Part shown: positions 1 through 64,000 of the stretch, one piece after another
Layout of the letters: every line of letters begins with the position of its first letter
How positions within the stretch are numbered: the stretch's first letter is position 1
Source: a virus
Direction: 5' to 3' (one strand)
UHGV virus genome: UHGV-0311442
Length of the DNA: 64,000 nt
Made by a program: the position numbers and the translations under genes
Notes under the pieces: generated by a model
Databases searched by the model: none
Told to the model about the DNA's origin: nothing
The model's input: only the letters and a program-made list of their open reading frames with translations

Positions 1-2689
1 AGTTAATTGCACCCCAAACCATGTCTTGCGTCAGTTCGAACTTACGGTTACTGCCCGGTGCGTTATTGTAGTTACGCATCGCTCTGACCATCGCAGTATA
101 GATGTGGTAGGCAATCCTCTGATTTCCTAAGAACATCATTTCATCGCCGTTAATCTCTGGTAAAGAGTGGTCAGTTTGTAACAGTTCGTTAGAACGTTCC
201 AACAAGCCAATAAAGGTTTCCGGTTCACCCATTTTCCTGAGGATACGTGCGTGCATGTCGTCAACAAACGCGGACCGCATCTGTTTCAGCTCGTTGATGT
301 ACCGTGGTGTTAGGCCATCTGCATCACGTAATAAGTTCAGGTAAATGTCTTCACGGTCTGCTTCTGATTCGGTATAAGCAACCAGGTGTTTGAGATAGCG
401 ATCCAAACCATGCAGAATCATCTTCTGCTGATCGTTATCGCATGTAACTAAAAGTTTACAGTCTTGCAGTCGAATAATACTGTCGTAGGCATTCTTATCA
501 ACACGCTGCCCTGCGGGAACCAACTCGTACTGGATACCGAAATGTTTCAACATTCCCTGGAGTCCAAGGTAGAACGAGAAGATAAAACCAAGCGACAAAG
601 ATTTACCCATCAAAGACAGCTCGGTCATTTCGCGAGGCACTTTCTGGTTATTAAAGCCCAGTACCTCTGCGATAGTTCCCACCGGTTCAACTTTGTTTCC
701 GTTCACACCGTAAAGCATGGATTTGTCATCCATTGCCAGGATTGTTTCACTACGCGGACGTTTCGCCACTGGCAAAAGTTTGGCAGCATCGGCGTCTCTG
801 AGTTGTTCGTCGTTAAAGAAGTTAACGGCTTCTTTGTAGTCGAAGTTCCACATATAGCCGTTCGCATTAAAGCTGGCAATACGACGTGCAATCTCCGTAT
901 ACTGACGCGGCAGATGTTGCGTAGGATCGAACACATTTGCTAAACGTGCATCGGTGACTTCGGTGTTTGTCGGGTCAACAGCACGTGTGATAATCGCGTT
1001 GGTTAACCAACGACCGTAATCGTTCGCGACCTTATCACTACGACGGACAAAGTTTTTACCGTAAGCGGTAGTCAGTGCGACAGTATCCGGTGCAACCTTA
1101 CGAATCGGTAAGTCCACACGTTGCCGACGCATGGTGTATTCGACACCATTAGCTACCCAAGTACCGTCCTCGGTCAAGCCTGGGATAGAGAAGCGAACGG
1201 TTGTTGGCTCACCACCGACTGGCTGAACACGTAAAGTGTGGTGCTCGATAGTTCCTGTAACAGAAACTTCTTTTTCCACCGTGTGGTTGTGAACCGCCAG
1301 ACCCAAACGTTGCGAACTGGCGACCGCCGCCAGCACGTCTTTGGTCATCATGGTCTGGTTGTATTGTTTCACCATCTGGTCGGTGACGTTCTCGGCCCAC
1401 CCTTCGTCGGTAACAAGTCGCTGAACCTTTTTCGGCTCGGCTTTAACGACGACATCTTTCTCGTGAACAGTAAGCGCTTCCCCGTAGGTTTCTTTCGGGT
1501 TATACGGGTTAGGTAGCTGAACGAAACGTTTAGACGATTCTGACAGGAACTGATATGCTTTAGAACTTAAGCGGCCCGCTTCAGCTAAGCGTTGTGCTTC
1601 CTGTTTAATAATCTCGTCATGTGGGATGACTTTCTCGACAACAATTGTCGTCGGTTTGACGTCTTCCTTCGGTTCTTCAATAACGACGTCTTCTTTTTCA
1701 TCGAAGGCGTTATCGGATTCCACCACAGCGTCATTAACAACGTCGTCATCGTCGACAACATCAACGGTTTCTTCTTCGACGTCTTTAAGGAAAACACGCT
1801 CGTCGCCTTCAGGCGTTAGGAATTCCGCTTCGTACGCGTTAGACGGTGCTTGTGTCATTACACGCACCAGCGTACGGTAGAACATCCTGGCCATTTGGTC
1901 GTCACTTAAACGACCGCCGGACGACTTACGCATTTTCTCTACAACACCCATGTTCATGGACGTAAAGCCCGTGTTGTGGGTGAAGATAAAGTTCATTCGT
2001 GACAGCTGAGTTAAATCCATTCCCGCGAATAAGGAATCGGATTGTTTTCCATAAGCCCAAGCAAACAATTCTAATAACCACAGCAAGTTGAAGTCCTGGA
2101 ACTTCTCAATCTTGCTCTTAACACGGTCGTTATAGGTTGTTTGAAACTTCTGGAACGAAGGCAATGTCGAACCCAGTTCAATAACGAAATAGTTCTGACG
2201 CATGTATTCTTGCGTGTCGTATTTGAACTGGTTAATCATCAATAGTTGGATGTTACGCAATCTATCGTACCAGGCTAACTGGGTGTCAGGATAGTAGTAG
2301 TGCGACAACATCGGTGTGTAGTTCTCGATCAGGAGAACTTTTAAGTCTTTGCGAACCAGATCGTCTGAGGTAAGACGACGCATCGGGCGGTTTGCACGGT
2401 GGTAAGCAAAGATAGCACGTTCTTGCCCCTGAACAGGTTTGTTGCGCGGATGACCGCTAATACCGTCTTCCGGTAATTTAAAGTGGTGACGAACCTGTGC
2501 AGGTTTTTCTAACGGTTGAATAATCTCGAGTGTTGCAGGTGGCGCTAATACCACCTGGTCGAGATCAATGACATGGAGTACAGAACCACGTGGTATCTGT
2601 AGCTTCTCGAGCGGGATAATCCTCGGATTACCAAACTCGTCAGTTTTACGCACCGAGAAGCGTTGGTTAAACTGTTTAATGAGCAGCAT
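1..2689 (-). CDS. Multisubunit RNA polymerase beta-like subunit, N-terminal-fragment type (phiKZ-lineage virion RNAP). The first 896 codons are in the window and the ORF runs off the left edge.
   Basis: Absent from the supplied track because it is edge-truncated. Hand translation of the minus strand from the ATG at 2689 (MLLIKQFNQRF...) stays open to position 1. It contains GTWVANGVEYTMRRQRVDLPI, which resembles the bacterial beta segment GTFIINGTERVIVSQL. The gene lies immediately downstream of the beta-prime fragment gene. Confidence 0.55.
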   Translation of the reverse strand, partial: MLLIKQFNQRFSVRKTDEFGNPRIIPLEKLQIPRGSVLHVIDLDQVVLAPPATLEIIQPLEKPAQVRHHFKLPEDGISGHPRNKPVQGQERAIFAYHRANRPMRRLTSDDLVRKDLKVLLIENYTPMLSHYYYPDTQLAWYDRLRNIQLLMINQFKYDTQEYMRQNYFVIELGSTLPSFQKFQTTYNDRVKSKIEKFQDFNLLWLLELFAWAYGKQSDSLFAGMDLTQLSRMNFIFTHNTGFTSMNMGVVEKMRKSSGGRLSDDQMARMFYRTLVRVMTQAPSNAYEAEFLTPEGDERVFLKDVEEETVDVVDDDDVVNDAVVESDNAFDEKEDVVIEEPKEDVKPTTIVVEKVIPHDEIIKQEAQRLAEAGRLSSKAYQFLSESSKRFVQLPNPYNPKETYGEALTVHEKDVVVKAEPKKVQRLVTDEGWAENVTDQMVKQYNQTMMTKDVLAAVASSQRLGLAVHNHTVEKEVSVTGTIEHHTLRVQPVGGEPTTVRFSIPGLTEDGTWVANGVEYTMRRQRVDLPIRKVAPDTVALTTAYGKNFVRRSDKVANDYGRWLTNAIITRAVDPTNTEVTDARLANVFDPTQHLPRQYTEIARRIASFNANGYMWNFDYKEAVNFFNDEQLRDADAAKLLPVAKRPRSETILAMDDKSMLYGVNGNKVEPVGTIAEVLGFNNQKVPREMTELSLMGKSLSLGFIFSFYLGLQGMLKHFGIQYELVPAGQRVDKNAYDSIIRLQDCKLLVTCDNDQQKMILHGLDRYLKHLVAYTESEADREDIYLNLLRDADGLTPRYINELKQMRSAFVDDMHARILRKMGEPETFIGLLERSNELLQTDHSLPEINGDEMMFLGNQRIAYHIYTAMVRAMRNYNNAPGSNRKFELTQDMVWGAIN

Positions 2690-2698
2690 TGCTTAGCC

Positions 2699-4318
2699 TT
2701 ATGGGTTCTTTAATAACGCTTGCGTTGCACGTTTAATCACGTTGTTGATAGGATTGATTTTAAAGTTCCCATCAGAATCGAACCAGTAGTTTTTCGAGTG
2801 TATCCAATTCCGGTTTTCCTCGAGCGCTTCCTGGGACATAGGCGCGTTAAACGACCCGGTATCGCCGTCGTAGTCACCCCCTAAGCCACCTAGACGTGAG
2901 GGGTGTGGTGCCATAGACTCAACGAAGGTAGGAACCGACCGGTCAGGGTAGCTGATAGCCCCTCGGGGTTTTTCAGTTTCCCAGTCATCTTCCAGTTCTT
3001 TTAAGTATAAAGATGACGTGGTGGTCTCCAATCTTATGGTCGATGAATACGTCGAGCCTCGGCCTGTAACGGGATAACGTGTAACGAAACCGAAATAATC
3101 GTTCCAAAGTTCGTAGCCCGACAAATAAAGCAATTCGACGAGCGTCATACCGTGGACGAATTTTCGGTCAAACGTTTTAGGAAGTTCTTCAATATCGTAG
3201 AACACCTTAAAATGTTTGGTGTCTTGGTAAACCAACGCAACGTAGTGGGTGTCGTCCAACATAATCGGTTGATGGCGAAGCTCGCGAGCTTCCATTCGGT
3301 TGATTAAGGATTCAATCCCATCGTCGGTGGTAAAGGTGTCGTATACACGACCACCTACTTCCAAGAATTCACGTTTAAGGGTTTTGGTGTTTACGCCGTA
3401 AAGGTTGCCGTCACCAGCACGGATGTTACCGAGGTAACGTTCACGTATCTGGTATTGGGCGACAGGGAGTAATGCTTTTAAACCCTGGTATAAACCAATT
3501 TTGGTGTCGGTGGGACGAATAGCGTCTTCACGACCCATGCACTTAGACCCCGTCGAGAACGAGGACAGTACGTTACGTGTCCCGTTCATTAATTTACGAG
3601 ACGTCACTTTACGACGTTGGAAACCCCCTTTACCGTCTTGGATGTTAAAGAAATACATCCAGATATCGTTGAAGGTTTGTTGCAGCTTCCAGCGTACGGG
3701 GTTAGTTAATTCAACACGGGTTGCTCGGTCAGGGATCGCTCTGGCGAGTGATACCAACCGACGATACATCCCGCCGATTTCTTCTTCCTGCTCTCTACCA
3801 TCTTGTCGAATTACTAAATCGCGTAAACCCGCGGGTAACACGAGAACGTATCGACTAAGACTAACGGGACGGAATTTCAAAAAGAAATCCACGGTTTCGT
3901 CACGTTGTAGGGACTCGTTACGCTTAGGTTTTAAATCGTTATAGTGACTGAGGAAGAAGTTAAAACCGGTATCTGCGCCTGGGTCTCCCGGCAAGGCCGG
4001 TTCGAAATCTTTTTCTTTTTCGCTCCACGTTGCGTAGCGTTTTCCAGAACAAATTTCTTCGTAGAGTTGTTTGAGTTGGAATAACGCCAAACACACCGTC
4101 GGCGAAATGATATCGAGTTTAATATCGATATAAGAGAAAGTAGAGTCTCGCGCTTCACTCCCCGTGAGTCCAAATATCTCTGTAGAGTAAAGACCTTCGG
4201 GGTGAAAGTTTTTTGTTAACCCCTGGAAAGTATCCGTGGTCGTGACGGGTCGTAATCGCGACACAAGAGACTTGTTTACATTGAGCAGATAAAAGTCAAC
4301 CCAATTAAGTTTATTCAC
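2699..4318 (-). CDS. Multisubunit RNA polymerase beta-prime subunit, N-terminal fragment (split beta-prime)
   Basis: Track ORF of 539 aa with a GTG start 7 nt after AGGAG. By-eye matches to bacterial beta-prime: VLVLPAGLRDLV (cf. VLPVxPPxLRP), GKGGFQRRKVTSRKLMNGTRNVLS (cf. [21 protein letters not shown]) and GGDYDGDTGSFNAP (cf. NADFDGDQMAVHVP; nt ~2858-2880). The protein ends about 50 aa after the DxDGD motif. Confidence 0.85.
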   Translation of the reverse strand: MNKLNWVDFYLLNVNKSLVSRLRPVTTTDTFQGLTKNFHPEGLYSTEIFGLTGSEARDSTFSYIDIKLDIISPTVCLALFQLKQLYEEICSGKRYATWSEKEKDFEPALPGDPGADTGFNFFLSHYNDLKPKRNESLQRDETVDFFLKFRPVSLSRYVLVLPAGLRDLVIRQDGREQEEEIGGMYRRLVSLARAIPDRATRVELTNPVRWKLQQTFNDIWMYFFNIQDGKGGFQRRKVTSRKLMNGTRNVLSSFSTGSKCMGREDAIRPTDTKIGLYQGLKALLPVAQYQIRERYLGNIRAGDGNLYGVNTKTLKREFLEVGGRVYDTFTTDDGIESLINRMEARELRHQPIMLDDTHYVALVYQDTKHFKVFYDIEELPKTFDRKFVHGMTLVELLYLSGYELWNDYFGFVTRYPVTGRGSTYSSTIRLETTTSSLYLKELEDDWETEKPRGAISYPDRSVPTFVESMAPHPSRLGGLGGDYDGDTGSFNAPMSQEALEENRNWIHSKNYWFDSDGNFKINPINNVIKRATQALLKNP

Positions 4319-4347
4319 GCTAAATCTCCTGATACGGATTAAACGTT

Positions 4348-7300
4348 ATGGCTAAAAAAGGTAAAGATGATTTCGATGAAATCGATCTTGATAACATGGA
4401 CGACTGGGACGATTTTGATGAGCCCCCTCGTCAACAAGACCAATCGCGTAACCCGGTCATGGACACATTTCGTGCTGCCCGTAAGTCGGCGTTGTCGACT
4501 ATCTGGCCCGAAAACAAACGTGATCAGGTTATTTTAAAAGGGATGCCTAAACCTGCGGCAGAAGCCTACGAAGGCTATCAAAACGTTAAAGCTGCAGGTC
4601 AAGACATTCTGGCCCATACGAAAGACGAGATTGAAAAGACGTCTCGCGTCGTCAAGATGCAAGCGAGACAGTTAGGTCCAACACTGAAACGGTATTTACC
4701 GGAATCCGTAACACGGAAAATCGACAAGTGGGCACGTAACGATCAAATCGACTATGGGAATTACGATCCTAAACAAGCGATGATGGATCGTGAGCTGGAC
4801 AGCGTGTTCTCAGGCGCACCGCAAACAGCGGACCAGCAACGTGAGGCGCAAGAGGGGATGGTTGAAGACCGCTTGCGCGACACGATTAAGGACATGAAGT
4901 CCGACGCACTGTTCCAGACCGTAATCGGTATTGCAAAAGACGTCAACTTAACGACTAGCCTAAGTCGTGGCGTGTTGTTGAATGTTCAGCGTAAGCAGTT
5001 AGAGCTGCAATATCGGACGCTGTTTGCTTTGCAGGATATTGCGAAACTCAAACAAGACGAGTTTGCACGCAACACCCCGGCATTAGAAGCCATCGTTAAG
5101 AACACGGCACTACCCGACTACGCGAAGGAAGAGTTTTCTGAAATTCGTTGGGCTAATGTAAAACGTAAAGCTGCGGAGTGGATGAACCCCTTACACTACG
5201 CAGATAATTTCATTGGCCAGATTCGCGAAAACGCGAAGAAGAAAATCTCGAACATCTTTAGTGATGGTCGTGGGATTCTAGAACAAGTTCTAGGGATGGC
5301 TCAGGAAGATGACTTTGACATGTCGGACAGCTCATCGTTGTCTCCTGACCGTCGTAACACAAACTCGCGCAATAAAGCGGCAGGTTTTGCAGGTGGTTGG
5401 TTAGCAAAACGTCTCCTACAACCACAGATCGAGCGACTTCAGAACTGGACGCGTGGCGAGCTAGAGAAAAACCCAGAAGTCATGAAACGCCTACAGTTGG
5501 CGAAGTATGGCTTTGGAAATTTGTCGTCTATTTCTAACTCGGCAATAGCGGGAGAAACAAGCGGCCCGTTAGCTGATCTGTTTCGACTAATGCACGATTT
5601 GGGGCTAGTTAACCCGCTACGTCGCGAAACGTTAGCATTAGACGATCGCTCTGCGGAATCTCTTTCTGCTGCGGCGAAGTTCGATCGTAAAGCTTACCTT
5701 AGTATCACAGAAGTTATTCCGACGTTACTGTCCGAGATTAACAAATCTATTCGTCGTGGGTATGGCGAACACCACGATCAGGTTTATGACTTGACCACGC
5801 GTGGTATGGTCGATCGTAAGGTTATTGGCAATCGTGTACGTAAGGCCGTTGCTAATGACGATCAGCGCAAACGTTTACAGACGTACATCAACGACACTGT
5901 CGACTTTATCGATAAAGATAAAACGCTTGATAGGAAAACACGTCAAGCGTTAGCGGACTACATCGAGTCTCGTGCCTCAGAAGGGAAAGCGTTCGATGTA
6001 GGGTCTTTATTGAAAGACCCGATGCACATGTATCGTTACATGAACGCAAACGCTGTGGAAGCGATTCAGGGTGTTTTAGAAGCCCGTTCTGCGGAACTGG
6101 TTGGTGGACACCATGAACTGAGTAACGCGATTTCAAACAAAATCGCCGCTATCCAGTCAACGATTCGCGCACGACAGGACACTGTTGATGCTGCGTCTGT
6201 GATTTACGGCGAGAATGCACTTCGTGATTCCGGTATTTTTAAATACGATGCGAAGAAAGACATTTTCGAGGTCGATAAGGACATTAACGATCCCTATACG
6301 TTATTTAATGACCTGTCGATGGGTAAGACCCGCTCTGGACGTTCGTTAACCCGTGAGCAAGAGATTCAGCGTAAATTGCAAAACGGTTCTGCGCTGGGTG
6401 ATTACTTGCGACGGATGGGTGCAGGCGCAGAGCCGAGCTTTGAAGACAAAGAACTGTCCAATGTACGTGGCGGTGGAAAAGGAGGTCGTGGTCGCGGTTT
6501 AAGCGCACGCCAACTCGCTGCGGTACTTTATGGAGAGAAATCCACTAACTTTGTTGAACTGTTAAGCAGTCGTCCAGACACGAACGCCGGGTTGGAACAG
6601 CAATTCGACCGTTTGATTGATGCTGTACGTAAACAGCCCGAATCTAGCATCGTGCAAGACATCCTCAAACACGTTAAGAACATGGATGAGGAAGGTATTC
6701 TTCTAGCCAGTTTAGGCGGTAGTCGTGATGACGGTGACGAACCTGAAAGTTCGGGTGAATCAGGCCGTAAACGTCGTCGTAAGCGCAAACGTATTGTACT
6801 AGGCGAGACAGGTTTGTTACGTCGCTGGGCTGGGGTGCTTTGGGATACCGGTTCTGGTGTAGGACGGTTTGGTAAGAATCTGTTCCTACGTGGGAAAGAT
6901 CGCCTACAAGCATTAGGTGGTTTTATTCGTGGGAAATTCTCAGGCGGTTCCTCCGAAGGTCCTGGCGTATTTAGCCGACTGAAAGGGTTAGTAACTGGTA
7001 CATTATCGACGGGTTGGAATTCTGCTGTAGCTTTCGGTAAAGGCGTTTTAGGCGTTCGCGACATCTACGATGAACGTGGTAACGTCGTATTACAAGGAAG
7101 TCGTTTAGAAGCTGGGGAATATTACCAGGCTGACCCGAAAACTGAGAAGCTGATTCAACTTAAAACTCTCGACGATATTAAACTGGGACGTGACATCGTC
7201 GACGAAGCGGGTAATTTAATCTTAGCTGCTGCTGATTTGGCTGCCGCAGGTAAACTGCGTTTCTACAAAGGCGGTAAAGTTCAAGCGCTTTTCCAGTACA

Positions 7301-10300
7301 TTTCTGGGAAGGCAGGAACGGCGGTAAACAAAGCTGTGACTTTACCGAAGAAACTTCTGGGTTTCATTTCGCCTAAAGCGGCTTCGTTGTTCGAGAAAGC
7401 ACGCGAGTGGTTAAATGAGGTTCCAGAGGGTGCAGAGAAAACCCGTTTACAAAGCATGATTTCCCGCGTAACGGGAATGCCAGCTCGTCTGTGGAACAAT
7501 GCAAAACGTGGGTTTGAGAAGCTCAAAGAGTTGGCTTCTGATAATCCGTTGACACGTTGGTGGCAGAACCGTAAGGAAGGGGGTTCTGGTGGTGGGTTTA
7601 GTGTGTTCTCATGGTCGAATGGCCGTAAAACTAACCACATCTTAATCCGTATCTACAAACTCCTTAACCGGAGATTGCCAGGTGAACCTGAAGATGACAC
7701 CTGGACAGAACAGATGGAGCGGAATACGGGGGCCAGTTCAGTTAAAGGATTATTCCAACGTGCTAAGGACATACGCGAAGGGTTCCGTGAACATTTTCAA
7801 GGGTTCCGGGATTGGCGTGGTCGGATGCGTGACAGAATGTCCCGTTACCGTAGTGCGGTAGGTGGTCGTCTTTCTCGTTGGGGTGGTGCAGCACGTGATT
7901 GGTTTGACCGTTTCCGTGGTCGTGCAAGCGATATGGTCGATACCTTCCGTGATCCGCGTTACGACATTGGAACACGTTATCGAATGGAGAGTCGTTTAGC
8001 AGGACGCGATGACGACGTTGCTGAGTTTTATCGTCAACACATCTACGCAAGAGGCAAGGTGTCTAAAACACGTATCATCGATGCGGCAAAAGAAGACTTG
8101 GATACCGTAACGGATAGCGCTGGACGTGTGATTAATAAAGGGAAACAGAAAGCCCGTAGCGTTGGGTCGGTTTTACTGGAACGCCTGAACCGAATGGTTA
8201 ATCTTCAGGAAATGTCGTGGTTTAATACCATGCGTGATTCTGCGGAAAAAGCAGGTGCTTCGGATGGTTTGTTAAGAACCATGTTCAGTAAGTTCGGTCA
8301 ACGTAACAAGCCACCTGCCAGTGATGAAAAACGCGATTACTTCCAGTTCTTCCGACGCCGTCGTCGCTCTAAGGAAGAGGAAAAGGCTAAGAAAGAGGCT
8401 GAGAAGAAAGGCGGTAAACGTGGGGTAATGGATTTCCTTAAAGGACTGCCGTTGGTAGGGCCGATTGTGAGTATTTTAGGCACAGTGGGTTCAATCTTAG
8501 GTAAAGTCGCAAAATGGGGAATCTTTAAGCCGGTTGGGTTTGCAGGTAAAGCGTTGTGGAACGTTGGTAAGTTTGCTGTGACCCGTTTGGCTGTTCCTGC
8601 GGTGAGTGCTGTCGCGACGGCAGCATCTGCAGTGGTAACTGCGGTTGGCTGGCCGATTATCGGTTTGGTCGCTGCAGGCGCTGCGCTGTCTTGGTTTGCG
8701 TATAAAACTGCAACCCGTGTGAATGCTCAGTATCTGGATAACATGCGATTGGCACAGTACGGATTTAGAGATCACGATGAGTGGTCTTCCGACGATGGCG
8801 CAAAAGCACGTTATTTAGAAGACAACTTGAAACCGTACATCTCTTATACAGAGAATGGCCAAGCACAGTTGCGTGGTTTGTCCGGTGACGACGTGAAGAA
8901 ACTGGCCGAAGGGTTTGGTACTAACGTAGAAGACAAAGGCGAAATGCTGGCGTTTACTGCGTTTATGTTACAACGTTTTGTGCCGATCTATTTACGTTGG
9001 ATTACGGCACTGAAATCCATGGATAATGATATCGCGTTAGCAGATGTCGGTAATCCTGCGAAAGTGTCGAAAGCGGACATGCTTACCATCTTTAACAAAA
9101 TGAAGATGACAAAAGATGCGCCTGCTTTTAAATCACTGACAGACCCCCGTAAAGTTAACCAAGGCTGGTTCTCTAAAGCGTGGGATTTCGTGACCTTCAC
9201 ACCGGCAGAATTTTTGTCAGGTGAAGAAGTTGTCGAAGCACAAGATCGTGTTTTCCGGTCTATCAACATGCGCCGTGACGATAAGCGTAAGGAAACAACT
9301 GGAGCCGGTGCTGTGCCTGAAGGACATAAAGTTGCTTCTGTGGCAGAATCTTCGCAGGTACTCGCGAAGAACGATACCGAGCGTAACGAAACTGTTGCTA
9401 AAGCTGAGGGTTGGGAAGACGGTACTGAACAGGTTCAAATTCAAGTTGACTGGAGAGCATTACCTGAGAAGAAAGATTTGGACGCGATGGAATCCGTCCG
9501 TTGGAAATCTTACGGTGTGAAATCTGTTAATGAGACAACACGTACCCTCTTTAGGTTGCTTGAGAAAGAAGTGTTGAAAGACACGGATATCAAAAATTGC
9601 ATTTATAAGGGCGATTGGAAGAAAGCAATTTCTGCGATTGCGCCTGATGCAATTGGTGGCCCAAAAGAGGAGCGTTACAAGAACTGGTTCTATAATCGAT
9701 TCTTACCTGTATTCATGACCTACGTTTATGGTGTAAAACGCTACGTACCTCATGCAGATCCGTTGGATTTGAAACTCACAGGGGGTTTCCTCTATGAGCT
9801 GGCACTGATGATGCGTGGTGCTTACAACATGAAAGGGGGTATCCGTCAGTCTGTGTGGGAAATCGCATTTAACCCGTTAGGAGGCGATGCGAATACCGAT
9901 GCAGGTTCAGTGAGGGAAGAATTAGCAACGCTGAAAGAGTTGTCTAAAGAACCCGATCTGGCTGTAAGGAACATGCTCAAAGAAACACCGAGCACACCTA
10001 AGCGTATGACATGGAAATCGCCAGCGACAAACTCCAGTGTCCATCAGACGAATGAAGATAACAAAGAGCGTTATAAGGGAATTAACAGCTATGGCGAAGC
10101 TTCAAACGACGGATACTTACCGAAAGGTGGTCAGTCCTACGGTACGCCAGGTGACTTATCACAAGTTGTTGGCGATATGGGTATAGGGAACTATGCGAAG
10201 TATTCCACTGGACAATCTGGCATCACCCTCGGTGAGTTACAAGACGGTGATTACAAATCGTTAGTGACTAAATACCCAAGGGAAATGCTTGGCAAACCGA

Positions 10301-11514
10301 TGCAGTCAAATACTGAAGCCATCAAGTCATTGATTATTGACGCGGCAAACATGGTGGGTGTTCCACCATCTGTTGCGATTGCAATGGCACAAGCAGAATC
10401 TGGCTTACAGTATGGCAACTATCCTGGCGCATCCTCTGGTAGACCGAGAAGTAATAAGATGTCTGCCGCTGGCCTGTTCCAATTTACCAATGGCACTTGG
10501 AATGGGGTTATGAAGCAGTACGCCCGAAGATACGGTATTCCACAAACCGACCAGTTCGACCCGTGGGCTAACGCAATCTTAGGTGTTAACTTCATTAGAG
10601 ACAACATCAAGACCGCACAAAAGGATCTGGGTGGAATTGCCCCACCTCCGGCAGTAGCGTACCTATACCACTTCTTAGGCCCAGGTGGTGGTGCTGAGTT
10701 CCTTAAAGCCTGGAAAACCAATCCTAACGGGTCGCCCGACAAAGTGAAGTACATCACACCTGCCGTTCTTAACGGTAATGAAGGTGTTTTCTATATCATG
10801 AACGGGAAGAAACGCGTTAGGATGCGTACGATCGGTGAGGTTGTCGAGGAACTGAACCGCCGTATGGGTGCGGTTGGAACCAACGAGATTGCAGCAAATC
10901 CTGCGTCTGCGAAAAACATGACGAAAGGGTTATCACCAGTTCCATCGTCTCCTGCAATTGCTGCTGGCGCAGCTAACGATCCGTCTATTGCTGGTCCGGC
11001 AGATAACCTGCCAGCCGCGAACGAGGCGAATCGTGACTCCGCTTTAGCAGACAAAGGTGCGATGGGCGCTGAAGATATTAAAGCTGCAACGGGTGGTGGT
11101 CCGGCTGTGCCGAGTCCTGGCGGTGACGTCACGCCAAGTGATGCGTCTGTCGTTGTTGAAACGGTGGGTCAAAATGCGCGTGCTGACGGTCTGGGCGAAG
11201 AGGAAGTTGCCAAAGTAAAAGAAGGTGCTAGACAGCAAATGGAGAAATCCGCACGTCCTGCACCAACGGTAACGTCTGATGCACAGACTACACCAACAGT
11301 GAACAGTGGTGATCCGATCAGCGTACAGCAGCTGGCGGTTGCAAAAGAGTCTGCGGGCTATCTGAGAGAGATTGTAACAATTCTTCGTCAGAGACCACAG
11401 GCTATGCAGCCATCCCCAGCGACCTCGGCAGCTTCTGCTCCGGGTTCAGCATCACGTAACATCGCGGTTGAACAACCTGCCCGCCAACTCGACGTTGGTC
11501 GTAAACGGGCGTAA
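4348..11514 (+). CDS. Giant virion/tail-associated protein with a lytic transglycosylase (SLT) domain; phiKZ gp181-like cell-wall-degrading or tape-measure-like protein
   Basis: Track ORF of 2388 aa. SLT motifs AIAMAQAESGLQYG...AAGLFQFTNGTWNGVMKQY...AVAYLYHFLGPGG lie at nt ~10300-10760, with the putative catalytic Glu codon at 10396-10398. A cluster of hydrophobic helices lies at nt ~8440-8710. Polybasic and Arg-rich tracts and an Ala/Pro/Gly-rich C-terminal tail are present. A terminator follows at 11523-11551. Confidence 0.8.
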   Translation: MAKKGKDDFDEIDLDNMDDWDDFDEPPRQQDQSRNPVMDTFRAARKSALSTIWPENKRDQVILKGMPKPAAEAYEGYQNVKAAGQDILAHTKDEIEKTSRVVKMQARQLGPTLKRYLPESVTRKIDKWARNDQIDYGNYDPKQAMMDRELDSVFSGAPQTADQQREAQEGMVEDRLRDTIKDMKSDALFQTVIGIAKDVNLTTSLSRGVLLNVQRKQLELQYRTLFALQDIAKLKQDEFARNTPALEAIVKNTALPDYAKEEFSEIRWANVKRKAAEWMNPLHYADNFIGQIRENAKKKISNIFSDGRGILEQVLGMAQEDDFDMSDSSSLSPDRRNTNSRNKAAGFAGGWLAKRLLQPQIERLQNWTRGELEKNPEVMKRLQLAKYGFGNLSSISNSAIAGETSGPLADLFRLMHDLGLVNPLRRETLALDDRSAESLSAAAKFDRKAYLSITEVIPTLLSEINKSIRRGYGEHHDQVYDLTTRGMVDRKVIGNRVRKAVANDDQRKRLQTYINDTVDFIDKDKTLDRKTRQALADYIESRASEGKAFDVGSLLKDPMHMYRYMNANAVEAIQGVLEARSAELVGGHHELSNAISNKIAAIQSTIRARQDTVDAASVIYGENALRDSGIFKYDAKKDIFEVDKDINDPYTLFNDLSMGKTRSGRSLTREQEIQRKLQNGSALGDYLRRMGAGAEPSFEDKELSNVRGGGKGGRGRGLSARQLAAVLYGEKSTNFVELLSSRPDTNAGLEQQFDRLIDAVRKQPESSIVQDILKHVKNMDEEGILLASLGGSRDDGDEPESSGESGRKRRRKRKRIVLGETGLLRRWAGVLWDTGSGVGRFGKNLFLRGKDRLQALGGFIRGKFSGGSSEGPGVFSRLKGLVTGTLSTGWNSAVAFGKGVLGVRDIYDERGNVVLQGSRLEAGEYYQADPKTEKLIQLKTLDDIKLGRDIVDEAGNLILAAADLAAAGKLRFYKGGKVQALFQYISGKAGTAVNKAVTLPKKLLGFISPKAASLFEKAREWLNEVPEGAEKTRLQSMISRVTGMPARLWNNAKRGFEKLKELASDNPLTRWWQNRKEGGSGGGFSVFSWSNGRKTNHILIRIYKLLNRRLPGEPEDDTWTEQMERNTGASSVKGLFQRAKDIREGFREHFQGFRDWRGRMRDRMSRYRSAVGGRLSRWGGAARDWFDRFRGRASDMVDTFRDPRYDIGTRYRMESRLAGRDDDVAEFYRQHIYARGKVSKTRIIDAAKEDLDTVTDSAGRVINKGKQKARSVGSVLLERLNRMVNLQEMSWFNTMRDSAEKAGASDGLLRTMFSKFGQRNKPPASDEKRDYFQFFRRRRRSKEEEKAKKEAEKKGGKRGVMDFLKGLPLVGPIVSILGTVGSILGKVAKWGIFKPVGFAGKALWNVGKFAVTRLAVPAVSAVATAASAVVTAVGWPIIGLVAAGAALSWFAYKTATRVNAQYLDNMRLAQYGFRDHDEWSSDDGAKARYLEDNLKPYISYTENGQAQLRGLSGDDVKKLAEGFGTNVEDKGEMLAFTAFMLQRFVPIYLRWITALKSMDNDIALADVGNPAKVSKADMLTIFNKMKMTKDAPAFKSLTDPRKVNQGWFSKAWDFVTFTPAEFLSGEEVVEAQDRVFRSINMRRDDKRKETTGAGAVPEGHKVASVAESSQVLAKNDTERNETVAKAEGWEDGTEQVQIQVDWRALPEKKDLDAMESVRWKSYGVKSVNETTRTLFRLLEKEVLKDTDIKNCIYKGDWKKAISAIAPDAIGGPKEERYKNWFYNRFLPVFMTYVYGVKRYVPHADPLDLKLTGGFLYELALMMRGAYNMKGGIRQSVWEIAFNPLGGDANTDAGSVREELATLKELSKEPDLAVRNMLKETPSTPKRMTWKSPATNSSVHQTNEDNKERYKGINSYGEASNDGYLPKGGQSYGTPGDLSQVVGDMGIGNYAKYSTGQSGITLGELQDGDYKSLVTKYPREMLGKPMQSNTEAIKSLIIDAANMVGVPPSVAIAMAQAESGLQYGNYPGASSGRPRSNKMSAAGLFQFTNGTWNGVMKQYARRYGIPQTDQFDPWANAILGVNFIRDNIKTAQKDLGGIAPPPAVAYLYHFLGPGGGAEFLKAWKTNPNGSPDKVKYITPAVLNGNEGVFYIMNGKKRVRMRTIGEVVEELNRRMGAVGTNEIAANPASAKNMTKGLSPVPSSPAIAAGAANDPSIAGPADNLPAANEANRDSALADKGAMGAEDIKAATGGGPAVPSPGGDVTPSDASVVVETVGQNARADGLGEEEVAKVKEGARQQMEKSARPAPTVTSDAQTTPTVNSGDPISVQQLAVAKESAGYLREIVTILRQRPQAMQPSPATSAASAPGSASRNIAVEQPARQLDVGRKRA

Positions 11515-11522
11515 CAGTAATC

Positions 11523-11551
11523 GGGGGTAGTTACCTACCCCCTACTTTTTT
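11523..11551 (+). terminator. Rho-independent terminator after the giant SLT protein gene
   Basis: Stem gggggtag/ctaccccc with loop ttac, followed by tacTTTTTT. Confidence 0.75.
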
Positions 11552-11562
11552 AGAGGTATAAA

Positions 11563-13734
11563 GTGGACGCTAGAACAGCTAACGACTCAAGCTGGGTCAA
11601 AAGCCTCTTTAACGGCGTGTTGGATGGCCGAGATGAACGTTTCCTGGCCTTGCGACGCTACTCCAACGGTATGTTATCGTTCGAGGACACCACGTTAGGT
11701 GGCAGTAAAGCGATTAACACACCGCCCCAATTTACATGGTTTGCAGATCCGCCATCGACTGGCGCATTTGCACAACCCGACAACCCGAGAGCCGAAACCA
11801 AAACATTCTCTAATAACCGAGAAACAGGTTCGTATAAACTCGGTACTTATTTCTACGAAAGTATTAATCAGAATTCGTTTTATGTTCACTGTCGGTTCGG
11901 TAAACCGAAATATCTGGGTATGGCCGCATTCTTTGCGAACATGTACGACTCCAACCTAGCGTACTTGGCCCGCACTGGTGACTATCCAGGTATGATGAGA
12001 ACGATGGTTTCGTATTTAGGTGCAGCCGCAATATGGGCCACTGTAGGCACCGTTGCTTTTGCAGTTATTCTCATCACGCCACGAATTCTAAAAGCGGTGT
12101 TGAACAAACAAACATCGCGTTACTATTACGTCAAGCCAACGATGCATTTGTATTTACGTGCCGTGCAAAACATTCTAAACACGCAACTCATTTATCGTCG
12201 TTTGGTTCCCACAGGCGTGCTCGGTAATTTCAAACTACAAGAAAATACCGATGATGGTACAAATTCATACAGCAATGATAAACAAGACTGGTATGCTTCG
12301 TTACCTACTATCTGGAAAGATAACGGGGAGTTTGACGTCTACCGAATGATAAACCGCTATCAAACATTAGCGAATTATCAGACCAAAGCCATAGAGCAAA
12401 TGCGCGTTGAAAGCGGTGGGGACGAAGAAGCATTTGCAAGAAAACTACGTGCGTTTTATAACGAAGGGATGTACTCCAAACGCGTTATTAATGATGCGGG
12501 TAGTTTCGAAGTTTCATTGCATGACTTAGAAACGGTTGCTCAAAAAGACAACGCTTATAAAGCGCCTTTTGAAAATATTAACGATCAAGAGTCTAAGTTG
12601 GTTGAAGGGATCACTGGCACACTGACCGCTGGCGGTACCGCAGATGAAATCGATGCGAACACAAAGAAACTTCGAGAATCGATGGCAGCAAACATGGCTG
12701 CTGCGGAAAAGGCTGAAAACGAAATCGGTGGTGAGGATGTCCCTGATATAGCTAAGATACAAGAATGGGCAGATGCGGGTTCTAAAGAAAACGTAGGGAC
12801 CTTCTTTAAAGATTTCGTCGAAATGGGTAAAAACTATATCGATGGTATTAAGGAAAATGCGCTTTCTGAAATCCGTAACGGCTCACAATGGGTGTCGTGG
12901 CGTATCGACGCTAAAGACACGGTTTCTCGTTCGTTCTCCAACTCTACAAAAGAGCCAGAGATTTCAGGCACCGTTAACTCGTTAACCGCGAAAGCACGTT
13001 CGTTAGAGGTCAACCTTTCCGGCGGTCAAACGGGTTTCAGCGCCGTAGATGCTTTAGTTTCCGGGATTAAGTCCGCGATGCGTGGCGTTGCCGACACCTT
13101 ACATTTGACAGGGATCATGTCGTTGTACAACTCTTCGGTAATTGACTTTCCGGAGGTGTGGGATAGTTCGGATGCATCGGGAGATGACATTACGTTAACG
13201 ATACCGTTACGTTGTTGGTCTGGCAACGACTTGGATATCTTCCAAGACTTGCTCGTTCCACTGTCATTCTGGATCGCTGCGGTTTGTCCGCTGGCTACAG
13301 GTAAACAATCTTTTACTCACCCGTTCTATTTAGAGTGTTACTCACAAGGACGCTTTTCTTTCCGTAATGCGATGGTGACGTCAATGTCACTGCAATTCGG
13401 TGTGGGTGGTTTAGGTTGGCGGCCAGGTGATTCCGTTCCGCTGTCTTGCGACATCTCTGTTACTATTCGTGACTTGACTCGCGTTATGTACATGCCCATT
13501 GTTACCGACACAGGTGTGTGGGATGATGATAACAAATTCAGTGAATTTATGGCGTGTTTAGGTGGTGCTACGTTGTACGAGCGTACTAACGGTATTGCAC
13601 GTGCCAAGATTAATGCGAGCATCTGGGCACAAAACTGGGCATCTGCGTGGTCACAGGGTAGTTTTATTAACTCGGCACTGGATGTTATCCCAGCACGCCA
13701 GATCGCGAACATCTTCTTGCCGCAAGCACGTTAA
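11563..13734 (+). CDS. Hypothetical protein, probably a virion component
   Basis: Track ORF of 723 aa with a GTG start 6 nt after GAGG. One hydrophobic stretch (YLGAAAIWATVGTVAFAVILI). No family recognised. It is co-oriented with the giant virion protein gene. Confidence 0.6.
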   Translation: MDARTANDSSWVKSLFNGVLDGRDERFLALRRYSNGMLSFEDTTLGGSKAINTPPQFTWFADPPSTGAFAQPDNPRAETKTFSNNRETGSYKLGTYFYESINQNSFYVHCRFGKPKYLGMAAFFANMYDSNLAYLARTGDYPGMMRTMVSYLGAAAIWATVGTVAFAVILITPRILKAVLNKQTSRYYYVKPTMHLYLRAVQNILNTQLIYRRLVPTGVLGNFKLQENTDDGTNSYSNDKQDWYASLPTIWKDNGEFDVYRMINRYQTLANYQTKAIEQMRVESGGDEEAFARKLRAFYNEGMYSKRVINDAGSFEVSLHDLETVAQKDNAYKAPFENINDQESKLVEGITGTLTAGGTADEIDANTKKLRESMAANMAAAEKAENEIGGEDVPDIAKIQEWADAGSKENVGTFFKDFVEMGKNYIDGIKENALSEIRNGSQWVSWRIDAKDTVSRSFSNSTKEPEISGTVNSLTAKARSLEVNLSGGQTGFSAVDALVSGIKSAMRGVADTLHLTGIMSLYNSSVIDFPEVWDSSDASGDDITLTIPLRCWSGNDLDIFQDLLVPLSFWIAAVCPLATGKQSFTHPFYLECYSQGRFSFRNAMVTSMSLQFGVGGLGWRPGDSVPLSCDISVTIRDLTRVMYMPIVTDTGVWDDDNKFSEFMACLGGATLYERTNGIARAKINASIWAQNWASAWSQGSFINSALDVIPARQIANIFLPQAR

Positions 13735-13750
13735 TGTTTGAGAGGAAATA

Positions 13751-14314
13751 ATGGCTAATACGCTATTAGGTAAATCAGGAAAACAACTGGTTTATGAGTT
13801 ATTAGTAAAAAAGAATCCTGGTTTGGTAGAGAAAGGTATTACAATCGATAAGTTGAATTTTGGCACACCGTCACATATTCCTGCGGTAGAAACACCAGAA
13901 ACTCAATTTACGCGATTAAATACCCAACTTAGCGTCCAGGGAATTATTGAACAGAAAACGTTTGGTAAAATTGACGTTATTTATCGTCGGTTGGATTTAG
14001 AGCACCTCTTAGGTGACTTTGTAGTTTCTGTTGCGGGTATTAATGCGGCTACGGTATCTGAGGTACTACAGCTTTTTCGCACTAAGTACAATTTGCAGAT
14101 TACCGACGATGAAGTTGAGAACCCAACAGCTGCACCAGACAGCAAAGATAAAACCATCATTATCATGAATGGGAGATCTTTGGCGTGGACAGGTCGGCTG
14201 GAGGTGTACTTAACAGAGCTGCCGTCCGACGGTAAGGATATTTCGAAGTTGATTAAAGTCACCGAACTTGACGGCTTGACGTATATCTCTTCTGGAATTG
14301 TTCCAGGCGCTTAA
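13751..14314 (+). CDS. Hypothetical protein
   Basis: Track ORF of 187 aa with an ATG after GAGAGG. It ends at a bidirectional terminator. Confidence 0.6.
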   Translation: MANTLLGKSGKQLVYELLVKKNPGLVEKGITIDKLNFGTPSHIPAVETPETQFTRLNTQLSVQGIIEQKTFGKIDVIYRRLDLEHLLGDFVVSVAGINAATVSEVLQLFRTKYNLQITDDEVENPTAAPDSKDKTIIIMNGRSLAWTGRLEVYLTELPSDGKDISKLIKVTELDGLTYISSGIVPGA

Positions 14315-14340
14315 AAAAAGAAAAAAAAATAAGAAAGTTA

Positions 14341-14378
14341 ACCTACCTCCGAAAGGAGGTAGGTGCTTTTATTTATTT
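14341..14378. terminator. Bidirectional hairpin terminator between convergent genes
   Basis: Stem acctacctcc/ggaggtaggt with loop gaaa. A T-rich run lies downstream (gcttttatttattt) and a long A-run lies upstream (14313-14330). Confidence 0.75.
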
Positions 14379-15203
14379 CGCCAAGTCTGCTTCTTTTACA
14401 AAGATGCCGTCGGCGTTCAGGTAACCTTTACGGTCTTTGATTTCGTGCCACGCCAAAGAGAAACAATGGCGAATGTTAAGACGGTAGTAAAGAGCCAGTT
14501 TTGCAAGACGGTGCAAAGCCCAACTTAACGTAACGGTGTCCAGTTCAGTACATAAGAACGCAGTAGCGAAGATTTCAGTAGCCTCTAAATACAACTGGTG
14601 TGGATATTTGGTATCGTTTAAACGTTCTTCAACGTCAGCGACATCGTCTACCTGCAACTGTAAACCGTGATCGATGACTTCACCGGTTGACATTCCGCAA
14701 GTCTCTCTGTCTTTATCCAGTTCCAGGATGTTTACCAGAACCACCAATGCATCCCCGATACCGTCCATGATCAGTTCAGGTTTGTTTTTACTGATACCTG
14801 TTGCGATTTCACCAAACTCTTCAAAGAACTTCGTGATTTGTGTTTCCACTTTACCGTTGTCGAGGATACCACGTTCCTTAGACCAACCTTTAACACGCTC
14901 TACACAGTTCTCGATAGAATAGACCGGAACCGCTACGGTGTGCATTACCGTACCGTTAAATTCGGCACCTGTAAGTTTAAGCGGCGCTTCAATCGTTTCA
15001 ATATCCAGTTCCTGATTGCCGGTGTGGCGTTTACCTTCTACACGAACACGGTTAGTACCAGGATTTACTCCGATGGTGTAGATAGCATCAAACTGAATCG
15101 CTTTCTCGTCCATAGCGCGTAGTTGTGTGTTAACTTCTTCCAGGAAGTTACCTGGGTTAAGAACGATGTTGTAGATAGCGTTGATGTTAAAACGTTCGCC
15201 CAT
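14373..15203 (-). CDS. MazG-like nucleoside triphosphate pyrophosphohydrolase domain protein with an extra N-terminal ~100-aa domain
   Basis: Track ORF of 276 aa. The C-terminal two thirds show the all-alpha NTP-PPase pattern: KFFEEFGEIATGI...IMDGIGDALVVLVNI...AWHEIKDRKGYLNADGIFVK. Confidence 0.6.
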   Translation of the reverse strand: MGERFNINAIYNIVLNPGNFLEEVNTQLRAMDEKAIQFDAIYTIGVNPGTNRVRVEGKRHTGNQELDIETIEAPLKLTGAEFNGTVMHTVAVPVYSIENCVERVKGWSKERGILDNGKVETQITKFFEEFGEIATGISKNKPELIMDGIGDALVVLVNILELDKDRETCGMSTGEVIDHGLQLQVDDVADVEERLNDTKYPHQLYLEATEIFATAFLCTELDTVTLSWALHRLAKLALYYRLNIRHCFSLAWHEIKDRKGYLNADGIFVKEADLAK

Positions 15204-15228
15204 TTTAAATCTCCTAACAAAAAAATAA

Positions 15229-15260
15229 TAAAGTAAAAAAGGGTGCTTGCATAAGCACCC
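15229..15260 (-). terminator. Rho-independent terminator (minus strand)
   Basis: Stem gggtgctt/aagcaccc with loop gcat. The minus strand continues with a T-run (plus-strand A-run at 15229-15240). Confidence 0.7.
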
Positions 15261-15269
15261 CAGGAACTG

Positions 15270-15632
15270 TTAAATTTTGCAAGCCCCGCCTGAGCAGTTA
15301 TCGTCTTCCGTGGTCGGGTCGGCTCCCTTCTCTACGGTTGCTTCCGGGTCTAAGCCAGGGATTGCAAATTCGTCAGTTTCTTTAACGGTTTCTACTTTAA
15401 CTTCTTCGGTCATTTTAGTTCCCAATTTTCTTACAAAGGAGTTAGCAATTTCGATTTTAAGATTGGCAAAAGGTGATAGTAGCATTGCCAACCGTGGTAG
15501 ACTTGGCGGTGCCTCTTTATATTGTACAACGCGCACCTTCGACCTACCAGGACCCTTACGTACACGGTTGTAGCCAATAAAATATACAGTACCTGTAAAG
15601 TATCTCAGGCTGTGAAAGCGTGGTTTCTTCAT
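15270..15632 (-). CDS. Hypothetical small protein with a basic N-terminal half and an acidic C-terminal half ending CSGGACKI
   Basis: Track ORF of 120 aa. The ATG overlaps the stop of the upstream small ORF (ATGA) and follows AAGGAAG. An internal Met (MTEEVKV...) is an alternative start. Confidence 0.45.
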   Translation of the reverse strand: MKKPRFHSLRYFTGTVYFIGYNRVRKGPGRSKVRVVQYKEAPPSLPRLAMLLSPFANLKIEIANSFVRKLGTKMTEEVKVETVKETDEFAIPGLDPEATVEKGADPTTEDDNCSGGACKI

Positions 15633-15802
15633 CGCACTTCCTTTTCGAACGGGTTAGTTTCAAGGAACTTGGAATAATCAAGTTGGATTACTTGGAAACG
15701 TTTACGCCCTTTGTTCGGCCCTTTACAATAACGTGTGTTAAAAGTACGGAACTTCTTCGGCTCGAAATACGCTATTGTGAAATTAAGAACATCGTCCAAC
15801 AT
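15629..15802 (-). CDS. Small basic hypothetical protein (57 aa), below the track size cutoff
   Basis: Hand translation: MLDDVLNFTIAYFEPKKFRTFNTRYCKGPNKGRKRFQVIQLDYSKFLETNPFEKEVR. The ATG is preceded by AAGGAAAATTT. It shares a KGPxxGRxK...V.Q motif with the next gene. Confidence 0.4.
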   Translation of the reverse strand: MLDDVLNFTIAYFEPKKFRTFNTRYCKGPNKGRKRFQVIQLDYSKFLETNPFEKEVR

Positions 15803-15821
15803 AAATTTTCCTTATCGTTAA

Positions 15822-16268
15822 CTAACCCATTAAATGTATTACAACGTCTTTAGTTACTGAGTTTGCTAGTAAGCGGAAAAACTTCATGTAACGGAACATG
15901 CTAAAGAAAACCCCAGCGTCGTCTACAATGACAAGACTGTATTTTTCTTTTTCTGTACCCATCTGATAACCAATGATTTGCGTGATATTCTCAGGCAAGT
16001 CTTCGAGACCCAAACGGAATAGCACATCGTCCTCTAAGAACCCTTTTGGGTTAACGAATAACACTTTCCCTTTATGGTTCTTAGCTAACTCGACACCGAA
16101 GTCTGTAAGTCCTGTCTGCCTGCCTGTACCGTAGCGGATAGTACGAAATTCAGATAAGGCATTGGGACCATAACGATCGGTAAACGGATTATCTTTAGAA
16201 TCCAGATCGGTTAAACCTTTTGATAATTCTTCTACTACGATGTTATAGTTAACATGAGTTTTAGACAT
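15822..16268 (-). CDS. Hypothetical protein
   Basis: Track ORF of 148 aa with an ATG after AAAGGAAC. GTGRQTGLT and SLVIVDDAG vaguely recall Walker A and B motifs but lack GK[ST], so no function is called. Confidence 0.6.
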   Translation of the reverse strand: MSKTHVNYNIVVEELSKGLTDLDSKDNPFTDRYGPNALSEFRTIRYGTGRQTGLTDFGVELAKNHKGKVLFVNPKGFLEDDVLFRLGLEDLPENITQIIGYQMGTEKEKYSLVIVDDAGVFFSMFRYMKFFRLLANSVTKDVVIHLMG

Positions 16269-16297
16269 TTTATCGTTCCTTTTAGTTAAGTGGTAGT

Positions 16298-17332
16298 TTA
16301 CACCGCGACAGGCATGGCGATGTGCGGGTGTGATTGGTAACCGACTACTTCAAAGTCCTCGTATTTGTAGTCGAAGATAGATTCGGGTTTACGTTTAATA
16401 ACCAATTTAGGTAACGGGTACGGCTCACGAGTCAGCTGGAGTTTTATTTGATCGAGGTGGTTCAGATATAAATGCACATCGACTCCACTATAAACTAACT
16501 CATCGGGAACCATATTCAATTGTTGGGCAACCATATGAGTTAGCAGAGCGTATGACGCGATGTTGAACGGTTTTCCTAATGCGACATCGTTGCTCCGCAT
16601 CATGTAAAAACATGAAAGCTTACGGCGTGGAATACCTTCACGATCTAAAGTTTCATGAAGACGTTCTTCATCATCAATATCTTCGTGATTAATAAGTGGT
16701 GCGTTCGCAAATTTTTCCGGTTCATTTGCTTCGTACCAATCCAGTCGCTCAAGCAGTGTCATTTCCGTTGTGTAGAATTGGAAATAGTTGTGGCATGGGT
16801 TAAGTGCCATATCGTCCAGGTCACCTACATTCCAGGCACTAACAATAATACGTCGGGAGTCAGGGTCTTCACGAAGTTGCTGGATAACTTTGCTGATCTG
16901 GTCATGTGCTTTCTCATAGACCAAATACGTCGTACCATCTTCCTTCATATTCCCAATATACTTGTAACCCCGCTGCATTAGTTGTTGTGTACGTCTTACG
17001 TCATGACACTCCACAACTTTACAGTCACGCCATTCGCGCCACTGTTTACCATAAACTGGTCCTAAGTTCCCCTCTTCGTCACTCCATTCGTTCCAAATTT
17101 TTACCCCGTTCTCTTGCAGGTACTTCACGTTAGTGTCACCATTTAAGAACCACAGCAGTTCATGAATGATACTTTTCAGGTGAACCTTTTTCGTAGTAAC
17201 TAATGGGAAACCTTCTTTTAGGTCGAAACGTAGTTGGCGACCAAATACAGAAAGTGTCCCTACGCCTGTACGGTCTTTCTTGACAACACCGTTATCCAGA
17301 ATGTCTTGCATTAATGCTAAATACTGTTTCAT
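16298..17332 (-). CDS. thyA: Thymidylate synthase (ThyA family) with two insertions
   Basis: Track ORF of 344 aa. Near-identical blocks to E. coli ThyA: [60 protein letters not shown] (catalytic Cys), [41 protein letters not shown]. Confidence 0.93.
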
Positions 17333-17640
17333 TAGATTTTGTCCTTTTCGAGTTCAGTTAAAATTTCAAACAGGTCTGCGTTGGATTGCAGTACGATTTC
17401 ACTGCCTTCTGCTACAACGGTAATTGAAGGCTTCTTACCACGTAGTAAGAACTCCCAACGCATTGTTCTTACGTGGCTGTCAAGTAACTGTTTTAATTTG
17501 TGGTTAACTTCAACTTCCAATTTGCCCAGTAACTGTGGTGTAATGCTTTCACCTGAGTTTTTGTTATAAAGTGTACGCACTAAAGAACGTAAAGAATAGC
17601 CAATGCACTGCGAAATTGCCCAACCCGAATAGTTTTCCAT
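17332..17640 (-). CDS. Hypothetical protein
   Basis: Track ORF of 102 aa. Its stop overlaps the thyA start (TAATG), giving operon packing. Confidence 0.6.
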
Positions 17641-17641
17641 G

Positions 17642-18187
17642 TTAATCCTTCAAAATGTCTTTAAGTTTTAGTTTTGTATAGAACGGAGAACTACTTAGTT
17701 CTTCTGTCCAACTTATACGTCCGTTCTGTAGAACCCGGTCGAAGATTAGGCCGTTCATCTTTACAATTCTGGCCAATTGATAAAAGAGCGTCGCGAGATG
17801 TAGACGCCGCTCCATTTGTGCGCGAGCGGTACAACTTCGTACCGCTTTGATAGCAAGTACCGCTTCTGGCATCAACGTAACCGCGATTGACTCAGGATGT
17901 TCGTTTTTCCATTTCTTAATGGCTAGTAGTCGGTGTAGCGATTTTTCAAGGGGACGTAAATCCCCGTTATTCATCACGTAAACTAGAGCAGCAATATCCC
18001 ACAAGGCGATACCCACCGCTTTAGCAACAAACAACCCGTCGTGTGTTGTCGTGGACTCACAGACTTTGCCAATACTTCCATAAACACGTGCAGTCCATGC
18101 GTCTGTCTGTTCGCCAGGTTTTATACCCGCGTTATCCAGAAAGTGTTTAAATGCATTAACGTGATCAGTTAACTGTATTTGTTTCAT
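17642..18187 (-). CDS. Hypothetical protein
   Basis: Track ORF of 181 aa, tightly packed in the minus-strand operon. No motif recognised. Confidence 0.6.
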   Translation of the reverse strand: MKQIQLTDHVNAFKHFLDNAGIKPGEQTDAWTARVYGSIGKVCESTTTHDGLFVAKAVGIALWDIAALVYVMNNGDLRPLEKSLHRLLAIKKWKNEHPESIAVTLMPEAVLAIKAVRSCTARAQMERRLHLATLFYQLARIVKMNGLIFDRVLQNGRISWTEELSSSPFYTKLKLKDILKD

Positions 18188-18201
18188 TTCCGATACCCGA
18201 T

Positions 18202-18750
18202 TTAGTCACGAGACTTTATTTTAAGGTACGCAACCGCAGCTCCCATGATTGCAATACCGGCACCCCAACCTATCTTTTCTACTACAGTCAAATCAGACCA
18301 TTTCTTCTCTTCCGTAGTAGACGAGTCAGTATTCGCTGAGAAGGCTTGTGCCCTCATGCGTTCCGTCTCAACATTGTTACGTTCGGCTTCGTCTTCTACC
18401 TGTTTCAACAACGCTTCGCGGTTTAGGTACTTGGCGTTTATCTCCGCAGCTCTGGCATTCATTTCCGCAGCCTTTTGACGTTTCCGTTCTTCAATTTTCC
18501 TAATCAGATCTTCTAAATAGAGCCTCGTTTCTTCCACAGCCTGCTCATAGACGTCTATGCGATCGGGAAGAACTCTCCTGTGGTTGGATTTGTTGCGAAC
18601 GGAGGCAATCATGTGGAGTTTCCGTTCGTATTTTGGTTCGAGAAGATAGGCTATGCTTTTGGTCTTCTCATGAAGTCCGCGACCAGTACCGCCGAGTTTT
18701 TCCACAAGTTCTTCTACAGAAATTGCAAGATCGAGAATATATCCACGCAT
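18202..18750 (-). CDS. Hypothetical coiled-coil protein with a C-terminal membrane anchor
   Basis: Track ORF 18202..18801 begins with TTG. I prefer the ATG at 18750 (MRGYILD...), which lies 8 nt after GGAG. The middle is Lys/Glu/Arg-rich and helical, and the C-terminus is hydrophobic (IGWGAGIAIMGAAVAYL). Confidence 0.55.
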   Translation of the reverse strand: MRGYILDLAISVEELVEKLGGTGRGLHEKTKSIAYLLEPKYERKLHMIASVRNKSNHRRVLPDRIDVYEQAVEETRLYLEDLIRKIEERKRQKAAEMNARAAEINAKYLNREALLKQVEDEAERNNVETERMRAQAFSANTDSSTTEEKKWSDLTVVEKIGWGAGIAIMGAAVAYLKIKSRD

Positions 18751-18810
18751 AATTGTTTCTCCGCTTAAACGTAGTCTTGGGAGACATAAGTCTGTTCCCA
18801 ACTGTAAAAA

Positions 18811-19164
18811 TCATTTCAACAAAACAAGATGAATTTGGTATTCGTCATCCGCAGGAGAAGAATAATCGCCGGTTTCAGGAAACGATAAATCCCCTAGTAG
18901 ACTGTGGAAGGATAATCCGTGTACAGCTTCAACTTTTCGTACAAGCGGAAAACCTGTTCTTTTAATCCAATTGTAATCGACAAACAAAACACCACCAGGA
19001 CTTCCCGAGCCTGACCATACGCGAATATCCACAGTCTTTCCTGAGAAGTTGGCAAGAACGGTGCGTAGTTTTAATAGCACACCGCGTGTGAGGGGTACTT
19101 CAATAACAGATTCAGGGAATCTAAAACCGAATCCGTTGGGAGTATTAAAGAACTGAGCTTGCAT
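18811..19164 (-). CDS. Hypothetical protein
   Basis: Track ORF of 117 aa with an ATG after CTAAAGGAG. It is the first gene after terminator 19185-19224. Confidence 0.55.
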   Translation of the reverse strand: MQAQFFNTPNGFGFRFPESVIEVPLTRGVLLKLRTVLANFSGKTVDIRVWSGSGSPGGVLFVDYNWIKRTGFPLVRKVEAVHGLSFHSLLGDLSFPETGDYSSPADDEYQIHLVLLK

Positions 19165-19184
19165 GGTAAATTCTCCTTTAGGGT

Positions 19185-19224
19185 AAAAAATGAAAATACC
19201 CTACTCCTGTCTAGGAGTAGGGTA
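19185..19224 (-). terminator. Rho-independent terminator (minus strand), CCCTACTCC hairpin family
   Basis: Stem taccctactcct/aggagtagggta with loop gtct. The minus strand continues ttttcatttttt. Confidence 0.75.
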
Positions 19225-19228
19225 GGTG

Positions 19229-19888
19229 TTACATACGGGTAACTGAATCCCAGTAATCGCGAAGATATTCTTGATCCTCAGGATCTTTCGGTGTAGCCGG
19301 AATGTGGCCGTCAAACTCAAACGGAATTACAGACAGAACATCCGCAATCTCGTAACGCTCGACTTCCAGTTCAACTTTCACCCAGTCACCGACGCTGGTA
19401 CTACTACGCATCTCGGTGAGGAGATCGTTAAAGTCACCCGAAACTTCAATTGCGGGGTGTCCGGTGGTGATACTGAAAATATCAATATCCCAATGCTTAG
19501 CACCTTTATCGGCTAATTCGCCCGGTTCTAAGTGGATACGCTTCACCAGGTGCGCCAAATAACCGTCCTTGTAAAAAGAGAGTGCAGAACTAATACCGAT
19601 ATCCGAATTCTCTTCAACCTTTCCGTCCAGGAATTTACGCTTAAGCGTTAGCTGTGCTGTACCGTCTTCTTTAATACGGATACGGCGACGCCCGCCTTCT
19701 ATCGGCATGAGGATGTCCATGAACATCTTAGTGGACTGTGCGTGTAGCCAATCCCATCCCGCTTGCGTAGGTTTAACCCAGACGCAATATTCCTTTTCCA
19801 CTTCGCGTTTAATGGATTCGCCCGCAACGCGAATAACCTCTTCTTCCTGCGCTTTTTCCAATTGCGCAAGGGTATCGAATAATCCCAT
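19229..19888 (-). CDS. CYTH-like (triphosphate tunnel metalloenzyme-like) protein
   Basis: Track ORF of 219 aa. By-eye CYTH pattern: N-terminal ExExK (REVEKEY, nt ~19783-19806), RRRIRIKEDGTAQLTLKRK, KHWDIDIF, and C-terminal alternating Glu strand WVKVELEVE (cf. E. coli YgiF EIELKF...LRIRG...MTMK...ELELEL). The start overlaps the stop of the upstream gene (TAATG). Confidence 0.45.
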   Translation of the reverse strand: MGLFDTLAQLEKAQEEEVIRVAGESIKREVEKEYCVWVKPTQAGWDWLHAQSTKMFMDILMPIEGGRRRIRIKEDGTAQLTLKRKFLDGKVEENSDIGISSALSFYKDGYLAHLVKRIHLEPGELADKGAKHWDIDIFSITTGHPAIEVSGDFNDLLTEMRSSTSVGDWVKVELEVERYEIADVLSVIPFEFDGHIPATPKDPEDQEYLRDYWDSVTRM

Positions 19889-20709
19889 TAGATTAATCCC
19901 ATACTTTCACTGACGCTCGTAATGTCGAACGTTGTGTCGTTAAAGTCGATGTTTTCTACAATAGAAACCACCAGATTAGGAAGCCATTCCGAATGGGGTG
20001 GTGTAATAACCCGGCCGTTCATAACGTAGTAATGCAAGAACGGTAATCCCATCGAATGGCAGTACGATAACACATTACCTAAGCAGCTTCCGTCAAACTT
20101 CAAGAGTCGGAGCTTACGCAATAATGCGTTTTGAAATGCACCGTTCGCGTAATTGCTAAACTCGCCAGGCCGATAATCCGTGCCCCCGTAGATACTCGCC
20201 TTTAATCGACGACCGTGTTGTATACATTCAGCCCCAGTCAGGGTGCGTAATAAACGGATGTCAGGATATTCAGTTTCCAAACGACCCAACGCGTTTATTC
20301 CGTAGCCCTTGTAGAACAGATAGTCTACGATCCTTAAATAATGATAGTAGCCTTCTAACGTTAAAAACTGACCATGTATCGTGTCGAATTTCGCACCGTT
20401 AGGTTGCGCGTAGAAGTTACTGATCATTTTCCCTACGGTAGTACGACCGTTAGAGTAAAGGTTAAGATGGTTGATACCATCGGTAAAAGGGAGTTTTTCG
20501 GGTAACGCACAAACGTAGCCTAAACGACGAAGGTATAGGACATAAACAAAGCGCTCATCAGGAGTAAGCACGATGTTTGACGCGTTAACGTATCCATTAG
20601 GATTATTTCGCCCAGGTTGATAACCCAGCGTTAATGCCAGAGCGTGATTGTCTTCGCCCTGACTTTTGATCTTCTTTAATACGGAACGCAGTAATTGTGG
20701 TTCGGACAT
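19888..20709 (-). CDS. NADAR (YbiA/DUF1768)-like domain protein with an ~85-aa N-terminal extension
   Basis: The track ORF starts at a TTG at 20730. I prefer the ATG at 20709 (MSEPQLL...), 6 nt after AAGAGG and clear of the upstream stop. LNLYSNGRTTVGKMISNFYAQPNGAKFDTIHGQFLTLEGYYHYLRI aligns by eye with E. coli YbiA INFYSTSDDYGDFSNFAAWPIKVDGKTWPTSEHYFQAQKF. Confidence 0.5.
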   Translation of the reverse strand: MSEPQLLRSVLKKIKSQGEDNHALALTLGYQPGRNNPNGYVNASNIVLTPDERFVYVLYLRRLGYVCALPEKLPFTDGINHLNLYSNGRTTVGKMISNFYAQPNGAKFDTIHGQFLTLEGYYHYLRIVDYLFYKGYGINALGRLETEYPDIRLLRTLTGAECIQHGRRLKASIYGGTDYRPGEFSNYANGAFQNALLRKLRLLKFDGSCLGNVLSYCHSMGLPFLHYYVMNGRVITPPHSEWLPNLVVSIVENIDFNDTTFDITSVSESMGLI

Positions 20710-20719
20710 AACCGGCCTC

Positions 20720-21994
20720 TTAAATAGCAAAATAGTCTTCCACGATTTTATCGGTAGACTGGTAACTTACACTGCCCGCAGCAATCACGTAATTACGTTT
20801 CTCAGTGGTCAGTAGCGCCTGAATCGCATTTACGCCTGCATAGGTGTAAAGTTTAAGTTCAGTCATTTCCGGCGTGATGTTTTTCGCTTTGTCCCACTTT
20901 GCATCTAATCCTTTAAATAGCGTTAATAGACGAGTACCATACGTTTTGAAACTGACACCAGGTTCAACCCGTAGGTTAGCCATGAGGTTCTGGATAACGG
21001 TGGCTGCGATCTGGGTCCCTTGTCCCGGTTGCAGTTTATCCAGATAGTATTCCGTTGAATCGAGATTACCTGTCGCTGCCGCCTGAATCATCAACTCGCC
21101 GTACAGTACCTCTTTCGCTTGTGCATCAGTAATCGCTTGAAGCATCGGCTCAATTTTAGCCGGTAAACCATAACTGTTCAGTTTGGTAGATAGGCCATAA
21201 ATCAGCGCTGAAGAGGTATTAATGTCTAACGTGGAGAAACTGTCGCTGCCTTTAAAGCTGTTAATCAGGTTATCGATGGCTAAGAAGTCGTCTAAGTCTT
21301 TGTAGCTGTCGAAAGTATGTTGTACGTCATCAACGATCGAGGTGATTTGATAACGCATACTGTTGACTTCAGACATAAACCCGTTGACTTCTTGGCTAAC
21401 TTCCGAGGGGAGTTTAGCCAGTTGCCCAGCAATGTTCATCGTCCCTTCGAGACGTTTTTTCACCGAGTTAAAGTCAGTACCGATACCTGATAAAACAGAG
21501 TCGGTTAAGCTGCCGATGCTGTCCCACCCTTTACCTAACAGCTTCCCCATTCCACCTGGACTTAGGTAGTCTAACGCCTTTAGACCATCTTCATCCTTTT
21601 TCTTAAAGGGTTCAGAAACGTCACGCTTTTGTGGGTCGAGGACAGGAAGCGTTTCTTTGGTGTTAGATGCAAAACCGGGAACCTTTTGTCCTGGCGACAC
21701 CCCCGAGGCTGAACTCCCCGCAGTCTTAGTTCCCCCAACACTGGCGGTATCACTACCGCCAAAAAGGTTACCAATTTTGCTGGTCAGCTCGTTACCACCG
21801 CTAAGCAGTTTGTTGAATGTTTCACCAGCACGTTCTGATAATCGGTTGACGTTATCGACCGTGTTCTTAATACCACGCTCCGCATTTTCCACCGTTGTTT
21901 GTACGCGGTTTGCGGCGTTCTTTGCCGTATTAACGGAATTATCGATTGCCGACTGACCTTTATTTATCTGACTGGTTATTTGGTCGATTTTCAT
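20720..21994 (-). CDS. Hypothetical protein with a repetitive helical N-terminus
   Basis: Track ORF 20720..22021 starts with TTG. The ATG at 21994 (MKIDQITSQ...) lies 6 nt after GGAG. The N-terminus has repeated N/V/A-rich helical segments (NSVNTAKNAANRVQTTVENAERGIKNTVDNVNRL). Confidence 0.55.
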   Translation of the reverse strand: MKIDQITSQINKGQSAIDNSVNTAKNAANRVQTTVENAERGIKNTVDNVNRLSERAGETFNKLLSGGNELTSKIGNLFGGSDTASVGGTKTAGSSASGVSPGQKVPGFASNTKETLPVLDPQKRDVSEPFKKKDEDGLKALDYLSPGGMGKLLGKGWDSIGSLTDSVLSGIGTDFNSVKKRLEGTMNIAGQLAKLPSEVSQEVNGFMSEVNSMRYQITSIVDDVQHTFDSYKDLDDFLAIDNLINSFKGSDSFSTLDINTSSALIYGLSTKLNSYGLPAKIEPMLQAITDAQAKEVLYGELMIQAAATGNLDSTEYYLDKLQPGQGTQIAATVIQNLMANLRVEPGVSFKTYGTRLLTLFKGLDAKWDKAKNITPEMTELKLYTYAGVNAIQALLTTEKRNYVIAAGSVSYQSTDKIVEDYFAI

Positions 21995-22805
21995 TCTGGT
22001 CTCCAATTTGGTATTCGTCAAGGTTTACCGTGACCTGAACTTCGTAGATTTTATTGTCTTTCTGACGCCTTAAAGTCAAAAGGATTTCGAAACTACGAAC
22101 ATCAATTGCCTTGAGTACCCTCATAAACCATTTCCAGGAAAACTTCTTTTTTAACCTTAGATTGTGCTGCATGTTGTGTCGCAAATCATTTCGTTTCGAC
22201 GGTGTTTGCTCACAGTTAGCAGGATCGTTAACGAAGTTTGTGGAAAGACGGTACCACCAGTCCGCATTCATTTTCATGTTTGCGAAGATAGTCCAAGTTA
22301 ACCGAGATAACGGATGTACCATCATCTTTGCGGTCTCACCACAGTTCTGGAAATAACGGTTCAGTTGCGCAGTTGCAGACTCTTTAGGTCGTTCGTCGTT
22401 ATCTTCGAACAAATCCCGAGCGAGATCTTCACGCACGCGTGTGGTAATTTCAGATACGGTTTTTGTTTTGAAGTGTCCTCGGTAAGTGGTTACACAAATC
22501 CGCAGTGTCTCCACTCCGGTAATCACCAACCCTTCTGTAAAACCTCGCCAGGTAAGATCGACAGGTAGTGCAGGGATGTTACCTGAACTCAGCTTCGTGG
22601 AGATACGTTGTATTCGATCGTCCATCGTTGCTTTTGAACGTGTTTTAAATTCTGGAGACAGAATATGTTTGGCGACGGCGAGTTTATAATCCGAAGGCTT
22701 CCATCCGATCAATTCTTTATAATTCCAATATAGTGTTTGAAGTGGTCCGCCTGCACGTTCGTCTTCAGCGTCCACGACCACACTTACTTTTTTGCTATCC
22801 ATCAC
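21960..22805 (-). CDS. Hypothetical protein
   Basis: Track ORF of 281 aa with an ATG-ATG start after AAGGTG. Its 3' end overlaps the next gene by ~35 nt. Confidence 0.55.
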   Translation of the reverse strand: MMDSKKVSVVVDAEDERAGGPLQTLYWNYKELIGWKPSDYKLAVAKHILSPEFKTRSKATMDDRIQRISTKLSSGNIPALPVDLTWRGFTEGLVITGVETLRICVTTYRGHFKTKTVSEITTRVREDLARDLFEDNDERPKESATAQLNRYFQNCGETAKMMVHPLSRLTWTIFANMKMNADWWYRLSTNFVNDPANCEQTPSKRNDLRHNMQHNLRLKKKFSWKWFMRVLKAIDVRSFEILLTLRRQKDNKIYEVQVTVNLDEYQIGDQNENRPNNQSDK

Positions 22806-22835
22806 ATCACCTTGTTACAAGGGGTTACTGGTTTA

Positions 22836-23384
22836 TTAAATAGGACGTTCTAAAAGGTAGTGTTCAATCAACGTTTCCAACTCCCGGAATAAATGCGCAG
22901 TTTGATTTACCAGCGCTTTGTCTTCGTCGGACTCCGGTTTAAGGAACGCCGATTCATAGGGTTGAATTAGCGCGAGTAATTTACCCAGCTTATAAGCGGC
23001 AACCTCAGGACTGGACGTCCCAAAATAAGTGTCTAGCCATCGGTATTCCGCCAAGTCGTTTCGTTTATTTAAAGCGTCAGGTAATGGTAGCCATTCGATT
23101 GAACTCCTGTTAATTGCTCGTTGGTATTCATTAATGAGAAATGCCAAACGTTGATAAACGAGATCAATGTTATTAATACGCAATTCGAGGAAACCGCGAA
23201 GGCTGGGACGAAAGGGTTCTTCATTTATGTTTAAAGGCAACGTAAGCAATTGTAAGCCGGTAAAGACTCTGACATAGGGGTTGTGGGTGTTCTTATGGAA
23301 CTCCTGCTTCAGAGACTCTCTGAGGGCTTTTAAACGATTATTCTCTAACCGTTGTTTAAAACGAGTTATTATTCCTGTTAACAT
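22836..23384 (-). CDS. Hypothetical protein
   Basis: Track ORF of 182 aa. The ATG lies 28 nt downstream of promoter-like motif AGATATTATC, with an AGGAG SD. Confidence 0.6.
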   Translation of the reverse strand: MLTGIITRFKQRLENNRLKALRESLKQEFHKNTHNPYVRVFTGLQLLTLPLNINEEPFRPSLRGFLELRINNIDLVYQRLAFLINEYQRAINRSSIEWLPLPDALNKRNDLAEYRWLDTYFGTSSPEVAAYKLGKLLALIQPYESAFLKPESDEDKALVNQTAHLFRELETLIEHYLLERPI

Positions 23385-23404
23385 AATTCACTCCTAAAGA
23401 ATGT

Positions 23405-23429
23405 CTCACGTAGATAATATCTGTCTGAC
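23405..23429 (-). promoter_or_regulatory. Promoter-like motif, class B (minus orientation: GTCAGACAGATATTATCTACGTGAG)
   Basis: The AGATATTATC core sits exactly 28 nt upstream of the ATG at 23384, the same core and spacing as at 32521-32545. It lies in a divergent intergenic region. Confidence 0.45.
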
Positions 23430-23455
23430 TTCTTTTTGAAATTGAGGTAGTAAGA

Positions 23456-23920
23456 ATGGCTGACGAAGAAGTGAAATATCAGGCGTTTGATGGAGATGTG
23501 GACGACGAAGAATCGCTTCTCCGCCAAACGCAACAAGCCCGTGTACGGATTGTGAATCTCATCTTAGACGATCCACAAGCACACAAAGACTTGAAAACGG
23601 TAGACCGGTTAGGGTCTTTGCTTAACGACGTTGATAAACAAATCATTTCCAAACGTCGCGTCGCCGCTGCACAGAAAAACAGCGAAGCTAACCAAGATTT
23701 GGCGAATGCACTTAATAGCATCCTCATGCAACGTGGCAACATCAAAATACGTCGTCACGATGAGGAAATCGAAGAAACCCAGGGCTACCAGCCCCCCGTT
23801 CCTGTTATTCCTGATGTTGAAGTAACAGAAGGGGAGCTGGCACCAGTAGGTGAACAAATCGATGTTAAGTCCATTATGACGGCGGCGTTTGCACGTCCTG
23901 AGCAGGGCGAGCAAGACTAA
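23456..23920 (+). CDS. Hypothetical acidic protein
   Basis: Track ORF of 154 aa with an ATG after GAGGTAG. Its 3' end overlaps the convergent gene 23874..24596 by 47 nt. Confidence 0.55.
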   Translation: MADEEVKYQAFDGDVDDEESLLRQTQQARVRIVNLILDDPQAHKDLKTVDRLGSLLNDVDKQIISKRRVAAAQKNSEANQDLANALNSILMQRGNIKIRRHDEEIEETQGYQPPVPVIPDVEVTEGELAPVGEQIDVKSIMTAAFARPEQGEQD

Positions 23921-24596
23921 ATAAAGCGGCATCTCGTGGGTCGACACCGACCCACTCTGCCATAAACCGGATATGTTCCTTAAACGGGTTAACCCCGTCT
24001 TGTTTGATTTGTTCAACCAACACTCCGGTCAGTTCTGGTGTGAGCATGGCAGGGTGTGTGATGGTAAAGCTCGGAATCGGTTTTTTCAAGTGTGTGGCGT
24101 TAAGCTTAATCCACTCGAACCAATCGTACATTATCCAGCAATCCCACGCCAATGACAATCTCCCCGGTGTGAGATCTTCTAACGACCAAGACACTAATTC
24201 AACTTGTACGTTATTGTAGTACATCCGAAACAGATTCAAAAAGGCTTGAAGTTCTTCGCCCGTTAAATCCGTATAAGGCCACGTATTGATGGTCAGAGTG
24301 GGTTTTTCAATTGGCGAATGCATTTCGATTTCAAGCAACATACACTCGAATTCGTTTTTCATTGTTGCCAATAATTCAGTAGGCTGCGCATTAATCAACG
24401 CGCGCTTATCCCGCTTCCGCCACTCTTCATCCCATTTTTCAAATCCAAGTACGCCAGCCCAAGCTTCTGTATAGCGACGACGATAAACGTCGTAGTCTAG
24501 CAATGTTAAGCTTTCAGGCTTAACGGCTTTTACCCAACCTAAACGCGTATCAAATAACGTATCAATATCGATTAAGAAACGCCGAGATAATCTCAT
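23874..24596 (-). CDS. Hypothetical protein
   Basis: Track ORF of 240 aa. Its start overlaps the upstream stop (ATGA). Confidence 0.6.
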   Translation of the reverse strand: MRLSRRFLIDIDTLFDTRLGWVKAVKPESLTLLDYDVYRRRYTEAWAGVLGFEKWDEEWRKRDKRALINAQPTELLATMKNEFECMLLEIEMHSPIEKPTLTINTWPYTDLTGEELQAFLNLFRMYYNNVQVELVSWSLEDLTPGRLSLAWDCWIMYDWFEWIKLNATHLKKPIPSFTITHPAMLTPELTGVLVEQIKQDGVNPFKEHIRFMAEWVGVDPRDAALFSLARPAQDVQTPPS

Positions 24597-25261
24597 GACG
24601 GATGGCCTATGTTGTTACCGATATGCATCGCTTTTAGGTACGCCGACCACGTACGCGTTGCTTTAGAACTCGTTCGCTCCGCCCCAGGCAAATCAATACG
24701 CCCTTTACCGGTTTGGCGCAACGATTGATAGAAAGCACGTTGTAGTGCGTCGTTACCACCACGCGCCCACAAGAACTCTTTCAGTGTCCAGTCGTGACCA
24801 TCGGAGTACATGATGTATGCCTCTGGGAAGGACACCCCGGATGCTTTAGAAGGTCCGACGACTTGACCGGAGAGTTTATCGCGAACTTTGTCGTTTTTCG
24901 CAACCGCCATTTTCTTTTCTTGCATCTGTGTCTGACGACGGACAGGCAAGCGTAAGACTAAGTGAGGGTAACGAGTACGGTGATAGACACCCGTTTTTGG
25001 TTCTGTTAGCCAGAGTCGTTGTTCCAGGTTTACCCCGAGAATTTTGCACACCTCGATATTGCGCAGGTGGTCAATTTCGACTTTACTTCCCACCGGGTTG
25101 TAAATAGGTAAACCGTTACGAAGTCGGTTAAACTGTTCGTCGGTCATTCGTGCGAAGGCTTTCTTCGCGGCTTCGGCATTAATGCCAGAAGGGTCTACCA
25201 ACTTTAAGATTTGTAAGGCGTAGGCTTCCGCCTTTTTACGCCGTGCTGGTTCGAGTTTCAT
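24593..25261 (-). CDS. Hypothetical protein
   Basis: Track ORF of 222 aa with an ATG start, in operon packing. Confidence 0.6.
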   Translation of the reverse strand: MKLEPARRKKAEAYALQILKLVDPSGINAEAAKKAFARMTDEQFNRLRNGLPIYNPVGSKVEIDHLRNIEVCKILGVNLEQRLWLTEPKTGVYHRTRYPHLVLRLPVRRQTQMQEKKMAVAKNDKVRDKLSGQVVGPSKASGVSFPEAYIMYSDGHDWTLKEFLWARGGNDALQRAFYQSLRQTGKGRIDLPGAERTSSKATRTWSAYLKAMHIGNNIGHPS

Positions 25262-25535
25262 TGTCTACCGCCTTACGTAAATTGGATAACGTTTCTGCTT
25301 CAAGCAGGTCAATCCAGTAGCTAATAGCTTCCGTGTTTTCAGGAAGTTCGGAACGTACTGGCGCATACCCGTAACGCACTAATAGATTCGAGTAATACTC
25401 AGCGACCTTTAAACAAAAAGATTCCAGATCGGGAAACGGAAGAGTGAAGGCTTCACGAAATTCGGCCGCTGTTTCTAAATTAACACTTGCCAATCCTTCA
25501 CTTAAGCGTTCCACAATCTCCGTTTGATAACGCAT
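25236..25535 (-). CDS. Hypothetical protein
   Basis: Track ORF of 99 aa with an ATG after CTAAGGAG. It overlaps the next gene by 26 nt. Confidence 0.5.
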   Translation of the reverse strand: MRYQTEIVERLSEGLASVNLETAAEFREAFTLPFPDLESFCLKVAEYYSNLLVRYGYAPVRSELPENTEAISYWIDLLEAETLSNLRKAVDNETRTSTA

Positions 25536-25549
25536 GATGACTCCTTAGG

Positions 25550-25573
25550 TCGGGTAGGGTAATCCCTACCCGA
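25550..25573. other. Intercistronic hairpin (tcgggtaggg/ccctacccga)
   Basis: 10-bp stem with loop taat, between the UvsX-like gene and the next minus-strand gene. The T-run (tatttatttcttttt) lies on the plus-strand side only. Confidence 0.5.
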
Positions 25574-25579
25574 GCCTAT

Positions 25580-27076
25580 TTATTTCTTTTTCGTCAGGAA
25601 CTTCGGTTCTAGCCCATCGACAGCCATACCCAGAATAGTACGTGCAGTCAATGTACGTTTACCACCTTTGGTTTCCTGGTCTTTAAACATCCAGTATTCT
25701 ACCGTGTTGTCCAGAATTTCATTCCAGTCCCACTTCTCGTCAATCATTTTGTAAATCTCACCCATGCTGAGATGATACTTCATTTCAAGACGATGGTAGT
25801 TGTTTTGCATATAAGCAATTGCCGCCGTGATCTCTAAAGCGCGACGTAAGCGTGCGTTATCAGAAATCATATCACGGATCGTCGTGCGTTGGAATTTCAC
25901 ACCAGGTAGAATGTCCAGTTCTTTGATGGAACCGCCACTACCGCTTGATGTGAAACCAAAGTCTGACTTCTTCAGCGTGTCACTTAAATAGTGCCACAGG
26001 CTCAGGTGATATAACAGACCCATTTCCTGAGAGAAGATCATCTGAAATTTCACACCGGTGTGACCACCCTTCGCACGATACTGGGTAAAGGTGATAATCT
26101 TCAAGTCGTTTACCGACGCATTCATCGCTTTAGAACGTGACGTCGGATAAAGTTCTTCGTTAACACCCGTCTGCGCGTTATAGCTCTGGTCTTTTTTCAG
26201 CTCCCCTGATTTCGTCGCGACGATAAAAGAGTTTGTTAAAAAGCTAAGCTGACGGCGAGGAATACCTGCGAATTTTAAATCGTCGTTGGCATCGTCAAGA
26301 ATTTTCGCATTTGCTTTTTGTGCCTGACGACCACCTGCCATCGCTTTCCCAGAGTCATCGGCCATCTGTGCCACGAAGCCCATGTAAAAACCACCGCGTG
26401 CAAACGCAGACGGCCAGCGGCTCATCATATTCGATTTTTGCAACGCGTCGTGGGCGTTCAGGATGTTCTGATCAGAATCCCCAATATCCGTTTTTGCGTG
26501 CTTGTCTTCCAGCGAACTGGAATGCCACTCTGACAGGGAGTCGATAGAATAAAGCCAGGGGTCCAGGATTTCTTTTAACTTACGACGAACCGGATCGGGG
26601 AACGGTGTTACGCGGGTTTTACCAGACATATACTGTTTGAAGCGTTTTTCAACTTCATCACGAATATAATCACTGTAATACTGTTCCCCAGGCATTACGT
26701 CAGAACCGACCAGGTTATAACGACCTTCGTGGATAAGCTCCAGTACGGATGTTCCGTCGTCGATACCGTTGGCGTTCATGGCAGAGATGTACCCAGTTTC
26801 TAAACGATCGAGGGCAGCGGACACTTCTGTATCGTACTTAGAACCCCACTCTGCTTTATAACGTTGCAGGATTTGGAAGATACAGAAATCTAACAAGGTG
26901 GATTTAAAGGTGTTACCGCGACCTGCGAAACCCATGATGTGGGCAAAACCACCGTTAAGGTAGTACAAACCATCTTCACCTTTTTCGTAGTTACCTAAGG
27001 CATGATCCATGATGGTGTAAACGTTAAAACGTGGACGAATTACTTCACCGATAACTTGCTTAGTTGGGCCTGCCAT
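25580..27076 (-). CDS. UvsX/RecA-like recombination ATPase
   Basis: Track ORF of 498 aa. Walker A variant GFAGRGNTFKSTLL (cf. T4 UvsX LAGPSKSFKSNFGL), then YDTEVS (cf. YDSEFG) and the Walker B-like LYSIDSLSEW (cf. VVFIDSLGNL). Confidence 0.6.
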   Translation of the reverse strand: MAGPTKQVIGEVIRPRFNVYTIMDHALGNYEKGEDGLYYLNGGFAHIMGFAGRGNTFKSTLLDFCIFQILQRYKAEWGSKYDTEVSAALDRLETGYISAMNANGIDDGTSVLELIHEGRYNLVGSDVMPGEQYYSDYIRDEVEKRFKQYMSGKTRVTPFPDPVRRKLKEILDPWLYSIDSLSEWHSSSLEDKHAKTDIGDSDQNILNAHDALQKSNMMSRWPSAFARGGFYMGFVAQMADDSGKAMAGGRQAQKANAKILDDANDDLKFAGIPRRQLSFLTNSFIVATKSGELKKDQSYNAQTGVNEELYPTSRSKAMNASVNDLKIITFTQYRAKGGHTGVKFQMIFSQEMGLLYHLSLWHYLSDTLKKSDFGFTSSGSGGSIKELDILPGVKFQRTTIRDMISDNARLRRALEITAAIAYMQNNYHRLEMKYHLSMGEIYKMIDEKWDWNEILDNTVEYWMFKDQETKGGKRTLTARTILGMAVDGLEPKFLTKKK

Positions 27077-27091
27077 TTAGCGCTCCGATAA

Positions 27092-27391
27092 TTAACGATT
27101 CTTGGTCGGAAGAAGGAGACGGCGGTTGTGCCAGAATTCAAAGTAGGTTTCTACCCACTCAGTAACTTCTTCCGCATTTTCAGGATAAGGGTTTTCAATA
27201 GACTCGAAACGGCGTTTGTTACGCTCGTCAATTTCCAGTTCCATAACACGTTTACCGCTCGGGCACGACGTTACGCTCAAGACTTTTCCAACTTGAATAG
27301 GCTTACCGTTCTGACCTTTTTTAACTGGGGACAGATAAATTTCCGGTTCTAAACGCGGTGTGGTGTTTCGAGTCAGTAATTTGATTTTCAT
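27092..27391 (-). CDS. Hypothetical protein
   Basis: Track ORF of 99 aa with an ATG start. It is the first gene of the minus-strand unit after the divergent region 27392-27489. Confidence 0.55.
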   Translation of the reverse strand: MKIKLLTRNTTPRLEPEIYLSPVKKGQNGKPIQVGKVLSVTSCPSGKRVMELEIDERNKRRFESIENPYPENAEEVTEWVETYFEFWHNRRLLLPTKNR

Positions 27392-27454
27392 CGAGCTTTA
27401 CCTTTATGGAAGAGTCTCGGTCATAAGGTTTGGGTGAACTGTAAAAAGACTTTA

Positions 27455-27479
27455 CTATGTAACCCTGACTTATAATCCG
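27455..27479 (-). promoter_or_regulatory. Weak variant of the class B promoter-like motif (minus orientation: CGGATTATAAGTCAGGGTTACATAG)
   Basis: Resembles AGATATTATCCAGGTGTAAC at 32521-32545 but the core differs. It lies upstream of the minus-strand gene starting at 27391. Confidence 0.25.
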
Positions 27480-27489
27480 AGGTTTTAGA

Positions 27490-28245
27490 ATGAATGTAAA
27501 TCCACTTGCAGCGTTATCTAGCTTCGCCGCTAAAGCGTCTGCAATCTTACCGAAAGGGTTTAGCGGCCCTCAACAAGAGATTGCATTAACCACTTATGAC
27601 GAGATGTCGGACGTTTCCAAGTGGATGCAACAAGAAAAATTCCTACACTTTGCGGGAATGTTGGTTATCGTTCCACCAGGGTTTAATACCTACGTGATGG
27701 ATCATTTGAACCGCTTAGAATCTGTATGGAGTTCACTACAAAACATCTATACGGGTATTCTGCTACCGGTCGATAAACAACTTTCGGCCCTTACACATGA
27801 TGTGGGGGTACTGTCATTACCGATTGGTTTCCGTTACAAAAACGTTAATTTGCCGTTACGTAATGTTAACCCGAAAGACCTGGTTAACTTATTAGCGAAA
27901 TCGTACACTAATAACGTTATTGACCAGCGACCAATTGAGAAGACGTACCACAGCGCGTCTGAGATTGACGTTGCGTTCAATCGTGCTAAAGCCCTGAACG
28001 TTGAAATCACAAAACGTCTACGGACGAACATCGACAAGTCAATCGAGTCCATTCGCACTACGTCAGAAATCTTGTCCGAACAAAACATTCATCCGAATGT
28101 AGCAAAAGAACTGACGATGATGTTAGATTTTGCATCCGATTGGGTGGAGCTGTTTGGTTTGTTCATGAAACAGGTTAACGAGTTAATCGAATGTCTGAAC
28201 GTTACTGCCGAACGCTTAAAAGCGCTTAAGGCAAACAAAAAATAA
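27490..28245 (+). CDS. Hypothetical protein
   Basis: Track ORF of 251 aa with an ATG after GAGG. It ends at a bidirectional terminator. Confidence 0.6.
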   Translation: MNVNPLAALSSFAAKASAILPKGFSGPQQEIALTTYDEMSDVSKWMQQEKFLHFAGMLVIVPPGFNTYVMDHLNRLESVWSSLQNIYTGILLPVDKQLSALTHDVGVLSLPIGFRYKNVNLPLRNVNPKDLVNLLAKSYTNNVIDQRPIEKTYHSASEIDVAFNRAKALNVEITKRLRTNIDKSIESIRTTSEILSEQNIHPNVAKELTMMLDFASDWVELFGLFMKQVNELIECLNVTAERLKALKANKK

Positions 28246-28255
28246 AAAAGTAAAG

Positions 28256-28290
28256 TTACCCCTAGACCACACGGTCTAGGGGTAAACTAT
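28256..28290. terminator. Bidirectional hairpin terminator between convergent genes
   Basis: 13-bp stem ttacccctagacc/ggtctaggggtaa with loop acac. An A-run lies upstream and a T-rich run downstream. Confidence 0.75.
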
Positions 28291-29190
28291 TTATTTCCCA
28301 CGATAAAATCCAGAAATGTAACTCGGCGCTATCCATCGCCATTCGCGCCAGCGCATTTCTGACATTTTACCACACCATACACGCTTCCAATGCGCACGAC
28401 GGATATGTGCGGCGCAATAAATCGCCAAACAAACCTCGTGTCCTTCCTTGCGTTGCTGCTCTATATCTTCCCATTGTACCGGACTTACGTCTAAAACGAC
28501 TGCTTCACTACGTGGGCGAATTTCTGTATCAGGAACATAACGAATGGACCTTCCGCGAAATTCTTTTTTCTCGCGCTCAGTTCGTTTAATTCGTGATGAA
28601 AGATATAACCCGATGTAGACGGCGTCGAGTAGTCGCTGATTCTCCTTAACCGAAGTAAGGAGCGGCTTTAACTCCACGAAATCATCATTACTTTTATCGA
28701 TCGTGTAAATCTCAAACTCCATGTATACCGACTCGTCATGTTCTTCGCATGACATCACAAAGAGAACTTCTTCACCTTCGTAAAGACGTCTTCCGATAAA
28801 TAACGTGATCGGACATTCGTCGAGATTTACGGTAACCGAGAAAGTAAATGAAGGGATGGTTTCTATCCAGAAGTACGGGATATTTTTTAGTCTCTCAGTT
28901 TTTGCTAAGAGTGCCATCAGTTCTTCATCCGAGATGATTTCAACAGCAGCGTATTGCCATCCTAGTCCCAGGGACTGCTTAATCAGTCTGGGAATCTGTT
29001 CGGTAACGCCATACTCACGATAGGTCGGATCTTTAACTGGCATAAACGTTACAGGTATTTGACGTTTATGCTCGTTAATGAACCGAATAAAGCGGCACTG
29101 ATCCAATCCGTGAATTGTTTGGTGTGCCTTTTCTATCTGTTCGCTCATGCGTCTTAGCGCTTTCCCGTAAAGTCTATTATTCGTTGTCAT
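28291..29190 (-). CDS. Hypothetical protein; paralog of 29216..30142 with a conserved basic/Trp-rich C-terminus
   Basis: The track ORF extends to 29286. I prefer the ATG at 29190 (MTTNNRLYGK...) after TTTAGGAGC, which removes the overlap with the upstream gene. The C-terminus is AAHIRRAHWKRVWCGK...WRWIAPSYISGFY. Confidence 0.6.
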   Translation of the reverse strand: MTTNNRLYGKALRRMSEQIEKAHQTIHGLDQCRFIRFINEHKRQIPVTFMPVKDPTYREYGVTEQIPRLIKQSLGLGWQYAAVEIISDEELMALLAKTERLKNIPYFWIETIPSFTFSVTVNLDECPITLFIGRRLYEGEEVLFVMSCEEHDESVYMEFEIYTIDKSNDDFVELKPLLTSVKENQRLLDAVYIGLYLSSRIKRTEREKKEFRGRSIRYVPDTEIRPRSEAVVLDVSPVQWEDIEQQRKEGHEVCLAIYCAAHIRRAHWKRVWCGKMSEMRWREWRWIAPSYISGFYRGK

Positions 29191-29215
29191 TTTAATGCTC
29201 CTAAACACTTTTAGC

Positions 29216-30142
29216 TTAATTGTGGGGTACGTAGCCACGGACAAATGTCGGTGGAATCCAGTAAAGTTTTCTCTTCCTTTCACCATTTCTAGGACCGACC
29301 CAATATCTGCGCCAGTGCGCGCGACGAATATGTGCGGCCTTGGCGTGTTTGATACCTTCCATGGTTTTCAAGTCAGTGTTAAACCCTTTTAGATAATTCA
29401 CTTGTCCTGGCGTGATATCTATCTTAACATCGCGTTCACGAGGTTTAACGTCGTAACTAATACTACCGTTCTTTTTGATTTCCTTGAACTTAATATCATT
29501 AAAAGACTCCCTGTAATTAGGCGGGATTAGCGTACAGAGAAATATCAACGATATGGCGGTTTTGGCCAGTGATAGCCATAACGTCTTCTCTTGTTCGGTC
29601 TGTACGCCAGTTGTATAATCGATTTCAACAAGCCCGTTTCCAACACTACATATCTCTAACGAGCAGGTGGCGATCGTGGTAACGCCTTCTGTTAACCCGT
29701 AATCAGTATTTGTAGCAATTATAATAAACCTTCTATTCCCATTTTTTCGATAACCGAGAAAGAAAGTCTCATCTTCTTTACCTACATCGATTGCTACAGT
29801 CCAAGTAGGTATAAAGTCTAACCACTCTTCAGGGAATTTACTGGGCATCTCAGTCTCGAAAACAAGTTCTCTAAGTGCTCGATTGGATATTAAGGAAGCG
29901 CCCCCGTATAGCCATCCAATTGCCAATGTTTGTGCGTGAAGGGAACGGGGATCTTTGAGACCTAACTCAGCGTCGTATGGTATAAAGGCATTAGTTAAAT
30001 GCTTACGATTCTTTTTTATCCATTTCGAGACGGGATTTTCTTTTGTTTGATTTTCTTCCATGACATTTTCTAGATGCTGACTCCCCATTTGTCTAAGGCA
30101 GTCTTTAATACCTTTTACTTTTTTACTTTTGTACAAATACAT
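29216..30142 (-). CDS. Hypothetical protein; paralog of 28291..29190
   Basis: Track ORF of 308 aa. The C-terminus AAHIRRAHWRRYWVGPRNGERKRKLYWIPPTFVRGY and internal blocks (LAIGWLYGGASLIS, FIPTWTVAIDVG) match the downstream paralog. Confidence 0.6.
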   Translation of the reverse strand: MYLYKSKKVKGIKDCLRQMGSQHLENVMEENQTKENPVSKWIKKNRKHLTNAFIPYDAELGLKDPRSLHAQTLAIGWLYGGASLISNRALRELVFETEMPSKFPEEWLDFIPTWTVAIDVGKEDETFFLGYRKNGNRRFIIIATNTDYGLTEGVTTIATCSLEICSVGNGLVEIDYTTGVQTEQEKTLWLSLAKTAISLIFLCTLIPPNYRESFNDIKFKEIKKNGSISYDVKPRERDVKIDITPGQVNYLKGFNTDLKTMEGIKHAKAAHIRRAHWRRYWVGPRNGERKRKLYWIPPTFVRGYVPHN

Positions 30143-30164
30143 GGTATATTCTCCTAAAATGGTT

Positions 30165-30196
30165 AAAAATAAAGTTACCCTAGCCGAAGCTAGGGT
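30165..30196 (-). terminator. Rho-independent terminator (minus strand)
   Basis: Stem accctagc/gctagggt with loop cgaa. The minus strand continues aactttattttt. Confidence 0.7.
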
Positions 30197-30201
30197 GTCT
30201 A

Positions 30202-30690
30202 TTAGTCGATTTTGACGTAATCAGGATAATTAGCTTTTAGCCACTCCCACAGGTGCAGCGCGAGCATACCCTGGTCGTAACTAATGATTTCCACAATACC
30301 GTGTGAGTGTGCTTCATTACTCCAAATTTGACTATAGAAACGACGCCACTCACCTTCTGCATAAGGTAGCACAGTTCCTGGGATAAAACCGTTGTGGTAT
30401 TCGTTAATTAGCGATTGTAAAGTTTCAATGCGGATTCCGTATAATCGGCTATCGATGAACGATTTTGTAATCCCACCAAAGAAACCAACAAAGAAATTAT
30501 CCAGATTCATCATAAGTCTGGATCTGTAATTACCTACAATGTAGTCGGCGGCTGCCGCAGCCATCCACGGAGTATCGACGACTCTTGGCGTCAGTTTATC
30601 GTGGATTGTTGTACGTACACGGACGGTGTGGTTAAGAAATTCATGAATCATGTCGGAGTTTTTCAAAGCGATTATCTGATTTAAGTTCAT
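30202..30690 (-). CDS. Hypothetical protein
   Basis: Track ORF of 162 aa with an ATG start, 1 nt after the upstream stop. Confidence 0.6.
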   Translation of the reverse strand: MNLNQIIALKNSDMIHEFLNHTVRVRTTIHDKLTPRVVDTPWMAAAAADYIVGNYRSRLMMNLDNFFVGFFGGITKSFIDSRLYGIRIETLQSLINEYHNGFIPGTVLPYAEGEWRRFYSQIWSNEAHSHGIVEIISYDQGMLALHLWEWLKANYPDYVKID

Positions 30691-30691
30691 T

Positions 30692-31216
30692 TTATTGTCC
30701 TAATATTGGGGTGAGTCTGTCTGCGGTGTTTAACAACGCTTTTGTAATTTCGTAGTCGGTTTCTTTCAGGATGGCGATACAAACGGTGATGTAAACTTCG
30801 ATTGCTAACATGATTTCTTGTTCGGACAGCAACGGTTCGGTACCGCCAATCCCGTAACGCTGCGCCGCATACTCAATTTCAAGTTTCAAACGTTTCCATA
30901 ATGCCTTGTCGTCGGTTAAACGTGCACAGGCACGATCAAAACGTCTTTTATAAACGCCGATCTTGTGGTCAATTTCACGACGCAGTTGGTCGGCTGCTAC
31001 GCCATCATCAAGAGTGATGGTGACATTGTCAACTAAACAGTAATGCACTGTGTGTCGTAAGTTGTGTAATGTGGCGACAGTAACGACCCGCTCCTGATGG
31101 TCGCTAAAGCCGTGAGCACCACAGAGCTTGCGTGCAACCGCGCCAGAGATTTTCTCCTCTAGCGCTATCGGTGTGGCAATGGTTGTTTTCTTACGAAGCT
31201 GAATTAAAATATCCAC
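30692..31216 (-). CDS. Hypothetical protein
   Basis: Track ORF of 174 aa with a GTG start 7 nt after AAAGGAG. Confidence 0.6.
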   Translation of the reverse strand: MDILIQLRKKTTIATPIALEEKISGAVARKLCGAHGFSDHQERVVTVATLHNLRHTVHYCLVDNVTITLDDGVAADQLRREIDHKIGVYKRRFDRACARLTDDKALWKRLKLEIEYAAQRYGIGGTEPLLSEQEIMLAIEVYITVCIAILKETDYEITKALLNTADRLTPILGQ

Positions 31217-31218
31217 GA

Positions 31219-31761
31219 TTATACTCCTTTAGGTTGACCGTATTTTGATGACAGGTAGATGAGCTCAGCATGGCAGACTTTCTCAACTAACCCGAGTGTC
31301 TCAAGGAAAATATCCCGGATACGGGACATTGTTTCGTTGGTAAGAATATCGCTCCAACACGTTGTGTCTATTATATCCGTCGTTGAAGATTGTCGCTGCA
31401 ATATGGCGACATATACCTCGTCGAGGGTATCTGGAGCATTATTCTGTAAGTAATGCGCGGCATGTAGAAAGGCTTTCTCAAGAATCAGGTGAATATCCGT
31501 ATCAGGATCAGTTACCCGCACTAAATGTGGGTATGTCATGGCCGAATGGATTTTTCGTTCTAACTGTTCAATGAGATTATTCACCATCGCTTCTGAATCC
31601 AGGATAGTAATTTCGGCCCCACTGTGTTCTTCAGAAATCTTGTTCTCATGTACTGCTATCGCGTCGTGCAGTTCAAACGCAACGCGGCTACGCATCTCAC
31701 TTAACAGTTTGTTTAATTTACCCCGTGACTCGCTGAGTGAGAAATCGATAAGTATTTTCAT
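31219..31761 (-). CDS. Hypothetical protein
   Basis: The track ORF starts at a GTG at 31791 and would overlap the upstream gene. The ATG at 31761 (MKILIDF...) directly follows the upstream stop. The start is uncertain. Confidence 0.5.
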   Translation of the reverse strand: MKILIDFSLSESRGKLNKLLSEMRSRVAFELHDAIAVHENKISEEHSGAEITILDSEAMVNNLIEQLERKIHSAMTYPHLVRVTDPDTDIHLILEKAFLHAAHYLQNNAPDTLDEVYVAILQRQSSTTDIIDTTCWSDILTNETMSRIRDIFLETLGLVEKVCHAELIYLSSKYGQPKGV

Positions 31762-31762
31762 G

Positions 31763-32500
31763 TTAATAGCCCTGATAAATGATGTCGTCACGGTCTTTAC
31801 GTAACTGGCAGTATGTTACGTCAGCACCGTTAGGGATTTGTACGCCAGCGTCTTCAAGATAAATAACACCAGTCTGATTACAGAAATAAAAAGACCACAA
31901 GTACGGATTGCCTTGACAACTGTTTTCACGATGATCGAAGGGCCAATAACCGCGATACAATTCGTCGTAATCGCCGCGCTCGATACCAAAAGCAATCATT
32001 TCTTTTTCCCACAATCTGCTTTCGGCGTCGTAAATCGAAAACCAGAAACCGACGAGGTTCTTTGTCCGTTTAACGTTCATTAAGTCGTTATAAATGGGGA
32101 AGAGTGCTTTATTGAAACTTTCTAACATCTCTGGAGAGAGTAGAAAGTTCACGTAGTATTCTAGCCATTGATAAACGGCTTCCCAGACATCTTCAGAAGA
32201 GAAATGCTCGAATACGGCGTCATCACAATCGTAGTTATCGAAGACCCCTGAGAGATCTATTATGACGTCGCGAAGGTCAAAGTTTCGGTTGGTATTGACA
32301 GCCTCAATAACTTCGGAGATAAGACGAGTAAAGACGTTTGTGCAGGCAGTCTGTGCGGTATAAAAGAATTCTCCTTGTGCGGTTGACCACTTCGGGTCCT
32401 TCAAATGTTCATTGAAGTATTGTGGCCAAATTTTATAAAAGATTCCCTCGAACAACGAGGGATTGATACGTTGTAATTGAGGGACATAAACTTTTAGCAT
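31763..32500 (-). CDS. Hypothetical protein
   Basis: Track ORF of 245 aa. The ATG lies 28 nt downstream of AGATATTATC, with a TGGAG SD. Confidence 0.6.
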   Translation of the reverse strand: MLKVYVPQLQRINPSLFEGIFYKIWPQYFNEHLKDPKWSTAQGEFFYTAQTACTNVFTRLISEVIEAVNTNRNFDLRDVIIDLSGVFDNYDCDDAVFEHFSSEDVWEAVYQWLEYYVNFLLSPEMLESFNKALFPIYNDLMNVKRTKNLVGFWFSIYDAESRLWEKEMIAFGIERGDYDELYRGYWPFDHRENSCQGNPYLWSFYFCNQTGVIYLEDAGVQIPNGADVTYCQLRKDRDDIIYQGY

Positions 32501-32520
32501 TTTAATAACTCCAATGGTGT

Positions 32521-32545
32521 TACACCTGGATAATATCTATCTAAG
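32521..32545 (-). promoter_or_regulatory. Promoter-like motif, class B (minus orientation: CTTAGATAGATATTATCCAGGTGTA)
   Basis: The AGATATTATC core sits exactly 28 nt upstream of the ATG at 32500. The TAG stop of the upstream gene forms the 5' end of the motif. Confidence 0.45.
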
Positions 32546-33205
32546 AATATTTTTAGCGAAAAAAGGATCGACTGTAAACTCCTTCACCTGTGAGTCATAA
32601 CCCGAATGTATTTGATCGCTACTGAGCAAATACTGGTCTAAATCGTGCGGAAGAATCCAAGAATCGCCTTGCTTAAAAATACCATAATCTGCTGTTCCTG
32701 CGGAAAAAATGATTTCCTCTGGAAACGAATAGATGTGGCGTAAGGCAAGATCGGATGGCTTTAACACGATTAATCGAACGGGATGTTGACTGACTGCCTC
32801 TTTAATAAACTGTTCACGATTAAACCAAATTATTTTTTCGGGGTAAGTTTCGAATTCAGCCCATGTCCGCGTGATAACTAATTTGGAAATCTTTCTCAAT
32901 TCTTCAGAATGCTCTGCGTAGCCAATACACTCCTTGCGTACTTCATGATTTTCTACCGATGCTGTGAATTTTTGGAATAGGTGTTGTTGGAAAAAGCCGT
33001 TCTCCGGGATATCACAACCCGCGTTGTATAGTGCAATGATCTCCCACAACAACGAAAGAGAAAACACAAATGCTAACTTTTCCACCACTTCCCAATCTTC
33101 GGAGTAAGGGGCTTTAAAGCCCCAATACTGCCGTGCGTTATACATAAAGTGAGTTTGTAAAAACCGGGGGGCTTTTGACAAGACCTCACTATAAACGATC
33201 AGCAT
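32537..33205 (-). CDS. Hypothetical protein
   Basis: Track ORF of 222 aa. The ATG overlaps the 3' end of the RNase H gene by 7 nt. Confidence 0.6.
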   Translation of the reverse strand: MLIVYSEVLSKAPRFLQTHFMYNARQYWGFKAPYSEDWEVVEKLAFVFSLSLLWEIIALYNAGCDIPENGFFQQHLFQKFTASVENHEVRKECIGYAEHSEELRKISKLVITRTWAEFETYPEKIIWFNREQFIKEAVSQHPVRLIVLKPSDLALRHIYSFPEEIIFSAGTADYGIFKQGDSWILPHDLDQYLLSSDQIHSGYDSQVKEFTVDPFFAKNILR

Positions 33206-34719
33206 TCAAGCTCCTTATCCGTCAGTATTCGTTTGTTTGAATAATAGCCGCACCACAACCCATGATATTTTTCCCCGATATAAACCAACGCATATTCGAT
33301 ATACTGCCGTTCTGGACGCCGTACCGCCACGTAGAAACGCCCTTCTGGTTCTTTCATACGGTTGATTTCCGTACGCGTCGGTATGTCGATACCACGAGTA
33401 AGGATAGTTTTAACCTTGTTTTTGCTACCAGGGATATGGATAGTTACGTCAAAACCTTTATCTACATTACGATAAAAGTCTTTCTTCGGCTTACCCTTCT
33501 CATCGTAAAGCAGGTCAGTAATGTCGTTCATTACGACTGAGTTTTTCCCCTCCATGGCATCGCGTAACCAACCTGCAAGCTCATCACGAATCGTAATGCA
33601 GCGATAAGACAATAACGCGGGACGAAGAATTCGTGTAATCGAAAGATCTTCAAACATCCATAGGTTTTTGTCTTCGCTAAAATGCATCCGATCGACAGGA
33701 ATACCGTTAGCTGCGGCTTCTGCGAACTTCTTACGTTTTACGAATAAGTTAAAAACAACGGCGATGGGATCAAACTGACGTAAACGGGGCACCCCTTCCC
33801 ATGCTTTCGCAGAGTGGGTATTTACCAACTCGTATACGTTGTTCCATGGTTCTTTGGTAAACATTACGCAGAATTGTGCGTCTGGAATGTACTTACCAAC
33901 GAAGACGATATCGTCCTTCTGTTTTGCATGGTTCCCACCGAACATGTAATAAAGTTTATTACCGTTAACTGTAACCGTGGGATGCGGTTCGTTCACCATC
34001 GGGTAACAGAACTTCGTAACACAGATATCGGGAAAAGCAGACAAATTGACACCTTCACCAACAACTTCTGGTTGCTGTTCTTCCTCAGGCATCTCGTCTT
34101 TTGACCAATACGGTGTATAGTCTAGCCCCTCACCTCGAGCCGAGATACTTGAACCTTTCCGTGCTAACTCGTCGGCACGCTCGTTTCCATAACGCCCTGA
34201 GTGACCTTTAATTTTAAGGACACGAACGCCTTTCCCTTCTTTCTTTAACCGCTGTTTAACCTCCCACATCCGTTGGATTAATTCCAAATTCGCAATGGGT
34301 GTGCCGTCCGCACGACGCCAGCCGCGTGCTGCCCAACCATCAATCCAATCGTTATACGTGTTGACAACGTAAGATGCGTCGATATAGATAACATAGTTTT
34401 TGGCAACGAAAGGGGCGTGTTCGAAGACGGTCAGGAAAGCCACGAGTTCTGCAACGTCGGAGTGTGACATTTTTGGTACAGGCACAACACCGTCAATAAA
34501 CTCCACGGTTTCTGGTAAAGGTGGAAGTTTTTCATCCTTGTTTATCTGGCGGTATCCTGACGTCGTAATCCCCTCGGGAATAGAGGGATGGCGGTAAACC
34601 CGACCATCCTCAATCGTTTCACGATTAAATAAGTATCCATGAATCCCCGCTCCTGTACCGAGCGGGGAGGTCAAATGGCTACCATCCGTGTAAATTACTG
34701 CAACATCAACGTTCTTCAT
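33199..34719 (-). CDS. RNase HI domain protein fused to a ~300-aa C-terminal domain of unknown function
   Basis: Track ORF of 506 aa. The N-terminal ~200 aa carry RNase HI motifs: VIYTDGS, AELVAFL, IYIDASYVVNTYNDWIDGWAARGW, KIKGHSGRYGNERADELARKG. The remaining ~300 aa match nothing I recognise. Confidence 0.75.
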   Translation of the reverse strand: MKNVDVAVIYTDGSHLTSPLGTGAGIHGYLFNRETIEDGRVYRHPSIPEGITTSGYRQINKDEKLPPLPETVEFIDGVVPVPKMSHSDVAELVAFLTVFEHAPFVAKNYVIYIDASYVVNTYNDWIDGWAARGWRRADGTPIANLELIQRMWEVKQRLKKEGKGVRVLKIKGHSGRYGNERADELARKGSSISARGEGLDYTPYWSKDEMPEEEQQPEVVGEGVNLSAFPDICVTKFCYPMVNEPHPTVTVNGNKLYYMFGGNHAKQKDDIVFVGKYIPDAQFCVMFTKEPWNNVYELVNTHSAKAWEGVPRLRQFDPIAVVFNLFVKRKKFAEAAANGIPVDRMHFSEDKNLWMFEDLSITRILRPALLSYRCITIRDELAGWLRDAMEGKNSVVMNDITDLLYDEKGKPKKDFYRNVDKGFDVTIHIPGSKNKVKTILTRGIDIPTRTEINRMKEPEGRFYVAVRRPERQYIEYALVYIGEKYHGLWCGYYSNKRILTDKELEC

Positions 34720-34721
34720 TC

Positions 34722-35456
34722 TTAATCCCTGGTTAATTGATCACGAATCTGCGGCGCAACATACTCGCCAGTTTTCAGTTCTTCGTGACAGGCTTTGGCG
34801 CGTTCAAACCCGTATTGGCGGGTGACCAAAGCGAGGTGATAAATACGTGCCGTAGTGTAGGCTTCTTTTGCTGCATCCCACATTGCGTGGTGCTCAAAAG
34901 CGGGCTTACCGCGCGTCCAATAAACTTGCTCTACCGTTAAGTCGGGTTCGAAACCAAACGCAAAAGCTAAACGCTCTGCGGTACGATCGCTATCTAACGC
35001 GCTAAATTTACGGAACTTCCCTGGCGGGATATCGCATTGTGCGAATGCGTTCATGAAAACCGGCGCATCGAAGTCGGGACCGCGCATGGTAATAACAAAC
35101 TCATGCTTTGCGGTGATCTCTCCGAGCCATTTTTGCATCGCCCACAGCGCGTCTGGCAATGCTGTTGTTCCACCCCAGGCTTCTTCATACGCTTCACGAG
35201 ATGGTGCGTATTCGGGTTCACCTTTACCTTCCCACCAACCAACGGTTTGTGGGTCTTCGTGGAAAATGGCTTTTGCTTTAGGATCGTTAGGATCAATACG
35301 GATGTATGAAGAACCGACCATTTTCAAGGTAGGGACGTCAAAAGCCACTAAACCTGCACTCAACAGATAAGCATCAGGACGTAACGATTTGGTTTCTGCA
35401 TCAGCACCAATAACCAGTGTCGGTGTGTACGGGGTGACAATTTTTGGGTAGGTCAT
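34722..35456 (-). CDS. DEDDh-type 3'-5' exonuclease (Rv2179c-like/DnaQ-like fold)
   Basis: Track ORF of 244 aa. Motifs: VIGADAETKSL (DxE), MRGPDFDAPVFMNAF, HHAMWDAAKEAY (H-x4-D). Confidence 0.6.
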   Translation of the reverse strand: MTYPKIVTPYTPTLVIGADAETKSLRPDAYLLSAGLVAFDVPTLKMVGSSYIRIDPNDPKAKAIFHEDPQTVGWWEGKGEPEYAPSREAYEEAWGGTTALPDALWAMQKWLGEITAKHEFVITMRGPDFDAPVFMNAFAQCDIPPGKFRKFSALDSDRTAERLAFAFGFEPDLTVEQVYWTRGKPAFEHHAMWDAAKEAYTTARIYHLALVTRQYGFERAKACHEELKTGEYVAPQIRDQLTRD

Positions 35457-35500
35457 GTTGAATTCTCCTGTTAGTCTACATTAAAATAGTCGTAAACGTT

Positions 35501-35542
35501 AAAAAGAAAGACCCTCCTGTACCACGAAAGGGTACAGGAGGG
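35501..35542 (-). terminator. Rho-independent terminator (minus strand)
   Basis: 12-bp stem ccctcctgtacc/ggtacaggaggg. The minus strand continues tctttcttttt. Confidence 0.75.
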
Positions 35543-35546
35543 AGTG

Positions 35547-36002
35547 TCAGTACAAACACGATGTCAAGTATTGGTTATACGAATCGAGCAGTGTCTGACG
35601 GTCGGAACGGTAATTCCACAACAAATTATTGAGTTTACGCGATAAATCACGGCTAATCTCTTGGGGCGTTAAAGAACTTTCATCAAGAGATAAGCGTTCA
35701 GGTACAACATGTAACTTCGGTAACTCATAACGTTCACAAAGTGGAGCCAGCATTGGTGGGCTCCAGCCACGTTTAACGGCTTGTTGGTTTAAATTTCGGG
35801 TGTAGACATAAACGTAGTAAGCATAGGTGTTGACATCCGCAACATACTCACGCATTGCATTATTGTCAATTTTCCAATTCACCATTATTGGCGGTGTAGG
35901 AGGAAGTTCCAGTGGCCTATAAGCTGGACGTTTAACTTCGTCGCCGTAGCTATTACTCACCAACCCCACGAACACCATCATGATGAATAACAGCATTTTC
36001 AT
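35547..36002 (-). CDS. Secreted (signal-peptide) protein with a Pro-rich mature N-terminus
   Basis: The track ORF starts at a TTG at 36005. The ATG at 36002 (MKMLLFIMMVFVGLVSNSYG/DEV) lies 6 nt after AAGGAG. There is no lipobox Cys. Confidence 0.55.
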   Translation of the reverse strand: MKMLLFIMMVFVGLVSNSYGDEVKRPAYRPLELPPTPPIMVNWKIDNNAMREYVADVNTYAYYVYVYTRNLNQQAVKRGWSPPMLAPLCERYELPKLHVVPERLSLDESSLTPQEISRDLSRKLNNLLWNYRSDRQTLLDSYNQYLTSCLY

Positions 36003-36005
36003 CAA

Positions 36006-36509
36006 TCACTCCTTAGAAGACGTTAGCGTCTTTATGATCTCCTGTCGAAAACTGTTCGCATTTAAATTGCCAACAGGTCTCGCCGAAGCCTCTTTACGTT
36101 GTTCTGGTGTTGAAGCTGGATTAACAGGAGTTTCTGGTTTTGTCGAAGACAGATCCTTCGCCGTACCGCTCGCTTTCGATGAATTAAACGTGCTTTCATA
36201 TGGCGGTTTCTGGCCGAGGCAAACGAAGAGCCTGTCGTATAACTTCCCATTATCTTCTTTTAGTTTATCTCGATCTTGTTTCATCTCTTGGTAAGACTGC
36301 GACATATAAGTGTCATGAGACTGCACTGCAACGAGCGCGTGAAACTGTTGTACATAGGCGTAGGAGACGAAGCCAGAATACGACAACAAGATCGTGATGA
36401 TTAAAGTCATTATCTTGCTTGCTCTTGATACGTTTTCTCCTTCTCCTGGTTTAAATGCTTCCATTAACATCTGAAGGAAGAACGGAAGCACTTTAAAAAA
36501 TGAACCCAT
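36006..36509 (-). CDS. Membrane protein with a TM segment followed by a coiled-coil-like region
   Basis: Track ORF of 167 aa. The hydrophobic segment IMTLIITILLSYSGFVSYAYV is followed by QEMKQDRDKLKEDNGKLYDRL. The gene directly abuts the downstream signal-peptide gene. Confidence 0.55.
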   Translation of the reverse strand: MGSFFKVLPFFLQMLMEAFKPGEGENVSRASKIMTLIITILLSYSGFVSYAYVQQFHALVAVQSHDTYMSQSYQEMKQDRDKLKEDNGKLYDRLFVCLGQKPPYESTFNSSKASGTAKDLSSTKPETPVNPASTPEQRKEASARPVGNLNANSFRQEIIKTLTSSKE

Positions 36510-36534
36510 TGCTCACCTCGGAGTATTTTTAATT

Positions 36535-37908
36535 ATGTTAGACTTACAAGGTTTTATTCAGATACCGGCACTGTTTGACAATCAGGACGGCGTCACCGCT
36601 CCGGTGGGCGAGCTGTCGGATTTGACACTCTCGTACGCGAAGAGTAAACAGACGTTTACTAAAACCAATTTGCAAGTTCAATTGGTGACTTTTACGTCTA
36701 AACGAGAAAAACAGACGGTTGTTGTGCCAGCCGAGTTTTCTGATCATATTCTAACCGTTTCTCAATGGATTTACCAGCAAGCCATCTTGGGGAATCTGAG
36801 AAATGACGAACTCGAATTCCAGCGCCTGTTATTAGGCCAATTCCAATCAACCATTTCTGGTGTTCAGTCTGGTGCGATGATACAGACGAACAGTAACTGG
36901 TTCCCACGTTGGGTGAGCTGGAAATATGAAGTAACGGCAGATCAAGTACAAGATGACACTGATGTAGATAATCAGATCATTGTTTGGTTCTCGGATGAAG
37001 ACTTCGATCAAGATTACACAGGGTTCGAAATCGAAGTACAGATGCCGATTTCACCAATCGACACATTTTTGTCGACCAAGTCAGTCGTTGAAAAGGCGAT
37101 GGAAGGGTTTAACCTTACCGAACACCATAAGAAAATCAATGAGTTAATGGCAGGGTTTCCTTACACCGCTATCCAAACCAACTACTATACTTGGCACGAT
37201 CAAGAAAACTACGAGTCCACCCTAGTTGTCCCAATGTCGGTTATTATTTACGGACGTGCGGGGAAAAACCCAACGAAAATAAAGCAGGCGTTGCGAGAAC
37301 ATATTCTCGCTAATTCCAGCTTTACTGTCCCTGTCGGGGTAAAAGTATTTCCCGAGATTTTCACTACCACGAAATTTACAATTGTTCCCGGATGGAAAAT
37401 TCGTGGAATACCCAATGAGGAAGATGTGGCGGCGCTTTATTCCCCCATCCTTCCATATGATTTCTGGGTCAAAGCTATCAGTCGGTTTGGAGAATGGGCA
37501 GACCTGACGGTAGCAGAAAGAAATACTAAAACGATCAGTAAACCTACAACAGACGTAACTGACTTACCAACAGTTTATAAATCATTAAACTGTGTTGTAA
37601 TCAGTGGGCCGGAAAACGATACACGGAAAGCGACCTTACACGAAACTATCCCGGATTATGCGTTAATTGCGACGACTAACCCTGATATTGCGCGTATGTC
37701 GAAAACAACGACCGAATGGTTGGCGTTATTCTTCCAGGCACTTATTGCTGCGGAAGAATACCACCCGTATCAAACCAGCTTAGATGTTGTAAAACTGGTC
37801 GATGAGGCCGACCCTGATAACTACTTCTGGGTGTTTGAATACGACAACGTAGAATATCGTATCCTGTCTCGGAAAGCGAAATGGTACACCGAGTTAGACG
37901 AGGAGTAA
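36535..37908 (+). CDS. Hypothetical protein (possibly structural)
   Basis: Track ORF of 457 aa with an ATG start. Its start is only 25 nt from the divergent start at 36509. Confidence 0.6.
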   Translation: MLDLQGFIQIPALFDNQDGVTAPVGELSDLTLSYAKSKQTFTKTNLQVQLVTFTSKREKQTVVVPAEFSDHILTVSQWIYQQAILGNLRNDELEFQRLLLGQFQSTISGVQSGAMIQTNSNWFPRWVSWKYEVTADQVQDDTDVDNQIIVWFSDEDFDQDYTGFEIEVQMPISPIDTFLSTKSVVEKAMEGFNLTEHHKKINELMAGFPYTAIQTNYYTWHDQENYESTLVVPMSVIIYGRAGKNPTKIKQALREHILANSSFTVPVGVKVFPEIFTTTKFTIVPGWKIRGIPNEEDVAALYSPILPYDFWVKAISRFGEWADLTVAERNTKTISKPTTDVTDLPTVYKSLNCVVISGPENDTRKATLHETIPDYALIATTNPDIARMSKTTTEWLALFFQALIAAEEYHPYQTSLDVVKLVDEADPDNYFWVFEYDNVEYRILSRKAKWYTELDEE

Positions 37909-37911
37909 TGA

Positions 37912-38535
37912 ATGGCTACGCGTTTACCACTCCAGGTACCGGTCAACACCACGGGACTGTTCAAAGTAAAAACACCATTTACTTTGGCCGAGACGGTCAT
38001 TTATACGGTAGAAGCGTCACGTACCTTCCCAGATTTAGTACGTCAGAATATTGACGTTTATAACTCGTATTACCAGCCAGTAGGGCTAGGACGTGAAGAA
38101 TATTTAGCAGATGCGAATGTTAGTGCGTCGATTCTGACATTTAAATCTCGGGACGGTCAAGTTGTATATATACCTGACACCTACCTGGAATCATACCCAG
38201 GTTTATCCGGGATCACGTATCAACGAAATGTGTTAGTGGTAGATTTGGCACTGGTACCGGATTACGTGAAAGTGTCGTCTATAACAAAAGACGTTTCAGA
38301 TATTCTCACGCATACACTAGGGATTGAGCCGAAAGTTGAAATTACAACACTCGAGTATGAGGGGAAGGTAACGGAGGAACAACACTTGCAGATGGAAGCG
38401 GCACGAAAAAATAAAATTCGTGAATCTATTCCATTAGGTGAGAAAGTTGCTGCGTTGACAGAAGAGAACAAAAAATTAAAAGAGTTAAACAACCAAATGT
38501 TAGAGATTCTTAAAGCTAACGGGTTAGTTAATTAA
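37912..38535 (+). CDS. Hypothetical protein with a C-terminal coiled coil
   Basis: Track ORF of 207 aa with an ATG after GAGGAG. It ends at a bidirectional terminator. Confidence 0.6.
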   Translation: MATRLPLQVPVNTTGLFKVKTPFTLAETVIYTVEASRTFPDLVRQNIDVYNSYYQPVGLGREEYLADANVSASILTFKSRDGQVVYIPDTYLESYPGLSGITYQRNVLVVDLALVPDYVKVSSITKDVSDILTHTLGIEPKVEITTLEYEGKVTEEQHLQMEAARKNKIRESIPLGEKVAALTEENKKLKELNNQMLEILKANGLVN

Positions 38536-38577
38536 AAAAGATTACCCTACTCCTTCGGGAGTAGGGTAGCTTTTATT
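38534..38577. terminator. Bidirectional hairpin terminator, CCCTACTCC family
   Basis: Stem taccctactcc/ggagtagggta with loop ttcg. An A-run lies upstream and gcttttatttt downstream. Confidence 0.8.
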
Positions 38578-39129
38578 TTAAATGTCGACTTCTAGTTTAC
38601 GGTAATCGATGACGCCTTGAGCAATCATAGCAGCAACATCGTTCCAAGTACGAAAAATGAAGTAAACGGTATCCCCGTTTAAATAGATATTGGATTCTTT
38701 ATCCGGGAAATCATCTTCACTGAGGTAGTAGTAGGGTTTGTCGAATGGGAAGTCACGTTCATCAGAGGAACCAAGTACCGCATAACGATTGCCACAATCA
38801 AACAGAATCTTCCAACCAGACATTTCACTATTAGCGTCAATACGATCGTCGATTTCAACGGTAATAGGAGAATGATCAAGAAAGCTGATTGTAACCTCCC
38901 CGTTATGTTGTCGTTTGAATCGATGAATATCTGTAGGCACAATTTCAGATGCTGCTATAAGGGAATAAAGTTGCGTTACGGTGATCTTTTTGTAAACACT
39001 ATCGCCATCCCACAAACGATCAAATAAGAAATTAGCCAGGAAATTTATATCCTTTAAACGTGAACGGAAAACAGAGCCACGACGAATACCGTAAGCCAGA
39101 TGAGTTAAATATTCAGACGATGGAAACAT
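38578..39129 (-). CDS. Hypothetical protein; paralog of the N-terminal part of 39192..40124
   Basis: Track ORF of 183 aa. MFPSSEYLTHLAYGIRR... and NGDTVYFIFRTWNDVAAMI correspond to MTFPSEVIYELANTLRR... and NGGVVYFILSNWSHVSYVL. Confidence 0.6.
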   Translation of the reverse strand: MFPSSEYLTHLAYGIRRGSVFRSRLKDINFLANFLFDRLWDGDSVYKKITVTQLYSLIAASEIVPTDIHRFKRQHNGEVTISFLDHSPITVEIDDRIDANSEMSGWKILFDCGNRYAVLGSSDERDFPFDKPYYYLSEDDFPDKESNIYLNGDTVYFIFRTWNDVAAMIAQGVIDYRKLEVDI

Positions 39130-39147
39130 TTTAATACTCCTAAGGTG

Positions 39148-39184
39148 GAAAAAAGAATTAACCCTACTCCCGGAGGAGTAGGGG
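39148..39184 (-). terminator. Rho-independent terminator (minus strand), CCCTACTCC family
   Basis: Stem ccctactcc/ggagtaggg with loop cgga. The minus strand continues ttaattctttttt. Confidence 0.75.
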
Positions 39185-39191
39185 ATTTAAA

Positions 39192-40124
39192 TTACTTTTT
39201 GGTTTGACCCAGGTTTTCAAGAACCAGCTCACGAATGTACTTCTGAGTACGTTTCTTCGGTGGTAAAGCCATAAGGGTGTCAACGATTCCCTGGCCGCCG
39301 ATAACCTTGCTGACGAGTTGTTGAACTTGGAAGAGTTCTGCTTCTTCGTCGCTAATTTCGTTAGCTTGGTCTTTCTGACACAATGCTTCTACCAGGTCAG
39401 CTACGGATATTTCATTTTCGTCACCAGGGAAATCCAGGTTTAACGATTCGAAAACATCACGCTTAACGAGCACAGATTTCAGATCATCGTAGTTTTCACA
39501 AACGGCGACTTCTGTGCCAGGTACCGTTTCTTCTTCGTCTTGATCTTCATTCTCAGCGGAGAGGTAACTTACTTCTGTTGCGTGGAATGTTGCGTCAGCT
39601 TTTCTCAGGACGTAGCTCACATGCGACCAATTGCTCAGGATGAAGTAGACAACACCCCCATTTAATCCGATATTGCCCTGGCGAAGTTCGAGAGCAATTT
39701 CCAGGCGGCGTGAAATCTGCCCCAAGTCAAAGAAAGACTCGTCGCGTGCCGCAACAACTTCGTACTGATTCACCCCTTGTTCTACAACAACGAACCAGTT
39801 ATCCGGGAGAGGATACGGGTTGCGCATGAAAGAAAGTTCGTTCCCTACGCCTGGGTCAACAGTAACGGATGTATGGCGCATTCCCATGGAGAAGTTGAAC
39901 GTATCCCCATTTAGAACCGCAATTGCACCGTCAATCGGAAGAATTTTGGTGGTACGATCAATAGAGAAAATCTCTTTCTGCGCAATTGAAGGCTGATTAC
40001 TGCCTAGGAAATGGTTACGCAGAAAAGCAGCGGTTGGGCCTAAGCTGGCTTGCAGTATATGGTAGTTATAACGACGACGCAGCGTGTTAGCCAGTTCGTA
40101 AATTACTTCAGATGGAAAAGTCAT
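39192..40124 (-). CDS. Hypothetical protein; paralog of 38578..39129 with an acidic C-terminal extension
   Basis: Track ORF of 310 aa with an ATG after AAAGAGGAC. Confidence 0.6.
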   Translation of the reverse strand: MTFPSEVIYELANTLRRRYNYHILQASLGPTAAFLRNHFLGSNQPSIAQKEIFSIDRTTKILPIDGAIAVLNGDTFNFSMGMRHTSVTVDPGVGNELSFMRNPYPLPDNWFVVVEQGVNQYEVVAARDESFFDLGQISRRLEIALELRQGNIGLNGGVVYFILSNWSHVSYVLRKADATFHATEVSYLSAENEDQDEEETVPGTEVAVCENYDDLKSVLVKRDVFESLNLDFPGDENEISVADLVEALCQKDQANEISDEEAELFQVQQLVSKVIGGQGIVDTLMALPPKKRTQKYIRELVLENLGQTKK

Positions 40125-40177
40125 TTTAATAGTCCTCTTTTAGGTTTGTTCAAATCAACTAAGGGTTATGTAAAAAG

Positions 40178-40657
40178 TTAAAATAATGGCAAGTTACGCC
40201 ATTGCCCTACCGAGTAAAAAGCTTTTGGATGTTTACGGATATACGCTTTCGCTTCTTCTGGCAACCAACGATCGCCTACCAGTTTTTGTTGTGCAACAAT
40301 TACCGCCATCAACAAATACGGATTTTTCGCACCGGGGAACTTTGCATTGGTTTCTAGCGCAATATCCAACATTGACGACCAGCCCAATAATTTATGTTGC
40401 GCCGGTAAACGTTCTTCAATATACATCAGCCATTTCATGATTTGTTTAGGCTTATACGGACAGGTATAATTCGCCCAACAGACCATGACGAACTTAATAG
40501 CCTTCGCAATCACCCATACAGGGACAGTCACGAAAAGGCAGAAAATGGCCAACTGCGAGGCGGGCGCTTCGACAAAAGTAATCGCCACAAGGACCATAAA
40601 CAATTCAAGTACCACAAACCAAAAACGCGTTGGATAACGCCAAATGAATTTTATCAT
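40178..40657 (-). CDS. Membrane protein (two N-terminal TM helices plus a soluble C-terminal domain)
   Basis: Track ORF of 159 aa. The hydrophobic segments are FWFVVLELFMVLVAITFV and LAIFCLFVTVPVWVIAKAIKFVMV. Confidence 0.6.
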   Translation of the reverse strand: MIKFIWRYPTRFWFVVLELFMVLVAITFVEAPASQLAIFCLFVTVPVWVIAKAIKFVMVCWANYTCPYKPKQIMKWLMYIEERLPAQHKLLGWSSMLDIALETNAKFPGAKNPYLLMAVIVAQQKLVGDRWLPEEAKAYIRKHPKAFYSVGQWRNLPLF

Positions 40658-40677
40658 AACTCTGTTCCTTTAGGGAA

Positions 40678-40719
40678 TGAAAATAAAAGTACCCCTTACT
40701 CCGTATAGGGTAAGGGGTA
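40678..40719 (-). terminator. Rho-independent terminator (minus strand)
   Basis: Stem tacccctta...taaggggta. The minus strand continues cttttattttc. Confidence 0.65.
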
Positions 40720-40723
40720 GAGG

Positions 40724-41233
40724 TTAGAAGAACGGCTGGTTTGGAATGACAGCGTACTCTAAAATGAACATGTGTTCTGGGGCGTCTTCTTTACGCCAGA
40801 CTTTGTGCGTCGTCACAAGTTTTTCCAGAATCGTTAAAAAACTACGCTGGCAGTATGTGTTTTCACCAAGCAGTAGATTTTGAAGTTCTACAGTAGCGTC
40901 CATATACGCCTGTTTAAAGACTAAACTACGATTATACTGTCCGGTAAAATTCCAAAGCAAGACTTTCCCTTCTTCGGTTTCTTTTACCGTTGGCCGTAAA
41001 CCACAAATCCACAACAAGGCAAGGTTGACGTTCCAGTCAAACTCTAAACCTTCTTCTTCGTCATCACCGAATGCTGTGGGTAAAGCATCGTAAAATTCGT
41101 GTTTCTCTGCGAATTCTTCATCTGACTTAATCTCGTCTTCGATGCTGCTTCGGACGATACTGTAAACGTCTTTCGCGGTCAATTGTGCGGCTTTTGTAAT
41201 GCCTTTATACCAATCGGTTACTACGATGCTCAA
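40724..41233 (-). CDS. Hypothetical protein
   Basis: Track ORF of 169 aa with a TTG start 7 nt after GAGGAG. It overlaps the stop of the SLT gene. Confidence 0.55.
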   Translation of the reverse strand: MSIVVTDWYKGITKAAQLTAKDVYSIVRSSIEDEIKSDEEFAEKHEFYDALPTAFGDDEEEGLEFDWNVNLALLWICGLRPTVKETEEGKVLLWNFTGQYNRSLVFKQAYMDATVELQNLLLGENTYCQRSFLTILEKLVTTHKVWRKEDAPEHMFILEYAVIPNQPFF

Positions 41234-41928
41234 AGGGTAACTCCTCTATTGATTGGAAAACTCGTGTTTATCGTATCCCAAATTTTACTAACTTCCGCCA
41301 ATTGAATCTGACGTGGTGTTTTCTTCGCAAACGCAAGCTGACGTGGGGCCGAGCCCACAACAACAGGCACATCGATTTTCGCGCTATAGAACGCGGCGTC
41401 TTTCATAAAGCCTGCCATTTCTCGTTGTGCTGCTCGAGATTTGCTTTTGATTCGCGTGTGAGCGCCACTTTCACCCCAGTGGTAAGCTAACGCAACTTCA
41501 GCCATGGTGGGCTTGCGTTTGAGTCGTTTGGTTAACCCCTTTTCAAGATGTTTAACATACGCGGCAGCCAGCAAAACAGCATTACGCGGATTATACAAAT
41601 CGGCGTTCTGACTAAGACCTAATTCTTTTCCATAAAGCCTTAGCAGATTACGCTTGGTACTTGGAAGCATCTGTACCAGGCTGTGTGCTCGTGAGCTTTT
41701 GTTGTAAGCCTTGGGATCAAAACGCGATTCACGATAAATCAGCGTAATCATCAGCTTAGGATCAACGCCTTGCTTTCGAGAGATTTCCACAATTAACGGG
41801 CTGACTTTTTCGAACCGATGTTGGATTTGTGTAAACTCACGCTGATGCTTAGATTGCGGCGTTGATGTTGACGCCTGTGCGTTAAACGCGAAAAGTGTTA
41901 CCAGTAAAAGAAAGAAGATACGAAACAT
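41230..41928 (-). CDS. Secreted lytic transglycosylase (SLT domain); candidate signal-peptide endolysin
   Basis: The track ORF starts at 41955. The ATG at 41928 after TGGAG gives MFRIFFLLLVTLFAFNAQA/ST, a Sec-type signal. SLT motifs: LIYRESRFDPKAYNKSSRAHSLVQMLPST, LYNPRNAVLLAAAYVKHL, ALAYHWGESG. Confidence 0.75.
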   Translation of the reverse strand: MFRIFFLLLVTLFAFNAQASTSTPQSKHQREFTQIQHRFEKVSPLIVEISRKQGVDPKLMITLIYRESRFDPKAYNKSSRAHSLVQMLPSTKRNLLRLYGKELGLSQNADLYNPRNAVLLAAAYVKHLEKGLTKRLKRKPTMAEVALAYHWGESGAHTRIKSKSRAAQREMAGFMKDAAFYSAKIDVPVVVGSAPRQLAFAKKTPRQIQLAEVSKIWDTINTSFPINRGVTL

Positions 41929-42010
41929 TTTGTTTCTCCAGTTGGATTTATACATTTCCGTATTCCGTAAGACGAAATGACGGCGCGGACAGCTAATACT
42001 CCTTTGTTGT

Positions 42011-42035
42011 GTGCCCTAATGATAATATCTATTTA
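42011..42035 (-). promoter_or_regulatory. Promoter-like motif, class B (minus orientation: TAAATAGATATTATCATTAGGGCAC)
   Basis: Same TAGATATTATC core as 32521-32545, again beginning with the TAG stop of the upstream gene. It lies upstream of the SLT gene. Confidence 0.4.
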
Positions 42036-42526
42036 AAAGAGTTTGGAATTAATGACTCTGCTTCTCGGTACAGCTTATCGGGTAAGTATAACGTGTAGTG
42101 TTGTCTCCTCGGTTCAAGTTTTTTGTAAAGCCACAAAAAGATTTCTTGTCTTTCCCAGGAATCTAACCACCCATTTGCCATCCCCAGTGGAGGGATAGCA
42201 ACGCTGGTATCCAGTTCCTCAACACAATCTGCTAATGCGGTAATGCCCGCAGTAACATAAGAAACCTGGGACTTTAAACGCCAATGTGTTTTCGTTGGGA
42301 GCAAGATGCACTTTTCATCAGGGTAAACGTAAACGCTTCCAATCTTAATTTCGTCTTCGCGACACCGCTTACGGTAATCTTGATAAAGGTTGGGGTAGCG
42401 TTCACGGCACGCCAGTGCAATACCGCGACCCATCGCTCCTACGCAGTTAATGGTAACGACTTTATAGTCTTCGGGCGCATTAAAAAGATCGTTACCAATT
42501 TCAGATTCTTTACGTACCGTTAACAT
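42029..42526 (-). CDS. Macrodomain protein, DarG/TARG1-like class (ADP-ribose hydrolase-like)
   Basis: The track ORF starts at a TTG at 42589. The ATG at 42526 (MLTVRKE...) is preferred but uncertain. VVTINCVGAMGRGIALACRERYPNLYQDYRKRC...LLPTKTHWRLKS...VAIPPLGMANGWLDSW matches by eye the DarG-type pattern NTVGVMGKGIALQFK..FP..Y..Y...C...NFPTKxHWRxxS...SxAxPxLGCGxGGLxW. Confidence 0.7.
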   Translation of the reverse strand: MLTVRKESEIGNDLFNAPEDYKVVTINCVGAMGRGIALACRERYPNLYQDYRKRCREDEIKIGSVYVYPDEKCILLPTKTHWRLKSQVSYVTAGITALADCVEELDTSVAIPPLGMANGWLDSWERQEIFLWLYKKLEPRRQHYTLYLPDKLYREAESLIPNSFK

Positions 42527-42613
42527 AACGAAACGCCCGGAGTTGATGTGTAGTATTAAAACGTGTACCGCCGATTGATAACTCGACAAGTATAGCGATA
42601 TATGTTTTACCCA

Positions 42614-42982
42614 TTAGCGATTTTTCGTAATCCATTGTTTGACCGCCGCTTCTAAACCTTCGTGTTGTAAGCCCAGGCGTTGCATAGTCAGCGCCAAGTT
42701 GAGCGTGTGCACAACCTGTTCACGGAACTGATGATCGTTCATGCGGTCCCAGACCTTCTCTACCGAAATATTGTGTTTCCAGAGCAAATAAGCTTCGCGA
42801 CACGATGCGCGACGAACCAAGCTGGGTTTAACAAAAGGCAACTCGATTTCAGGCAAGTAACCTAAAAGCTTAACTAGCGGCGTTACCTGCGTCTTACCGA
42901 AGTCACCGCACTGATAACAAATTTGTAGAATATCAATTTCATTCAACGGTATACCGTAAATTGATGGGTTCTCTGTGAACAT
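42614..42982 (-). CDS. Hypothetical protein
   Basis: Track ORF of 122 aa with an ATG 8 nt after GAGGAG. Its start lies inside the 3' end of the upstream ORF (44-nt overlap). Confidence 0.5.
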   Translation of the reverse strand: MFTENPSIYGIPLNEIDILQICYQCGDFGKTQVTPLVKLLGYLPEIELPFVKPSLVRRASCREAYLLWKHNISVEKVWDRMNDHQFREQVVHTLNLALTMQRLGLQHEGLEAAVKQWITKNR

Positions 42983-43184
42983 TCATATTCTCCTCAGGCT
43001 CGAAATGTGTTTCGGGTGGCAACGTCCCTAAAGCCCCTTGGATACAAGCTGTCAGCGTAGGTTTGCCGAAACAGACCTTACCTATTGTCCCCACATTGGG
43101 ATGCTGTAAGAACGCTTTTGCACGTTCGTATTCCTTCCAACAAATACTCGTATCCAAACCACCCACTCCGTACGATTTTAACAT
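42939..43184 (-). CDS. Hypothetical small protein
   Basis: Track ORF of 81 aa. The ATG lies 4 nt after the long inverted repeat 43189-43241, whose arm contains the only SD-like sequence (AAGAGAG). Confidence 0.45.
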   Translation of the reverse strand: MLKSYGVGGLDTSICWKEYERAKAFLQHPNVGTIGKVCFGKPTLTACIQGALGTLPPETHFEPEENMNVHREPINLRYTVE

Positions 43185-43188
43185 AATT

Positions 43189-43241
43189 AGCTCTCTTGAC
43201 GTAAATTTCTCACACTCATAGTGAGGTACGTCAAGAGAGCT
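43189..43241. repeat. Perfect 15-bp inverted repeat (agctctcttgacgta / tacgtcaagagagct) with a 23-nt spacer containing an inner ctcac/gtgag stem
   Basis: Read directly from the sequence. It lies between the GNAT stop (43251) and the ATG at 43184. The T-run is on the plus-strand side only. Confidence 0.8.
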
Positions 43242-43250
43242 TGATTGTTT

Positions 43251-43694
43251 TTAGAATGTTTTGCTAAAATCGACCCACTCACGATCGTGCGAGTAAACCG
43301 CCTGATAGCCGCGTCGGATGAAATACTCTTTTGCTTCTTTACATTTCGCATACATGCCAGTAACAATCTCGCCGAAAACTTCATCAGCTGCAATTGCTTT
43401 GAAAATCTCTTTCATTACACCCCGTTGACGGTAGTCTGGGAGCACGTATACTGAACGTATCTTAAGTGAACCGTTACGATTCCGATAACTACAGTATCCT
43501 ACCGCGACGTCATCCTGATACACCAGAACTATGCAGTTACCTTCGATCAGTTGCCGAGCTTTTAATTTCGGTACCGACGTTTTGATTTTCAGTAACGTGG
43601 CCTGGTGGTCTAAGTAACGGTAGTGCAGTTTGAGTAAATCGGCAGCTTGTCGCTCACCGACTTTAGAAGATGCGTTCAACAAATAAATTTCCAT
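43251..43694 (-). CDS. GNAT-family N-acetyltransferase
   Basis: The track ORF starts at a TTG at 43700. The ATG at 43694 lies 8 nt after TAAGGT. Acetyl-CoA motif A-like: IRSVYVLPDYRQRGVMKEIFKAI. The beta-strand pattern VAVGYCSYR precedes it. Confidence 0.6.
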   Translation of the reverse strand: MEIYLLNASSKVGERQAADLLKLHYRYLDHQATLLKIKTSVPKLKARQLIEGNCIVLVYQDDVAVGYCSYRNRNGSLKIRSVYVLPDYRQRGVMKEIFKAIAADEVFGEIVTGMYAKCKEAKEYFIRRGYQAVYSHDREWVDFSKTF

Positions 43695-43725
43695 TTGCAA
43701 ACCTTAGAGACGCAAAAAAGTAAAA

Positions 43726-43854
43726 TTAAAACCAACGCGCGATGACGAAAGCCGCAGCGGCTAATATGGCTGTGGTGATTATTAACCCACCCCATGAAAG
43801 TTCCGCGTCGTATAGTGCGGATATCGCTACATTCGTAGCGTTTATCGTGGTCAT
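43726..43854 (-). CDS. Tiny hydrophobic protein (42 aa), below the track cutoff
   Basis: Hand translation: MTTINATNVAISALYDAELSWGGLIITTAILAAAAFVIARWF. The ATG is preceded by GGAGCAGAAA. Confidence 0.4.
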   Translation of the reverse strand: MTTINATNVAISALYDAELSWGGLIITTAILAAAAFVIARWF

Positions 43855-43911
43855 TTTCTGCTCCTATCAATACCCTCACACCGGAGGGTATCTTCTGGAT
43901 TATTTGGGTGG

Positions 43912-44010
43912 TTAATCTTCGAACGCCCAACGGTGTCGTTTAATCAGCCAGTTTAAACCTTTACCAATTAACCACAACGAGCCAAGTGTTAACAGAACCC
44001 CTACAACCAT
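43912..44010 (-). CDS. Tiny hydrophobic protein (32 aa), below the track cutoff
   Basis: Hand translation: MVVGVLLTLGSLWLIGKGLNWLIKRHRWAFED. The ATG is preceded by AGGAGAGGGAAT. Confidence 0.35.
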   Translation of the reverse strand: MVVGVLLTLGSLWLIGKGLNWLIKRHRWAFED

Positions 44011-44020
44011 ATTCCCTCTC

Positions 44021-44200
44021 CTAATTCCGCCATTCGCATTCGCGTTGACGCCAAATTGAACCCCACGATAGTTTAATCAGATAAGATGAAACTACCCATA
44101 AAATCATCACCACACAAAACATGACATAAAGAACCGCTAGAATGGACATGAAGCCAAACCCTGCCGCATCCACAATACGACGGAACCAATCAGTTTGCAT
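44021..44200 (-). CDS. Small membrane protein (59 aa from the ATG)
   Basis: Track ORF 44021..44206 (TTG); an ATG lies at 44200. The hydrophobic core is AAGFGFMSILAVLYVMFCVVMILWVVSSYL. Its start overlaps the stop of the Rad50-like gene. Confidence 0.45.
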   Translation of the reverse strand: MQTDWFRRIVDAAGFGFMSILAVLYVMFCVVMILWVVSSYLIKLSWGSIWRQRECEWRN

Positions 44201-46694
44201 AAACAATTTTTACTCCTTCGTTATACACCGCAGGCAATGTCACCCCTTCCGGTTCGATGACACAGTACGATGCTTCATTAAGTTTAGAATGAACCTCGGC
44301 TTCGTGGGAGACTACCAACAGTTGTGAAAATTCTCCTGAGTTTGCTAACGTTTTAATAAAGCCGACCAGGTTGTTACGGTGCTCCTCATCCATGCCCTCC
44401 GAAGGTTCATCCAAAAGCAACGGAAACTGATGCAACTTCAGCGCTTTGTACGCAGTCAGTCTGAACATCAGATTAAATATCGCACGCTGCGCCTTTGACC
44501 CTTTACGCACGTCAGGAACAGGCTCAGGATGCGTTTTTAGCTGGACAGGAAAAGTATAATCCAAATCGCCGTCAGTGAGATCACAAGGCATAACACGCAT
44601 GGGGTACGTCCAGACCTGTTCGATATAACGCGTCATTAACTCTGTGATTCTAACGATAGCGTTGTAAAAATACTTTCTAAGTACACCCTTTTCTGGCGAG
44701 AAGGCTTGAATCATCAGTTTGTTATTGAACTGCTGGGCTTGTAAGTCAGCAAGTTCGCGTTCCAAACTGTTGAGCTGGTTCAATTCATTTTCCATCTGAC
44801 GATAACGTTCGCGTGCGGTTGTAAAAGCATCCAGCTTCCCTTCTCGTGTACGTAAGAGTTCCTCGACGACCGTATTTGTCAACGTAACCTTAACGTCACT
44901 CTCTAACCGTTCGAATAACGCACTGAAATCATCTACAGCACGTTTAACATTCACTAGATAGGTAAGTGTCGTGTTAGCCAGTTCGTGCTCTCTACGACGC
45001 ATTGAGAGCATCTCTGTGGCTTTACCTAATCGCGACTGTTGGAAGGCGATCTTTTGTTGTAAAGCACCATCGACGTTACCAACGGCCGCTACGGCATCCT
45101 GCCATTCTTTTTCCGCCTTCACTAACCGTTGTCTGGTTTCATGGTACTCAATAGCAGAGTACAACTCACCGTCAAACGCTGCGCATAGACTCCCGAACTG
45201 CTCGCGAGACTCTGTGAAAACGTTACGTTCTTGCAAACGCTTAAAGAACATACTCAAAACAGGGTCCTTTGAATACGTCAGTACAATCTCACGAACCTGC
45301 CGCATATAAGTTACATCAGATTCTAATTCAACACGATCGCGTAATAAGGTCTCTAACTGCGTTTGCAGTTCCGTGCGCTGCTGTTGCTGTCCACGAATCG
45401 AAGACTCAAGTTCAGGCAAAGAACGCGTAACGCCTGGTCGAAACTTAAACCGACACTGCGGACAATCCACTTCCGCTGTTTCTAAGTAGTGGTTACGTTC
45501 GTGATTTAAATTCTGTAAAACGTTCTCCACTCGCTGGAGTCTATCCCGCAACCCGGCGGTTTTTTGATCCATCACCAGAAGCCGTTCTTCCAAAACATTG
45601 AGTTTTTCGGTCGAATGAATTGCGTCCAGCGTTGTTCCTAACCGTTGTCCCCAAACACGCGCGTCGGTAGCCGCACGAAGTTGGTCTAAATTGACGTTAT
45701 CGTTAAATAGACCCGGAAAGAGATGTTCAGTGTCCCATTTGGTAAGTAACTCACGTAAACGTGCCAGCGTATTCTTGAGACCTTCGTGATTCCGCATCAG
45801 GTAGTCCTGTCGTGTCGACTCATCCATCAATAACGACAAGTCTTTATTCAACATCGATACCTCTGTTTCAGTAGACACGACAGCTTCGCGGGCGGTCGCC
45901 TCGTTTTGTCGTGCGACCTGTATCTGTTCATCAGTAGGCAGACCACCACGATGTTGTAATATTGCGTCGATGGTTGGACCCAAGCTGTTTAATGACGCTT
46001 GGATTGTTTCGATGGTGACGCCGCGATTTAATCCTGGCAACTGTTCGATTTCTCGGTTCAGTTCACGTAAATCCGATTCCAAACCTTTTAATCTCGTCGC
46101 TAACTGCTGCCGTTCTTCCTCGTTCTCAATAACACGCGTCCGTAATTCGGCGATCTTACGGCTGGTGATTTCAATACCCCCATTTAAGGCAGTAAGGTTT
46201 TTACGTAAACGTTGATAAAACCCTAACGCGTAAGTGAGGTCAGAGGTGCTTAAACGGTAAAACCACTTGCGACGTAATTCGGTTCCCGCATCGGTTAACA
46301 AGACCTCACCATTTAATAGTTCTTTAATTTCTTTCGTAATACCCGTGATTTCTTCAACACGGGAGTTGTAGACTTTCGCATTACCTTGCTCGACGATCTT
46401 TGCCCCCGTGGTCAGGTTCTCAATATCACAAACCAAAGAGTTGCCTTTACGGGCAACTTTGAATCGATAGCGTTGATCGCCGACTAAACAGTAATTCGTG
46501 TAAGAACCGCCGTCCCTGAATTCAGTTTTAGCTGGTGCTAAGGGTAAGAACACAGACAGTAGACTGGTTTTCCCGCAGCCGTTCCCACCCAGGATAATTG
46601 TTGTTGGAGACTGGATAGTGAAATCGAAGGTTTCAATTTCATGTAACCCCATCCCCGTAAAACCTTTGAGTATAATGCGTTCAACTTTTAGCAT
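44190..46694 (-). CDS. Rad50/SbcC-like (T4 gp46-like) SMC-type ATPase
   Basis: The track ORF extends to 46769. The ATG at 46694 (MLKVERIILKGF...) lies after GGAGGTGGGT. Walker A is GGNGCGKTSLL (nt ~46565-46595). A long heptad-rich middle contains a CPQC hook-like motif (nt ~45453-45464). C-terminal FPLLLDEPSEGMD (Walker B) and LLVVSHE follow. Confidence 0.7.
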   Translation of the reverse strand: MLKVERIILKGFTGMGLHEIETFDFTIQSPTTIILGGNGCGKTSLLSVFLPLAPAKTEFRDGGSYTNYCLVGDQRYRFKVARKGNSLVCDIENLTTGAKIVEQGNAKVYNSRVEEITGITKEIKELLNGEVLLTDAGTELRRKWFYRLSTSDLTYALGFYQRLRKNLTALNGGIEITSRKIAELRTRVIENEEERQQLATRLKGLESDLRELNREIEQLPGLNRGVTIETIQASLNSLGPTIDAILQHRGGLPTDEQIQVARQNEATAREAVVSTETEVSMLNKDLSLLMDESTRQDYLMRNHEGLKNTLARLRELLTKWDTEHLFPGLFNDNVNLDQLRAATDARVWGQRLGTTLDAIHSTEKLNVLEERLLVMDQKTAGLRDRLQRVENVLQNLNHERNHYLETAEVDCPQCRFKFRPGVTRSLPELESSIRGQQQQRTELQTQLETLLRDRVELESDVTYMRQVREIVLTYSKDPVLSMFFKRLQERNVFTESREQFGSLCAAFDGELYSAIEYHETRQRLVKAEKEWQDAVAAVGNVDGALQQKIAFQQSRLGKATEMLSMRRREHELANTTLTYLVNVKRAVDDFSALFERLESDVKVTLTNTVVEELLRTREGKLDAFTTARERYRQMENELNQLNSLERELADLQAQQFNNKLMIQAFSPEKGVLRKYFYNAIVRITELMTRYIEQVWTYPMRVMPCDLTDGDLDYTFPVQLKTHPEPVPDVRKGSKAQRAIFNLMFRLTAYKALKLHQFPLLLDEPSEGMDEEHRNNLVGFIKTLANSGEFSQLLVVSHEAEVHSKLNEASYCVIEPEGVTLPAVYNEGVKIVYAN

Positions 46695-46772
46695 ACCCAC
46701 CTCCATAAAGACGGAGTGTGGTGTAAAAAGAAAAAAATAAAGAAAGGGAGAACCCGAAGGTTCTCCCAAACG

Positions 46773-47381
46773 TTATTTGGTGTACAGGTGATAACCCATT
46801 GAAGTCCAATAATCGACGTTCTTCGTGTTTTCTACCCAAACCTGTCCCGCCTTTGTGGCTAAGACTTCCATTGTCAATGTACAGATCAGATTTGTTACCG
46901 GGATACAATTTCCAGGTGTAACATCATCCAGATAAACCGGATATAAAAACGGCGATTTAATGGATTGGTACGGGTAAGAATAGTGGCTACCGACCTTCCA
47001 CCCTTCTTCTACAGGACAGAGATTAAAAGTGCGTGTTTCAGGAACTGCGTTTTCAGAGATCCAGTTAACAACATCGGCTTTAATTCGATCGTGGTCGATA
47101 TAGTAGAACACAACACGTTGTGGGATACTTGTGGTACCAGCCGGGTCTAAAGCCTCCAACGCCTTAAAAGGCGACGTTAACAATGTTGTACTGTTCTCAA
47201 GCGCGTAAACCAACTTTTCGTAAGCAGTCGGTGTTTTACGTTTAAAATATTCCCGTAAGCGAGGGTATGCCAGGAAGCCCTCTACTTCTTCTTCCATTAA
47301 GTCAATGAATAAAGGCGTATGCGAAAAGCGTTCTGCATTTTGCATCGCTTCAAGAAAACGAACTAATGTAATTTCGTTCAT
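46773..47381 (-). CDS. Hypothetical protein
   Basis: Track ORF of 202 aa with an ATG after AAAGGAAAG. No phosphoesterase (Mre11/SbcD) motifs are seen. Confidence 0.6.
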   Translation of the reverse strand: MNEITLVRFLEAMQNAERFSHTPLFIDLMEEEVEGFLAYPRLREYFKRKTPTAYEKLVYALENSTTLLTSPFKALEALDPAGTTSIPQRVVFYYIDHDRIKADVVNWISENAVPETRTFNLCPVEEGWKVGSHYSYPYQSIKSPFLYPVYLDDVTPGNCIPVTNLICTLTMEVLATKAGQVWVENTKNVDYWTSMGYHLYTK

Positions 47382-47401
47382 CTGGTCTTTCCTTTTAGAT
47401 C

Positions 47402-47429
47402 AAAAAAAGAAGCCCCGAGTAAACGGGGC
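47402..47429 (-). terminator. Rho-independent terminator (minus strand)
   Basis: Stem gccccg/cggggc. The minus strand continues ttcttttttt. Confidence 0.7.
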
Positions 47430-47437
47430 CGGGCTAA

Positions 47438-47914
47438 TTACAGCCCTAAGTGCGTGAGTGATAAAATAGGTTGTGTTTCACCTTTAATCGTCGCGAAGGA
47501 ACGATACATTTCTGCGTTACTTGAAAAAACTTCGTTAGCAACGATACATTCACCCGTCTCTAAAGAAAGGAGATAAATGTAGTCGCTCCATACGCTTTGT
47601 ACCAACACCCACTCAAGTGCGGTATCATTTTCGCGTGTTGTTCGCAGGTGGTGAAAGTAAGGACGGATTGCATCAACTGCCGCATTAAAACGACGGTGAT
47701 AAATTCGGGTTAAATCAAAGGTCCAGATTGTTTCCAGGTCGACTGGATGTAGTGTGCGCACCGTTTCGATAATTGTCGACTGATCATTAAGGCGCGAGGC
47801 TTCGGCGATACGCAGCAGTTTCCAGGCCACCGTTAAGTTGTGGCGAATTTGTTCAGGTTTAGCCGACAGGTCATGATGAAATTGCGCAGCTTGGTAAACG
47901 TTAGATAATTGCAT
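47438..47914 (-). CDS. Hypothetical protein
   Basis: Track ORF of 158 aa with an ATG after CCTAAAGGAGTATTAAA. Confidence 0.6.
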   Translation of the reverse strand: MQLSNVYQAAQFHHDLSAKPEQIRHNLTVAWKLLRIAEASRLNDQSTIIETVRTLHPVDLETIWTFDLTRIYHRRFNAAVDAIRPYFHHLRTTRENDTALEWVLVQSVWSDYIYLLSLETGECIVANEVFSSNAEMYRSFATIKGETQPILSLTHLGL

Positions 47915-47943
47915 TTTAATACTCCTTTAGGTAAACATGTCGT

Positions 47944-47970
47944 AAAAAGGACCCCGGACGTACCGGGGTC
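47944..47970 (-). terminator. Rho-independent terminator (minus strand)
   Basis: Stem gaccccgg/ccggggtc with loop acgta. The minus strand continues cttttt. Confidence 0.7.
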
Positions 47971-47980
47971 AAGACTACAC

Positions 47981-48370
47981 TCAATGATCTAATTCAATAG
48001 CACCAGCCATCTTGCCCCGTTCTTCGATAACAATCAGATAACGGTCGCGAGATTTGCTTTTAGCGAGAGTTAAGACAACAGTAGGGTCGCATGTTTTCGT
48101 GGTGATAGGAAGAACCTCTCTTTCGACGGAATCGAGCAGAAAGTAATAACCTGCGGGACACATTGTGCCACCGTCAGCTTTTACCAGAATATAGCGCCCG
48201 TCTGCGCCGACTTCTTGGCAGATTGTTTCACCGACTTCGCAAACTTCAAACCCCGGAGGATTGTACTGATAATCGGTATTGTTGTTTGGGGTTAGCAGTA
48301 AATCGTTAACTTGAGTAGATGCTGCTACACTCAGGGAGAAGAAGAATGCTAAAACGCAGACGAGACGCAT
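47981..48370 (-). CDS. Secreted small Cys-containing protein; paralog of 48381..48791
   Basis: Track ORF of 129 aa with signal-like MRLVCVLAFFFSLSVAAS. There are four Cys. CEVGETICQ...RYILVKADGGTMC corresponds to CTEIDGLYCQ...RYVFIVEQGGAWC in the neighbour. Confidence 0.6.
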   Translation of the reverse strand: MRLVCVLAFFFSLSVAASTQVNDLLLTPNNNTDYQYNPPGFEVCEVGETICQEVGADGRYILVKADGGTMCPAGYYFLLDSVEREVLPITTKTCDPTVVLTLAKSKSRDRYLIVIEERGKMAGAIELDH

Positions 48371-48380
48371 GAGTTACTCC

Positions 48381-48791
48381 TTAAATTTTAAGTTTATCCA
48401 TAGCTACAACGATAGGTTTTTCCGAAGTGTCTAATATCCCTACCATTGGCACACCATCTACGACTTCGAAGAATGGTTTGTTATTACCAGAGCATAGACG
48501 TTTGTCGTTGTATTCGAGACGTTGGGCCTTCCACGTTTCGAGGTTGAGTACAGACATTGGGCTGTCGTAGCACCAGGCACCACCTTGCTCAACGATGAAT
48601 ACGTATCTGCTACCTTTGTATTTAAACAGACTCTTCGCCTGACAGTACAACCCGTCAATTTCCGTACAATAGAAATCATCGGTGCTATTGACGTATTTAA
48701 TATTGTCTGGCAACTGAATCGTCTTTGCTGTAGCGTTGACAGAGAACAGAACAGCCATTGCAATGAGAAGAGTGTTGATGATAGTTTTCAT
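48381..48791 (-). CDS. Secreted small Cys-containing protein; paralog of 47981..48370
   Basis: Track ORF of 136 aa with signal-like MKTIINTLLIAMAVLFSVNATA/KT. It shares the four-Cys pattern with the neighbour. Confidence 0.6.
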   Translation of the reverse strand: MKTIINTLLIAMAVLFSVNATAKTIQLPDNIKYVNSTDDFYCTEIDGLYCQAKSLFKYKGSRYVFIVEQGGAWCYDSPMSVLNLETWKAQRLEYNDKRLCSGNNKPFFEVVDGVPMVGILDTSEKPIVVAMDKLKI

Positions 48792-48802
48792 GATAAAAGT
48801 CC

Positions 48803-49288
48803 TTAGTATTTAGATTGTTCTACGTATTTCTTAACCAGGTAAGCGAATTCAGCAACACCGATATCACCGAACCAAATCAGGTAACCGGGGTCGATGTTGT
48901 AGTAATAGCCGACGAGTTTCTTGGTGTGTGGGTTGTATAGCGTTACGATGTATTCCCAACCACAAGCGTTAGCTTTACAACCGCCGCTTTCAATCCAGAT
49001 TTTGTTGTTGATATTTACCGGATACATGTTACCGCCAGGGCCATCCATGTAACCTTTAGAGCCGAACATACCATCCAGTCCCACAGGGTCTAGTGTTTTA
49101 TCAACAACGGCTTTAAACGACTTATCGGTATCGTACAAGTCGTTGATGTTTGGGCACGCATTTGGCTGACCTTCCCAAGCGTTTCCATCGCAGGTAAGCA
49201 ATTCGTCTACGGAGGCCGCATCTACAGTTGGCGTGGCACCGATAAACAAGAAAACCAGAAAGAACATCAGTGTATGTAAACGTTTCAT
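48803..49288 (-). CDS. Secreted protein, Ivy-like (inhibitor of lysozyme / lytic transglycosylase family) candidate
   Basis: Track ORF of 161 aa with signal MKRLHTLMFFLVFLFIGATPTVDA/AS. IWIESGGCKANACGWEYIVTLYNPHTKKLVGYYYNID...LIWFGDIG aligns by eye with E. coli Ivy YQVMSACKPHDCGSQRIAVMWSEKSNQMTGLFSTID...LTWLNVND. The loop His is replaced (CKANAC; nt ~48959-48985). Confidence 0.4.
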   Translation of the reverse strand: MKRLHTLMFFLVFLFIGATPTVDAASVDELLTCDGNAWEGQPNACPNINDLYDTDKSFKAVVDKTLDPVGLDGMFGSKGYMDGPGGNMYPVNINNKIWIESGGCKANACGWEYIVTLYNPHTKKLVGYYYNIDPGYLIWFGDIGVAEFAYLVKKYVEQSKY

Positions 49289-49306
49289 TGTAACTACTCC
49301 TTTAGA

Positions 49307-49699
49307 TTATTCGGCAGGACGATTTAAGGTAACGCGTCCGATTAATTCGGCGTTGTGAAAGAAGTCCACAGCGGTATAATTACCAACGGATAATGGGTGA
49401 ATACTAACTGACATTACTTTCGGTTGTTCGCAAGCAATATCGGTTAGACGTTGGTAGACTTGCGCACGGGTGTCAGCAATGAGTAACCCCGTACACGCTT
49501 CACCACGCACTAAACGATAAACTTGCAGTTTACCGAAACTGCGCATTAACGTAGGCGTCTCATCCGGGTTGATAATCGGTGAGTCAGGAGCCGGTTCGTA
49601 ATAGCGGACATCCGAATCACCGAAAGCATAAGTGCCAGTAATTCCGACCGCACAGAAAATAATGATAGTATAAAGTATAGTTCTGATATTCATTTTCAC
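49307..49699 (-). CDS. Secreted or membrane-anchored small protein
   Basis: Track ORF of 130 aa (GTG at 49699; alternative ATG at 49693). The N-terminus IRTILYTIIIFCAVGITGTYA/FG is hydrophobic and signal-like. Confidence 0.55.
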   Translation of the reverse strand: MKMNIRTILYTIIIFCAVGITGTYAFGDSDVRYYEPAPDSPIINPDETPTLMRSFGKLQVYRLVRGEACTGLLIADTRAQVYQRLTDIACEQPKVMSVSIHPLSVGNYTAVDFFHNAELIGRVTLNRPAE

Positions 49700-49721
49700 G
49701 CACTCTAAAAAAGATTAATAG

Positions 49722-50183
49722 TTATTTGTTAGGACGGGTGTGCCCACAGTTTTGGAAGAAAGTTTCAGATAAACGATCGCCTTCTACGGTAAAGTTAGCG
49801 GCATCGTTACCATTGATACTCACACTGAAAGTTTTGGCATTACCGATAGCATTAACGAAAGCAACCCAAGCGTGTTCTGCCTTGTCACTACCGTCCACGG
49901 TAGGGATGTTATAGGTTTTGCCGTTTACGACAATATCCATCGTGTTATCTTCAGCGTTAGTTGCACCTACGGGTTCCCCGTAATACCAAACCATGCGACC
50001 GTAAAATTTGCGATTCGCAGTTTCAGTGTCACAGTTGATAGACAGTCCGTTTCCGGCGGTGTCTTCAATTTCGTAAACTGCCTGGCCAGGGTTTTGTATT
50101 TGTTCCCAGCTGTTGATAGCGGCGTGTGCAGTATTGAAACCGATTACGAAAAGGGCGATTAAAAAGGAAGTGAAGATTTTCAT
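49722..50183 (-). CDS. Secreted small protein
   Basis: Track ORF of 153 aa with signal MKIFTSFLIALFVIGFNTAHA/AI and an ATG after ATAAAGGAGC. It is the first gene after promoter-like motif 50231-50257. Confidence 0.6.
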   Translation of the reverse strand: MKIFTSFLIALFVIGFNTAHAAINSWEQIQNPGQAVYEIEDTAGNGLSINCDTETANRKFYGRMVWYYGEPVGATNAEDNTMDIVVNGKTYNIPTVDGSDKAEHAWVAFVNAIGNAKTFSVSINGNDAANFTVEGDRLSETFFQNCGHTRPNK

Positions 50184-50230
50184 TGTTTTGCTCCTTTATG
50201 GCGTTAATGTATAAAGAGTTAATCGTAACT

Positions 50231-50257
50231 CTCACCTAAGTAATATATATCTGAAAT
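50231..50257 (-). promoter_or_regulatory. Promoter-like motif, class A (minus orientation: ATTTCAGATATATATTACTTAGGTGAG)
   Basis: Near-identical to 54517-54543. It lies directly downstream (minus sense) of terminator 50276-50308 and ~50 nt upstream of the ATG at 50183. The upstream flank is AT-rich. Confidence 0.5.
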
Positions 50258-50275
50258 TATTTTTAATATTAACGA

Positions 50276-50308
50276 ACAAAAAATAAAAGGTGGGGGTAAA
50301 CCCCCACC
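50276..50308 (-). terminator. Rho-independent terminator (minus strand)
   Basis: Stem ggtggggg/cccccacc with loop taaa. The minus strand continues ttttatttttt. Confidence 0.8.
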
Positions 50309-50312
50309 GATG

Positions 50313-50891
50313 TTATACATCGAACCGGTACTGCCGGGAGTTAATGAGGAACTCGGTATTCAGCTCAATCCATTCGAGTAAATCACCCAACGGTAATCGG
50401 TTTGGGTTTTCTAACTCAATAGACGCTACCGGATAAGAGTTTACTAATTCCGTAATTGCCTCAATACCCTCTTGCGTTCCGTCGTCTTCTAAGGTGATTG
50501 TAAACGGCATATCGGTACGATCCGCATTAGGATTGTACAAACTGACTTTCGTTGCTTGGACAAACGCAGTCAGGTCGTCACGTATAATGCGTGTATCAGG
50601 CGCTAGAACTACCCAGAGATGTTGTCCTGGCTGGAGTTTACGTTTTGCGTAGTTTAAGAACGGGTTAGCCGGTAAGCTTTCCAAACCACTGCAAATGTTC
50701 CGTAAATGAATCCCTCGTGGGTCTTTATAGTCCACGCTGAAGATTCCTACCGGTTCCTTCGCTGCCTGTTTTATCAGAAAGACCAATACCGTGTCCGCTC
50801 TTTCTGGTAAGGAAAGCTCTATTCCCTCAAGCTCCCCATCGACGAGGTTTTCCAACCAAACGTCTTTTCGCATTTCTATTAATCGGTACAC
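50313..50891 (-). CDS. Hypothetical protein
   Basis: Track ORF of 192 aa with a GTG start after GTGAGGTGG. It lacks the C-terminal GW...QLLF module of the four upstream genes. Confidence 0.55.
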   Translation of the reverse strand: MYRLIEMRKDVWLENLVDGELEGIELSLPERADTVLVFLIKQAAKEPVGIFSVDYKDPRGIHLRNICSGLESLPANPFLNYAKRKLQPGQHLWVVLAPDTRIIRDDLTAFVQATKVSLYNPNADRTDMPFTITLEDDGTQEGIEAITELVNSYPVASIELENPNRLPLGDLLEWIELNTEFLINSRQYRFDV

Positions 50892-50903
50892 GGTACCACC
50901 TCA

Positions 50904-51677
50904 CTATTGATTAAGTTTTACATCGGCAATAAACAGCAATTGTTTACCATGTTGCTGCACTTCTTTCCAACCTAGTTTCATAGCAGCGTCAACAACATCT
51001 AACATGCTGTAACGGGACATCAACGCGGTTGATTTTGTTCCTGACATTAAATAAAGCGGCTCATTAGGGCAACGGTCTCGAGCATCAGGAAGTTCTCGAA
51101 TAACCGCTGAGCCTTCGGGTGCGGTAACAACGTGAATCACGGTAAATGGTCTCTTATGCGTTAAATAGATACGAAATCCAACGTGTTCAGATTCATGAAA
51201 GATTTTCTTCACAACCACATCTTTTAGTGTTGTCTGAACATCATCCCCAGGTAATATCGTGGATTCACGAGAAACGAAACAACGACTATTTTCAATCGTG
51301 GAGAAATAATTACGTATCGGCAAACTGGCGTTATGATCGCGCAGTTTTTTGCTCAATAGATCGAAGTTCAGTTCTTTAACTTTTTCTAACCACTCTTTGG
51401 CTTGTTGAATGTAATAACTACCAACAGCGCGATAAGTTAATACCTTACCTGTGCTCACTTTCCAAAGCTTGATGCTTAGTGAATTTGGCTTATAGCGACG
51501 ATACTCACCCTGCGTATGGTTGATGCGCTCGTAACGCTCTACATCATCAACTGGTGCAGATTCGACCGATTGTAATTGCAGCGTACGATCTAATCTATCG
51601 GCAAATAGTAGTGATGATAGCGGGCCTTCGATCATATACGGTTCGGTTTTAAAGATATCGTCTAAATGGACTTTCAT
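50904..51677 (-). CDS. Member of the tandem paralog family (C-terminal GW...QLLF module)
   Basis: Track ORF of 257 aa. The N-terminus MKVHLDDIFKTE corresponds to MKELLDDIFTNT of 53511..54248. The C-terminus is LGWKEVQQHGKQLLFIADV. Confidence 0.6.
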   Translation of the reverse strand: MKVHLDDIFKTEPYMIEGPLSSLLFADRLDRTLQLQSVESAPVDDVERYERINHTQGEYRRYKPNSLSIKLWKVSTGKVLTYRAVGSYYIQQAKEWLEKVKELNFDLLSKKLRDHNASLPIRNYFSTIENSRCFVSRESTILPGDDVQTTLKDVVVKKIFHESEHVGFRIYLTHKRPFTVIHVVTAPEGSAVIRELPDARDRCPNEPLYLMSGTKSTALMSRYSMLDVVDAAMKLGWKEVQQHGKQLLFIADVKLNQ

Positions 51678-51692
51678 TTCTATTTCCTTCTT

Positions 51693-51718
51693 AACAAAAG
51701 CCGCGACTAAAGCGCGGC
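51693..51718 (-). terminator. Hairpin terminator (minus strand), weaker
   Basis: Stem gccgcg/cgcggc. The minus strand continues ttttgtt. Confidence 0.55.
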
Positions 51719-51744
51719 AGTTAGAGAAAGTGTAGTTTCACTTA

Positions 51745-52896
51745 TTAAAGGTCAGCAACAAACAGCAGCTGACTGCCGTACGGTTCGACAGATTTCCAAC
51801 CGTAATCTTTACCGATCGTCGTTAGATGGCCGGTATTTAACTTTTTGTCAACCATCCGCAGACGCATCATTAGCGTATTGGATTCTGCCGCATCGAGTAA
51901 CAACGCAGGTTCTTTTTCAGTGCGGTCATCCGCTTTCGGGAAGAAACTGTAATACTGACTTTTGGGCAGTTCGATTGTCAACGTATAGTTTTTCTTTGTA
52001 ATGAATAACGCCATCCCTTCGAAATTACAATCGAAACGATATTCCCAACCCGCCTCGGCTAAAACGTCTTTTAGCATTTCCATGACTTTAAGCTGGTTAA
52101 CGCTAGGCAGTCGGTAAGCTGCAAGGTTACTTGGAAATATGCGTATACCGTCGACGACACTATCGGTGGTTTCGTCAATAAGTTCAGGATAACGTTGCGA
52201 GAAAATATGATCGCTCTTGCTTTTCTCTTCGATGTCACGAATGAATTGGGCTATTTCGTCTCTTAAGCCAGACACTTGATTTTCTCCTTCGACTTCAATA
52301 ATCTGGTGGGGTTCGCCGCTAATTAAAATGTGGTAAACGATGTCGTCGGTAGAACGGTAAGTGAGTTTGATAGCTTTATCACTTAACATTTCGTAGCGGA
52401 AGAAACTTTCGTACCAAGTTGACCCGAAATCGTTTCGTGTAAGTTCCTGCTCAACTTTGATGGTTTTTGCTTCAAAACCAATTAACCCACTTAATAACGC
52501 GTGTTCTGGTTTAGTTAAAATGTTCGCACCGTGAAAGGGCACTTTCTCAAGCTGAAAACATAAATTACTGACTTTACCACTTGGGAAGACCTTAAACATA
52601 ATCTTCCGGCTGCTACTCTTTTCCCTAACAACGAGTTTACGGTAATTTAGTCCACAATTTGTGTAAACCGCGAACTTGTAACCTTCAATTTCTTCATCGT
52701 AAGTACAGACATCGACAGGTGCGATAATCTCATTGTATTCAGTAAGTACACAGCAGCCCAAGTTATAACCAAACAACTCACGTTGTAATGAAGATTCGAT
52801 GGTTAAGCTTGGTAGTGACCAAGTCCGATTATAGCATCTGTCCATCAGTTCTTTTAGGATCTTGGCATGTCCTGGCTTAGAAATAATATTTCGCAT
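51745..52896 (-). CDS. Member of the tandem paralog family; carries two copies of the GW...LF module
   Basis: Track ORF of 383 aa. The C-terminus is YGWKSVEPYGSQLLFVADL, and an internal copy reads AGWEYRFDCNFEGMALFITK. Confidence 0.6.
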   Translation of the reverse strand: MRNIISKPGHAKILKELMDRCYNRTWSLPSLTIESSLQRELFGYNLGCCVLTEYNEIIAPVDVCTYDEEIEGYKFAVYTNCGLNYRKLVVREKSSSRKIMFKVFPSGKVSNLCFQLEKVPFHGANILTKPEHALLSGLIGFEAKTIKVEQELTRNDFGSTWYESFFRYEMLSDKAIKLTYRSTDDIVYHILISGEPHQIIEVEGENQVSGLRDEIAQFIRDIEEKSKSDHIFSQRYPELIDETTDSVVDGIRIFPSNLAAYRLPSVNQLKVMEMLKDVLAEAGWEYRFDCNFEGMALFITKKNYTLTIELPKSQYYSFFPKADDRTEKEPALLLDAAESNTLMMRLRMVDKKLNTGHLTTIGKDYGWKSVEPYGSQLLFVADL

Positions 52897-52926
52897 TTTT
52901 ACTCTCCTTTAGGGTTTTTTTGTTAC

Positions 52927-53481
52927 TTAAGCAGGGTAAGCTAAAAACAACAACTGCTGGCCGAGTTTACGTACAGTATACCAACCGTGGGCTTTAGCGA
53001 CCGCGATCAACGTTTCCCAGTCATCAACATCACACTGCTCATTCCGAAGTCTTGTAAAGAGTGCCTCGGCTTCGCTTTGGTTTAATAACTTACCTGGGTT
53101 GTCTGGGGTGCAGTCAGTAGGGGTTGGAAAGAAAGTATACTGACGCGCTAGGAGAAAATCGACCAGATACTTGGTATTTTCTTTATAAACCAGCGTGGAA
53201 GACTTTCCTTCGTGGAAGAAGCTGCCTGTTTTCCAAGCGCTATCCCCCAGTAAGCTCTGAAGGTAATCTGTAAAGCCCGTTCTGAAAGGGATATGGTTTT
53301 TACGTGTGATGTTACGACGCAGCGGGGTTTCCTCTACAGCTTGTACACCCACCCCTACTATCATCGCACCTGGCTGAATAATGCTATTGGTCAGTACGGT
53401 ATAAGGACGGACAAAGAAATGTTCGCCTACGCCTTTTTCAAGGGTTTGGATAATTTCATTTTTCAGTTCAGTTTGAAACAT
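52927..53481 (-). CDS. Member of the tandem paralog family
   Basis: Track ORF of 184 aa. The C-terminus is HGWYTVRKLGQQLLFLAYPA. Confidence 0.6.
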   Translation of the reverse strand: MFQTELKNEIIQTLEKGVGEHFFVRPYTVLTNSIIQPGAMIVGVGVQAVEETPLRRNITRKNHIPFRTGFTDYLQSLLGDSAWKTGSFFHEGKSSTLVYKENTKYLVDFLLARQYTFFPTPTDCTPDNPGKLLNQSEAEALFTRLRNEQCDVDDWETLIAVAKAHGWYTVRKLGQQLLFLAYPA

Positions 53482-53510
53482 GGTATATTCTCCTTTTTCG
53501 GTTTTCTTAA

Positions 53511-54248
53511 TTACGCGGTTTTAATTAACAGCAGATAGTCCTTCGTAATCTCAGCACAACCCCACCCTCTCATCGCGGCGATTTTACGAAGATCAATTTT
53601 CTCGTGATATCTCAATAAGGGATCGCCTGAGTTAATCTCAACCAGGTGTGTGGCTTTAGAAATCGTTTCTACATCAGGGATCTGTTTTGCTAAGTCGGAT
53701 GCAATTAACTCGATGATACGGTATCCCTCTAACACAGAAACATAGATGCGCAAACCATATAGCGTGCCTTCGTCTTCTAATGGACAAAGATCGATGCCGG
53801 GTCCAAGCAGTGATAACTCGACGTTATCGGGAAGGTTTTCTGCATTTCGGAGTAACCCTATCCCATTTCTAAACAGAGGGAAGTAAGAGAATAGTGGTGG
53901 TAAAGCCCAACCGTTCCCAATAAGCACATCAGCGATACTCGTAGGTGTGTTCGCAAGAAGACGAATGTGGTCAGCCACAACTTCAAGTTCGGCGTCACTG
54001 ATCAACTTATAGATTAACATGACACTGGTTTCGGTATTAATAACAAAGAAGACGCGGTTGGCGTAACTGCCTATCACGTATTCGTCAATCATACAGTCGA
54101 TAACGTCACTGTCTGGATAATCTTCAGGTTTAATTGTTCCAGCATCGATTAACTTAGCAGGTTGCGATTGTTTTATTAGTTCGTTAACCACCGTAGAAGA
54201 AAGTTCTAAACTGGTGTTGGTAAAGATATCGTCTAATAATTCTTTCAT
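53511..54248 (-). CDS. Member of the tandem paralog family (most divergent C-terminus)
   Basis: Track ORF of 245 aa. The C-terminus is RGWGCAEITKDYLLLIKTA, and the N-terminus matches 50904..51677. Confidence 0.6.
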   Translation of the reverse strand: MKELLDDIFTNTSLELSSTVVNELIKQSQPAKLIDAGTIKPEDYPDSDVIDCMIDEYVIGSYANRVFFVINTETSVMLIYKLISDAELEVVADHIRLLANTPTSIADVLIGNGWALPPLFSYFPLFRNGIGLLRNAENLPDNVELSLLGPGIDLCPLEDEGTLYGLRIYVSVLEGYRIIELIASDLAKQIPDVETISKATHLVEINSGDPLLRYHEKIDLRKIAAMRGWGCAEITKDYLLLIKTA

Positions 54249-54344
54249 GATTTACTCGCTAATCCCAATGAAGGGAAGGCTATTATTATGGATTGTAAAA
54301 GAGGTATAAGGAAGTCACTACGTTCCTCTGGGAAGAGTATGTCG

Positions 54345-54382
54345 GTATACTCCGTATACCTCCGCTATTTATATCCGTATAC
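54345..54382. repeat. Three copies of C(C/G)GTATAC (palindromic GTATAC cores at 54345-50, 54354-59 and 54377-82)
   Basis: Read directly from the sequence, in the 319-bp non-coding region between divergent genes. Candidate operator array. Confidence 0.6.
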
Positions 54383-54388
54383 ATAATG

Positions 54389-54402
54389 CCCCCTACCCCC
54401 TA
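54389..54402. repeat. Tandem heptamer CCCCCTA x2
   Basis: Read directly from the sequence (ccccctaccccctacc). Confidence 0.7.
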
Positions 54403-54487
54403 CCGGTATCCCGAGTAGCAGAATAAAGGGACATAATGTAATTTTTAGTAACCTTTAACGAAAGGTACTAAAAGGGTAACGTGTCCG

Positions 54488-54516
54488 TAGGGACTGAACT
54501 GGTACTTCAGTCCCTA
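54488..54516 (-). other. 11-bp hairpin (tagggactgaa/ttcagtcccta) immediately downstream (minus sense) of promoter-like motif 54517-54543
   Basis: Read directly from the sequence. It would form the 5' end of a minus-strand transcript. Confidence 0.55.
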
Positions 54517-54543
54517 TTCACTTAAGTAAAATATATCTGAAAT
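54517..54543 (-). promoter_or_regulatory. Promoter-like motif, class A (minus orientation: ATTTCAGATATATTTTACTTAAGTGAA)
   Basis: Near-identical to 50231-50257. It points toward the paralog array but lies ~270 nt upstream of its first ATG (54248). Confidence 0.45.
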
Positions 54544-54568
54544 CAATTCCGATCTAAGGAACGTCCCG

Positions 54569-55534
54569 ATGGAGAAATCCAGTGTTGATTTTTTCTCAAT
54601 TGGTATCGTCGCGGAAGACAAACCCCGTGGTACAGATCGGGTAAAAGTGATACCAATTGAAACTAACTTTGCTAACCCTACCGTGGTGCAATCTGTTTCT
54701 TCAGCAACTGAAAAGACGCATGAAACGTCTGGTGCAACAGATAACCTAACCATTAAGACGGGTAACACGATAACAGCAAAGTGGTGGAAGTTTAACTCCA
54801 ACCGAATTAATTCCCCTGACGTTAAACGAGAAGACTACGTTATCTTGTTACGTTTGGGGAAAACCGATATTTATTTTTGGATTGATCTGAACTTCGCTAA
54901 CGTTAAGCGATTAGAAGATGCGGTTTATGCGTGGTCGGCTGACCCTGAAAACCAAATGGCGGATGACTTGTCCAATGCGTATGTGTTGAACGTTTCGACG
55001 ATTGACAAACATATCACGCTAAGAACAAGTATGGTGAATGGCGAGAAAGCGGCGTGGTTGTTTCAGTTTGATAATGCAAACGGTACGTGGCAGTGCGTTG
55101 ACCATAAAGGAAACAAGTATTACATTAACTCGGTTGAAGATGATCTCGGGTTTGAGAATGCGATGCTTTCAAAAGTGAACATCAACAAAGAAGATGCGTT
55201 CATTTATTCAAAGCGTTCTATTAACCTGGAAACGAAAACGATTAATGAAAAATGCGAAGTTCGCAATACAGAAGCAGCGAAATCCGTTACGTTTAAAACA
55301 CAAACCTGGTTAACGGAAGCGGGAAGTTCGACAACGTTTAAAACGCCGAACTTTAAACAAGAAGGGAAGGAAGCGATGTTCACCGGTAATTTGGAAATCG
55401 CTAAGAACTTCAAATACGGTGGTACGGGTGAAGGTGTGGGTGTCTTTACGGTTAAAGATGCTGTTATTTCCGGTATTACCTTTAGCGTTCACATTCACCA
55501 AGGTAAACATGGTCCGACATCACCTCCGCAATAA
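54569..55534 (+). CDS. Baseplate central spike / cell-puncturing protein (gpV/gp5 OB-fold-like)
   Basis: Track ORF of 321 aa. The N-terminus FFSIGIVAEDKPRGTDRVKVIPIE is OB-fold-like. The C-terminus VHIHQGKHGPTSPPQ resembles the HxH...G.T..P apex motif of P2 gpV/Mu gp45-type spikes. It neighbours tail-fibre genes. Confidence 0.45.
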   Translation: MEKSSVDFFSIGIVAEDKPRGTDRVKVIPIETNFANPTVVQSVSSATEKTHETSGATDNLTIKTGNTITAKWWKFNSNRINSPDVKREDYVILLRLGKTDIYFWIDLNFANVKRLEDAVYAWSADPENQMADDLSNAYVLNVSTIDKHITLRTSMVNGEKAAWLFQFDNANGTWQCVDHKGNKYYINSVEDDLGFENAMLSKVNINKEDAFIYSKRSINLETKTINEKCEVRNTEAAKSVTFKTQTWLTEAGSSTTFKTPNFKQEGKEAMFTGNLEIAKNFKYGGTGEGVGVFTVKDAVISGITFSVHIHQGKHGPTSPPQ

Positions 55535-55740
55535 TTCCCCTTTTTCTTACGTTGTTTTTATATATTGTGACCTGACGTTGGTAAAACTTTTTATCAACAC
55601 TTTTCTTAAACCCATCGTTTAGTTAAGCAGGCCACTTTTTTCGCGCACTCTACTCCTCCCTACGGGGAGGAGCTATCTTATGCTTCGGTTGTAACACACG
55701 TCGGTCTTAGACCACCTTCCTTTTGAAATGGAGAGCTGTT

Positions 55741-55950
55741 ATGTCTATTAAAGAGTTCTCTTCTGCTGAGCATATTCCAGAAGAGTTTAAGAAAATCGGT
55801 AACGTTAGCGCCTTCGGCGATACCGTTGATCATGTAACTGGTAAGCTGGCTGCTGAAGCCGAAAAAATTGGCGGCGACGCATTCAAAGTTATCGGTATTT
55901 CCGGCAACAACAAACTGCACGGTAACGCGATTGTCTACAAAAAAGACTAA
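55741..55950 (+). CDS. DUF1471 (YdgH/BhsA/McbA-like) small protein lacking a signal peptide
   Basis: The track ORF starts at a TTG at 55723. The ATG at 55741 follows GGAGAGCTGTT. KKIGNVSAFGDTVDHVTGKLAAEAEKIGGDAFKVIGISGNNKLHGNAIVYKK matches the enterobacterial BhsA/YhcN-family core pattern (IG.VS..G...S.......LA.KA...GA....I.S.......L.G.A..YK). Confidence 0.6.
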   Translation: MSIKEFSSAEHIPEEFKKIGNVSAFGDTVDHVTGKLAAEAEKIGGDAFKVIGISGNNKLHGNAIVYKKD

Positions 55951-55953
55951 GCG

Positions 55954-56010
55954 AAAAAAAAACGTGCTACTCCTACCCTCTAAGAGGGTAGGAGGTTACT
56001 TTATTTTTTT
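55954..56010. terminator. Bidirectional hairpin terminator
   Basis: 11-bp stem ctcctaccctc/gagggtaggag with loop taa. An A9 run lies upstream and tttattttttt downstream. Confidence 0.8.
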
Positions 56011-57263
56011 CGTGCTCTAAAGCGATGCATTTCTAAATACACTTTTTCCCAGGGACCGAATGGACCAACGATTGCTTGAGCATCGTTAATCTTCTTCTGA
56101 TTATACCACCGGGCTTCACGAAAGACGTAGTTTTGACTGTCGAATTCGGTGGTGTTAAATACCCACTCACCTTCCTCCCACGTAGGCCAATAACCTACCG
56201 TCTTACCAAATCGATTATTTAAGTACCCTAATGGTTTTTCAGAATCAGGATCGTTAGGGTCCTTGAGATAACAACGTCCCCAAACTGCGTTATGGGATAC
56301 ACCCACAACCTCTTCTTCTAAATACGGATTATCTACCGTAAAGATAAAAGAGGATTCGTGGAGTAAAAGTGCCTTTAATGTTTCGGGGTTGCGAATACGT
56401 TGGACATTAGTAGGTGTTGATAAATCCCCCACACCGATGGCGTCCCAGTCGTAATAGCGACGGGTTTCCAGAACGGTCCGTGCAAGATCAAAATTCGGTA
56501 AAGAAATCATGATAGCACGGTCGGAGAAATAACCGCCCGGGGGCAACCAACGTAACATCCCGCCTATGACGAAACCCACGGTTTTTCCCGTAATAGATTC
56601 GGGCAGCGATATCATTAACGTAGAGTAATAGTCGCGTGTAGTGTCGAGCTTGTTTAGGGTAAGGTTGGCAATGGGGTAAGTTTTAACATTCCCTAACTGA
56701 CCAAAAACCATACAACCAATATCTGGCGTACAGGCTCTCCGTACGATTTTACCGGCCCCGGGTAATCGCACACCTACGGTATCCGTCTGGTGTGGTACCC
56801 ACTGACCGTTGATGTTGTAGAGCACACTATTACGGTATTTGTCCTTCCACTTGTCCTCACAAACGACGACAACGTCATCAGCATCGTCTAAGCTGAAATC
56901 TTGACTGTGATGGTACCCCGGCGGACACAGATATGTCTCGACAGGCACATCGGCATTAATTGATTGGTAGTGTGCCCAACTGAATTCCAGTTTCGGCAAT
57001 CCGGCCTTTAGAGTGGGGATGACGTTTCCGGCTTTTTCATTTAACCAATCTTGTAAAGTGTCTGTTCGGTTTTGTAGTTCGGCAAGATGGTATTGACTGA
57101 CTAACGTATAGTCTTTACCAAGTGCACTTAAACCGATCTCAAAGGTGTGGTAGTCTGAACACAACGTATTTAAGGGTTGCGTGACATCGATGGCTCCCCA
57201 GGTACGGGACTCTCGAGAGAAGCCAAAAGCGCTGTCGGGCCGCACTTGATAAGCAGTAGTCAC
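56001..57263 (-). CDS. Hypothetical protein (possibly baseplate/tail-associated by context)
   Basis: Track ORF of 420 aa with a GTG start after GAGGAAAAG. It is divergent from the tail-fibre operon. Confidence 0.55.
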   Translation of the reverse strand: MTTAYQVRPDSAFGFSRESRTWGAIDVTQPLNTLCSDYHTFEIGLSALGKDYTLVSQYHLAELQNRTDTLQDWLNEKAGNVIPTLKAGLPKLEFSWAHYQSINADVPVETYLCPPGYHHSQDFSLDDADDVVVVCEDKWKDKYRNSVLYNINGQWVPHQTDTVGVRLPGAGKIVRRACTPDIGCMVFGQLGNVKTYPIANLTLNKLDTTRDYYSTLMISLPESITGKTVGFVIGGMLRWLPPGGYFSDRAIMISLPNFDLARTVLETRRYYDWDAIGVGDLSTPTNVQRIRNPETLKALLLHESSFIFTVDNPYLEEEVVGVSHNAVWGRCYLKDPNDPDSEKPLGYLNNRFGKTVGYWPTWEEGEWVFNTTEFDSQNYVFREARWYNQKKINDAQAIVGPFGPWEKVYLEMHRFRARKK

Positions 57264-57331
57264 AGCTCTTTTCCTCTATAGATTCAAGTCATAGTATGAA
57301 CTTCGACGCCCACGGACTATAGGAGTAGAGA

Positions 57332-60300
57332 ATGGCTGTCGTCCTAGACCCACACTTCAAAAAACCGGGGAATAAAATAACCGGTGAAGCGGTCGCCGTC
57401 TTTGGTACGAAATACCGAATGTTGGTACCTGCCCACGCCCCTTTTTTCACCACATCCCTGGTGGTCAAGAGCGGCGGCAAAACACTGACCATAGGCGACG
57501 ATTACGTTATTACGCACCCGTACGAGACCGGTATGTTGCGCACAGCCTATCTCATTCACGGGATGATTTGGATTGTTAATGACAAATACAAATCGAATTT
57601 TACGGTAGATTACCACGCCGTTGGTTGTGGTCAGGCTACCCAACAACAGATTACCGCAGAACGCGAACTCAATAAAGATAAATACCCGTCTGCGTGTCAG
57701 TGGGACACCGTCATCGGGGACGTTTACTTTCCACCGGTCGATATCCAGTTCGATTGGGAGAATTGGAAAGGTGAACTGGAATTAATGCAGGCTATTGCTG
57801 GATTAGGCGATTCGTTAGGGGAAGTCGTGAGTCGGCTTAACCCCATCGCACGCAATACCCTGGATTTAGAATACCGTGCTAATAGCAAGGTTATCACTTC
57901 CGAGCAGTATGCCGTATACGACAATAAAGGTGGCTTCACCTACAACACTGCCCGTCATCGTTATAGCTTGAGTTATAAAACTGCAACCTTTAACGACTAC
58001 GCCCTGTCAGTGAAACACAGAATTCCTGCTATTCTGCCAGACATGACGAAATTGAATCCAAACGAACAGATCGATTGGATGCTCTGTTATGCTAACGGCG
58101 GTGCAAGTATTCTACGGCTGCAGCTAAAACAGCGCAAAATCTCACTGGTCTTAACGGTCGCTATTGGTAGCGGTTCAACAAACTACGATTATACGTTAAT
58201 CAACGGCTTAACTGACGATGAGTTAAAAAACGATATCGATTTTAGTGTAACCCGACAACCCGGAAACGGTGTTTACGTCATCGTAGTAAAAACAAATAAA
58301 CAGACCATGGATTACACATTCAATGTCGATACGCCGCCTGATGAGTTCTCGGCAGGGTATTCGAAAACGGATGTTGCTAAATGGTTGAAGTTTAAAACGA
58401 ACATTAATTTAAACTGGTATGCGGCCGAAAACGATTATATTCAAATTCGTTCTTTACCCGGCGCACCAGAACCTGACATCGATAACGATGTTTACCAGTT
58501 AATAGTCAAATACCATCAGTTAGTTGAGCAGCTGTATCGTAACGCGCCTGCACACGAACACGTTACACGTAAGGACAACCCGCACACCGATACGTGGGGT
58601 CCGATCCGTGCGTTAGAGCTGAATGGTATTGCGACAGATGCCGCGTTAGCTTACGGGAAGACGAAACAGCAGTTAACGGATTATGTTAATGCTAAGTACC
58701 CAACACAAGCAACGTTAACCGCACAGAAAAAACTGCTTCGTGAATCGCCGAGCAAGAACGTTAACGGCACGATTACCACACTTCCGGGTTTTACTTCGTT
58801 CACGACGGAAGTTGATCCGGTCTCGATGTCGAAATACGTGAGTCCTTATTTTAGCGAAAGCTATGTTAGTAGTGGTCACAGATATCACGGCGCGCTTCGT
58901 TATACAGGAGCGAAAAGCGGTTTCAGTGCTAACTTTAATGCAGTGCCTGCCAACCTGCAAGATATTGACTTTATTGTTACTGGACGTAAAACAGCGTCTG
59001 GTAATGAAGCGGTCGGTAGGGTTGGTTTACGTTTCTACGAAAATCCTGGTAGTAACTCCGGTAAGTACGTAGAGATTACCGGTGAAGTCTGGTCCGGTAC
59101 TCTTACTATCGAACTGGCGTTGCACGGTTACGGTAGTCCGGTACCGGCAGTTCGGTATATTTCACAAGCTCCTAACCCGGCAATACCGGATGGGGATTTT
59201 ACGCTACGTTTTCAACTGAAGCGTACAGGGAATGTGTTTGACGTCGTTATTACCGTAAACAGTAAAACGTATAGCGGTAGGATTAACTTCAATAACATGG
59301 ACGCTGCGTTAGAAGCATTAGAGAATCAGCACCACTTTAAATCGCTGATCAATAATGTTGCCGACGCCGTTACCATTAGTTCGCAAAACAAAGGTAACAC
59401 GGTTACCATTAAGAAAGCACCGGATGTTGTTGACGAGACACGTTTAGGTGCCCAGTTTGTTGTTGATCCGAAATCCATCAAGTTTATTGGCCAAGGTTCA
59501 ACTGATGTTAACGTGGCTAACAACCCCGTAACGTTCCAAGCAGGTACTAACCAGCTTGTGCTATACCCCGATGACCGAGGATTGTTGTGGCGTGGTAAAA
59601 AACTCTTAGACCCCACCACCGTAGCCCCGTATCTGCCAGGCAATACCGCAGGTGGCACAGGTTTATTCTACGCAAGTTCGACAACAACGGTTACGATCAC
59701 CGGTAGCGGGATAAAAGCCTCGCCGTTCGTAGCGACCTTTATTCTTCCTACCGCGACCGATACAACAGCTCTGGCAGCTTGGCAGTTGACCGATGAGTTC
59801 GGTACCGCTGAAAACCTTGCAGCAACGCCAGCACTGATTGAAAAACTCGATGCGGAGTTCACCGGTAAGTTAGTTGCAGTTAAATCGTACATTAACGACA
59901 TGCAACTTACCAGCTCGGTTACTATCGATAAGATTACCTTTGGTTTAGGTAACGTTGCGAATACGCCTGATGTCGATTTACCGATTTCTACAGCACAACG
60001 TGCGGAGTTAGATAAATACTCGCCTAAAGTTCACCAACACCCGTTTACCGCTTTTGGTACAGGGAACGCAACCACAGCGCAACGTGGTCTGATTAAATTT
60101 GGTCTGGATGTGGATGATGCGACTTTAGCACTCGATGGGAGTGTGGTAATGGCGCAGACTTCCCAGATTGAAAAATTGGAGCGCGCTGTCAGCGGTGTTG
60201 ACTCGGAGGCACGTCTTGACATTATACGTTTTGGTGAGTCTGGTAACGACTTAATAGACGTTACGGTCAAAGACAAAATTCTGGTCACGCTTCCAGCTTC

Positions 60301-61654
60301 AACGTATTTTATCGGTGGTGAAACATACGACGTTCCGTTGATGACGATTAACGTCAGTGAACGTTTTCCGAAATTGAATACAGAAATCTACGCAGGGATT
60401 TTTGTTGATATTGTTGACAACAAAGCGAAGTATATTGTCCACGACAGCTACAGTCAGGCTGAAACGGATACCATGACGCGTGTAGGGTTGATTGGTGTTA
60501 ACGACATTTCTGAGGTGTTCGTTACGGAGATGCGTAATGTCACACGGTTGGGCGATTTCCGTGAACTGAAAGATCATAAAGCCGATGACAACGCACACAT
60601 TCAACGCTCCGCGTCACGTGCAGCGCTTGGGTTAGCTAACTTAACCGTAGGTGCGCCTTGCTGGGCTTCTGGACTCCAGGCAGTAGTACGCGGTGAAGCA
60701 GATTGGCGTTATGTTGTCGATGGGCAGTATAAAGCCTTAGACGGGGTGAAATACGACCAGCTCGCATCCAAGTGGATTTTTGACGCGAAAGGGGTAAGCG
60801 ATAACCTGCACGGGTTTATCCACAGCATGTTCCCAGCTTTTAAGAACGCAGGAATGCGGGTAAGTTGGGAAACAGAAAGTAACGCAAAAACCGGTACGGT
60901 GCTAGAAACTGTTTTAGGATGCTGGAAAAACACCGACGGCGAGTTTATGCGGTTGTCGTTACTTATCACTCGTGGTTATCGTTTAACTGACAGCAACGGT
61001 GAATATTGTTACGCAGGGTTCGGTTTGAACTTCGGTAGCGGGAAATCGGTAGTGTTAGGTTTCACACCAACGAAGCGTGTTACGCCTGCACCGTGGAATA
61101 CGTTACAACCTGACGTAACGTTTACCCACACCCGTGCTGCAAATAACGCAATAACGTTTAACGCAACATTGACCTTAGCGGGCACTACGTATACCATCGT
61201 GGTGTTTTTATCTGCGACTGATAAATACGTAAGTTGCACGGCAGCAGGGGGAGCTACGCAGAAAATCCCTCTAACTGACCGTTTAACTGGGTTCAATATC
61301 GCACCTATCGTTAACGATCCGTATACCCCTATTTACTACGGTTTAGGGGGACTTTATGAGGATGAAGTTCGTGCCAACATCCGTTCTACGGCAGATAGCG
61401 CAACCGCGAATAAAGTCTATGGTACGTTGTTAGACTATATTAGCAACTATTCCTCATTAAATCGTGTGCGCGTTATGGAATTGACCGGTGTCAGTTCAGA
61501 CCCCGAAACGCTTAATGCGTTAGTGGCAACTGAATTTAATAACAACCTGGCGGATTACGCTGCGTTACCGATACCTCCTTATCTTAACAAGGAGCGCGTA
61601 ATGTCGTTTATCGACACCAACAATAAAGTGCAGGCGGTAATCATTCGCGATTAA
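57332..61654 (+). CDS. Large tail fibre / baseplate-fibre protein
   Basis: Track ORF of 1440 aa with an ATG after AGGAG. Tail-fibre hallmarks: ITFGLGNVANTPDVDLPIS and ATTAQRGLIKFG (cf. the LGLGNVxNTxDxxKPVS and ATxxxxGxxxLA motifs common in myovirus fibres). The composition is beta-rich (T/N/G/V). Confidence 0.6.
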   Translation: MAVVLDPHFKKPGNKITGEAVAVFGTKYRMLVPAHAPFFTTSLVVKSGGKTLTIGDDYVITHPYETGMLRTAYLIHGMIWIVNDKYKSNFTVDYHAVGCGQATQQQITAERELNKDKYPSACQWDTVIGDVYFPPVDIQFDWENWKGELELMQAIAGLGDSLGEVVSRLNPIARNTLDLEYRANSKVITSEQYAVYDNKGGFTYNTARHRYSLSYKTATFNDYALSVKHRIPAILPDMTKLNPNEQIDWMLCYANGGASILRLQLKQRKISLVLTVAIGSGSTNYDYTLINGLTDDELKNDIDFSVTRQPGNGVYVIVVKTNKQTMDYTFNVDTPPDEFSAGYSKTDVAKWLKFKTNINLNWYAAENDYIQIRSLPGAPEPDIDNDVYQLIVKYHQLVEQLYRNAPAHEHVTRKDNPHTDTWGPIRALELNGIATDAALAYGKTKQQLTDYVNAKYPTQATLTAQKKLLRESPSKNVNGTITTLPGFTSFTTEVDPVSMSKYVSPYFSESYVSSGHRYHGALRYTGAKSGFSANFNAVPANLQDIDFIVTGRKTASGNEAVGRVGLRFYENPGSNSGKYVEITGEVWSGTLTIELALHGYGSPVPAVRYISQAPNPAIPDGDFTLRFQLKRTGNVFDVVITVNSKTYSGRINFNNMDAALEALENQHHFKSLINNVADAVTISSQNKGNTVTIKKAPDVVDETRLGAQFVVDPKSIKFIGQGSTDVNVANNPVTFQAGTNQLVLYPDDRGLLWRGKKLLDPTTVAPYLPGNTAGGTGLFYASSTTTVTITGSGIKASPFVATFILPTATDTTALAAWQLTDEFGTAENLAATPALIEKLDAEFTGKLVAVKSYINDMQLTSSVTIDKITFGLGNVANTPDVDLPISTAQRAELDKYSPKVHQHPFTAFGTGNATTAQRGLIKFGLDVDDATLALDGSVVMAQTSQIEKLERAVSGVDSEARLDIIRFGESGNDLIDVTVKDKILVTLPASTYFIGGETYDVPLMTINVSERFPKLNTEIYAGIFVDIVDNKAKYIVHDSYSQAETDTMTRVGLIGVNDISEVFVTEMRNVTRLGDFRELKDHKADDNAHIQRSASRAALGLANLTVGAPCWASGLQAVVRGEADWRYVVDGQYKALDGVKYDQLASKWIFDAKGVSDNLHGFIHSMFPAFKNAGMRVSWETESNAKTGTVLETVLGCWKNTDGEFMRLSLLITRGYRLTDSNGEYCYAGFGLNFGSGKSVVLGFTPTKRVTPAPWNTLQPDVTFTHTRAANNAITFNATLTLAGTTYTIVVFLSATDKYVSCTAAGGATQKIPLTDRLTGFNIAPIVNDPYTPIYYGLGGLYEDEVRANIRSTADSATANKVYGTLLDYISNYSSLNRVRVMELTGVSSDPETLNALVATEFNNNLADYAALPIPPYLNKERVMSFIDTNNKVQAVIIRD

Positions 61655-61667
61655 GGAGATTTTTTTG

Positions 61668-64000
61668 ATGAAAGCGTATCCTTACGATCCTCGGGGGACG
61701 AAAGCCGAGAATCACTTCTTAGAGGAGCGTATCATCGGGTCAGAAAATAACAACGATCGGGTGGTGATTTTAGACCATCGCCCGTTCTTTGAAGATTTAG
61801 TCGTCAGACAACCAGGTTCAACCACCCCACTGAGTCGTGGGGTGGACTACGAACTGCAATATCAGCTGACGGAACTGGATGACTCGGTAGCAGCCAACGT
61901 GTATTGTGGGGTACACCTTATCAACCCATCCATCAAAGGCATCGTAACCTTTGAAGGGCAAATGCTCGGCGGTACGTTCTACGACCCGTTTGTTGATATT
62001 CTCGATGAACTGGTGAAATATTTGAATAACCCAGTCAGTGCTGACTGGCTGTTATTAGACGGTAGACCATCGTTATATCCAGCGACGCCAGCAGCAACGT
62101 CCTGGGCGGATTTGCTGAACAAAAAATATTTAGCGTCGGCAGTTCACGATATTGAATTGAAAACCGACGACGCTAACCAGCTAATTAAAGACAAATTAGC
62201 TGAAGTTAAAGCGTTAGTGACTGCGTTGGGTAAAGAAATCGAAGCATTTAACTACCCGGCACATATCGCAGCGAAGAACCCGCACGAAACCACATCCGCG
62301 CAGATTAACGCGCATCCTGTTAACTTGAAAACACCCGACACCTTTATGGCGTACGGGTTAAAGTTGAAAGCACTGACGGATGAGCTGAAAGCGTTTCGTT
62401 TACCGCAGTCGGTTATCGATACGTATATCTCTCACTGGATTTCTTCGGAAGTGCGGGGCGTGTTTAACTGTACGGTGTCAGGAAACCGCGCACAGTTCCG
62501 TTCGAAAAACGGTGAGTCCGAAATCATTTTTGCCAACGATGGTTTTACGTTAAAATCCAACGGTTCTGTGGTGTTAGCGGTAGGGCATCTGGAAGGCACA
62601 GGTGCAGGACGCTATATCAACTGGCGTGCCGGTAAAAACACATTACGCATCGAGTCAACAGGCGATGCTTTAGGGATGAACAAACTCACCCTGAACGGTA
62701 ACCCGTTACTGACTACCACGGCGTTGATGGAATACCAACAAGATCCAGATGCGGGTTCTGGTGGCGGTGGCGACCCTGATGACTCGAAGGTGTACATTGA
62801 AGGTCGTAATGGGATTAGCTTTACCGGTAAAGGTTCTCGCGCCGACCCTATCGTGGGGACTATCGACCCAACAAAAGCGACAACCGCCGAAAAAGGCGTC
62901 GCTAAACTTAAAACAGGTAAAGGTACAGAAACGACTGGGGTTGCTGCAACACCGGCTTCGTTAGCACCATACTCGACCGACCTATCGGGGTATGTGGCTA
63001 AAACGACCATGATTAACGGTAAGCCGATGAACGACGGCTCCAGGACAATCACGAAAGCTGATCTGGGGTTAGGGCGAGCGGATAACACCGCAGACGTTGA
63101 CAAGCCGTTGTCTACCGAGTTAAATACGGCGCTTAGTGGTTTAGCGGATGCAGGTCACCACCACGATTGGTCGGAACTAGGCATTTATAAAGCCTCGCAA
63201 ACCGTTTACGGTATCGGTCGTTACGCAACTAACCAGAACGGTTTGGTTGAAAACCGTGCAGTGGTGCCGAACGTCTTAAAAGAACTTTCGGCGCGTTTAG
63301 ATGTGGTCGCCGCGGCGATTGCAAACGCGAAAGAAGGGTCGGTAACAGATTTCGCTGCGGTAAAAGGCGCAGACTGGCGCTTTAATAGCCAGGGTACGGC
63401 AATCTCCGTTCAAGATTTGAAATATTTCTATTTGCTGAACGGTGCGAAAGCTGATAGCGCCGTTACAGGTTCGATTGACCTGCAAACTACGCCGATGTTT
63501 AACTGGTTCTCACCGAACAACCAAATTGAGACGACCTGGCCTACGGGGAAAGTGAGTGCTGGTAAGGGCATTAGCTGGACAGGTATTGAAGAACCACCAC
63601 TAATGGGTTTCCAATCTGTTCCGGTAGGTAAAACTGCCTCACAGATGGGCGACCAGTCAGTTGTTACTGTGTTGGCCAAAACGCGGGTAAGAGCACGCCA
63701 GCCGAAGCTTTGGGTTTATGCCGCTGGAGGTGGCCCGGTTACAGTTTACATTAACGGTATCCAGGCAGCCACAGGCCAGTCTCCGCTCGTTGCAGTGTAC
63801 GAAACATCAGCGGACGTTGAAAACTACACCGTAGCGGTTAAAGCTGAGTGTAGCGACACGGCTAAATCCGCAGCGGTGCAATTCGAAATTTACGACGGTG
63901 ACTACCCCGTTTATTTCAGTGGCCCTGAAACGCACGTAGAGCTTCTCCAAGAGTTTGTTACAACACACGTAGGCATTCGTCATTATCTGTACGTTAACAT
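61668..64000 (+). CDS. Tail fibre protein (5' 777 codons; the ORF runs off the right edge)
   Basis: Absent from the track because it is edge-truncated. Hand translation from the ATG at 61668 (AAGGAG 9 nt upstream; MKAYPYDPRGTK...) is open to 64000. Motifs: ATTAEKGVAKLKTGKGTETTGVAATPASL (nt ~62873-62960) and ADLGLGRADNTADVDKPLS (nt ~63058-63115). Confidence 0.6.
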   Translation, partial: MKAYPYDPRGTKAENHFLEERIIGSENNNDRVVILDHRPFFEDLVVRQPGSTTPLSRGVDYELQYQLTELDDSVAANVYCGVHLINPSIKGIVTFEGQMLGGTFYDPFVDILDELVKYLNNPVSADWLLLDGRPSLYPATPAATSWADLLNKKYLASAVHDIELKTDDANQLIKDKLAEVKALVTALGKEIEAFNYPAHIAAKNPHETTSAQINAHPVNLKTPDTFMAYGLKLKALTDELKAFRLPQSVIDTYISHWISSEVRGVFNCTVSGNRAQFRSKNGESEIIFANDGFTLKSNGSVVLAVGHLEGTGAGRYINWRAGKNTLRIESTGDALGMNKLTLNGNPLLTTTALMEYQQDPDAGSGGGGDPDDSKVYIEGRNGISFTGKGSRADPIVGTIDPTKATTAEKGVAKLKTGKGTETTGVAATPASLAPYSTDLSGYVAKTTMINGKPMNDGSRTITKADLGLGRADNTADVDKPLSTELNTALSGLADAGHHHDWSELGIYKASQTVYGIGRYATNQNGLVENRAVVPNVLKELSARLDVVAAAIANAKEGSVTDFAAVKGADWRFNSQGTAISVQDLKYFYLLNGAKADSAVTGSIDLQTTPMFNWFSPNNQIETTWPTGKVSAGKGISWTGIEEPPLMGFQSVPVGKTASQMGDQSVVTVLAKTRVRARQPKLWVYAAGGGPVTVYINGIQAATGQSPLVAVYETSADVENYTVAVKAECSDTAKSAAVQFEIYDGDYPVYFSGPETHVELLQEFVTTHVGIRHYLYVN

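What the first reader, a model, noticed from the sequence alone, without database searches (positions are those of the whole stretch)
32521..32545. Class B promoter-like motif: (T/C)AGATATTATC at fixed 28-nt distance from start codons
The decamer AGATATTATC (minus orientation) occurs at 23422-23413, 32538-32529 and 42030-42021.

At the first two sites it is followed by (T/C)A(C/G)GTG and lies exactly 28 nt upstream of an ATG (23384 and 32500), with a GGAG SD in between. At the second and third sites the TAG stop codon of the upstream gene forms the first three bases of TAGATATTATC.

A degenerate relative lies at 27455-27479. The shared AGATAT core links this class to class A.

The identical geometry argues for a conserved promoter plus leader module rather than chance.
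Basis: seen in the sequence. Interest (0 to 1): 0.55.

Follow-up and report, generated by a model that had tools for sequence, protein, structure and literature searches.

The report
Jumbo-phage early promoter, OBP/N1M2-type variant
The repeated AGATATTATC is real and is the core of a phage-specific promoter of a kind already described in giant phiKZ-like phages, most likely read by the RNA polymerase the phage carries in its virion, so it is a good annotation but not a new kind of element.

Summary
AGATATTATC occurs exactly three times in the window (0.09 expected). All three copies are on the minus (coding) strand and intergenic. The 28-nt spacing and the TAG overlaps are as described.

The window comes from a jumbo phage with split multisubunit RNA polymerase genes, distantly related to Salmonella phage SPN3US. 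The decamer is the core of a ~32-nt directional motif, AAaaaaTTTCAGATA-GATATTATCT-a.GTGA. This motif matches the predicted early promoter published for jumbo phages N1M2 and OBP.

A matrix trained only on SPN3US finds five sites in the window: three class B and two class A, all on the minus strand. SPN3US has 23 sites, all on the plus strand, 21 of them non-coding. All five window sites have positional counterparts in SPN3US. The site upstream of the gp057-like gene is kept in five further genera, although that protein is only 23-40% identical. In SPN3US and relatives, class B sites head the operons that hold the non-virion RNA polymerase genes.

Not supported: a fixed 28-nt module (spacing is 26-35 nt in relatives), the AGATAT register, and the "degenerate relative" at 27455-27479.

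Verdict: new member of a known kind.

The parts
23406..23437 (-). Class B promoter-like site B1 (core decamer 23413-23422). It lies in the 71-bp divergent gap between the minus gene 22836-23384 and the plus gene 23456-23920. The predicted transcription start is near GTG 23407-23409.
   Evidence: Exact decamer. 33.8 bits with the SPN3US-only matrix. 29/35 match to the N1M2 consensus. Positional ortholog at SPN3US 191607 upstream of gp045, whose protein is 49% identical.
32522..32553 (-). Class B promoter-like site B2 (core decamer 32529-32538), the site in the finding's coordinates. It overlaps the TAG stop of 32537-33205 and lies upstream of 31763-32500. The predicted transcription start is near GTG 32523-32525.
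   Evidence: 28.6 bits. Invariant block, including synonymous positions of the last 8 codons of the upstream gene, in four IMG/VR relatives. Conserved upstream of the orthologous gene in SPN3US, phiEaH2, Asesino, four Machinavirus phages and Wellington; degenerate in Phobos.
42014..42045 (-). Class B promoter-like site B3 (core decamer 42021-42030), the weakest member. It overlaps the TAG stop of 42029-42589 and lies upstream of the transglycosylase gene.
   Evidence: 18.3 bits. Positional ortholog at SPN3US 174959 (GATATTATT) upstream of the gp068 transglycosylase, whose protein is 52% identical.
50232..50263 (-). Class A site A1 (TATATTACT-TAGGTGAGAG), same motif family, upstream of 49722-50183 and a run of small genes.
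   Evidence: 41.6 bits. 30/35 match to the N1M2 consensus. Positional ortholog at SPN3US 165692.
54518..54549 (-). Class A site A2 (TATTTTACT-TAAGTGA), in the 320-bp divergent gap 54249-54568.
   Evidence: 31.1 bits. 30/35. Sequence.
23385..23412 (-). 28-nt spacer and leader of B1, containing the GGAG Shine-Dalgarno sequence before ATG 23384.
32501..32528 (-). 28-nt spacer and leader of B2, containing the GGAG Shine-Dalgarno sequence before ATG 32500.
41948..41992 (-). 14-codon mini-ORF in the B3 leader. It starts with CTG exactly 28 nt after the decamer, follows a GGAG, and its stop overlaps ATG 41955.
   Evidence: The SPN3US counterpart starts with ATG and encodes a similar peptide (MPSAPSSRIGNGKV against LSAPSFRLTEYGNV).
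50214..50233 (-). Hairpin at the predicted 5' end of the A1 transcript. This feature separates class A from class B.
   Evidence: All class A sites in the window and in SPN3US have a 7-11 bp stem here. The arm sequences differ between sites but remain complementary.
54488..54516 (-). Hairpin at the predicted 5' end of the A2 transcript (11-bp stem, -17.3 kcal/mol).

Best explanation
The decamer is the most conserved part of a phage-specific promoter of the phiKZ-family 'early' type. The full element is about 32 nt and directional: an A/T tract, then TTTCAGATA, then the core (G/T)ATATTA(TC/CY), then about 3 nt and GTG.

By analogy with phiKZ, 201phi2-1 and AR9, the AT-rich core lies around position -10. 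It would be recognised by the multisubunit RNA polymerase that the phage carries in its virion and injects with its DNA (vRNAP). Transcription would start about 4-7 nt after the decamer, near the GTG. That gives a short leader of about 22-25 nt holding only the Shine-Dalgarno sequence.

Class B (TTATC) is the version published as the consensus for phages OBP and N1M2. Class A (TTACY plus TAGGTGAGAG plus a 5' hairpin) is the phiKZ/201phi2-1 version. This phage lineage uses both.

Shown here: the motif, its statistics, its strand and position, its conservation, and its match to the published consensus. Inferred: which polymerase reads it, where transcription starts, and its early timing.
For: 1. 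Non-random and positioned. There are 3 exact copies against 0.09 expected. All five family members in the window are non-coding and on the strand of the downstream genes (binomial P about 1e-5).

2. Independent matrix. A matrix trained only on 23 SPN3US sites recovers exactly these five sites at 18-42 bits. With the closely similar matrix, Markov-simulated sequences of window size peak at about 13 bits.

3. Genome-wide census in SPN3US. 23 sites, all on the plus strand, 21 of 23 non-coding (P about 1e-24).

4. Conservation. All five window sites have positional counterparts in SPN3US, although the flanking proteins are only 34-52% identical. The B2 ortholog keeps AGATAGATATTATCT in Seoulvirus, Erskinevirus, Machinavirus and Wellingtonvirus while the flanks diverge completely. 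In close relatives the block is invariant even at synonymous sites of the upstream gene.

5. Match to published consensus. N1M2 is TBYAWWWWWTTTCARRYAKATATTATYWAAGTGWA (31 sites); OBP is nearly the same; phiKZ is TATATTAC (PMC7058600). The window sites match 26-30 of 35 positions.

6. The phage encodes split RNA polymerase beta-like subunits.

7. Functional logic. In SPN3US the non-virion polymerase genes (original gp23, gp34/35, gp77; PMC5105663) are the first or second gene after class B sites at 15712, 28974 and 72689. The site upstream of the gp34 homolog is kept in 7 phages of 3 genera. The genes for the polymerase made during infection must first be transcribed by the injected one (phiKZ paradigm; PMC7598289; PMC13282480).

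8. N1M2's promoter also precedes a polymerase beta subunit gene and a lytic transglycosylase gene, as B3 does here.
Against: There are no transcription start data for this phage or for any SPN3US-like phage, so polymerase assignment, start position and timing rest on analogy.

The OBP and N1M2 promoters are themselves bioinformatic predictions. Only the phiKZ, 201phi2-1 and AR9 early motifs have mapped starts.

Some class B sites precede genes that would not be expected to be early, such as a virion-type transglycosylase.

B3 is weak (18 bits) and lacks the downstream GTG.

The core is an odd palindrome (GATA-T-TATC), which could also serve a DNA-binding protein.
Confidence: 0.75

Rival explanations
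1. Class B is a promoter, but of a different temporal class from class A. It could be delayed-early or middle, read by the non-virion polymerase or by a modified form of the virion polymerase. The TTATC/TTACY difference and the absence of the 5' hairpin would then set timing or strength.
For: The two classes differ consistently. Class A has TTACY, TAGGTGAGAG and a 5' hairpin; class B has none of these. In SPN3US class A heads runs of small unknown genes, while class B heads operons with polymerase, helicase and other large enzyme genes.
Against: Class B sites head the non-virion polymerase genes themselves, so at least those sites cannot depend on that polymerase. In OBP and N1M2 the TTATY form is the only reported early consensus. 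Intermediates exist: SPN3US 4432 is GATATTACC with a hairpin, and Machinavirus has TATATTATC at the gp34 site. Known phiKZ middle and late promoters have almost no upstream consensus.
Confidence: 0.13
2. It is a promoter for the host sigma-70 RNA polymerase, with TATTAT as the -10 hexamer.
For: TATTAT inside the decamer is one mismatch from TATAAT. An A/T tract lies upstream.
Against: The sigma-70 scan reports no site whose second hexamer falls in any of the three decamers, so there is no -35 element at 16-18 nt. Sigma-70-like sites are depleted in the region overall (22 against 34 +/- 5.3). The conserved bases sit immediately upstream (TTTCAGATA) and downstream (GTG) of the core, not at -35. 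Related phages transcribe independently of host polymerase.
Confidence: 0.04
3. The 9-11 bp palindrome (A)GATA-T-TATC(T) is an operator for a dimeric phage DNA-binding protein rather than, or in addition to, a polymerase recognition element.
For: GATATTATC is its own reverse complement except for the centre base. In SPN3US 10 of 10 class B sites extend to the 11-bp palindrome AGATATTATCT. The reverse strand scores 12-17 bits.
Against: Orientation is strictly tied to gene direction (23/23 in SPN3US, 5/5 in the window). The flanks are asymmetric and conserved (A tract and TTTCAGATA upstream, GTG downstream). Two of the three window sites break the 11-bp palindrome (C and A instead of T). Class A sites share the rest of the motif without the palindrome.
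Confidence: 0.05
4. Chance recurrence, or a remnant of a duplicated segment.
For: Only three copies in 64 kb.
Against: 0.09 expected, and 0 of 100 shuffles reach 3. The flanks are unrelated between sites. The motif is conserved at orthologous positions across genera.
Confidence: 0.01

Closest known systems
Predicted early promoters of jumbo phages N1M2 (Klebsiella aerogenes) and OBP (Pseudomonas): TBYAWWWWWTTTCARRYAKATATTATYWAAGTGWA (PMC7058600)
   Same: Same architecture and nearly the same sequence: A/T tract, TTTCARRYA, KATATTATY, then GTG. Window sites match 26-30 of 35 positions. N1M2's promoter also sits before polymerase beta subunit and lytic transglycosylase genes.
   Different: A different phage lineage (SPN3US-like, enterobacterial). 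The window sites tolerate more variation after the core (CAGGTG, ATTAGG). In this lineage the TTATC form coexists with a TTACY form, whereas one consensus is reported for N1M2 and OBP. The N1M2 and OBP promoters are themselves only predicted.
phiKZ / 201phi2-1 early promoters (TATATTAC; AT-rich element centred near -10, read by the virion RNA polymerase)
   Same: Same family of phages with two multisubunit polymerases. The same core is at the same place in the alignment. Class A sites in the window carry TATATTAC or TATTTTAC literally. The number of sites per genome is similar: 23 in SPN3US against 28-32 in phiKZ.
   Different: Class B has G for the first T and TC for the final C. Transcription starts are mapped in phiKZ and 201phi2-1 but not here.
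AR9 early promoters (virion polymerase; uracil-containing genome)
   Same: A conserved AT-rich element of about 10 nt near -10, upstream of early operons.
   Different: Different sequence, uracil-containing DNA, a phage that does not form a nucleus-like compartment, and a distant lineage.
Bacterial sigma-70 -10 element (TATAAT)
   Same: AT-rich hexamer-like core (TATTAT).
   Different: No -35 partner. The conserved positions lie elsewhere. The scan finds no sigma-70-type site at these positions.

Membership tests
phiKZ-family jumbo-phage early promoter (virion RNA polymerase) | The genome belongs to a phage that encodes split multisubunit RNA polymerases. | tested here: met
   The window encodes two RNA polymerase beta-like subunits (phrog_2986, phrog_3233). 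They are orthologous in position to SPN3US virion polymerase subunits gp240 and gp218. The window is syntenic with SPN3US at about 158-215 kb.
phiKZ-family jumbo-phage early promoter (virion RNA polymerase) | A highly conserved AT-rich core of about 10 nt from the TATATTAC / KATATTATY family, with an upstream T/A-rich element. | tested here: met
   26-30 of 35 positions match the published N1M2 consensus. 18-42 bits with a matrix trained on another genus.
phiKZ-family jumbo-phage early promoter (virion RNA polymerase) | Located in non-coding DNA upstream of operons, on the strand of the downstream genes; a few tens of sites per genome. | tested here: met
   Window: 5/5 non-coding, 5/5 on the minus strand. 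SPN3US: 21/23 non-coding, 23/23 on the plus strand.
phiKZ-family jumbo-phage early promoter (virion RNA polymerase) | Promoter loci conserved relative to homologous genes in related phages. | tested here: met
   All five window sites have positional counterparts in SPN3US. The B2 ortholog is conserved in six genera.
phiKZ-family jumbo-phage early promoter (virion RNA polymerase) | The genes for the non-virion polymerase lie downstream of such promoters. | tested here: inconclusive
   Met in SPN3US (sites 15712, 28974, 72689 before original gp23, gp34/35, gp77) and in 7 relatives for the gp34 homolog. The window itself does not contain these genes, and the close relatives' loci were not retrieved.
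phiKZ-family jumbo-phage early promoter (virion RNA polymerase) | A primary transcript 5' end about 10 nt downstream of the motif centre. | not testable with these tools
   No transcriptome for this phage or for SPN3US-like phages was found in the searchable literature.
phiKZ-family jumbo-phage early promoter (virion RNA polymerase) | Early expression, independent of host polymerase (rifampicin) and of new protein synthesis. | not testable with these tools
   Requires infection experiments.
Sigma-70 promoter | A TTGACA-like -35 hexamer 16-18 nt upstream of a TATAAT-like -10 hexamer. | tested here: not met
   No scan hit has its second hexamer in 23413-23422, 32529-38 or 42021-30.
Palindromic operator of a dimeric regulator | A symmetric site whose function does not depend on orientation. 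| tested here: not met
   Strict orientation with gene direction and asymmetric conserved flanks. The 11-bp palindrome is complete in only 1 of 3 window sites.
phiKZ late promoter (non-virion polymerase) | TATG overlapping the start site, with no upstream conservation. | tested here: not met
   About 30 nt of conserved sequence lie upstream of the predicted start, and there is no TATG after the core. Family definition from PMC7598289.

The most novel reading that the evidence does not exclude
SPN3US-like jumbo phages may run a two-tier early programme from two sub-classes of one promoter family.
- Class A (TTACY-TAGGTGAGAG) always gives a transcript with a 5'-terminal hairpin. It heads runs of small genes of unknown function, which look like host-takeover genes.
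- Class B (TTATC, no hairpin, minimal leader) heads the non-virion polymerase and replication-type operons.

The two would differ in strength, timing or mRNA fate, for example stability or handling of the first transcripts made before the phage nucleus exists.
Probability: 0.3. Interest if true: 0.45.

Novelty: new member of a known kind. Interest (0 to 1): 0.25.

Why it matters
The result gives a ready-made promoter model, a 32-column matrix, for annotating early operons in an uncharacterised enterobacterial jumbo-phage lineage. It also shows that the OBP/N1M2-type and phiKZ-type early motifs are one family that can coexist in one genome.

It has practical value for predicting which genes are expressed first, including the non-virion polymerase genes, and for choosing fragments to test virion-polymerase promoter recognition. 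That recognition mechanism is still unsolved. The finding does not change current understanding of these phages.

Tried and rejected
Only the hits in ~240-kb jumbo-phage contigs were informative.
3. It is only a 9/12 sigma-70-like match.
4. The fixed 28-nt geometry was rejected. Orthologous sites show 26-35 nt, and other SPN3US class B-type sites range from 31 to more than 60 nt.
5. A strict A/B dichotomy based on G/T at core position 1 was rejected, because intermediates exist.
6. Rfam found nothing in the window.
7. The original phiKZ, OBP and AR9-genome papers and the supplementary start-site tables were not held. The offset from motif to start site is therefore taken from review text only.
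8. Searches for the non-virion polymerase gene in the window's own close relatives failed to retrieve those contigs.

Full report
**1. The observation**

AGATATTATC occurs exactly three times in the 64-kb window: at 23413-23422, 32529-32538 and 42021-42030. All three copies are on the minus strand. Dinucleotide-preserving shuffles give 0.09 expected matches, and none of 100 shuffles reaches three. Allowing one mismatch adds nothing meaningful: 6 matches against 3.5 expected.

- Sites 1 and 2 are followed by TACGTG and CAGGTG. Each has exactly 28 nt before an ATG (23384 and 32500), with a GGAG in between.
- At sites 2 and 3 the TAG stop of the upstream ORF overlaps the motif.
- At site 3 there is also a GGAG, and a CTG sits exactly 28 nt after the decamer. 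It opens a 14-codon mini-ORF.

**2. What the window is**

The window has only patchy nucleotide similarity (~73%) to Salmonella phage SPN3US, Erwinia phage Asesino and their relatives. Orthologous proteins are 23-52% identical. The window encodes two RNA polymerase beta-like subunits, a UvsX-like recombinase, an SbcC-like protein and large virion proteins. It is collinear, in reverse orientation, with SPN3US at about 158-215 kb.

It is thus a phiKZ-like jumbo phage with split multisubunit RNA polymerases, from a lineage with no close relative in GenBank. Four IMG/VR contigs of 107-225 kb are close relatives.

**3. The real extent and register of the motif**

I aligned the three sites without gaps against the two 'class A' sites, whose cores start at 50247 and 54533 on the minus strand. 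One register stands out. It gives 129/216 identities, against at most 96/216 for any other shift. In that register AGATATTATC aligns with ATATATTACT, not AGATAT with AGATAT.

All sites share an A/T tract, then T(T/C)AGA(T/C)A, then the core, then about 3 nt and GTG. The consensus from SPN3US sites alone is .AAaaaaTTTCAGATAGATATTATCTa.GTGA.

**4. Genome-wide test in an independent genome**

I fetched the whole SPN3US genome. GATATTATC occurs 12 times there. Ten copies have the extended context and lie just upstream of plus-strand genes.

- A matrix scan finds 23 sites of at least 22 bits, all on the plus strand. The next hits (12-17 bits) are the reverse strands of the palindromic cores.
- 21 of the 23 sites are non-coding, in a genome that is 94% coding (binomial P about 1e-24).
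- A matrix trained on these 23 SPN3US sites alone and applied to the window gives exactly five hits of at least 18 bits, all on the minus strand and all non-coding: 50247 (41.6), 23421 (33.8), 54533 (31.1), 32537 (28.6) and 42029 (18.3). The only other hit above 8 bits is the reverse of the site 1 palindrome (13.5).
- With the closely similar matrix, Markov-simulated sequences of window size peak at about 13 bits.
- Nothing scores at 27455-27479.

**5. Conservation**

All five window sites have positional counterparts in SPN3US:

| Window site | SPN3US position | SPN3US context |
|---|---|---|
| B1 | 191607 | before gp045 |
| B2 | 184049 | before gp057 |
| B3 | 174959 | before the gp068 transglycosylase |
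| A1 | 165692 | before gp086 |
| A2 | the gp093/gp091 gap | site at 161924 |

For B2 I fetched the orthologous intergenic region from eight more phages. AGATAGATATTATCT is intact in phiEaH2, Asesino, four Machinavirus phages and Wellington, and it is degenerate in Phobos. The surrounding sequence is unalignable there. In the four close IMG/VR relatives the block from 25 nt upstream of the decamer to GTGTA is invariant apart from a C-to-T change at the last base of the decamer in two of them. It is invariant even at synonymous positions of the last eight codons of the upstream gene, while neighbouring codons vary freely.

Across these orthologs the spacing from core to ATG is 26-35 nt. The 28 nt seen in the window is therefore not a conserved constant. 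It is the short end of a range, set by a start site just after the core plus a Shine-Dalgarno sequence and its spacer. Apart from GGAG the leaders of the three window sites are unrelated.

**6. Comparison with what is known**

In every jumbo phage that encodes its own polymerases, a conserved AT-rich motif of about 10 nt, centred near -10, precedes early operons. Where transcripts were mapped (phiKZ, AR9, phiR1-37, 201phi2-1), it is the early promoter read by the virion polymerase (PMC7598289; PMC8244752; PMC11512511; PMC10914365).

The paper on Klebsiella phage N1M2 tabulates these consensus sequences (PMC7058600):

| Phage | Published consensus |
|---|---|
| N1M2 | TBYAWWWWWTTTCARRYAKATATTATYWAAGTGWA (31 sites) |
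| OBP | BSHAWWWWWTTTYARRYAKATATTATYWWADTG |
| 201phi2-1 | ...TTTRARR_BTATATTACDWHDGTG |
| phiKZ | TATATTAC |

The window's class B sites are the N1M2/OBP form and its class A sites are the phiKZ/201phi2-1 form. All five match the 35-nt N1M2 consensus at 26-30 positions. N1M2's promoter is reported before polymerase beta subunit, virion protein and lytic transglycosylase genes. B3 here precedes a transglycosylase gene.

**7. Which polymerase**

This step is an inference. The SPN3US virion polymerase subunits are gp42, gp218, gp240, gp241 and gp244. The non-virion polymerase includes gp35 and gp77 (PMC5105663). Protein lengths show that RefSeq locus numbers equal 266 minus the original numbers.

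- The non-virion polymerase genes (RefSeq gp232/231, gp189 and gp243) are the first or second gene after class B-type sites at 28974, 72689 and 15712.
- The site before the gp34 homolog is conserved in seven phages of three genera. In Machinavirus it carries T instead of G at core position 1.
- No site of the family directly precedes a virion polymerase gene, in SPN3US or in the window.

The polymerase made during infection cannot transcribe its own genes first, and related phages do not use the host enzyme. The injected virion polymerase is therefore the most likely reader of class B.

**8. Rival explanations**

- *Host sigma-70 promoter.* A sigma-70 scan finds no site with its -10 hexamer in any decamer. 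Sigma-70-like sites are depleted in the region (22 against 34 +/- 5.3).
- *Palindromic operator.* The core is an odd palindrome, and all ten SPN3US class B sites extend it to 11 bp. However, orientation always follows gene direction, the conserved flanks are asymmetric, two of three window sites break the 11-bp palindrome, and class A lacks it. An orientation-independent operator does not fit.
- *Separate temporal class for class B.* This cannot be excluded, but it is disfavoured by the polymerase-gene argument and by the intermediates.

**9. What separates class A from class B**

The difference is not the G/T at core position 1. It is TTACY plus TA(G/A)GTGAGA plus a 7-11 bp hairpin that begins 2-5 nt after GTG. 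Every class A site in both genomes has this hairpin. The arms differ between sites but stay complementary. Class B sites lack it.

In SPN3US class A heads runs of small genes of unknown function. Whether this reflects a functional subdivision of early transcription is the most novel reading left open.

**10. Verdict**

The promoter interpretation is well supported by position, strand, conservation and match to a published consensus. It is a new member of a known kind, the phiKZ-family early promoter in its OBP/N1M2-type form, in an undescribed SPN3US-like lineage.

The fixed-distance 'module', the AGATAT register and the fourth degenerate site are not supported. The transcription start, the timing and the polymerase remain inferred.

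Noticed in passing
window 50214-50233 and 54488-54516 (minus); SPN3US sites 4432, 56299, 65418, 94244, 113991, 165692, 223282: Every class A promoter is followed, 2-5 nt after GTG, by a 7-11 bp hairpin. The arm sequences differ between sites but stay complementary. This would be a 5'-terminal stem-loop on the predicted early transcripts. Class B sites lack it.
   Followed up: partly
window 54249-54568: Class A site A2 sits in a 320-bp divergent intergenic region and is followed by about 275 nt with no convincing ORF before ATG 54248. This could be a long leader or a small RNA. There is no Rfam match.
   Followed up: partly
window 41928-42020 (minus): The leader after B3 is conserved at DNA level with SPN3US. 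It holds a 14-codon mini-ORF (41992-41948) that starts with CTG here and ATG in SPN3US, with similar peptides. The true start of the transglycosylase gene is probably ATG 41928 (MFRIFF...) rather than 41955, because SPN3US has no ATG at the upstream position.
   Followed up: partly
window 23001-43000: Sigma-70-like promoter matches are fewer than in shuffled sequence (22 against 34 +/- 5.3). This is consistent with a phage that does not rely on the host polymerase.
   Followed up: no
window 38542-38569, 39162-39183, about 19170-19200; also 25550-25573 and 28256-28285: Intrinsic-terminator hairpins reuse a common sequence (TACCCTACTCC-loop-GGAGTAGGGTA). Several are bidirectional. They are typically followed by a T-run and then CCTAAAGGAG before the next ATG. 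This recalls the conserved terminator motif reported for phiKZ.
   Followed up: no
L125-L129 (SPN3US) 94280-94300, 65460-65480, 223320-223340, 23830-23845; L064 (Wellington): The leaders of several SPN3US early-type promoters share an AATCGACTATTA box between the 5' hairpin and the Shine-Dalgarno sequence. It is also seen in Wellington and is absent from the window's sites.
   Followed up: no
window 23385-23455: B1 lies in a 71-bp divergent gap. Because of the palindrome, its reverse strand scores 13.5 bits towards the plus-strand gene 23456-23920, which starts 33 nt away. SPN3US has the same arrangement (17.4 bits towards gp046). Whether the site fires in both directions is unknown.
   Followed up: no
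window, 4 copies of GCCGCTTTATT (minus strand): This is the most over-represented 11-mer in the window. It looks like the 3' half of a terminator stem plus the T-tract.
   Followed up: no

What the first reader, a model, noticed from the sequence alone, without database searches (positions are those of the whole stretch)
42029..42526. DarG/TARG1-class macrodomain in a phage: candidate eraser of DNA or protein ADP-ribosylation
The sequence ...VVTINCVGAMGRGIALACRERYPNLYQDYRKRCREDEIKIGSVYVY...ILLPTKTHWRLKSQVSYVTAGITALA...SVAIPPLGMANGWLDSW follows, block by block, the DarG-antitoxin-type macrodomain. The blocks are N.VG.MG.GIAL, FP..Y..Y...C, FPTK.HWR..S and A.P.LG.G.GGL.W, and the Lys of the PTK motif is included.

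Established knowledge: DarG macrodomains remove ADP-ribose from thymidine in ssDNA written by DarT, and DarTG defends bacteria against phages.

A free-standing phage copy is an obvious counter-defence candidate. It lies in an accessory-looking stretch with a GNAT gene, two overlapping small ORFs and a long regulatory hairpin.
Basis: partly seen in the sequence, partly recalled or inferred. Interest (0 to 1): 0.65.

Follow-up and report, generated by a model that had tools for sequence, protein, structure and literature searches.

The report
Jumbo-phage AdfM anti-DarT macrodomain gene

Summary
The ORF is real: minus strand, 42029-42526, 165 aa, and gene callers call it identically on public contigs. 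It is a single-domain macrodomain of the DarG2 class. The NCBIfam and PADLOC DarG models match at E about 1e-36, over their macro half only. The best PDB matches are the M. tuberculosis and T. aquaticus DarG macrodomains. An AF2 model (pLDDT 93.8) superposes on Taq DarG bound to ADP-ribose (TM 0.79/0.85). The catalytic Asn27 and Lys79 and most ADP-ribose contacts are conserved.

The window comes from an unnamed jumbo phage of about 225 kb, close to Seoulvirus (family Chimalliviridae). The protein is 62% identical to, syntenic with, and clusters at 100% bootstrap with Asesino gp217. Asesino gp217 is a named member of AdfM (anti-DarT factor macro; Morgan et al., Cell Rep 2026). In that study PhiKZ AdfM removed DarT2-installed ADP-ribose from ssDNA, and PhiKZ and PhiPA3 needed AdfM to grow on DarTG2 hosts.

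Corrections:
- The gene is on the minus strand.
- The "GGL" motif reads GWL here, a clade-wide change.
- The gene backbone around it is conserved across genera, not accessory.
- The hairpin is real and conserved but lies about 660 nt upstream, in front of another gene.

Activity of this subclade is inferred, not shown.

The parts
42029..42526 (-). AdfM-like gene: a 165-aa single-domain DarG2-type macrodomain. Catalytic N27 and K79. Loop 1 is VGAMGRGIA (residues 29-37). Loop 2 is PPLGMANGWL (residues 112-121).
   Evidence: ORF and translation. Pfam, NCBIfam, PADLOC, PHROG and PDB matches. AF2 model pLDDT 93.8, with Foldseek top hit 5m3e. Residue mapping. 62% identical and syntenic to Asesino gp217, with 100% bootstrap.
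42510..42614 (-). Context only: a 34-aa ORF whose ATG overlaps the p122 stop (TAATG) and whose stop lies 17 nt inside the macro gene. It may be a translational-coupling bridge or a spurious call.
   Evidence: Called on three of four identical-protein contigs. Sequence and junctions shown. No homologue among the small genes of relatives.
42614..42982 (-). Context: p122, a conserved phage protein of unknown function (phrog_11720), directly upstream on the same strand.
   Evidence: PHROG E 8.7e-31. Homologues in the Seoulvirus and Asesino loci in the same order. No Pfam or PADLOC hit.
42939..43184 (-). Context: p81, a conserved small phage protein (phrog_28329) that overlaps p122 by 44 nt in another frame.
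   Evidence: PHROG E 2.2e-16. Homologues in L001 and L002, where they are separate genes.
43189..43241 (-). Context: a conserved nested stem-loop between the GNAT stop and the p81 ATG. It is not adjacent to the macro gene.
   Evidence: 15-bp perfect arms. dG -31.2 kcal/mol, z -8.1. Equivalent structures at the same intergenic position in Seoulvirus MET_P1 and Asesino, with different stem sequences. No Rfam match.
43251..43700 (-). Context: a GNAT acetyltransferase (phrog_3810), two genes upstream of the macro gene.
   Evidence: Pfam Acetyltransf_1, _7 and _10. PHROG E 9e-26. Orthologues in Seoulvirus and Asesino.
41230..41955 (-). Context: an SLT-domain lytic transglycosylase (annotated as endolysin in Asesino), directly downstream on the same strand.
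   Evidence: Pfam SLT E 1.1e-14. PHROG 4067. Orthologous to Asesino gp218, 'putative endolysin'.

Best explanation
The gene encodes an orphan DarG2-like ADP-ribosyl glycohydrolase of the AdfM family (anti-DarT factor macro) in a chimallivirus close to Seoulvirus.

Proposed mechanism:
1. When the phage infects a host carrying a DarTG2 toxin-antitoxin defence, DarT2 uses NAD+ to attach ADP-ribose to thymidines in TNTC motifs of single-stranded phage DNA.
2. This macrodomain binds the ADP-ribose moiety through its two glycine-rich loops.
3. Using Lys79, with Asn27 positioning the substrate, it cleaves the ribose-thymine bond and restores unmodified DNA, so replication and packaging can proceed.
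4. It lacks the DarT-binding C-terminal domain of cellular DarG2, so it acts only enzymatically, as an eraser, and not as a stoichiometric toxin inhibitor.
5. By analogy with its Asesino orthologue, it is probably imported into the phage nucleus, where the DNA substrate is.

Shown here: the ORF, the DarG2-type fold and sequence class, conservation of the catalytic residues, absence of the second domain and of a darT neighbour, chimallivirus origin, and orthology and synteny with Asesino gp217.

Taken from the literature on homologues: hydrolysis of thymidine-linked ADP-ribose, rescue from DarT2, protection of the phage, and nuclear localisation.

Inferred for this protein: all biochemical and cell-biological activity.
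For: - DarG2 class: NCBIfam antitoxin_DarG E 3e-36 over profile positions 7-155 of 338. PADLOC DarG E 3.4e-37 over positions 7-151 of 329.
- PDB by sequence: 5m3i at 3.9e-26 and 5m31 at 4.2e-21. A phage-only profile gives 1.9e-46 and 2.6e-42, against TARG1 at 9.4e-8.
- Fold: AF2 pLDDT 93.8, pTM 0.90. Foldseek top hit 5m3e, Taq DarG with ADP-ribose, E 1.8e-13, TM 0.79/0.85, rmsd 2.0 A.
- Residues: N27 and K79 align with Taq N22/K80 and PhiKZ N23/K78 and are invariant in 9 and in 24 sequences. The ADP-ribose contacts T20, T79, G117, N120 and G121 of Taq DarG (PMC5179494) are retained as T25, T78, G115, N118 and G119.
- Orthology: 61.6% identity to Asesino gp217. The flanking genes are colinear. 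NJ clade bootstrap is 100%.
- Lineage: RNAP beta is 85.8% identical to Seoulvirus. Seoulvirus and Erskinevirus belong to Chimalliviridae.
- Published function of the family: PMC13309987.
- DarTG2 is active against coliphages in E. coli (PMC11825919), so enterobacterial phages plausibly meet it.
- No ART, sirtuin or NADAR gene among 43 large ORFs of the window that could point to another substrate.
Against: - No experiment exists for this protein or its subclade. For Asesino gp217 the paper reports only nuclear localisation; enzymology and genetics were done on PhiKZ and PhiPA3 AdfM, which are about 32% identical over the full alignment and 36-37% over the locally aligned core.
- The subclade has Trp in place of the second Gly of the NGGL ligand-grasping loop (W120) and Ala in place of Taq G119, and G119E impairs Taq DarG. 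This is tempered by PhiKZ AdfM also having Ala there, PhiPA3 AdfM having Lys at the W position, and TARG1 having Arg.
- The tree does not resolve the window clade and the PhiKZ clade as one phage lineage (support 14-58%), and their genomic positions differ (against 36). Transfer of function therefore rests on class membership rather than orthology with the assayed proteins.
- DarG-type macrodomains also occur in other, uncharacterised domain architectures, so the class may not have a single substrate.
Confidence: 0.8

Rival explanations
1. It is an active ADP-ribosyl hydrolase whose main substrate is not DarT2-modified thymidine. Candidates are ADP-ribosylated RNA or protein made by other host ART-based defences, or small molecules such as O-acetyl-ADP-ribose or ADP-ribose-1''-phosphate, as the GenBank labels 'Appr-1-p processing' and 'phosphatase' imply.
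For: - GenBank and PHROG annotations of homologues read 'Appr-1-p processing protein' or 'phosphatase'.
- The related TARG1 acts on proteins (PMC5179494).
- The loop changes W120 and A117 could shift specificity.
- DarG-type macrodomains occur with several other partner domains.
Against: - Those labels are legacy homology transfers from the generic Macro family.
- Poa1p-like phosphatases match only at E 0.019 and MacroD/YmdB types are not recovered, whereas DarG matches at 1e-26 to 1e-46.
- The assayed family members act on DarT2-modified DNA and the phage phenotype is DarTG2-specific (PMC13309987).
- W82, proposed to stack on the thymine, is retained.
Confidence: 0.12
2. It is a catalytically dead ADP-ribose binder or sponge. 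The bulky Trp in the ligand-grasping loop blocks turnover, and the protein sequesters an ADP-ribose-derived molecule or shields modified DNA.
For: - W120 replaces a Gly in the loop that moves up to 7.7 A to clasp ADP-ribose in Taq DarG (PMC5179494).
- A117 replaces G119, whose G119E mutant is impaired.
Against: - The catalytic K79 and N27 are invariant in all 24 clade members despite divergence down to 33% identity, which argues for selection on catalysis.
- Active PhiKZ AdfM also has Ala at the G119 position, functional PhiPA3 AdfM has Lys at the Trp position, and active TARG1 has Arg there.
Confidence: 0.04
3. It reverses or tunes ADP-ribosylation made by a phage-encoded ADP-ribosyltransferase (a writer/eraser pair of the phage itself) rather than countering a host defence.
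For: - ARTs are reported in over 40% of jumbo phages and macro domains in 56% (PMC9503650).
- A Streptomyces phage homologue lies under a feature annotated as ADP-ribosyltransferase (H27).
Against: - No ART domain was found among the neighbours or among 43 large ORFs of the 64-kb window.
- The rest of the roughly 225-kb genome was not examined.
- The AdfM phenotype in PhiKZ and PhiPA3 depends on host DarTG2.
Confidence: 0.04

Closest known systems
AdfM (anti-DarT factor macro) of chimalliviruses: PhiKZ gp104, PhiPA3 gp108, Goslar gp83, Asesino gp217 (Morgan et al., Cell Rep 2026, PMC13309987)
   Same: - A single-domain protein of about 160 aa with a DarG2-type macrodomain, encoded by a Chimalliviridae phage.
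- The same catalytic Asn and Lys.
- 62% identity, the same flanking genes and 100% bootstrap with Asesino gp217.
   Different: - Only about 32% identical over the full alignment (36-37% over the aligned core) to the members that were assayed (PhiKZ, PhiPA3), and at a different genomic position from them.
- The subclade carries W120 in the NGGL loop and a C-terminal tail ending ...IPNSFK.
- Activity, specificity and nuclear import are untested for this protein.
DarG2 antitoxin of DarTG2 toxin-antitoxin systems (T. aquaticus, M. tuberculosis; PDB 5m31, 5m3e, 5m3i; NCBIfam NF048014)
   Same: - The macrodomain class, the fold (TM 0.79/0.85, rmsd 2.0 A) and the catalytic Lys and Asn with most ADP-ribose contacts.
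- The isolated DarG macrodomain is sufficient as an antitoxin (PMC5179494).
   Different: - No C-terminal DarT-binding domain. The match covers profile positions 7-155 of 338 and scores 125 bits against a cut-off of 250.
- No adjacent darT gene.
- Encoded by a phage, so it works against the defence rather than as its safety catch.
TARG1 / OARD1 (human terminal ADP-ribose glycohydrolase; PDB 4j5q, 4j5r, 4j5s)
   Same: The next-closest macrodomain class, with an equivalent catalytic Lys and the same ligand pocket geometry.
   Different: - Much weaker similarity (E 9.4e-8; 19% identity).
- The TARG1 Asp125 position is Gly119 here, as in DarG.
- TARG1 is a eukaryotic enzyme that acts mainly on proteins.
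AdfN (NADAR-domain orphan antitoxin of T4-like phages; PMC11825919), and AdfA and AdfB
   Same: The same strategy for AdfN: a phage carries an orphan copy of the antitoxin's eraser domain to undo DarT-made DNA ADP-ribosylation.
   Different: - AdfN has an unrelated fold (NADAR) and is specific for guanine modified by DarT1. It does not counter DarTG2.
- AdfA and AdfB are direct DarT inhibitors, not enzymes.

Membership tests
AdfM (chimallivirus anti-DarT factor macro) | Stand-alone protein consisting of one DarG2-type macrodomain | tested here: met
   165 aa. The DarG models match only over their macro half. The fold matches 5m3e, 5m3i and 5m31 first. The profile ranking puts DarG far ahead of TARG1.
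AdfM (chimallivirus anti-DarT factor macro) | Catalytic Asn and Lys (PhiKZ N23 and K78; Taq DarG N22 and K80) | tested here: met
   N27 and K79 align with them and are invariant. The numbering offset was validated letter by letter.
AdfM (chimallivirus anti-DarT factor macro) | Encoded by a nucleus-forming (Chimalliviridae) phage | tested here: met
   The split RNAP beta subunit is 85.8% identical to Seoulvirus. Seoulvirus and Erskinevirus are in Chimalliviridae. The locus is colinear with both. Chimallin and PicA themselves were not located in the 64-kb window.
AdfM (chimallivirus anti-DarT factor macro) | Orthology with a named member | tested here: met
   61.6% identity to Asesino gp217 with the same neighbours. 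100% bootstrap. The relation to the PhiKZ/PhiPA3 clade is unresolved (14-58%).
AdfM (chimallivirus anti-DarT factor macro) | Removes DarT2-installed ADP-ribose from thymidine in ssDNA and protects the phage from DarTG2 | not testable with these tools
   Shown for PhiKZ (enzyme, toxicity rescue, phage genetics) and for PhiPA3 (phage genetics) only.
AdfM (chimallivirus anti-DarT factor macro) | Imported into the phage nucleus (PicA pathway) | not testable with these tools
   Shown for the Asesino, PhiKZ and PhiPA3 proteins. Import is reported to be largely specific to the cognate phage.
DarG2 antitoxin (NF048014, type II TA) | Macrodomain plus a C-terminal DarT-binding domain; score at or above the curated cut-off | tested here: not met
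   125.4 bits against a cut-off of 250. Only profile positions 7-155 of 338 are matched, and the protein ends at residue 165.
DarG2 antitoxin (NF048014, type II TA) | Adjacent darT toxin gene | tested here: not met
   The neighbours are p122 and p81 (unknown function), a GNAT and an SLT transglycosylase. There is no DarT or ART hit in Pfam, PHROG or PADLOC.
TARG1/OARD1 | Catalytic Lys84 together with Asp125 | tested here: not met
   The Lys equivalent is present (K79), but the Asp125 position is Gly119 (alignment). Similarity is only E 9.4e-8.
MacroD/YmdB or Poa1p 'Appr-1-p processing' enzymes (the label used in GenBank records) | Best match to MacroD/YmdB-type or Poa1p-type macrodomains | tested here: not met
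   Poa1p-like 6lft matches at E 0.019 by single sequence. No MacroD/YmdB chain appears among the listed hits. No NCBIfam hit other than DarG.

The most novel reading that the evidence does not exclude
The Seoulvirus/Erskinevirus/window subclade of AdfM carries Trp in place of the second Gly of the ligand-clasping NGGL loop, Ala in place of Taq G119, and its own C-terminal tail. It may have a substrate range different from PhiKZ AdfM, for example other DarT variants or sequence contexts, or ADP-ribosylated RNA. It may also work as part of a conserved cassette (GNAT, structured RNA element, p81, p122, AdfM) whose other members are undescribed counter-defence or nuclear-targeting factors.
Probability: 0.1. 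Interest if true: 0.5.

Novelty: new member of a known kind. Interest (0 to 1): 0.2.

Why it matters
This finding mainly confirms what is known. It adds a Salmonella/Enterobacteriaceae-associated jumbo phage to the AdfM family. It also shows that the Asesino/Seoulvirus-type AdfM sits in a gene backbone shared by three chimallivirus lineages.

It would matter in practice for predicting whether such jumbo phages, which are candidates for therapy or biocontrol, can grow on DarTG2-bearing strains.

The one open scientific point is that enzymology has only been done on the distant PhiKZ-type proteins. The W120 subclade, to which this protein belongs, has not been assayed.

Tried and rejected
1. Near-identity DNA search of the locus against the phage collection found nothing. 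The phage is not a deposited isolate, and protein-level searches were needed.
2. Rfam scan of 38-47 kb found only one chance-level hit, so there is no known RNA family at the hairpin.
3. The sigma-70 promoter scan gave no enrichment: 6 sites against 5.5 expected. These phages use their own RNA polymerases, so the scan is uninformative.
4. The idea that the hairpin regulates the macro gene was rejected. It lies in front of p81, and the macro gene's own flanks fold no better than shuffles (z +0.94 and -0.25).
5. The idea that this is an accessory island was mostly rejected. Seven flanking genes are colinear in two other genera, although relatives carry two extra small genes between p81 and macro that the window lacks.
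6. GNAT-macro functional linkage was tested and found weak. A GNAT lies near the macro gene in the window clade and in Kodama and Centimanus, but these are two GNAT groups with no detectable similarity to each other (BLASTP, and only the window group hits phrog_3810). Eowyn, LucasX (HNH endonuclease instead), Special G and the PhiKZ clade have none.
7. A search for a phage-encoded ART, sirtuin or NADAR among 43 large ORFs found none.
8. The first profile-versus-PDB search was discounted as circular because alignment A1 contained the DarG fragments. It was repeated with the phage-only alignment A2.
9. The tree test of whether all chimallivirus AdfMs are one clade was inconclusive: deep nodes have 14-58% support from 50 NJ bootstraps.
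10. p81 and p122 as a single frameshifted gene was rejected. They are separate, non-adjacent genes in Seoulvirus.

Full report
**Observation.** The stated coordinates hold a real gene, on the minus strand. The mechanical ORF extends to a TTG at 42589. However, homologues are 161-166 aa, and four public contigs that encode the identical protein have it called at 165 aa, so ATG 42526 is the start.

**What it is.**
- Pfam recognises a Macro domain above its gathering threshold (E 4e-6).
- More specific models are far stronger. NCBIfam antitoxin_DarG gives E 3e-36 and PADLOC DarG gives E 3.4e-37, each matching only the N-terminal, macrodomain half of the model (positions 7-155 of 338 and 7-151 of 329).
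- Against solved structures, the single sequence finds the M. tuberculosis and T. aquaticus DarG macrodomains (3.9e-26 and 4.2e-21) and the T. africanus DarTG fusion. It finds nothing of TARG1 or MacroD type.
- A profile built only from phage-clade homologues (A2, so not circular) gives DarG at 1.9e-46 and 2.6e-42, the DarTG fusion at 2.7e-28, TARG1 at 9.4e-8, and Poa1p-like and viral macrodomains weaker still.
- An AlphaFold2 model from that alignment is confident (pLDDT 93.8, pTM 0.90). Its best Foldseek match is Taq DarG with ADP-ribose bound (5m3e; E 1.8e-13; TM 0.79/0.85; rmsd 2.0 A), ahead of TARG1 at 1.6e-7.

**Active site.** Jankevicius et al. 2016 (PMC5179494) list the Taq DarG residues that hydrogen-bond to ADP-ribose: N8, L9, T20, N22, V31, Q34, T79, G117, G119, N120 and G121. 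They name K80 as the catalytic residue, with K80A inactive and N22A next worst. I mapped these by alignment and validated the numbering letter by letter.
- Retained: T25, N27, T78, K79, H81, W82, G115, N118 and G119.
- Different: R34 for K29, A39 for Q34, A117 for G119, and W120 for G122.
- At the K29, Q34 and G119 positions the PhiKZ-type AdfM proteins, which are active, also differ from Taq DarG (A, S or A, and A respectively).
- W120 is shared by the whole Seoulvirus/Erskinevirus/window clade. At that position PhiPA3 AdfM has Lys and TARG1 has Arg. A bulky residue there is therefore compatible with activity.
- N27 and K79 are invariant in all 24 clade members, down to 33% identity.

**Genome and neighbourhood.**
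- The locus has no near-identical record among deposited phages.
- The protein is 66% identical to Seoulvirus proteins and 61.6% identical to Erwinia phage Asesino gp217.
- A split RNA polymerase beta subunit in the window is 85.8% identical to Seoulvirus.
- Both genera are classified in Chimalliviridae.
- The exact protein lies on metagenome scaffolds of about 225 kb and on a 153-kb contig of an NCBI assembly. The region is 97-99% identical at the DNA level.
- Variants 90% identical sit on contigs of up to 226 kb labelled Salmonella enterica.
- Gene order is SbcC-like ATPase, p32, GNAT, p81, p122, macro, SLT transglycosylase, p169, all on the minus strand. All of these have homologues in the same order in Seoulvirus MET_P1 and in Asesino.
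- The relatives carry two additional small genes between p81 and macro that the window lacks.
- The backbone is therefore conserved, with small variable inserts. It is not an accessory island.
- No DarT, ART, sirtuin or NADAR gene is nearby or among 43 large ORFs of the window.

**Comparison with the literature.** Morgan et al. (Cell Rep 2026, PMC13309987) describe exactly this class as AdfM, anti-DarT factor macro.
- DarG2-like macrodomain proteins occur in about half of chimalliviruses.
- PhiKZ gp104 removes ADP-ribose from a DarT2-modified TNTC oligonucleotide, and N23A reduces that activity.
- PhiKZ gp104 rescues DarT2 toxicity in E. coli.
- AdfM-deficient PhiKZ loses three to six logs of titre on DarTG2-expressing hosts, and AdfM-mutant PhiPA3 also drops in titre.
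- GFP fusions of the PhiKZ, PhiPA3 and Asesino (gp217) proteins localise to the phage nucleus.
- The window protein groups with Asesino gp217 and the Seoulvirus proteins at 100% bootstrap. It shares their flanking genes. It is therefore an orthologue of a named AdfM.
- DarTG2 is active against coliphages in E. coli (PMC11825919), so an enterobacterial jumbo phage plausibly faces it.

**Mechanism (most likely, confidence about 0.8).** DarT2 ADP-ribosylates thymidines in phage ssDNA. This enzyme binds the ADP-ribose and, through K79 and N27, cleaves it off, restoring replication and packaging. It has no DarT-binding domain, so it acts only as an eraser. Its Asesino orthologue suggests it acts inside the phage nucleus. 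The sequence, fold, residue and orthology steps are shown here. The chemistry, the phenotype and the localisation are taken from homologues and are inferred for this protein.

**Caveats.**
- The assayed proteins (PhiKZ, PhiPA3) are only about 32% identical to this one over the full alignment and 36-37% over the aligned core. They also lie in a different genomic context.
- The distance tree does not resolve the two phage clades as sisters within the DarG2-type radiation (14-58% support).
- The exhaustive representative search shows DarG-type macrodomains in several architectures. These include DarG-like proteins of about 350 aa that cover nearly the whole DarG profile (P0055, P0072). They also include proteins with the macro domain at the C-terminus behind an unknown N-terminal region.
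- Class membership is therefore strong, but substrate identity for the W120 subclade is still an inference.

**Rivals.**
- Another ADP-ribose substrate (0.12).
- A non-catalytic binder (0.04).
- An eraser for a phage-encoded ART (0.04).
- Each is weakened by the conserved catalytic residues, by the DarG-specific similarity, and by the absence of an ART in the window.

**The hairpin.** The 'long regulatory hairpin' is real: 43189-43241, 15-bp perfect stem, dG -31.2 kcal/mol, z -8.1. A structure of the same shape lies at the same intergenic position in Seoulvirus and Asesino, with different stem sequences and an inner GC hairpin followed by a U-run. It ends 4-5 nt before the p81 start codon, about 660 nt upstream of the macro gene. 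No link to the macro gene is shown beyond a possible shared transcription unit.

**Verdict.** This is a new member of a known kind, and interest is low (0.2). The residual novelty is the untested W120 subclade and the conserved neighbouring genes of unknown function.

Noticed in passing
window 43189-43241 (minus-strand transcript); L001:3553-3612; L002:3247-3309: A long nested stem-loop between the GNAT stop and the p81 ATG is conserved in position and shape in three chimallivirus lineages. The outer stem sequences differ but still pair. There is an inner GC hairpin followed by a U-run, and the outer stem ends 'AGCUA(A/U)UUAUG', 4-5 nt before the start codon. It has no Rfam family. It could be a terminator nested in a start-proximal regulatory structure.
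   Followed up: partly
window 43251-43700; L003:2523-3014 (Kodama); L014:1035-1499 (Centimanus): A GNAT acetyltransferase lies just upstream of the DarG-type macro gene in two separate jumbo-phage lineages, overlapping it in Kodama. The two GNAT groups show no detectable similarity to each other, and other lineages lack the pairing. The association is weak and may be coincidental.
   Followed up: partly
window 42510-42614 (minus): A 34-aa ORF starts on the p122 stop codon (TAATG) and ends 17 nt inside the macro gene. Gene callers call it on three of four identical-protein contigs. It has no homologue in relatives. It may be a translational-coupling bridge or a spurious call.
   Followed up: partly
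one search hits H24, H27-H29, H34-H39; L015:1938-2378: DarG-type macrodomain genes are not confined to chimalliviruses. They occur in Kuravirus/phiEco32-like coliphages (in phage Paul, between the spanins and a phage sigma factor), in Thermus phage phiMa, in Vibrio phage VAP7 and in Streptomyces phages (one under a feature annotated as ADP-ribosyltransferase). AdfM-like counter-defence may extend beyond nucleus-forming phages.
   Followed up: no
against 36; tree: The macro gene sits after the gp101/gp102-type virion genes in PhiKZ, PhiPA3 and 201phi2-1, but between the SbcC-like and SLT genes in the Seoulvirus/Erskinevirus/window clade. The tree does not join the two clades. This is compatible with independent acquisitions from bacterial DarG2 or with rearrangement.
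   Followed up: partly
P0050, P0056, P0061, P0065: Unannotated proteins of about 335-355 aa carry the DarG-type macrodomain at the C-terminus behind an N-terminal region of about 150 aa that matched no NCBIfam model at the threshold used. This architecture differs from canonical DarG2, which has the macro domain at the N-terminus.
   Followed up: no
P0008, P0009; L010, NCBI GCA_013957665.1: Contigs of 79 to 226 kb from this jumbo-phage lineage appear inside assemblies labelled Salmonella enterica and in another NCBI isolate assembly. This suggests carrier-state or pseudolysogenic phage DNA, or contamination, in isolate sequencing.
   Followed up: no
window 14327-14378, 19197-19224, 28256-28285, 35512-35542, 38534-38577, 46735-46778, 55970-55994: Tight-loop (1-7 nt) inverted repeats of 12-24 nt; those whose neighbouring ORFs I compared (e.g. 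14327-14378, 38534-38577, 46735-46778) lie between or at the ends of large ORFs. Several share a TACCCTACTCC/GGAGTAGGGTA-like core. They are likely phage terminators and differ from the nested hairpin at 43189-43241.
   Followed up: no
window 44190-46769 (minus): The SbcC/SMC-like ORF listed at 859 aa from a TTG start is called at 820-834 aa on the near-identical public contigs, so the true start is probably downstream of 46769.
   Followed up: no

Follow-up and report, generated by a model that had tools for sequence, protein, structure and literature searches.

Small envelope-located proteins that are made early in infection are known from the lytic phage T4, which makes two of them, Imm and Sp (spackle). 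Sp inhibits the tail lysozyme of incoming phages. A first-pass annotation of the DNA analyzed here had regarded the export of small periplasmic proteins by a phage as unusual, a view for which Imm and Sp provide counterexamples. "Lysozyme modulation" is also mentioned in a review (PMC11436027). In vitro, Ivy proteins (references used here: Pfam PF08816; NCBIfam NF007443; PDB 1GPQ, 1XS0, and 1UUZ) inhibit C-type lysozyme and have a weak inhibitory effect on lytic transglycosylases; the Ivy of Escherichia coli itself is only a weak inhibitor of the latter (PMC10139938). For four other relevant E. coli K-12 proteins, YfjS, YafY, YfjT, and YkfB, we found no functional studies in the literature. 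Likewise, the closest phage proteins, those of SPN3US-like phages (PHROGs 9424, 8968, and 5248), are all annotated as hypothetical proteins.

Here, we analyze a block of five genes, A to E, within a 64,000-nucleotide stretch (the window) of the virus genome UHGV-0311442. The source is a divergent SPN3US-like (phiKZ-related) jumbo phage. Near-identity DNA searches against the phage collection matched a promoter motif only, so the phage is not in that collection; its nearest relative is a 222-kb circle, deposited as a "plasmid" of an Enterobacter ludwigii isolate. We favor, with a little less than even confidence, the reading that the block is an early periplasmic module for envelope protection or superinfection exclusion that includes a muramidase/transglycosylase inhibitor, and we infer its functional steps from sequence relationships. 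The block had been proposed as an undescribed system of orphan genes. That description does not hold: PHROG families could be assigned to four of the five proteins, the core of the block occurs in all SPN3US-like phages examined, and homologs are found in genomic islands. The families are already known, if uncharacterized.

All five adjacent open reading frames reported by the first-pass annotation are present on the minus strand (47981–50183). In the direction of transcription they are A (49722–50183; 153 aa), B (49307–49699; 130 aa from a GTG), C (48803–49288; 161 aa), D (48381–48791; 136 aa), and E (47981–48370; 129 aa). For B, the true start is probably the ATG at 49693, judged from orthologs, which would give 128 aa. 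The genes are separated by only 22, 18, 11, and 10 nt, and a clear Shine-Dalgarno sequence precedes four of the five starts. A terminator scan recovered both of the intrinsic terminators said to bracket the block, each on the minus strand with eight pairs, seven of them G-C, and a T-run after the stem: one closes the upstream unit (50289–50308; GGTGGGGGTTTACCCCCACC) and the other ends the A–E unit (47941–47970, placed by the scan at 47970–47950; GACCCCGGTACGTCCGGGGTC). The same scan found no convincing internal terminator inside the block. This packing, the flanking terminators, and a promoter-like motif in front agree with the idea of one dedicated transcription unit, and A–E is probably a single, early unit. 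The clustering is not a matter of chance, since three of the five genes are tandem paralogs.

The promoter-like motif lies on the minus strand at 50231–50257 (ATTTCAGATATATATTACTTAGGTGAG) and fits the predicted early-promoter consensus of phiKZ-like phages, a bioinformatic prediction given in Table 2 of PMC7058600. Specifically, the window motif AATTTCAGATATATATTACTTAGGTGAG fits the consensus strings of that study, the match being to an AT-rich ...TTTCARR..TATATTAC...GTG located upstream of early operons. A second copy occurs at 54543–54517, so that the window holds two copies against 0.04 matches expected by chance. This over-representation is limited to the longer motif; the exact string TATATTAC alone is not over-represented. 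The motif also precedes the orthologous unit in SPN3US, SPAsTU, Asesino, phiEaH2, and pEa_SNUABM_9, and it is the sole part of the region that is conserved at the DNA level with SPN3US-like phages. Repeated within the window and kept in relatives, it can be accepted as a real element. Directly after it, a short stem-loop (50215–50232, minus strand; GAGAGTTA-cgat-TAACTCT) has a predicted RNA fold of -8.8 kcal/mol (z = -2.5) and presumably lies at the 5' end of the transcript. Hairpins of differing sequence occupy the same position in SPN3US, in Asesino, and at the second motif copy of the window. Going by the predicted promoter consensus, the A–E unit is probably expressed early.

Signal-peptide-like N-termini had been noted in all five proteins, and we find the same: each N-terminus is short and positively charged, contains a 12-residue hydrophobic window with a mean Kyte-Doolittle hydropathy of 2.6 to 2.9, and has a small-x-small site (AHA/A, TYA/F, VDA/A, ATA/K, and VAA/S from A to E, with the slash marking the site). 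The paired cysteines that had been described in the mature parts are also there, two each in A and B and four each in C, D, and E. Signal peptides were called by a crude heuristic and not a trained predictor, and this heuristic is loose (15 of 71 greedy open reading frames were flagged). The call thus draws, in addition, on the n-h-c layout of the N-terminus, which is the same in all orthologs despite diverged sequence, and on homologs that annotation or the literature places in the envelope (the lipoproteins YfjS/YafY and periplasmic Ivy). We infer that all five proteins are exported to the periplasm, and the even cysteine number of every mature protein would fit periplasmic disulfides.

Alternatively, the five proteins could function in the virion or its assembly, with hydrophobic N-termini that do not serve as signal peptides. 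In SPN3US, about 46% of the genome is said to code for proteins of the virion (PMC5105663). However, SPN3US gp180 to gp183 do not appear in the main text of that paper or of PMC5694885, which both deal with the virion and head proteome, or in that of PMC7411985, on capsid assembly. Conservation extends to the n-h-c layout, AxA sites, and even number of cysteines, homologs occur in non-phage islands, and the related families include a lipoprotein and a periplasmic inhibitor family. A virion role is therefore highly improbable. Two other candidates were rejected. A spanin or holin reading of the block was ruled out, there being no lipobox-plus-TM pair and no later TM segments. A lipoprotein reading of gene B was discarded because the lipobox is not conserved: no lipobox cysteine was found in B, D, or E, and an L-A-A-C sequence occurs only in SPN3US gp180, not across its orthologs.

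A Pfam search alone gave nothing usable for the five proteins. B, D (phrog_8968), and E (phrog_5248) are paralogs. With hhalign, the E family matches the D family (probability 97%, E = 2e-11), the fourth paralog X of related phages (96%), and B (71%, E = 3.9e-5), with the cysteine pair of B aligned. B is the most divergent of the three; compared directly, D and B show no link in hhalign. B, which matches phrog_9424 at 1.6e-40, has a cross-match to phrog_5248. Four cysteines align across 28 sequences of the paralog family. No hhalign link joins this family to A or to the C family, and a 180-aa E. coli island protein adjoining an Ivy-like gene was rejected as an E-family relative (hhalign 3.6%). 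The paralogs appear to be distantly related to the K-12 lipoproteins YfjS/YafY: the E/D/X family matches a single YfjS sequence with a probability of 83 to 85% (E about 6–9e-6), and the best pairwise match to the YfjS/YafY family is full length at 1.8e-5. YfjS was missing among the 30 matches of an exhaustive HMMER search.

In the structure model, E forms a two-blade, beta-propeller-like fold of seven strands. Structurally, it is matched best by propeller pieces, including TolB-like and self-assembling ones (PH1500 and Pizza); a sequence search of the PDB with the E/D/X-family profile gave chance-level matches only. These structural matches, together with the three to four co-expressed paralogs kept in every relative, raise the idea that the paralogs assemble into a periplasmic pseudo-propeller oligomer of two-blade units. 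By mimicking or capturing an envelope machine, for instance Tol-Pal, this oligomer would keep competitors out or assist genome delivery or release of the phage itself. We regard this as very unlikely. The two-blade fold of B/D/E has no inhibitor relative, and no resemblance of the block proteins to PliC/MliC or PliG was seen by profile or fold.

Gene A belongs, by pairwise similarity and not by a curated threshold, to the YfjT/YkfB family, which is PF27224 in precomputed annotations. In BLASTP against a small database it matches K-12 YfjT at 1.5e-14 and YkfB at 3.4e-14, and tblastn against the plasmid collection finds ykfB on plasmids at 4e-7. The full-length alignment with YfjT/YkfB has 20 invariant columns, which include both cysteines of A (C51 and C146). 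A also matches phrog_3429 at 2.8e-7, while PDB sequence searches with A and its profile gave chance-level matches only.

Gene C is best described as Ivy-like, that is, as a divergent and distant candidate relative of Ivy that falls below curated cut-offs and has a mediocre structure model (pLDDT 60.5). C itself has no Pfam match at E ≤ 1 and scores 18.6 bits (E = 0.0013) against NF007443, where the curated cut-off is 180. Its homologs reach at best 16.8 bits against PF08816 (cut-off 21), with 9 of 13 members matching below threshold. Identity to Ivy is about 23% over 52 residues. Within the Ivy loop CKPHDC, the two cysteines, the lysine, and the following glycine are aligned and conserved in the C family (CKANACG in the window phage). 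The position of the key Ivy histidine is Asn in window C (CKANAC), while His is kept in E. coli island homologs (CKAHAC in P0007) and further members have Asn or Asp. When the block is compared with that of the nearest relative, C has diverged most (62% identity versus 75 to 95% for the others), and the loop there reads CKSDAC. Such divergence and loop change form the pattern that would be expected of a protein under conflict.

An Ivy-like protein in a phage could also act on the phage's own lysis. The exported proteins, above all C, might restrain the phage's own exported SLT-type endolysin or host lytic transglycosylases until the end of the cycle. The window does encode an SLT-domain protein (41230–41955) with a signal-peptide- or SAR-like N-terminus, which is the conserved "putative endolysin" of the clade, and Ivy-type proteins partially inhibit lytic transglycosylases in vitro (PMC10139938). 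However, the endolysin is clade-wide, whereas C was found in the window lineage only: tblastn found no C homolog in 50,697 phage records. An early promoter is odd for a lysis regulator, and homologs in non-lytic genomic islands would be without a partner enzyme. Moreover, membrane tethering and holins are what usually keeps an exported or SAR endolysin in check. Control of lysis timing is thus unlikely.

All SPN3US-like phages examined share the B-(X)-D-E core in synteny (gp180–gp183 in SPN3US), and orthologs of B occur in nine of the nine related phages examined. C and A are missing from SPN3US and most relatives, which rules them out as essential partners of the B/D/E proteins. Outside phages, homologs of all three families are found in CP4-57/CP4-6-type islands of Enterobacteriaceae, including the K-12 genes yfjS/yafY and yfjT/ykfB. 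In islands of Yersinia and Pantoea, an X-type homolog is found between a WYL regulator and YfjT, directly upstream of YfjT, which is the place of yfjS in K-12 CP4-57. C homologs were detected in 138 of 5,426 complete E. coli genomes and lay inside CP4-type islands at all five loci inspected. Members of the three families are neighbors in CP4-57/CP4-6-type islands, which suggests that the block is a mobile-element "periplasmic module" common to jumbo phages and islands.

The same distribution suggests accessory "moron" cargo, swapped with host islands and helping the host or a carrier/episomal state, not the lytic cycle; the benefit might be, for instance, modulated envelope stress or resistance to lysozyme, to colicins, or to muramidase effectors of the T6SS. 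All three families are present in CP4-type islands, the presence of A and C varies among related phages, and the circular "plasmid" form of the nearest relative suggests persistence in a host. YafY is reportedly cited in work on the Cpx lipoprotein stress response, which would also favor a benefit to the host. Nevertheless, every SPN3US-like phage examined keeps B, D, and E in synteny, and a phage-specific early-promoter motif precedes them, which argues for a role in infection. Cargo also overlaps with the exclusion reading, in that exclusion protects the infected cell too. We consider pure cargo unlikely, if the least so of the alternatives.

In the envelope-protection and exclusion reading that we favor, the virion RNA polymerase would transcribe the A–E unit soon after injection. 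The products would be exported via Sec, oxidized in the periplasm, and disulfide-bonded, and would then, by binding or inhibition, shield the infected cell's wall and envelope. The disulfide-closed loop of C may serve to inhibit a muramidase or a lytic transglycosylase; in analogy to T4 Sp, the most plausible targets are enzymes associated with the tails of superinfecting phages. The YfjS-like and YfjT-like proteins might bind other envelope targets.

A more far-reaching version is doubtful, more so than a role in lysis timing. Here, the YfjS-like paralogs, the YfjT-like protein, and the Ivy-like protein would constitute an unrecognized periplasmic exclusion/defense module, common to jumbo phages, where it is early, and CP4-type islands; the two-blade paralogs would form a hetero-oligomeric propeller that blocks envelope penetration by competitors, and the Ivy-like subunit would neutralize tail muramidases. 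If true, an exclusion/defense role would give a function to E. coli yfjS, yafY, yfjT, and ykfB. The reading that we favor would, if right, already tie an early operon conserved in SPN3US-like jumbo phages to two gene pairs that E. coli carries in cryptic prophages, yfjS-yfjT and yafY-ykfB (part of the uncharacterized "y-ome"), and function could thus be assigned in both systems together. On that reading, C would be a phage-borne relative of the Ivy lysozyme/transglycosylase inhibitors with none similar in 50,697 phage genomes, and its loop, differing between close relatives, would be a signature of conflict over peptidoglycan-cleaving enzymes. It would also mean that genes have moved between integrative islands and strictly lytic jumbo phages of the nucleus-forming type.

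Among known systems, T4 Sp and Imm are analogous to the block in function only. Unlike Ivy, C has an extra N-terminal cysteine pair, and it is encoded by a lytic jumbo phage and CP4-type islands, whereas Ivy is encoded by the chromosomal ivy locus. As for the K-12 pairs yfjS-yfjT and yafY-ykfB, A aligns with YfjT/YkfB over its full length with a conserved cysteine pair, and the B/D/E family aligns with YfjS/YafY, including two cysteines and the motif C-x-G-x-Y-Y-x-L-x-D. Identity to these K-12 proteins is nevertheless only 20 to 27%. YfjS and YafY have a lipobox, whereas a plain signal peptide, without a conserved lipobox, is the rule among the phage proteins; D, E, and X have a second disulfide; and the phages have three to four tandem paralogs. 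SPN3US gp180–gp183 and their Erskinevirus, Machinavirus, and Wellingtonvirus equivalents are direct orthologs of B, D, and E (30 to 51% identity). These phages lack gene A, and X, their fourth paralog, takes the place of the Ivy-like C of the window, to which it is unrelated, but they have the same promoter motif and the same synteny, with the block lying upstream of two conserved genes and an SMC/SbcC-like gene.

The five adjacent minus-strand genes of the block, here A (first in transcription order) to E (last), are present exactly where the first-pass annotation placed them: A at 49722-50183 (153 aa), B at 49307-49699 (130 aa from a GTG; an ATG at 49693 is the equivalent of the start used by orthologs), C at 48803-49288 (161 aa), D at 48381-48791 (136 aa), and E at 47981-48370 (129 aa). 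Its reading of them as one operon also holds. The intergenic gaps are only 22, 18, 11, and 10 nt, a clear Shine-Dalgarno sequence precedes four of the five starts, and a terminator scan finds strong intrinsic terminators on both flanks (50308-50289 and 47970-47950) with no convincing one between them. The unit is compact and is preceded by a phage-specific motif.

The products of this unit look exported and disulfide-bonded. Each N-terminus has one or two basic residues, a hydrophobic stretch (best 12-residue Kyte-Doolittle mean 2.6-2.9), and then a small-x-small site, and the mature parts of A to E contain 2, 2, 4, 4, and 4 cysteines, respectively. Signal peptides were called not by a trained predictor but by our own loose heuristic, under which 15 of 71 greedy ORFs scored positive. 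The proposed export, which stands as a reading of the sequence, therefore rests on this heuristic together with an n-h-c layout kept in every ortholog despite drifting sequence, and on related families described as envelope proteins in annotations or reports. Outside the block, a 152-aa protein (35547-36005, minus strand) has a convincing signal peptide–like N-terminus (MMKMLLFIMMVFVGLVS), two cysteines, and no Pfam match.

The motif in front of the block, ATTTCAGATATATATTACTTAGGTGAG (50257-50231), occurs once more in the window (54543-54517), where 0.04 such matches would be expected by chance. It is the sole stretch of the region that megablast matches in SPN3US-like phages, where several sites occur per genome, and it precedes the unit with orthologous genes in SPN3US, SPAsTU, Asesino, phiEaH2, and pEa_SNUABM_9. 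The motif fits the consensus strings of early promoters predicted in phiKZ-related phages: TBYAWWWWWTTTCARRYAKATATTATYWAAGTGWA for N1M2, ...WTTTRARR_BTATATTACDWHDGTG for 201phi2-1, and TATATTAC for phiKZ itself (PMC7058600). Given this fit, the block is presumably an early unit transcribed by the injected virion RNA polymerase.

The second copy (ATTTCAGATATATTTTACTTAAGTGAA, minus strand) lies upstream of minus-strand genes beginning at 54248 and is followed by a strong stem-loop (-19 kcal/mol, z = -4.2). A hairpin directly follows each motif copy, at 50215-50232 and 54485-54516 (minus strand) in the window, at 3926-3942 in the SPN3US locus (L001), and at 1300-1318 in another locus compared (L003). 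These hairpins differ in sequence among loci and keep the fold, with z of -2.5 to -4.2 in four of the five stretches folded; they may form a structured 5' end on early transcripts or serve in promoter recognition. SPN3US also has a terminator-like hairpin with a T-run (GGCTACCTTCGGGTAGCC TATTCTTTTTT; L001 3947-3976) between the motif and its first block gene, gp180, whereas the window has its terminator upstream of the motif. This could reflect attenuation, or merely a different arrangement.

No near-identical match to the window was found in the phage collection, and protein-level synteny groups it with the SPN3US-like jumbo phages (Seoulvirus, Erskinevirus, Machinavirus, and Wellingtonvirus). 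The nearest relative is NZ_CP134650.1, a circular 222-kb "plasmid" of Enterobacter ludwigii, which aligns to 91% of a 20-kb query at 81% identity and also carries all five block genes. This record, deposited as a non-mobilizable plasmid of an isolate from a gull, points to a jumbo phage that either persists in a bacterial isolate or was assembled together with it. In several relatives a conserved gene of ~79 aa (MELVIANNAG...RYRVI.C), lacking a signal peptide, lies just upstream of the B ortholog (L002 3866-4105, L004 2774-3013, L006 2799-3038, and L008 2631-2876); it is absent from the window and SPN3US. Elsewhere in the window, a 186-aa protein (42029-42589, minus strand) has a Macro domain (Pfam, 5.4e-6), making an ADP-ribose–binding or –removing function possible.

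The first-pass annotation saw in the block a candidate undescribed system, but its proteins are not orphans. Orthologs of B, D, and E occur in related jumbo phages, the conservation it had asked about, and PHROG matches cross among the three. In hhalign comparisons of ortholog-alignment profiles, E matches D (probability 97%, E = 2e-11), B (71%, E = 4e-5), and X, a fourth member in relatives (96%, E = 2e-9); by these profiles B, D, and E are paralogs. X occupies the slot held by C in the window in SPN3US, Asesino, phiEaH2, and Wellington. Four cysteines align across 28 sequences of D, E, and X, of which B retains only the second pair. The family is narrow, since just 30 clusters at E<=0.001 emerged when 1.84 billion representative proteins were searched exhaustively with HMMER. 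Its modeled two-blade architecture, with three to four co-expressed paralogs, allows the idea of a propeller-like assembly, for which the fold is the only support.

By sequence, A clearly belongs to the YfjT/YkfB family: BLASTP against a small database gives 1.5e-14 and 3.4e-14, tblastn retrieves ykfB at 4e-7, and a full-length alignment has 20 invariant columns that include both cysteines. The E/D/X family also resembles K-12 YfjS (hhalign probability 83-85%, E about 7e-6): the second Cys pair and the motif C-x-G-x-YY-x-L-x-D match, and several pairwise matches reach 1e-4 to 2e-5. Islands of Yersinia rohdei and Pantoea ananatis carry an X-type homolog between a WYL regulator and YfjT, which is the yfjS slot of K-12 CP4-57 save for the small ypjK gene; in CP4-6, yafY adjoins ykfB. 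The YfjS relationship is probable but not proven, as YfjS was not among the 30 HMMER clusters. No functional study of YfjS, YafY, YfjT, or YkfB turned up in a full-text literature search.

Among the other phages examined, none has a C homolog in its block, and tblastn with C against 50,697 phage records returned no match. Homologs 60-66% identical, all annotated hypothetical, occur on E. coli chromosomes (138 of 5,426 complete genomes). All five loci inspected fall within CP4-type islands, with a dynamin-like GTPase/YjcZ/patatin group on one side and DUF932-antirestriction-RadC-CbeA/CbtA genes on the other. The suggested link to Ivy holds for this one gene, and no PliC/MliC or PliG relationship was found. 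The stretch GGCKANACGWEYIVTLY of C resembles SACKPHDCGSQRIAVMW of Ivy, and BLASTP aligns 52 residues including this loop with E. coli Ivy (28 bits, E = 2e-5 in a single comparison). A family profile retrieves only three PDB sequences at E<=10, 1GPQ and 1XS0 among them. Of 13 family members, 9 match Pfam Ivy at scores below threshold (best 0.0077), and the NCBIfam "Ivy family C-type lysozyme inhibitor" model matches window C at 0.0013 and the E. coli homolog at 3.9e-4. Because no score passes a curated threshold, we describe C as Ivy-like and do not place it in the Ivy family. The window version of its loop is CKANAC; one E. coli type has CKAHAC, with CKSNAC, CKSDAC, or CKANTC found elsewhere. 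Of the block genes, C changes fastest or is replaced most often, being only 62% identical to its Enterobacter counterpart (A and B, 93-95%; D and E, 75-79%; flanking genes, 76-91%). Five E. coli homologs (P0012, P0014, P0016, P0017, and P0020; 213-227 aa) carry, as called, an N-terminal extension of ~65 aa; its resemblance to the start of a neighboring 180-aa exported protein (L010 7098-7640) suggests a deletion fusing two adjacent genes.

The first interpretation is thus supported in part: its reading of operon and export stands and its Ivy lead holds for one gene, but the proteins are not orphans and show no kinship with PliC/MliC or PliG. The block proteins form three families that travel together in CP4-type islands as well. 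All were already catalogued as uncharacterized, and we found no published connection joining the SPN3US gp180-183–type genes, K-12 yfjS/yafY and yfjT/ykfB, and an Ivy-like protein.

We infer early expression of the block and a periplasmic site of action. Ivy, the sole related family with known biochemistry, acts in vitro as an inhibitor of C-type lysozyme and, in part, of lytic transglycosylases (PMC10139938). One alternative reading is control of the phage's own exported endolysin, a 241-aa SLT-domain lytic transglycosylase (41230-41955, minus strand; Pfam SLT, 1.1e-14) with a signal peptide– or SAR-like N-terminus (MYKSNWRNKMFRIFFLLLVTLFAFNAQAS). SPN3US-like phages conserve this protein, at 48-55% identity, as their "putative endolysin." However, other phages bearing the same endolysin lack C, which weakens this alternative. 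Most plausibly, an early Ivy-like protein would shield the host-cell wall from muramidases or transglycosylases in the tails of phages arriving later. The same logic of wall protection against later arrivals, to which a review alludes (PMC11436027), applies to Sp of phage T4.
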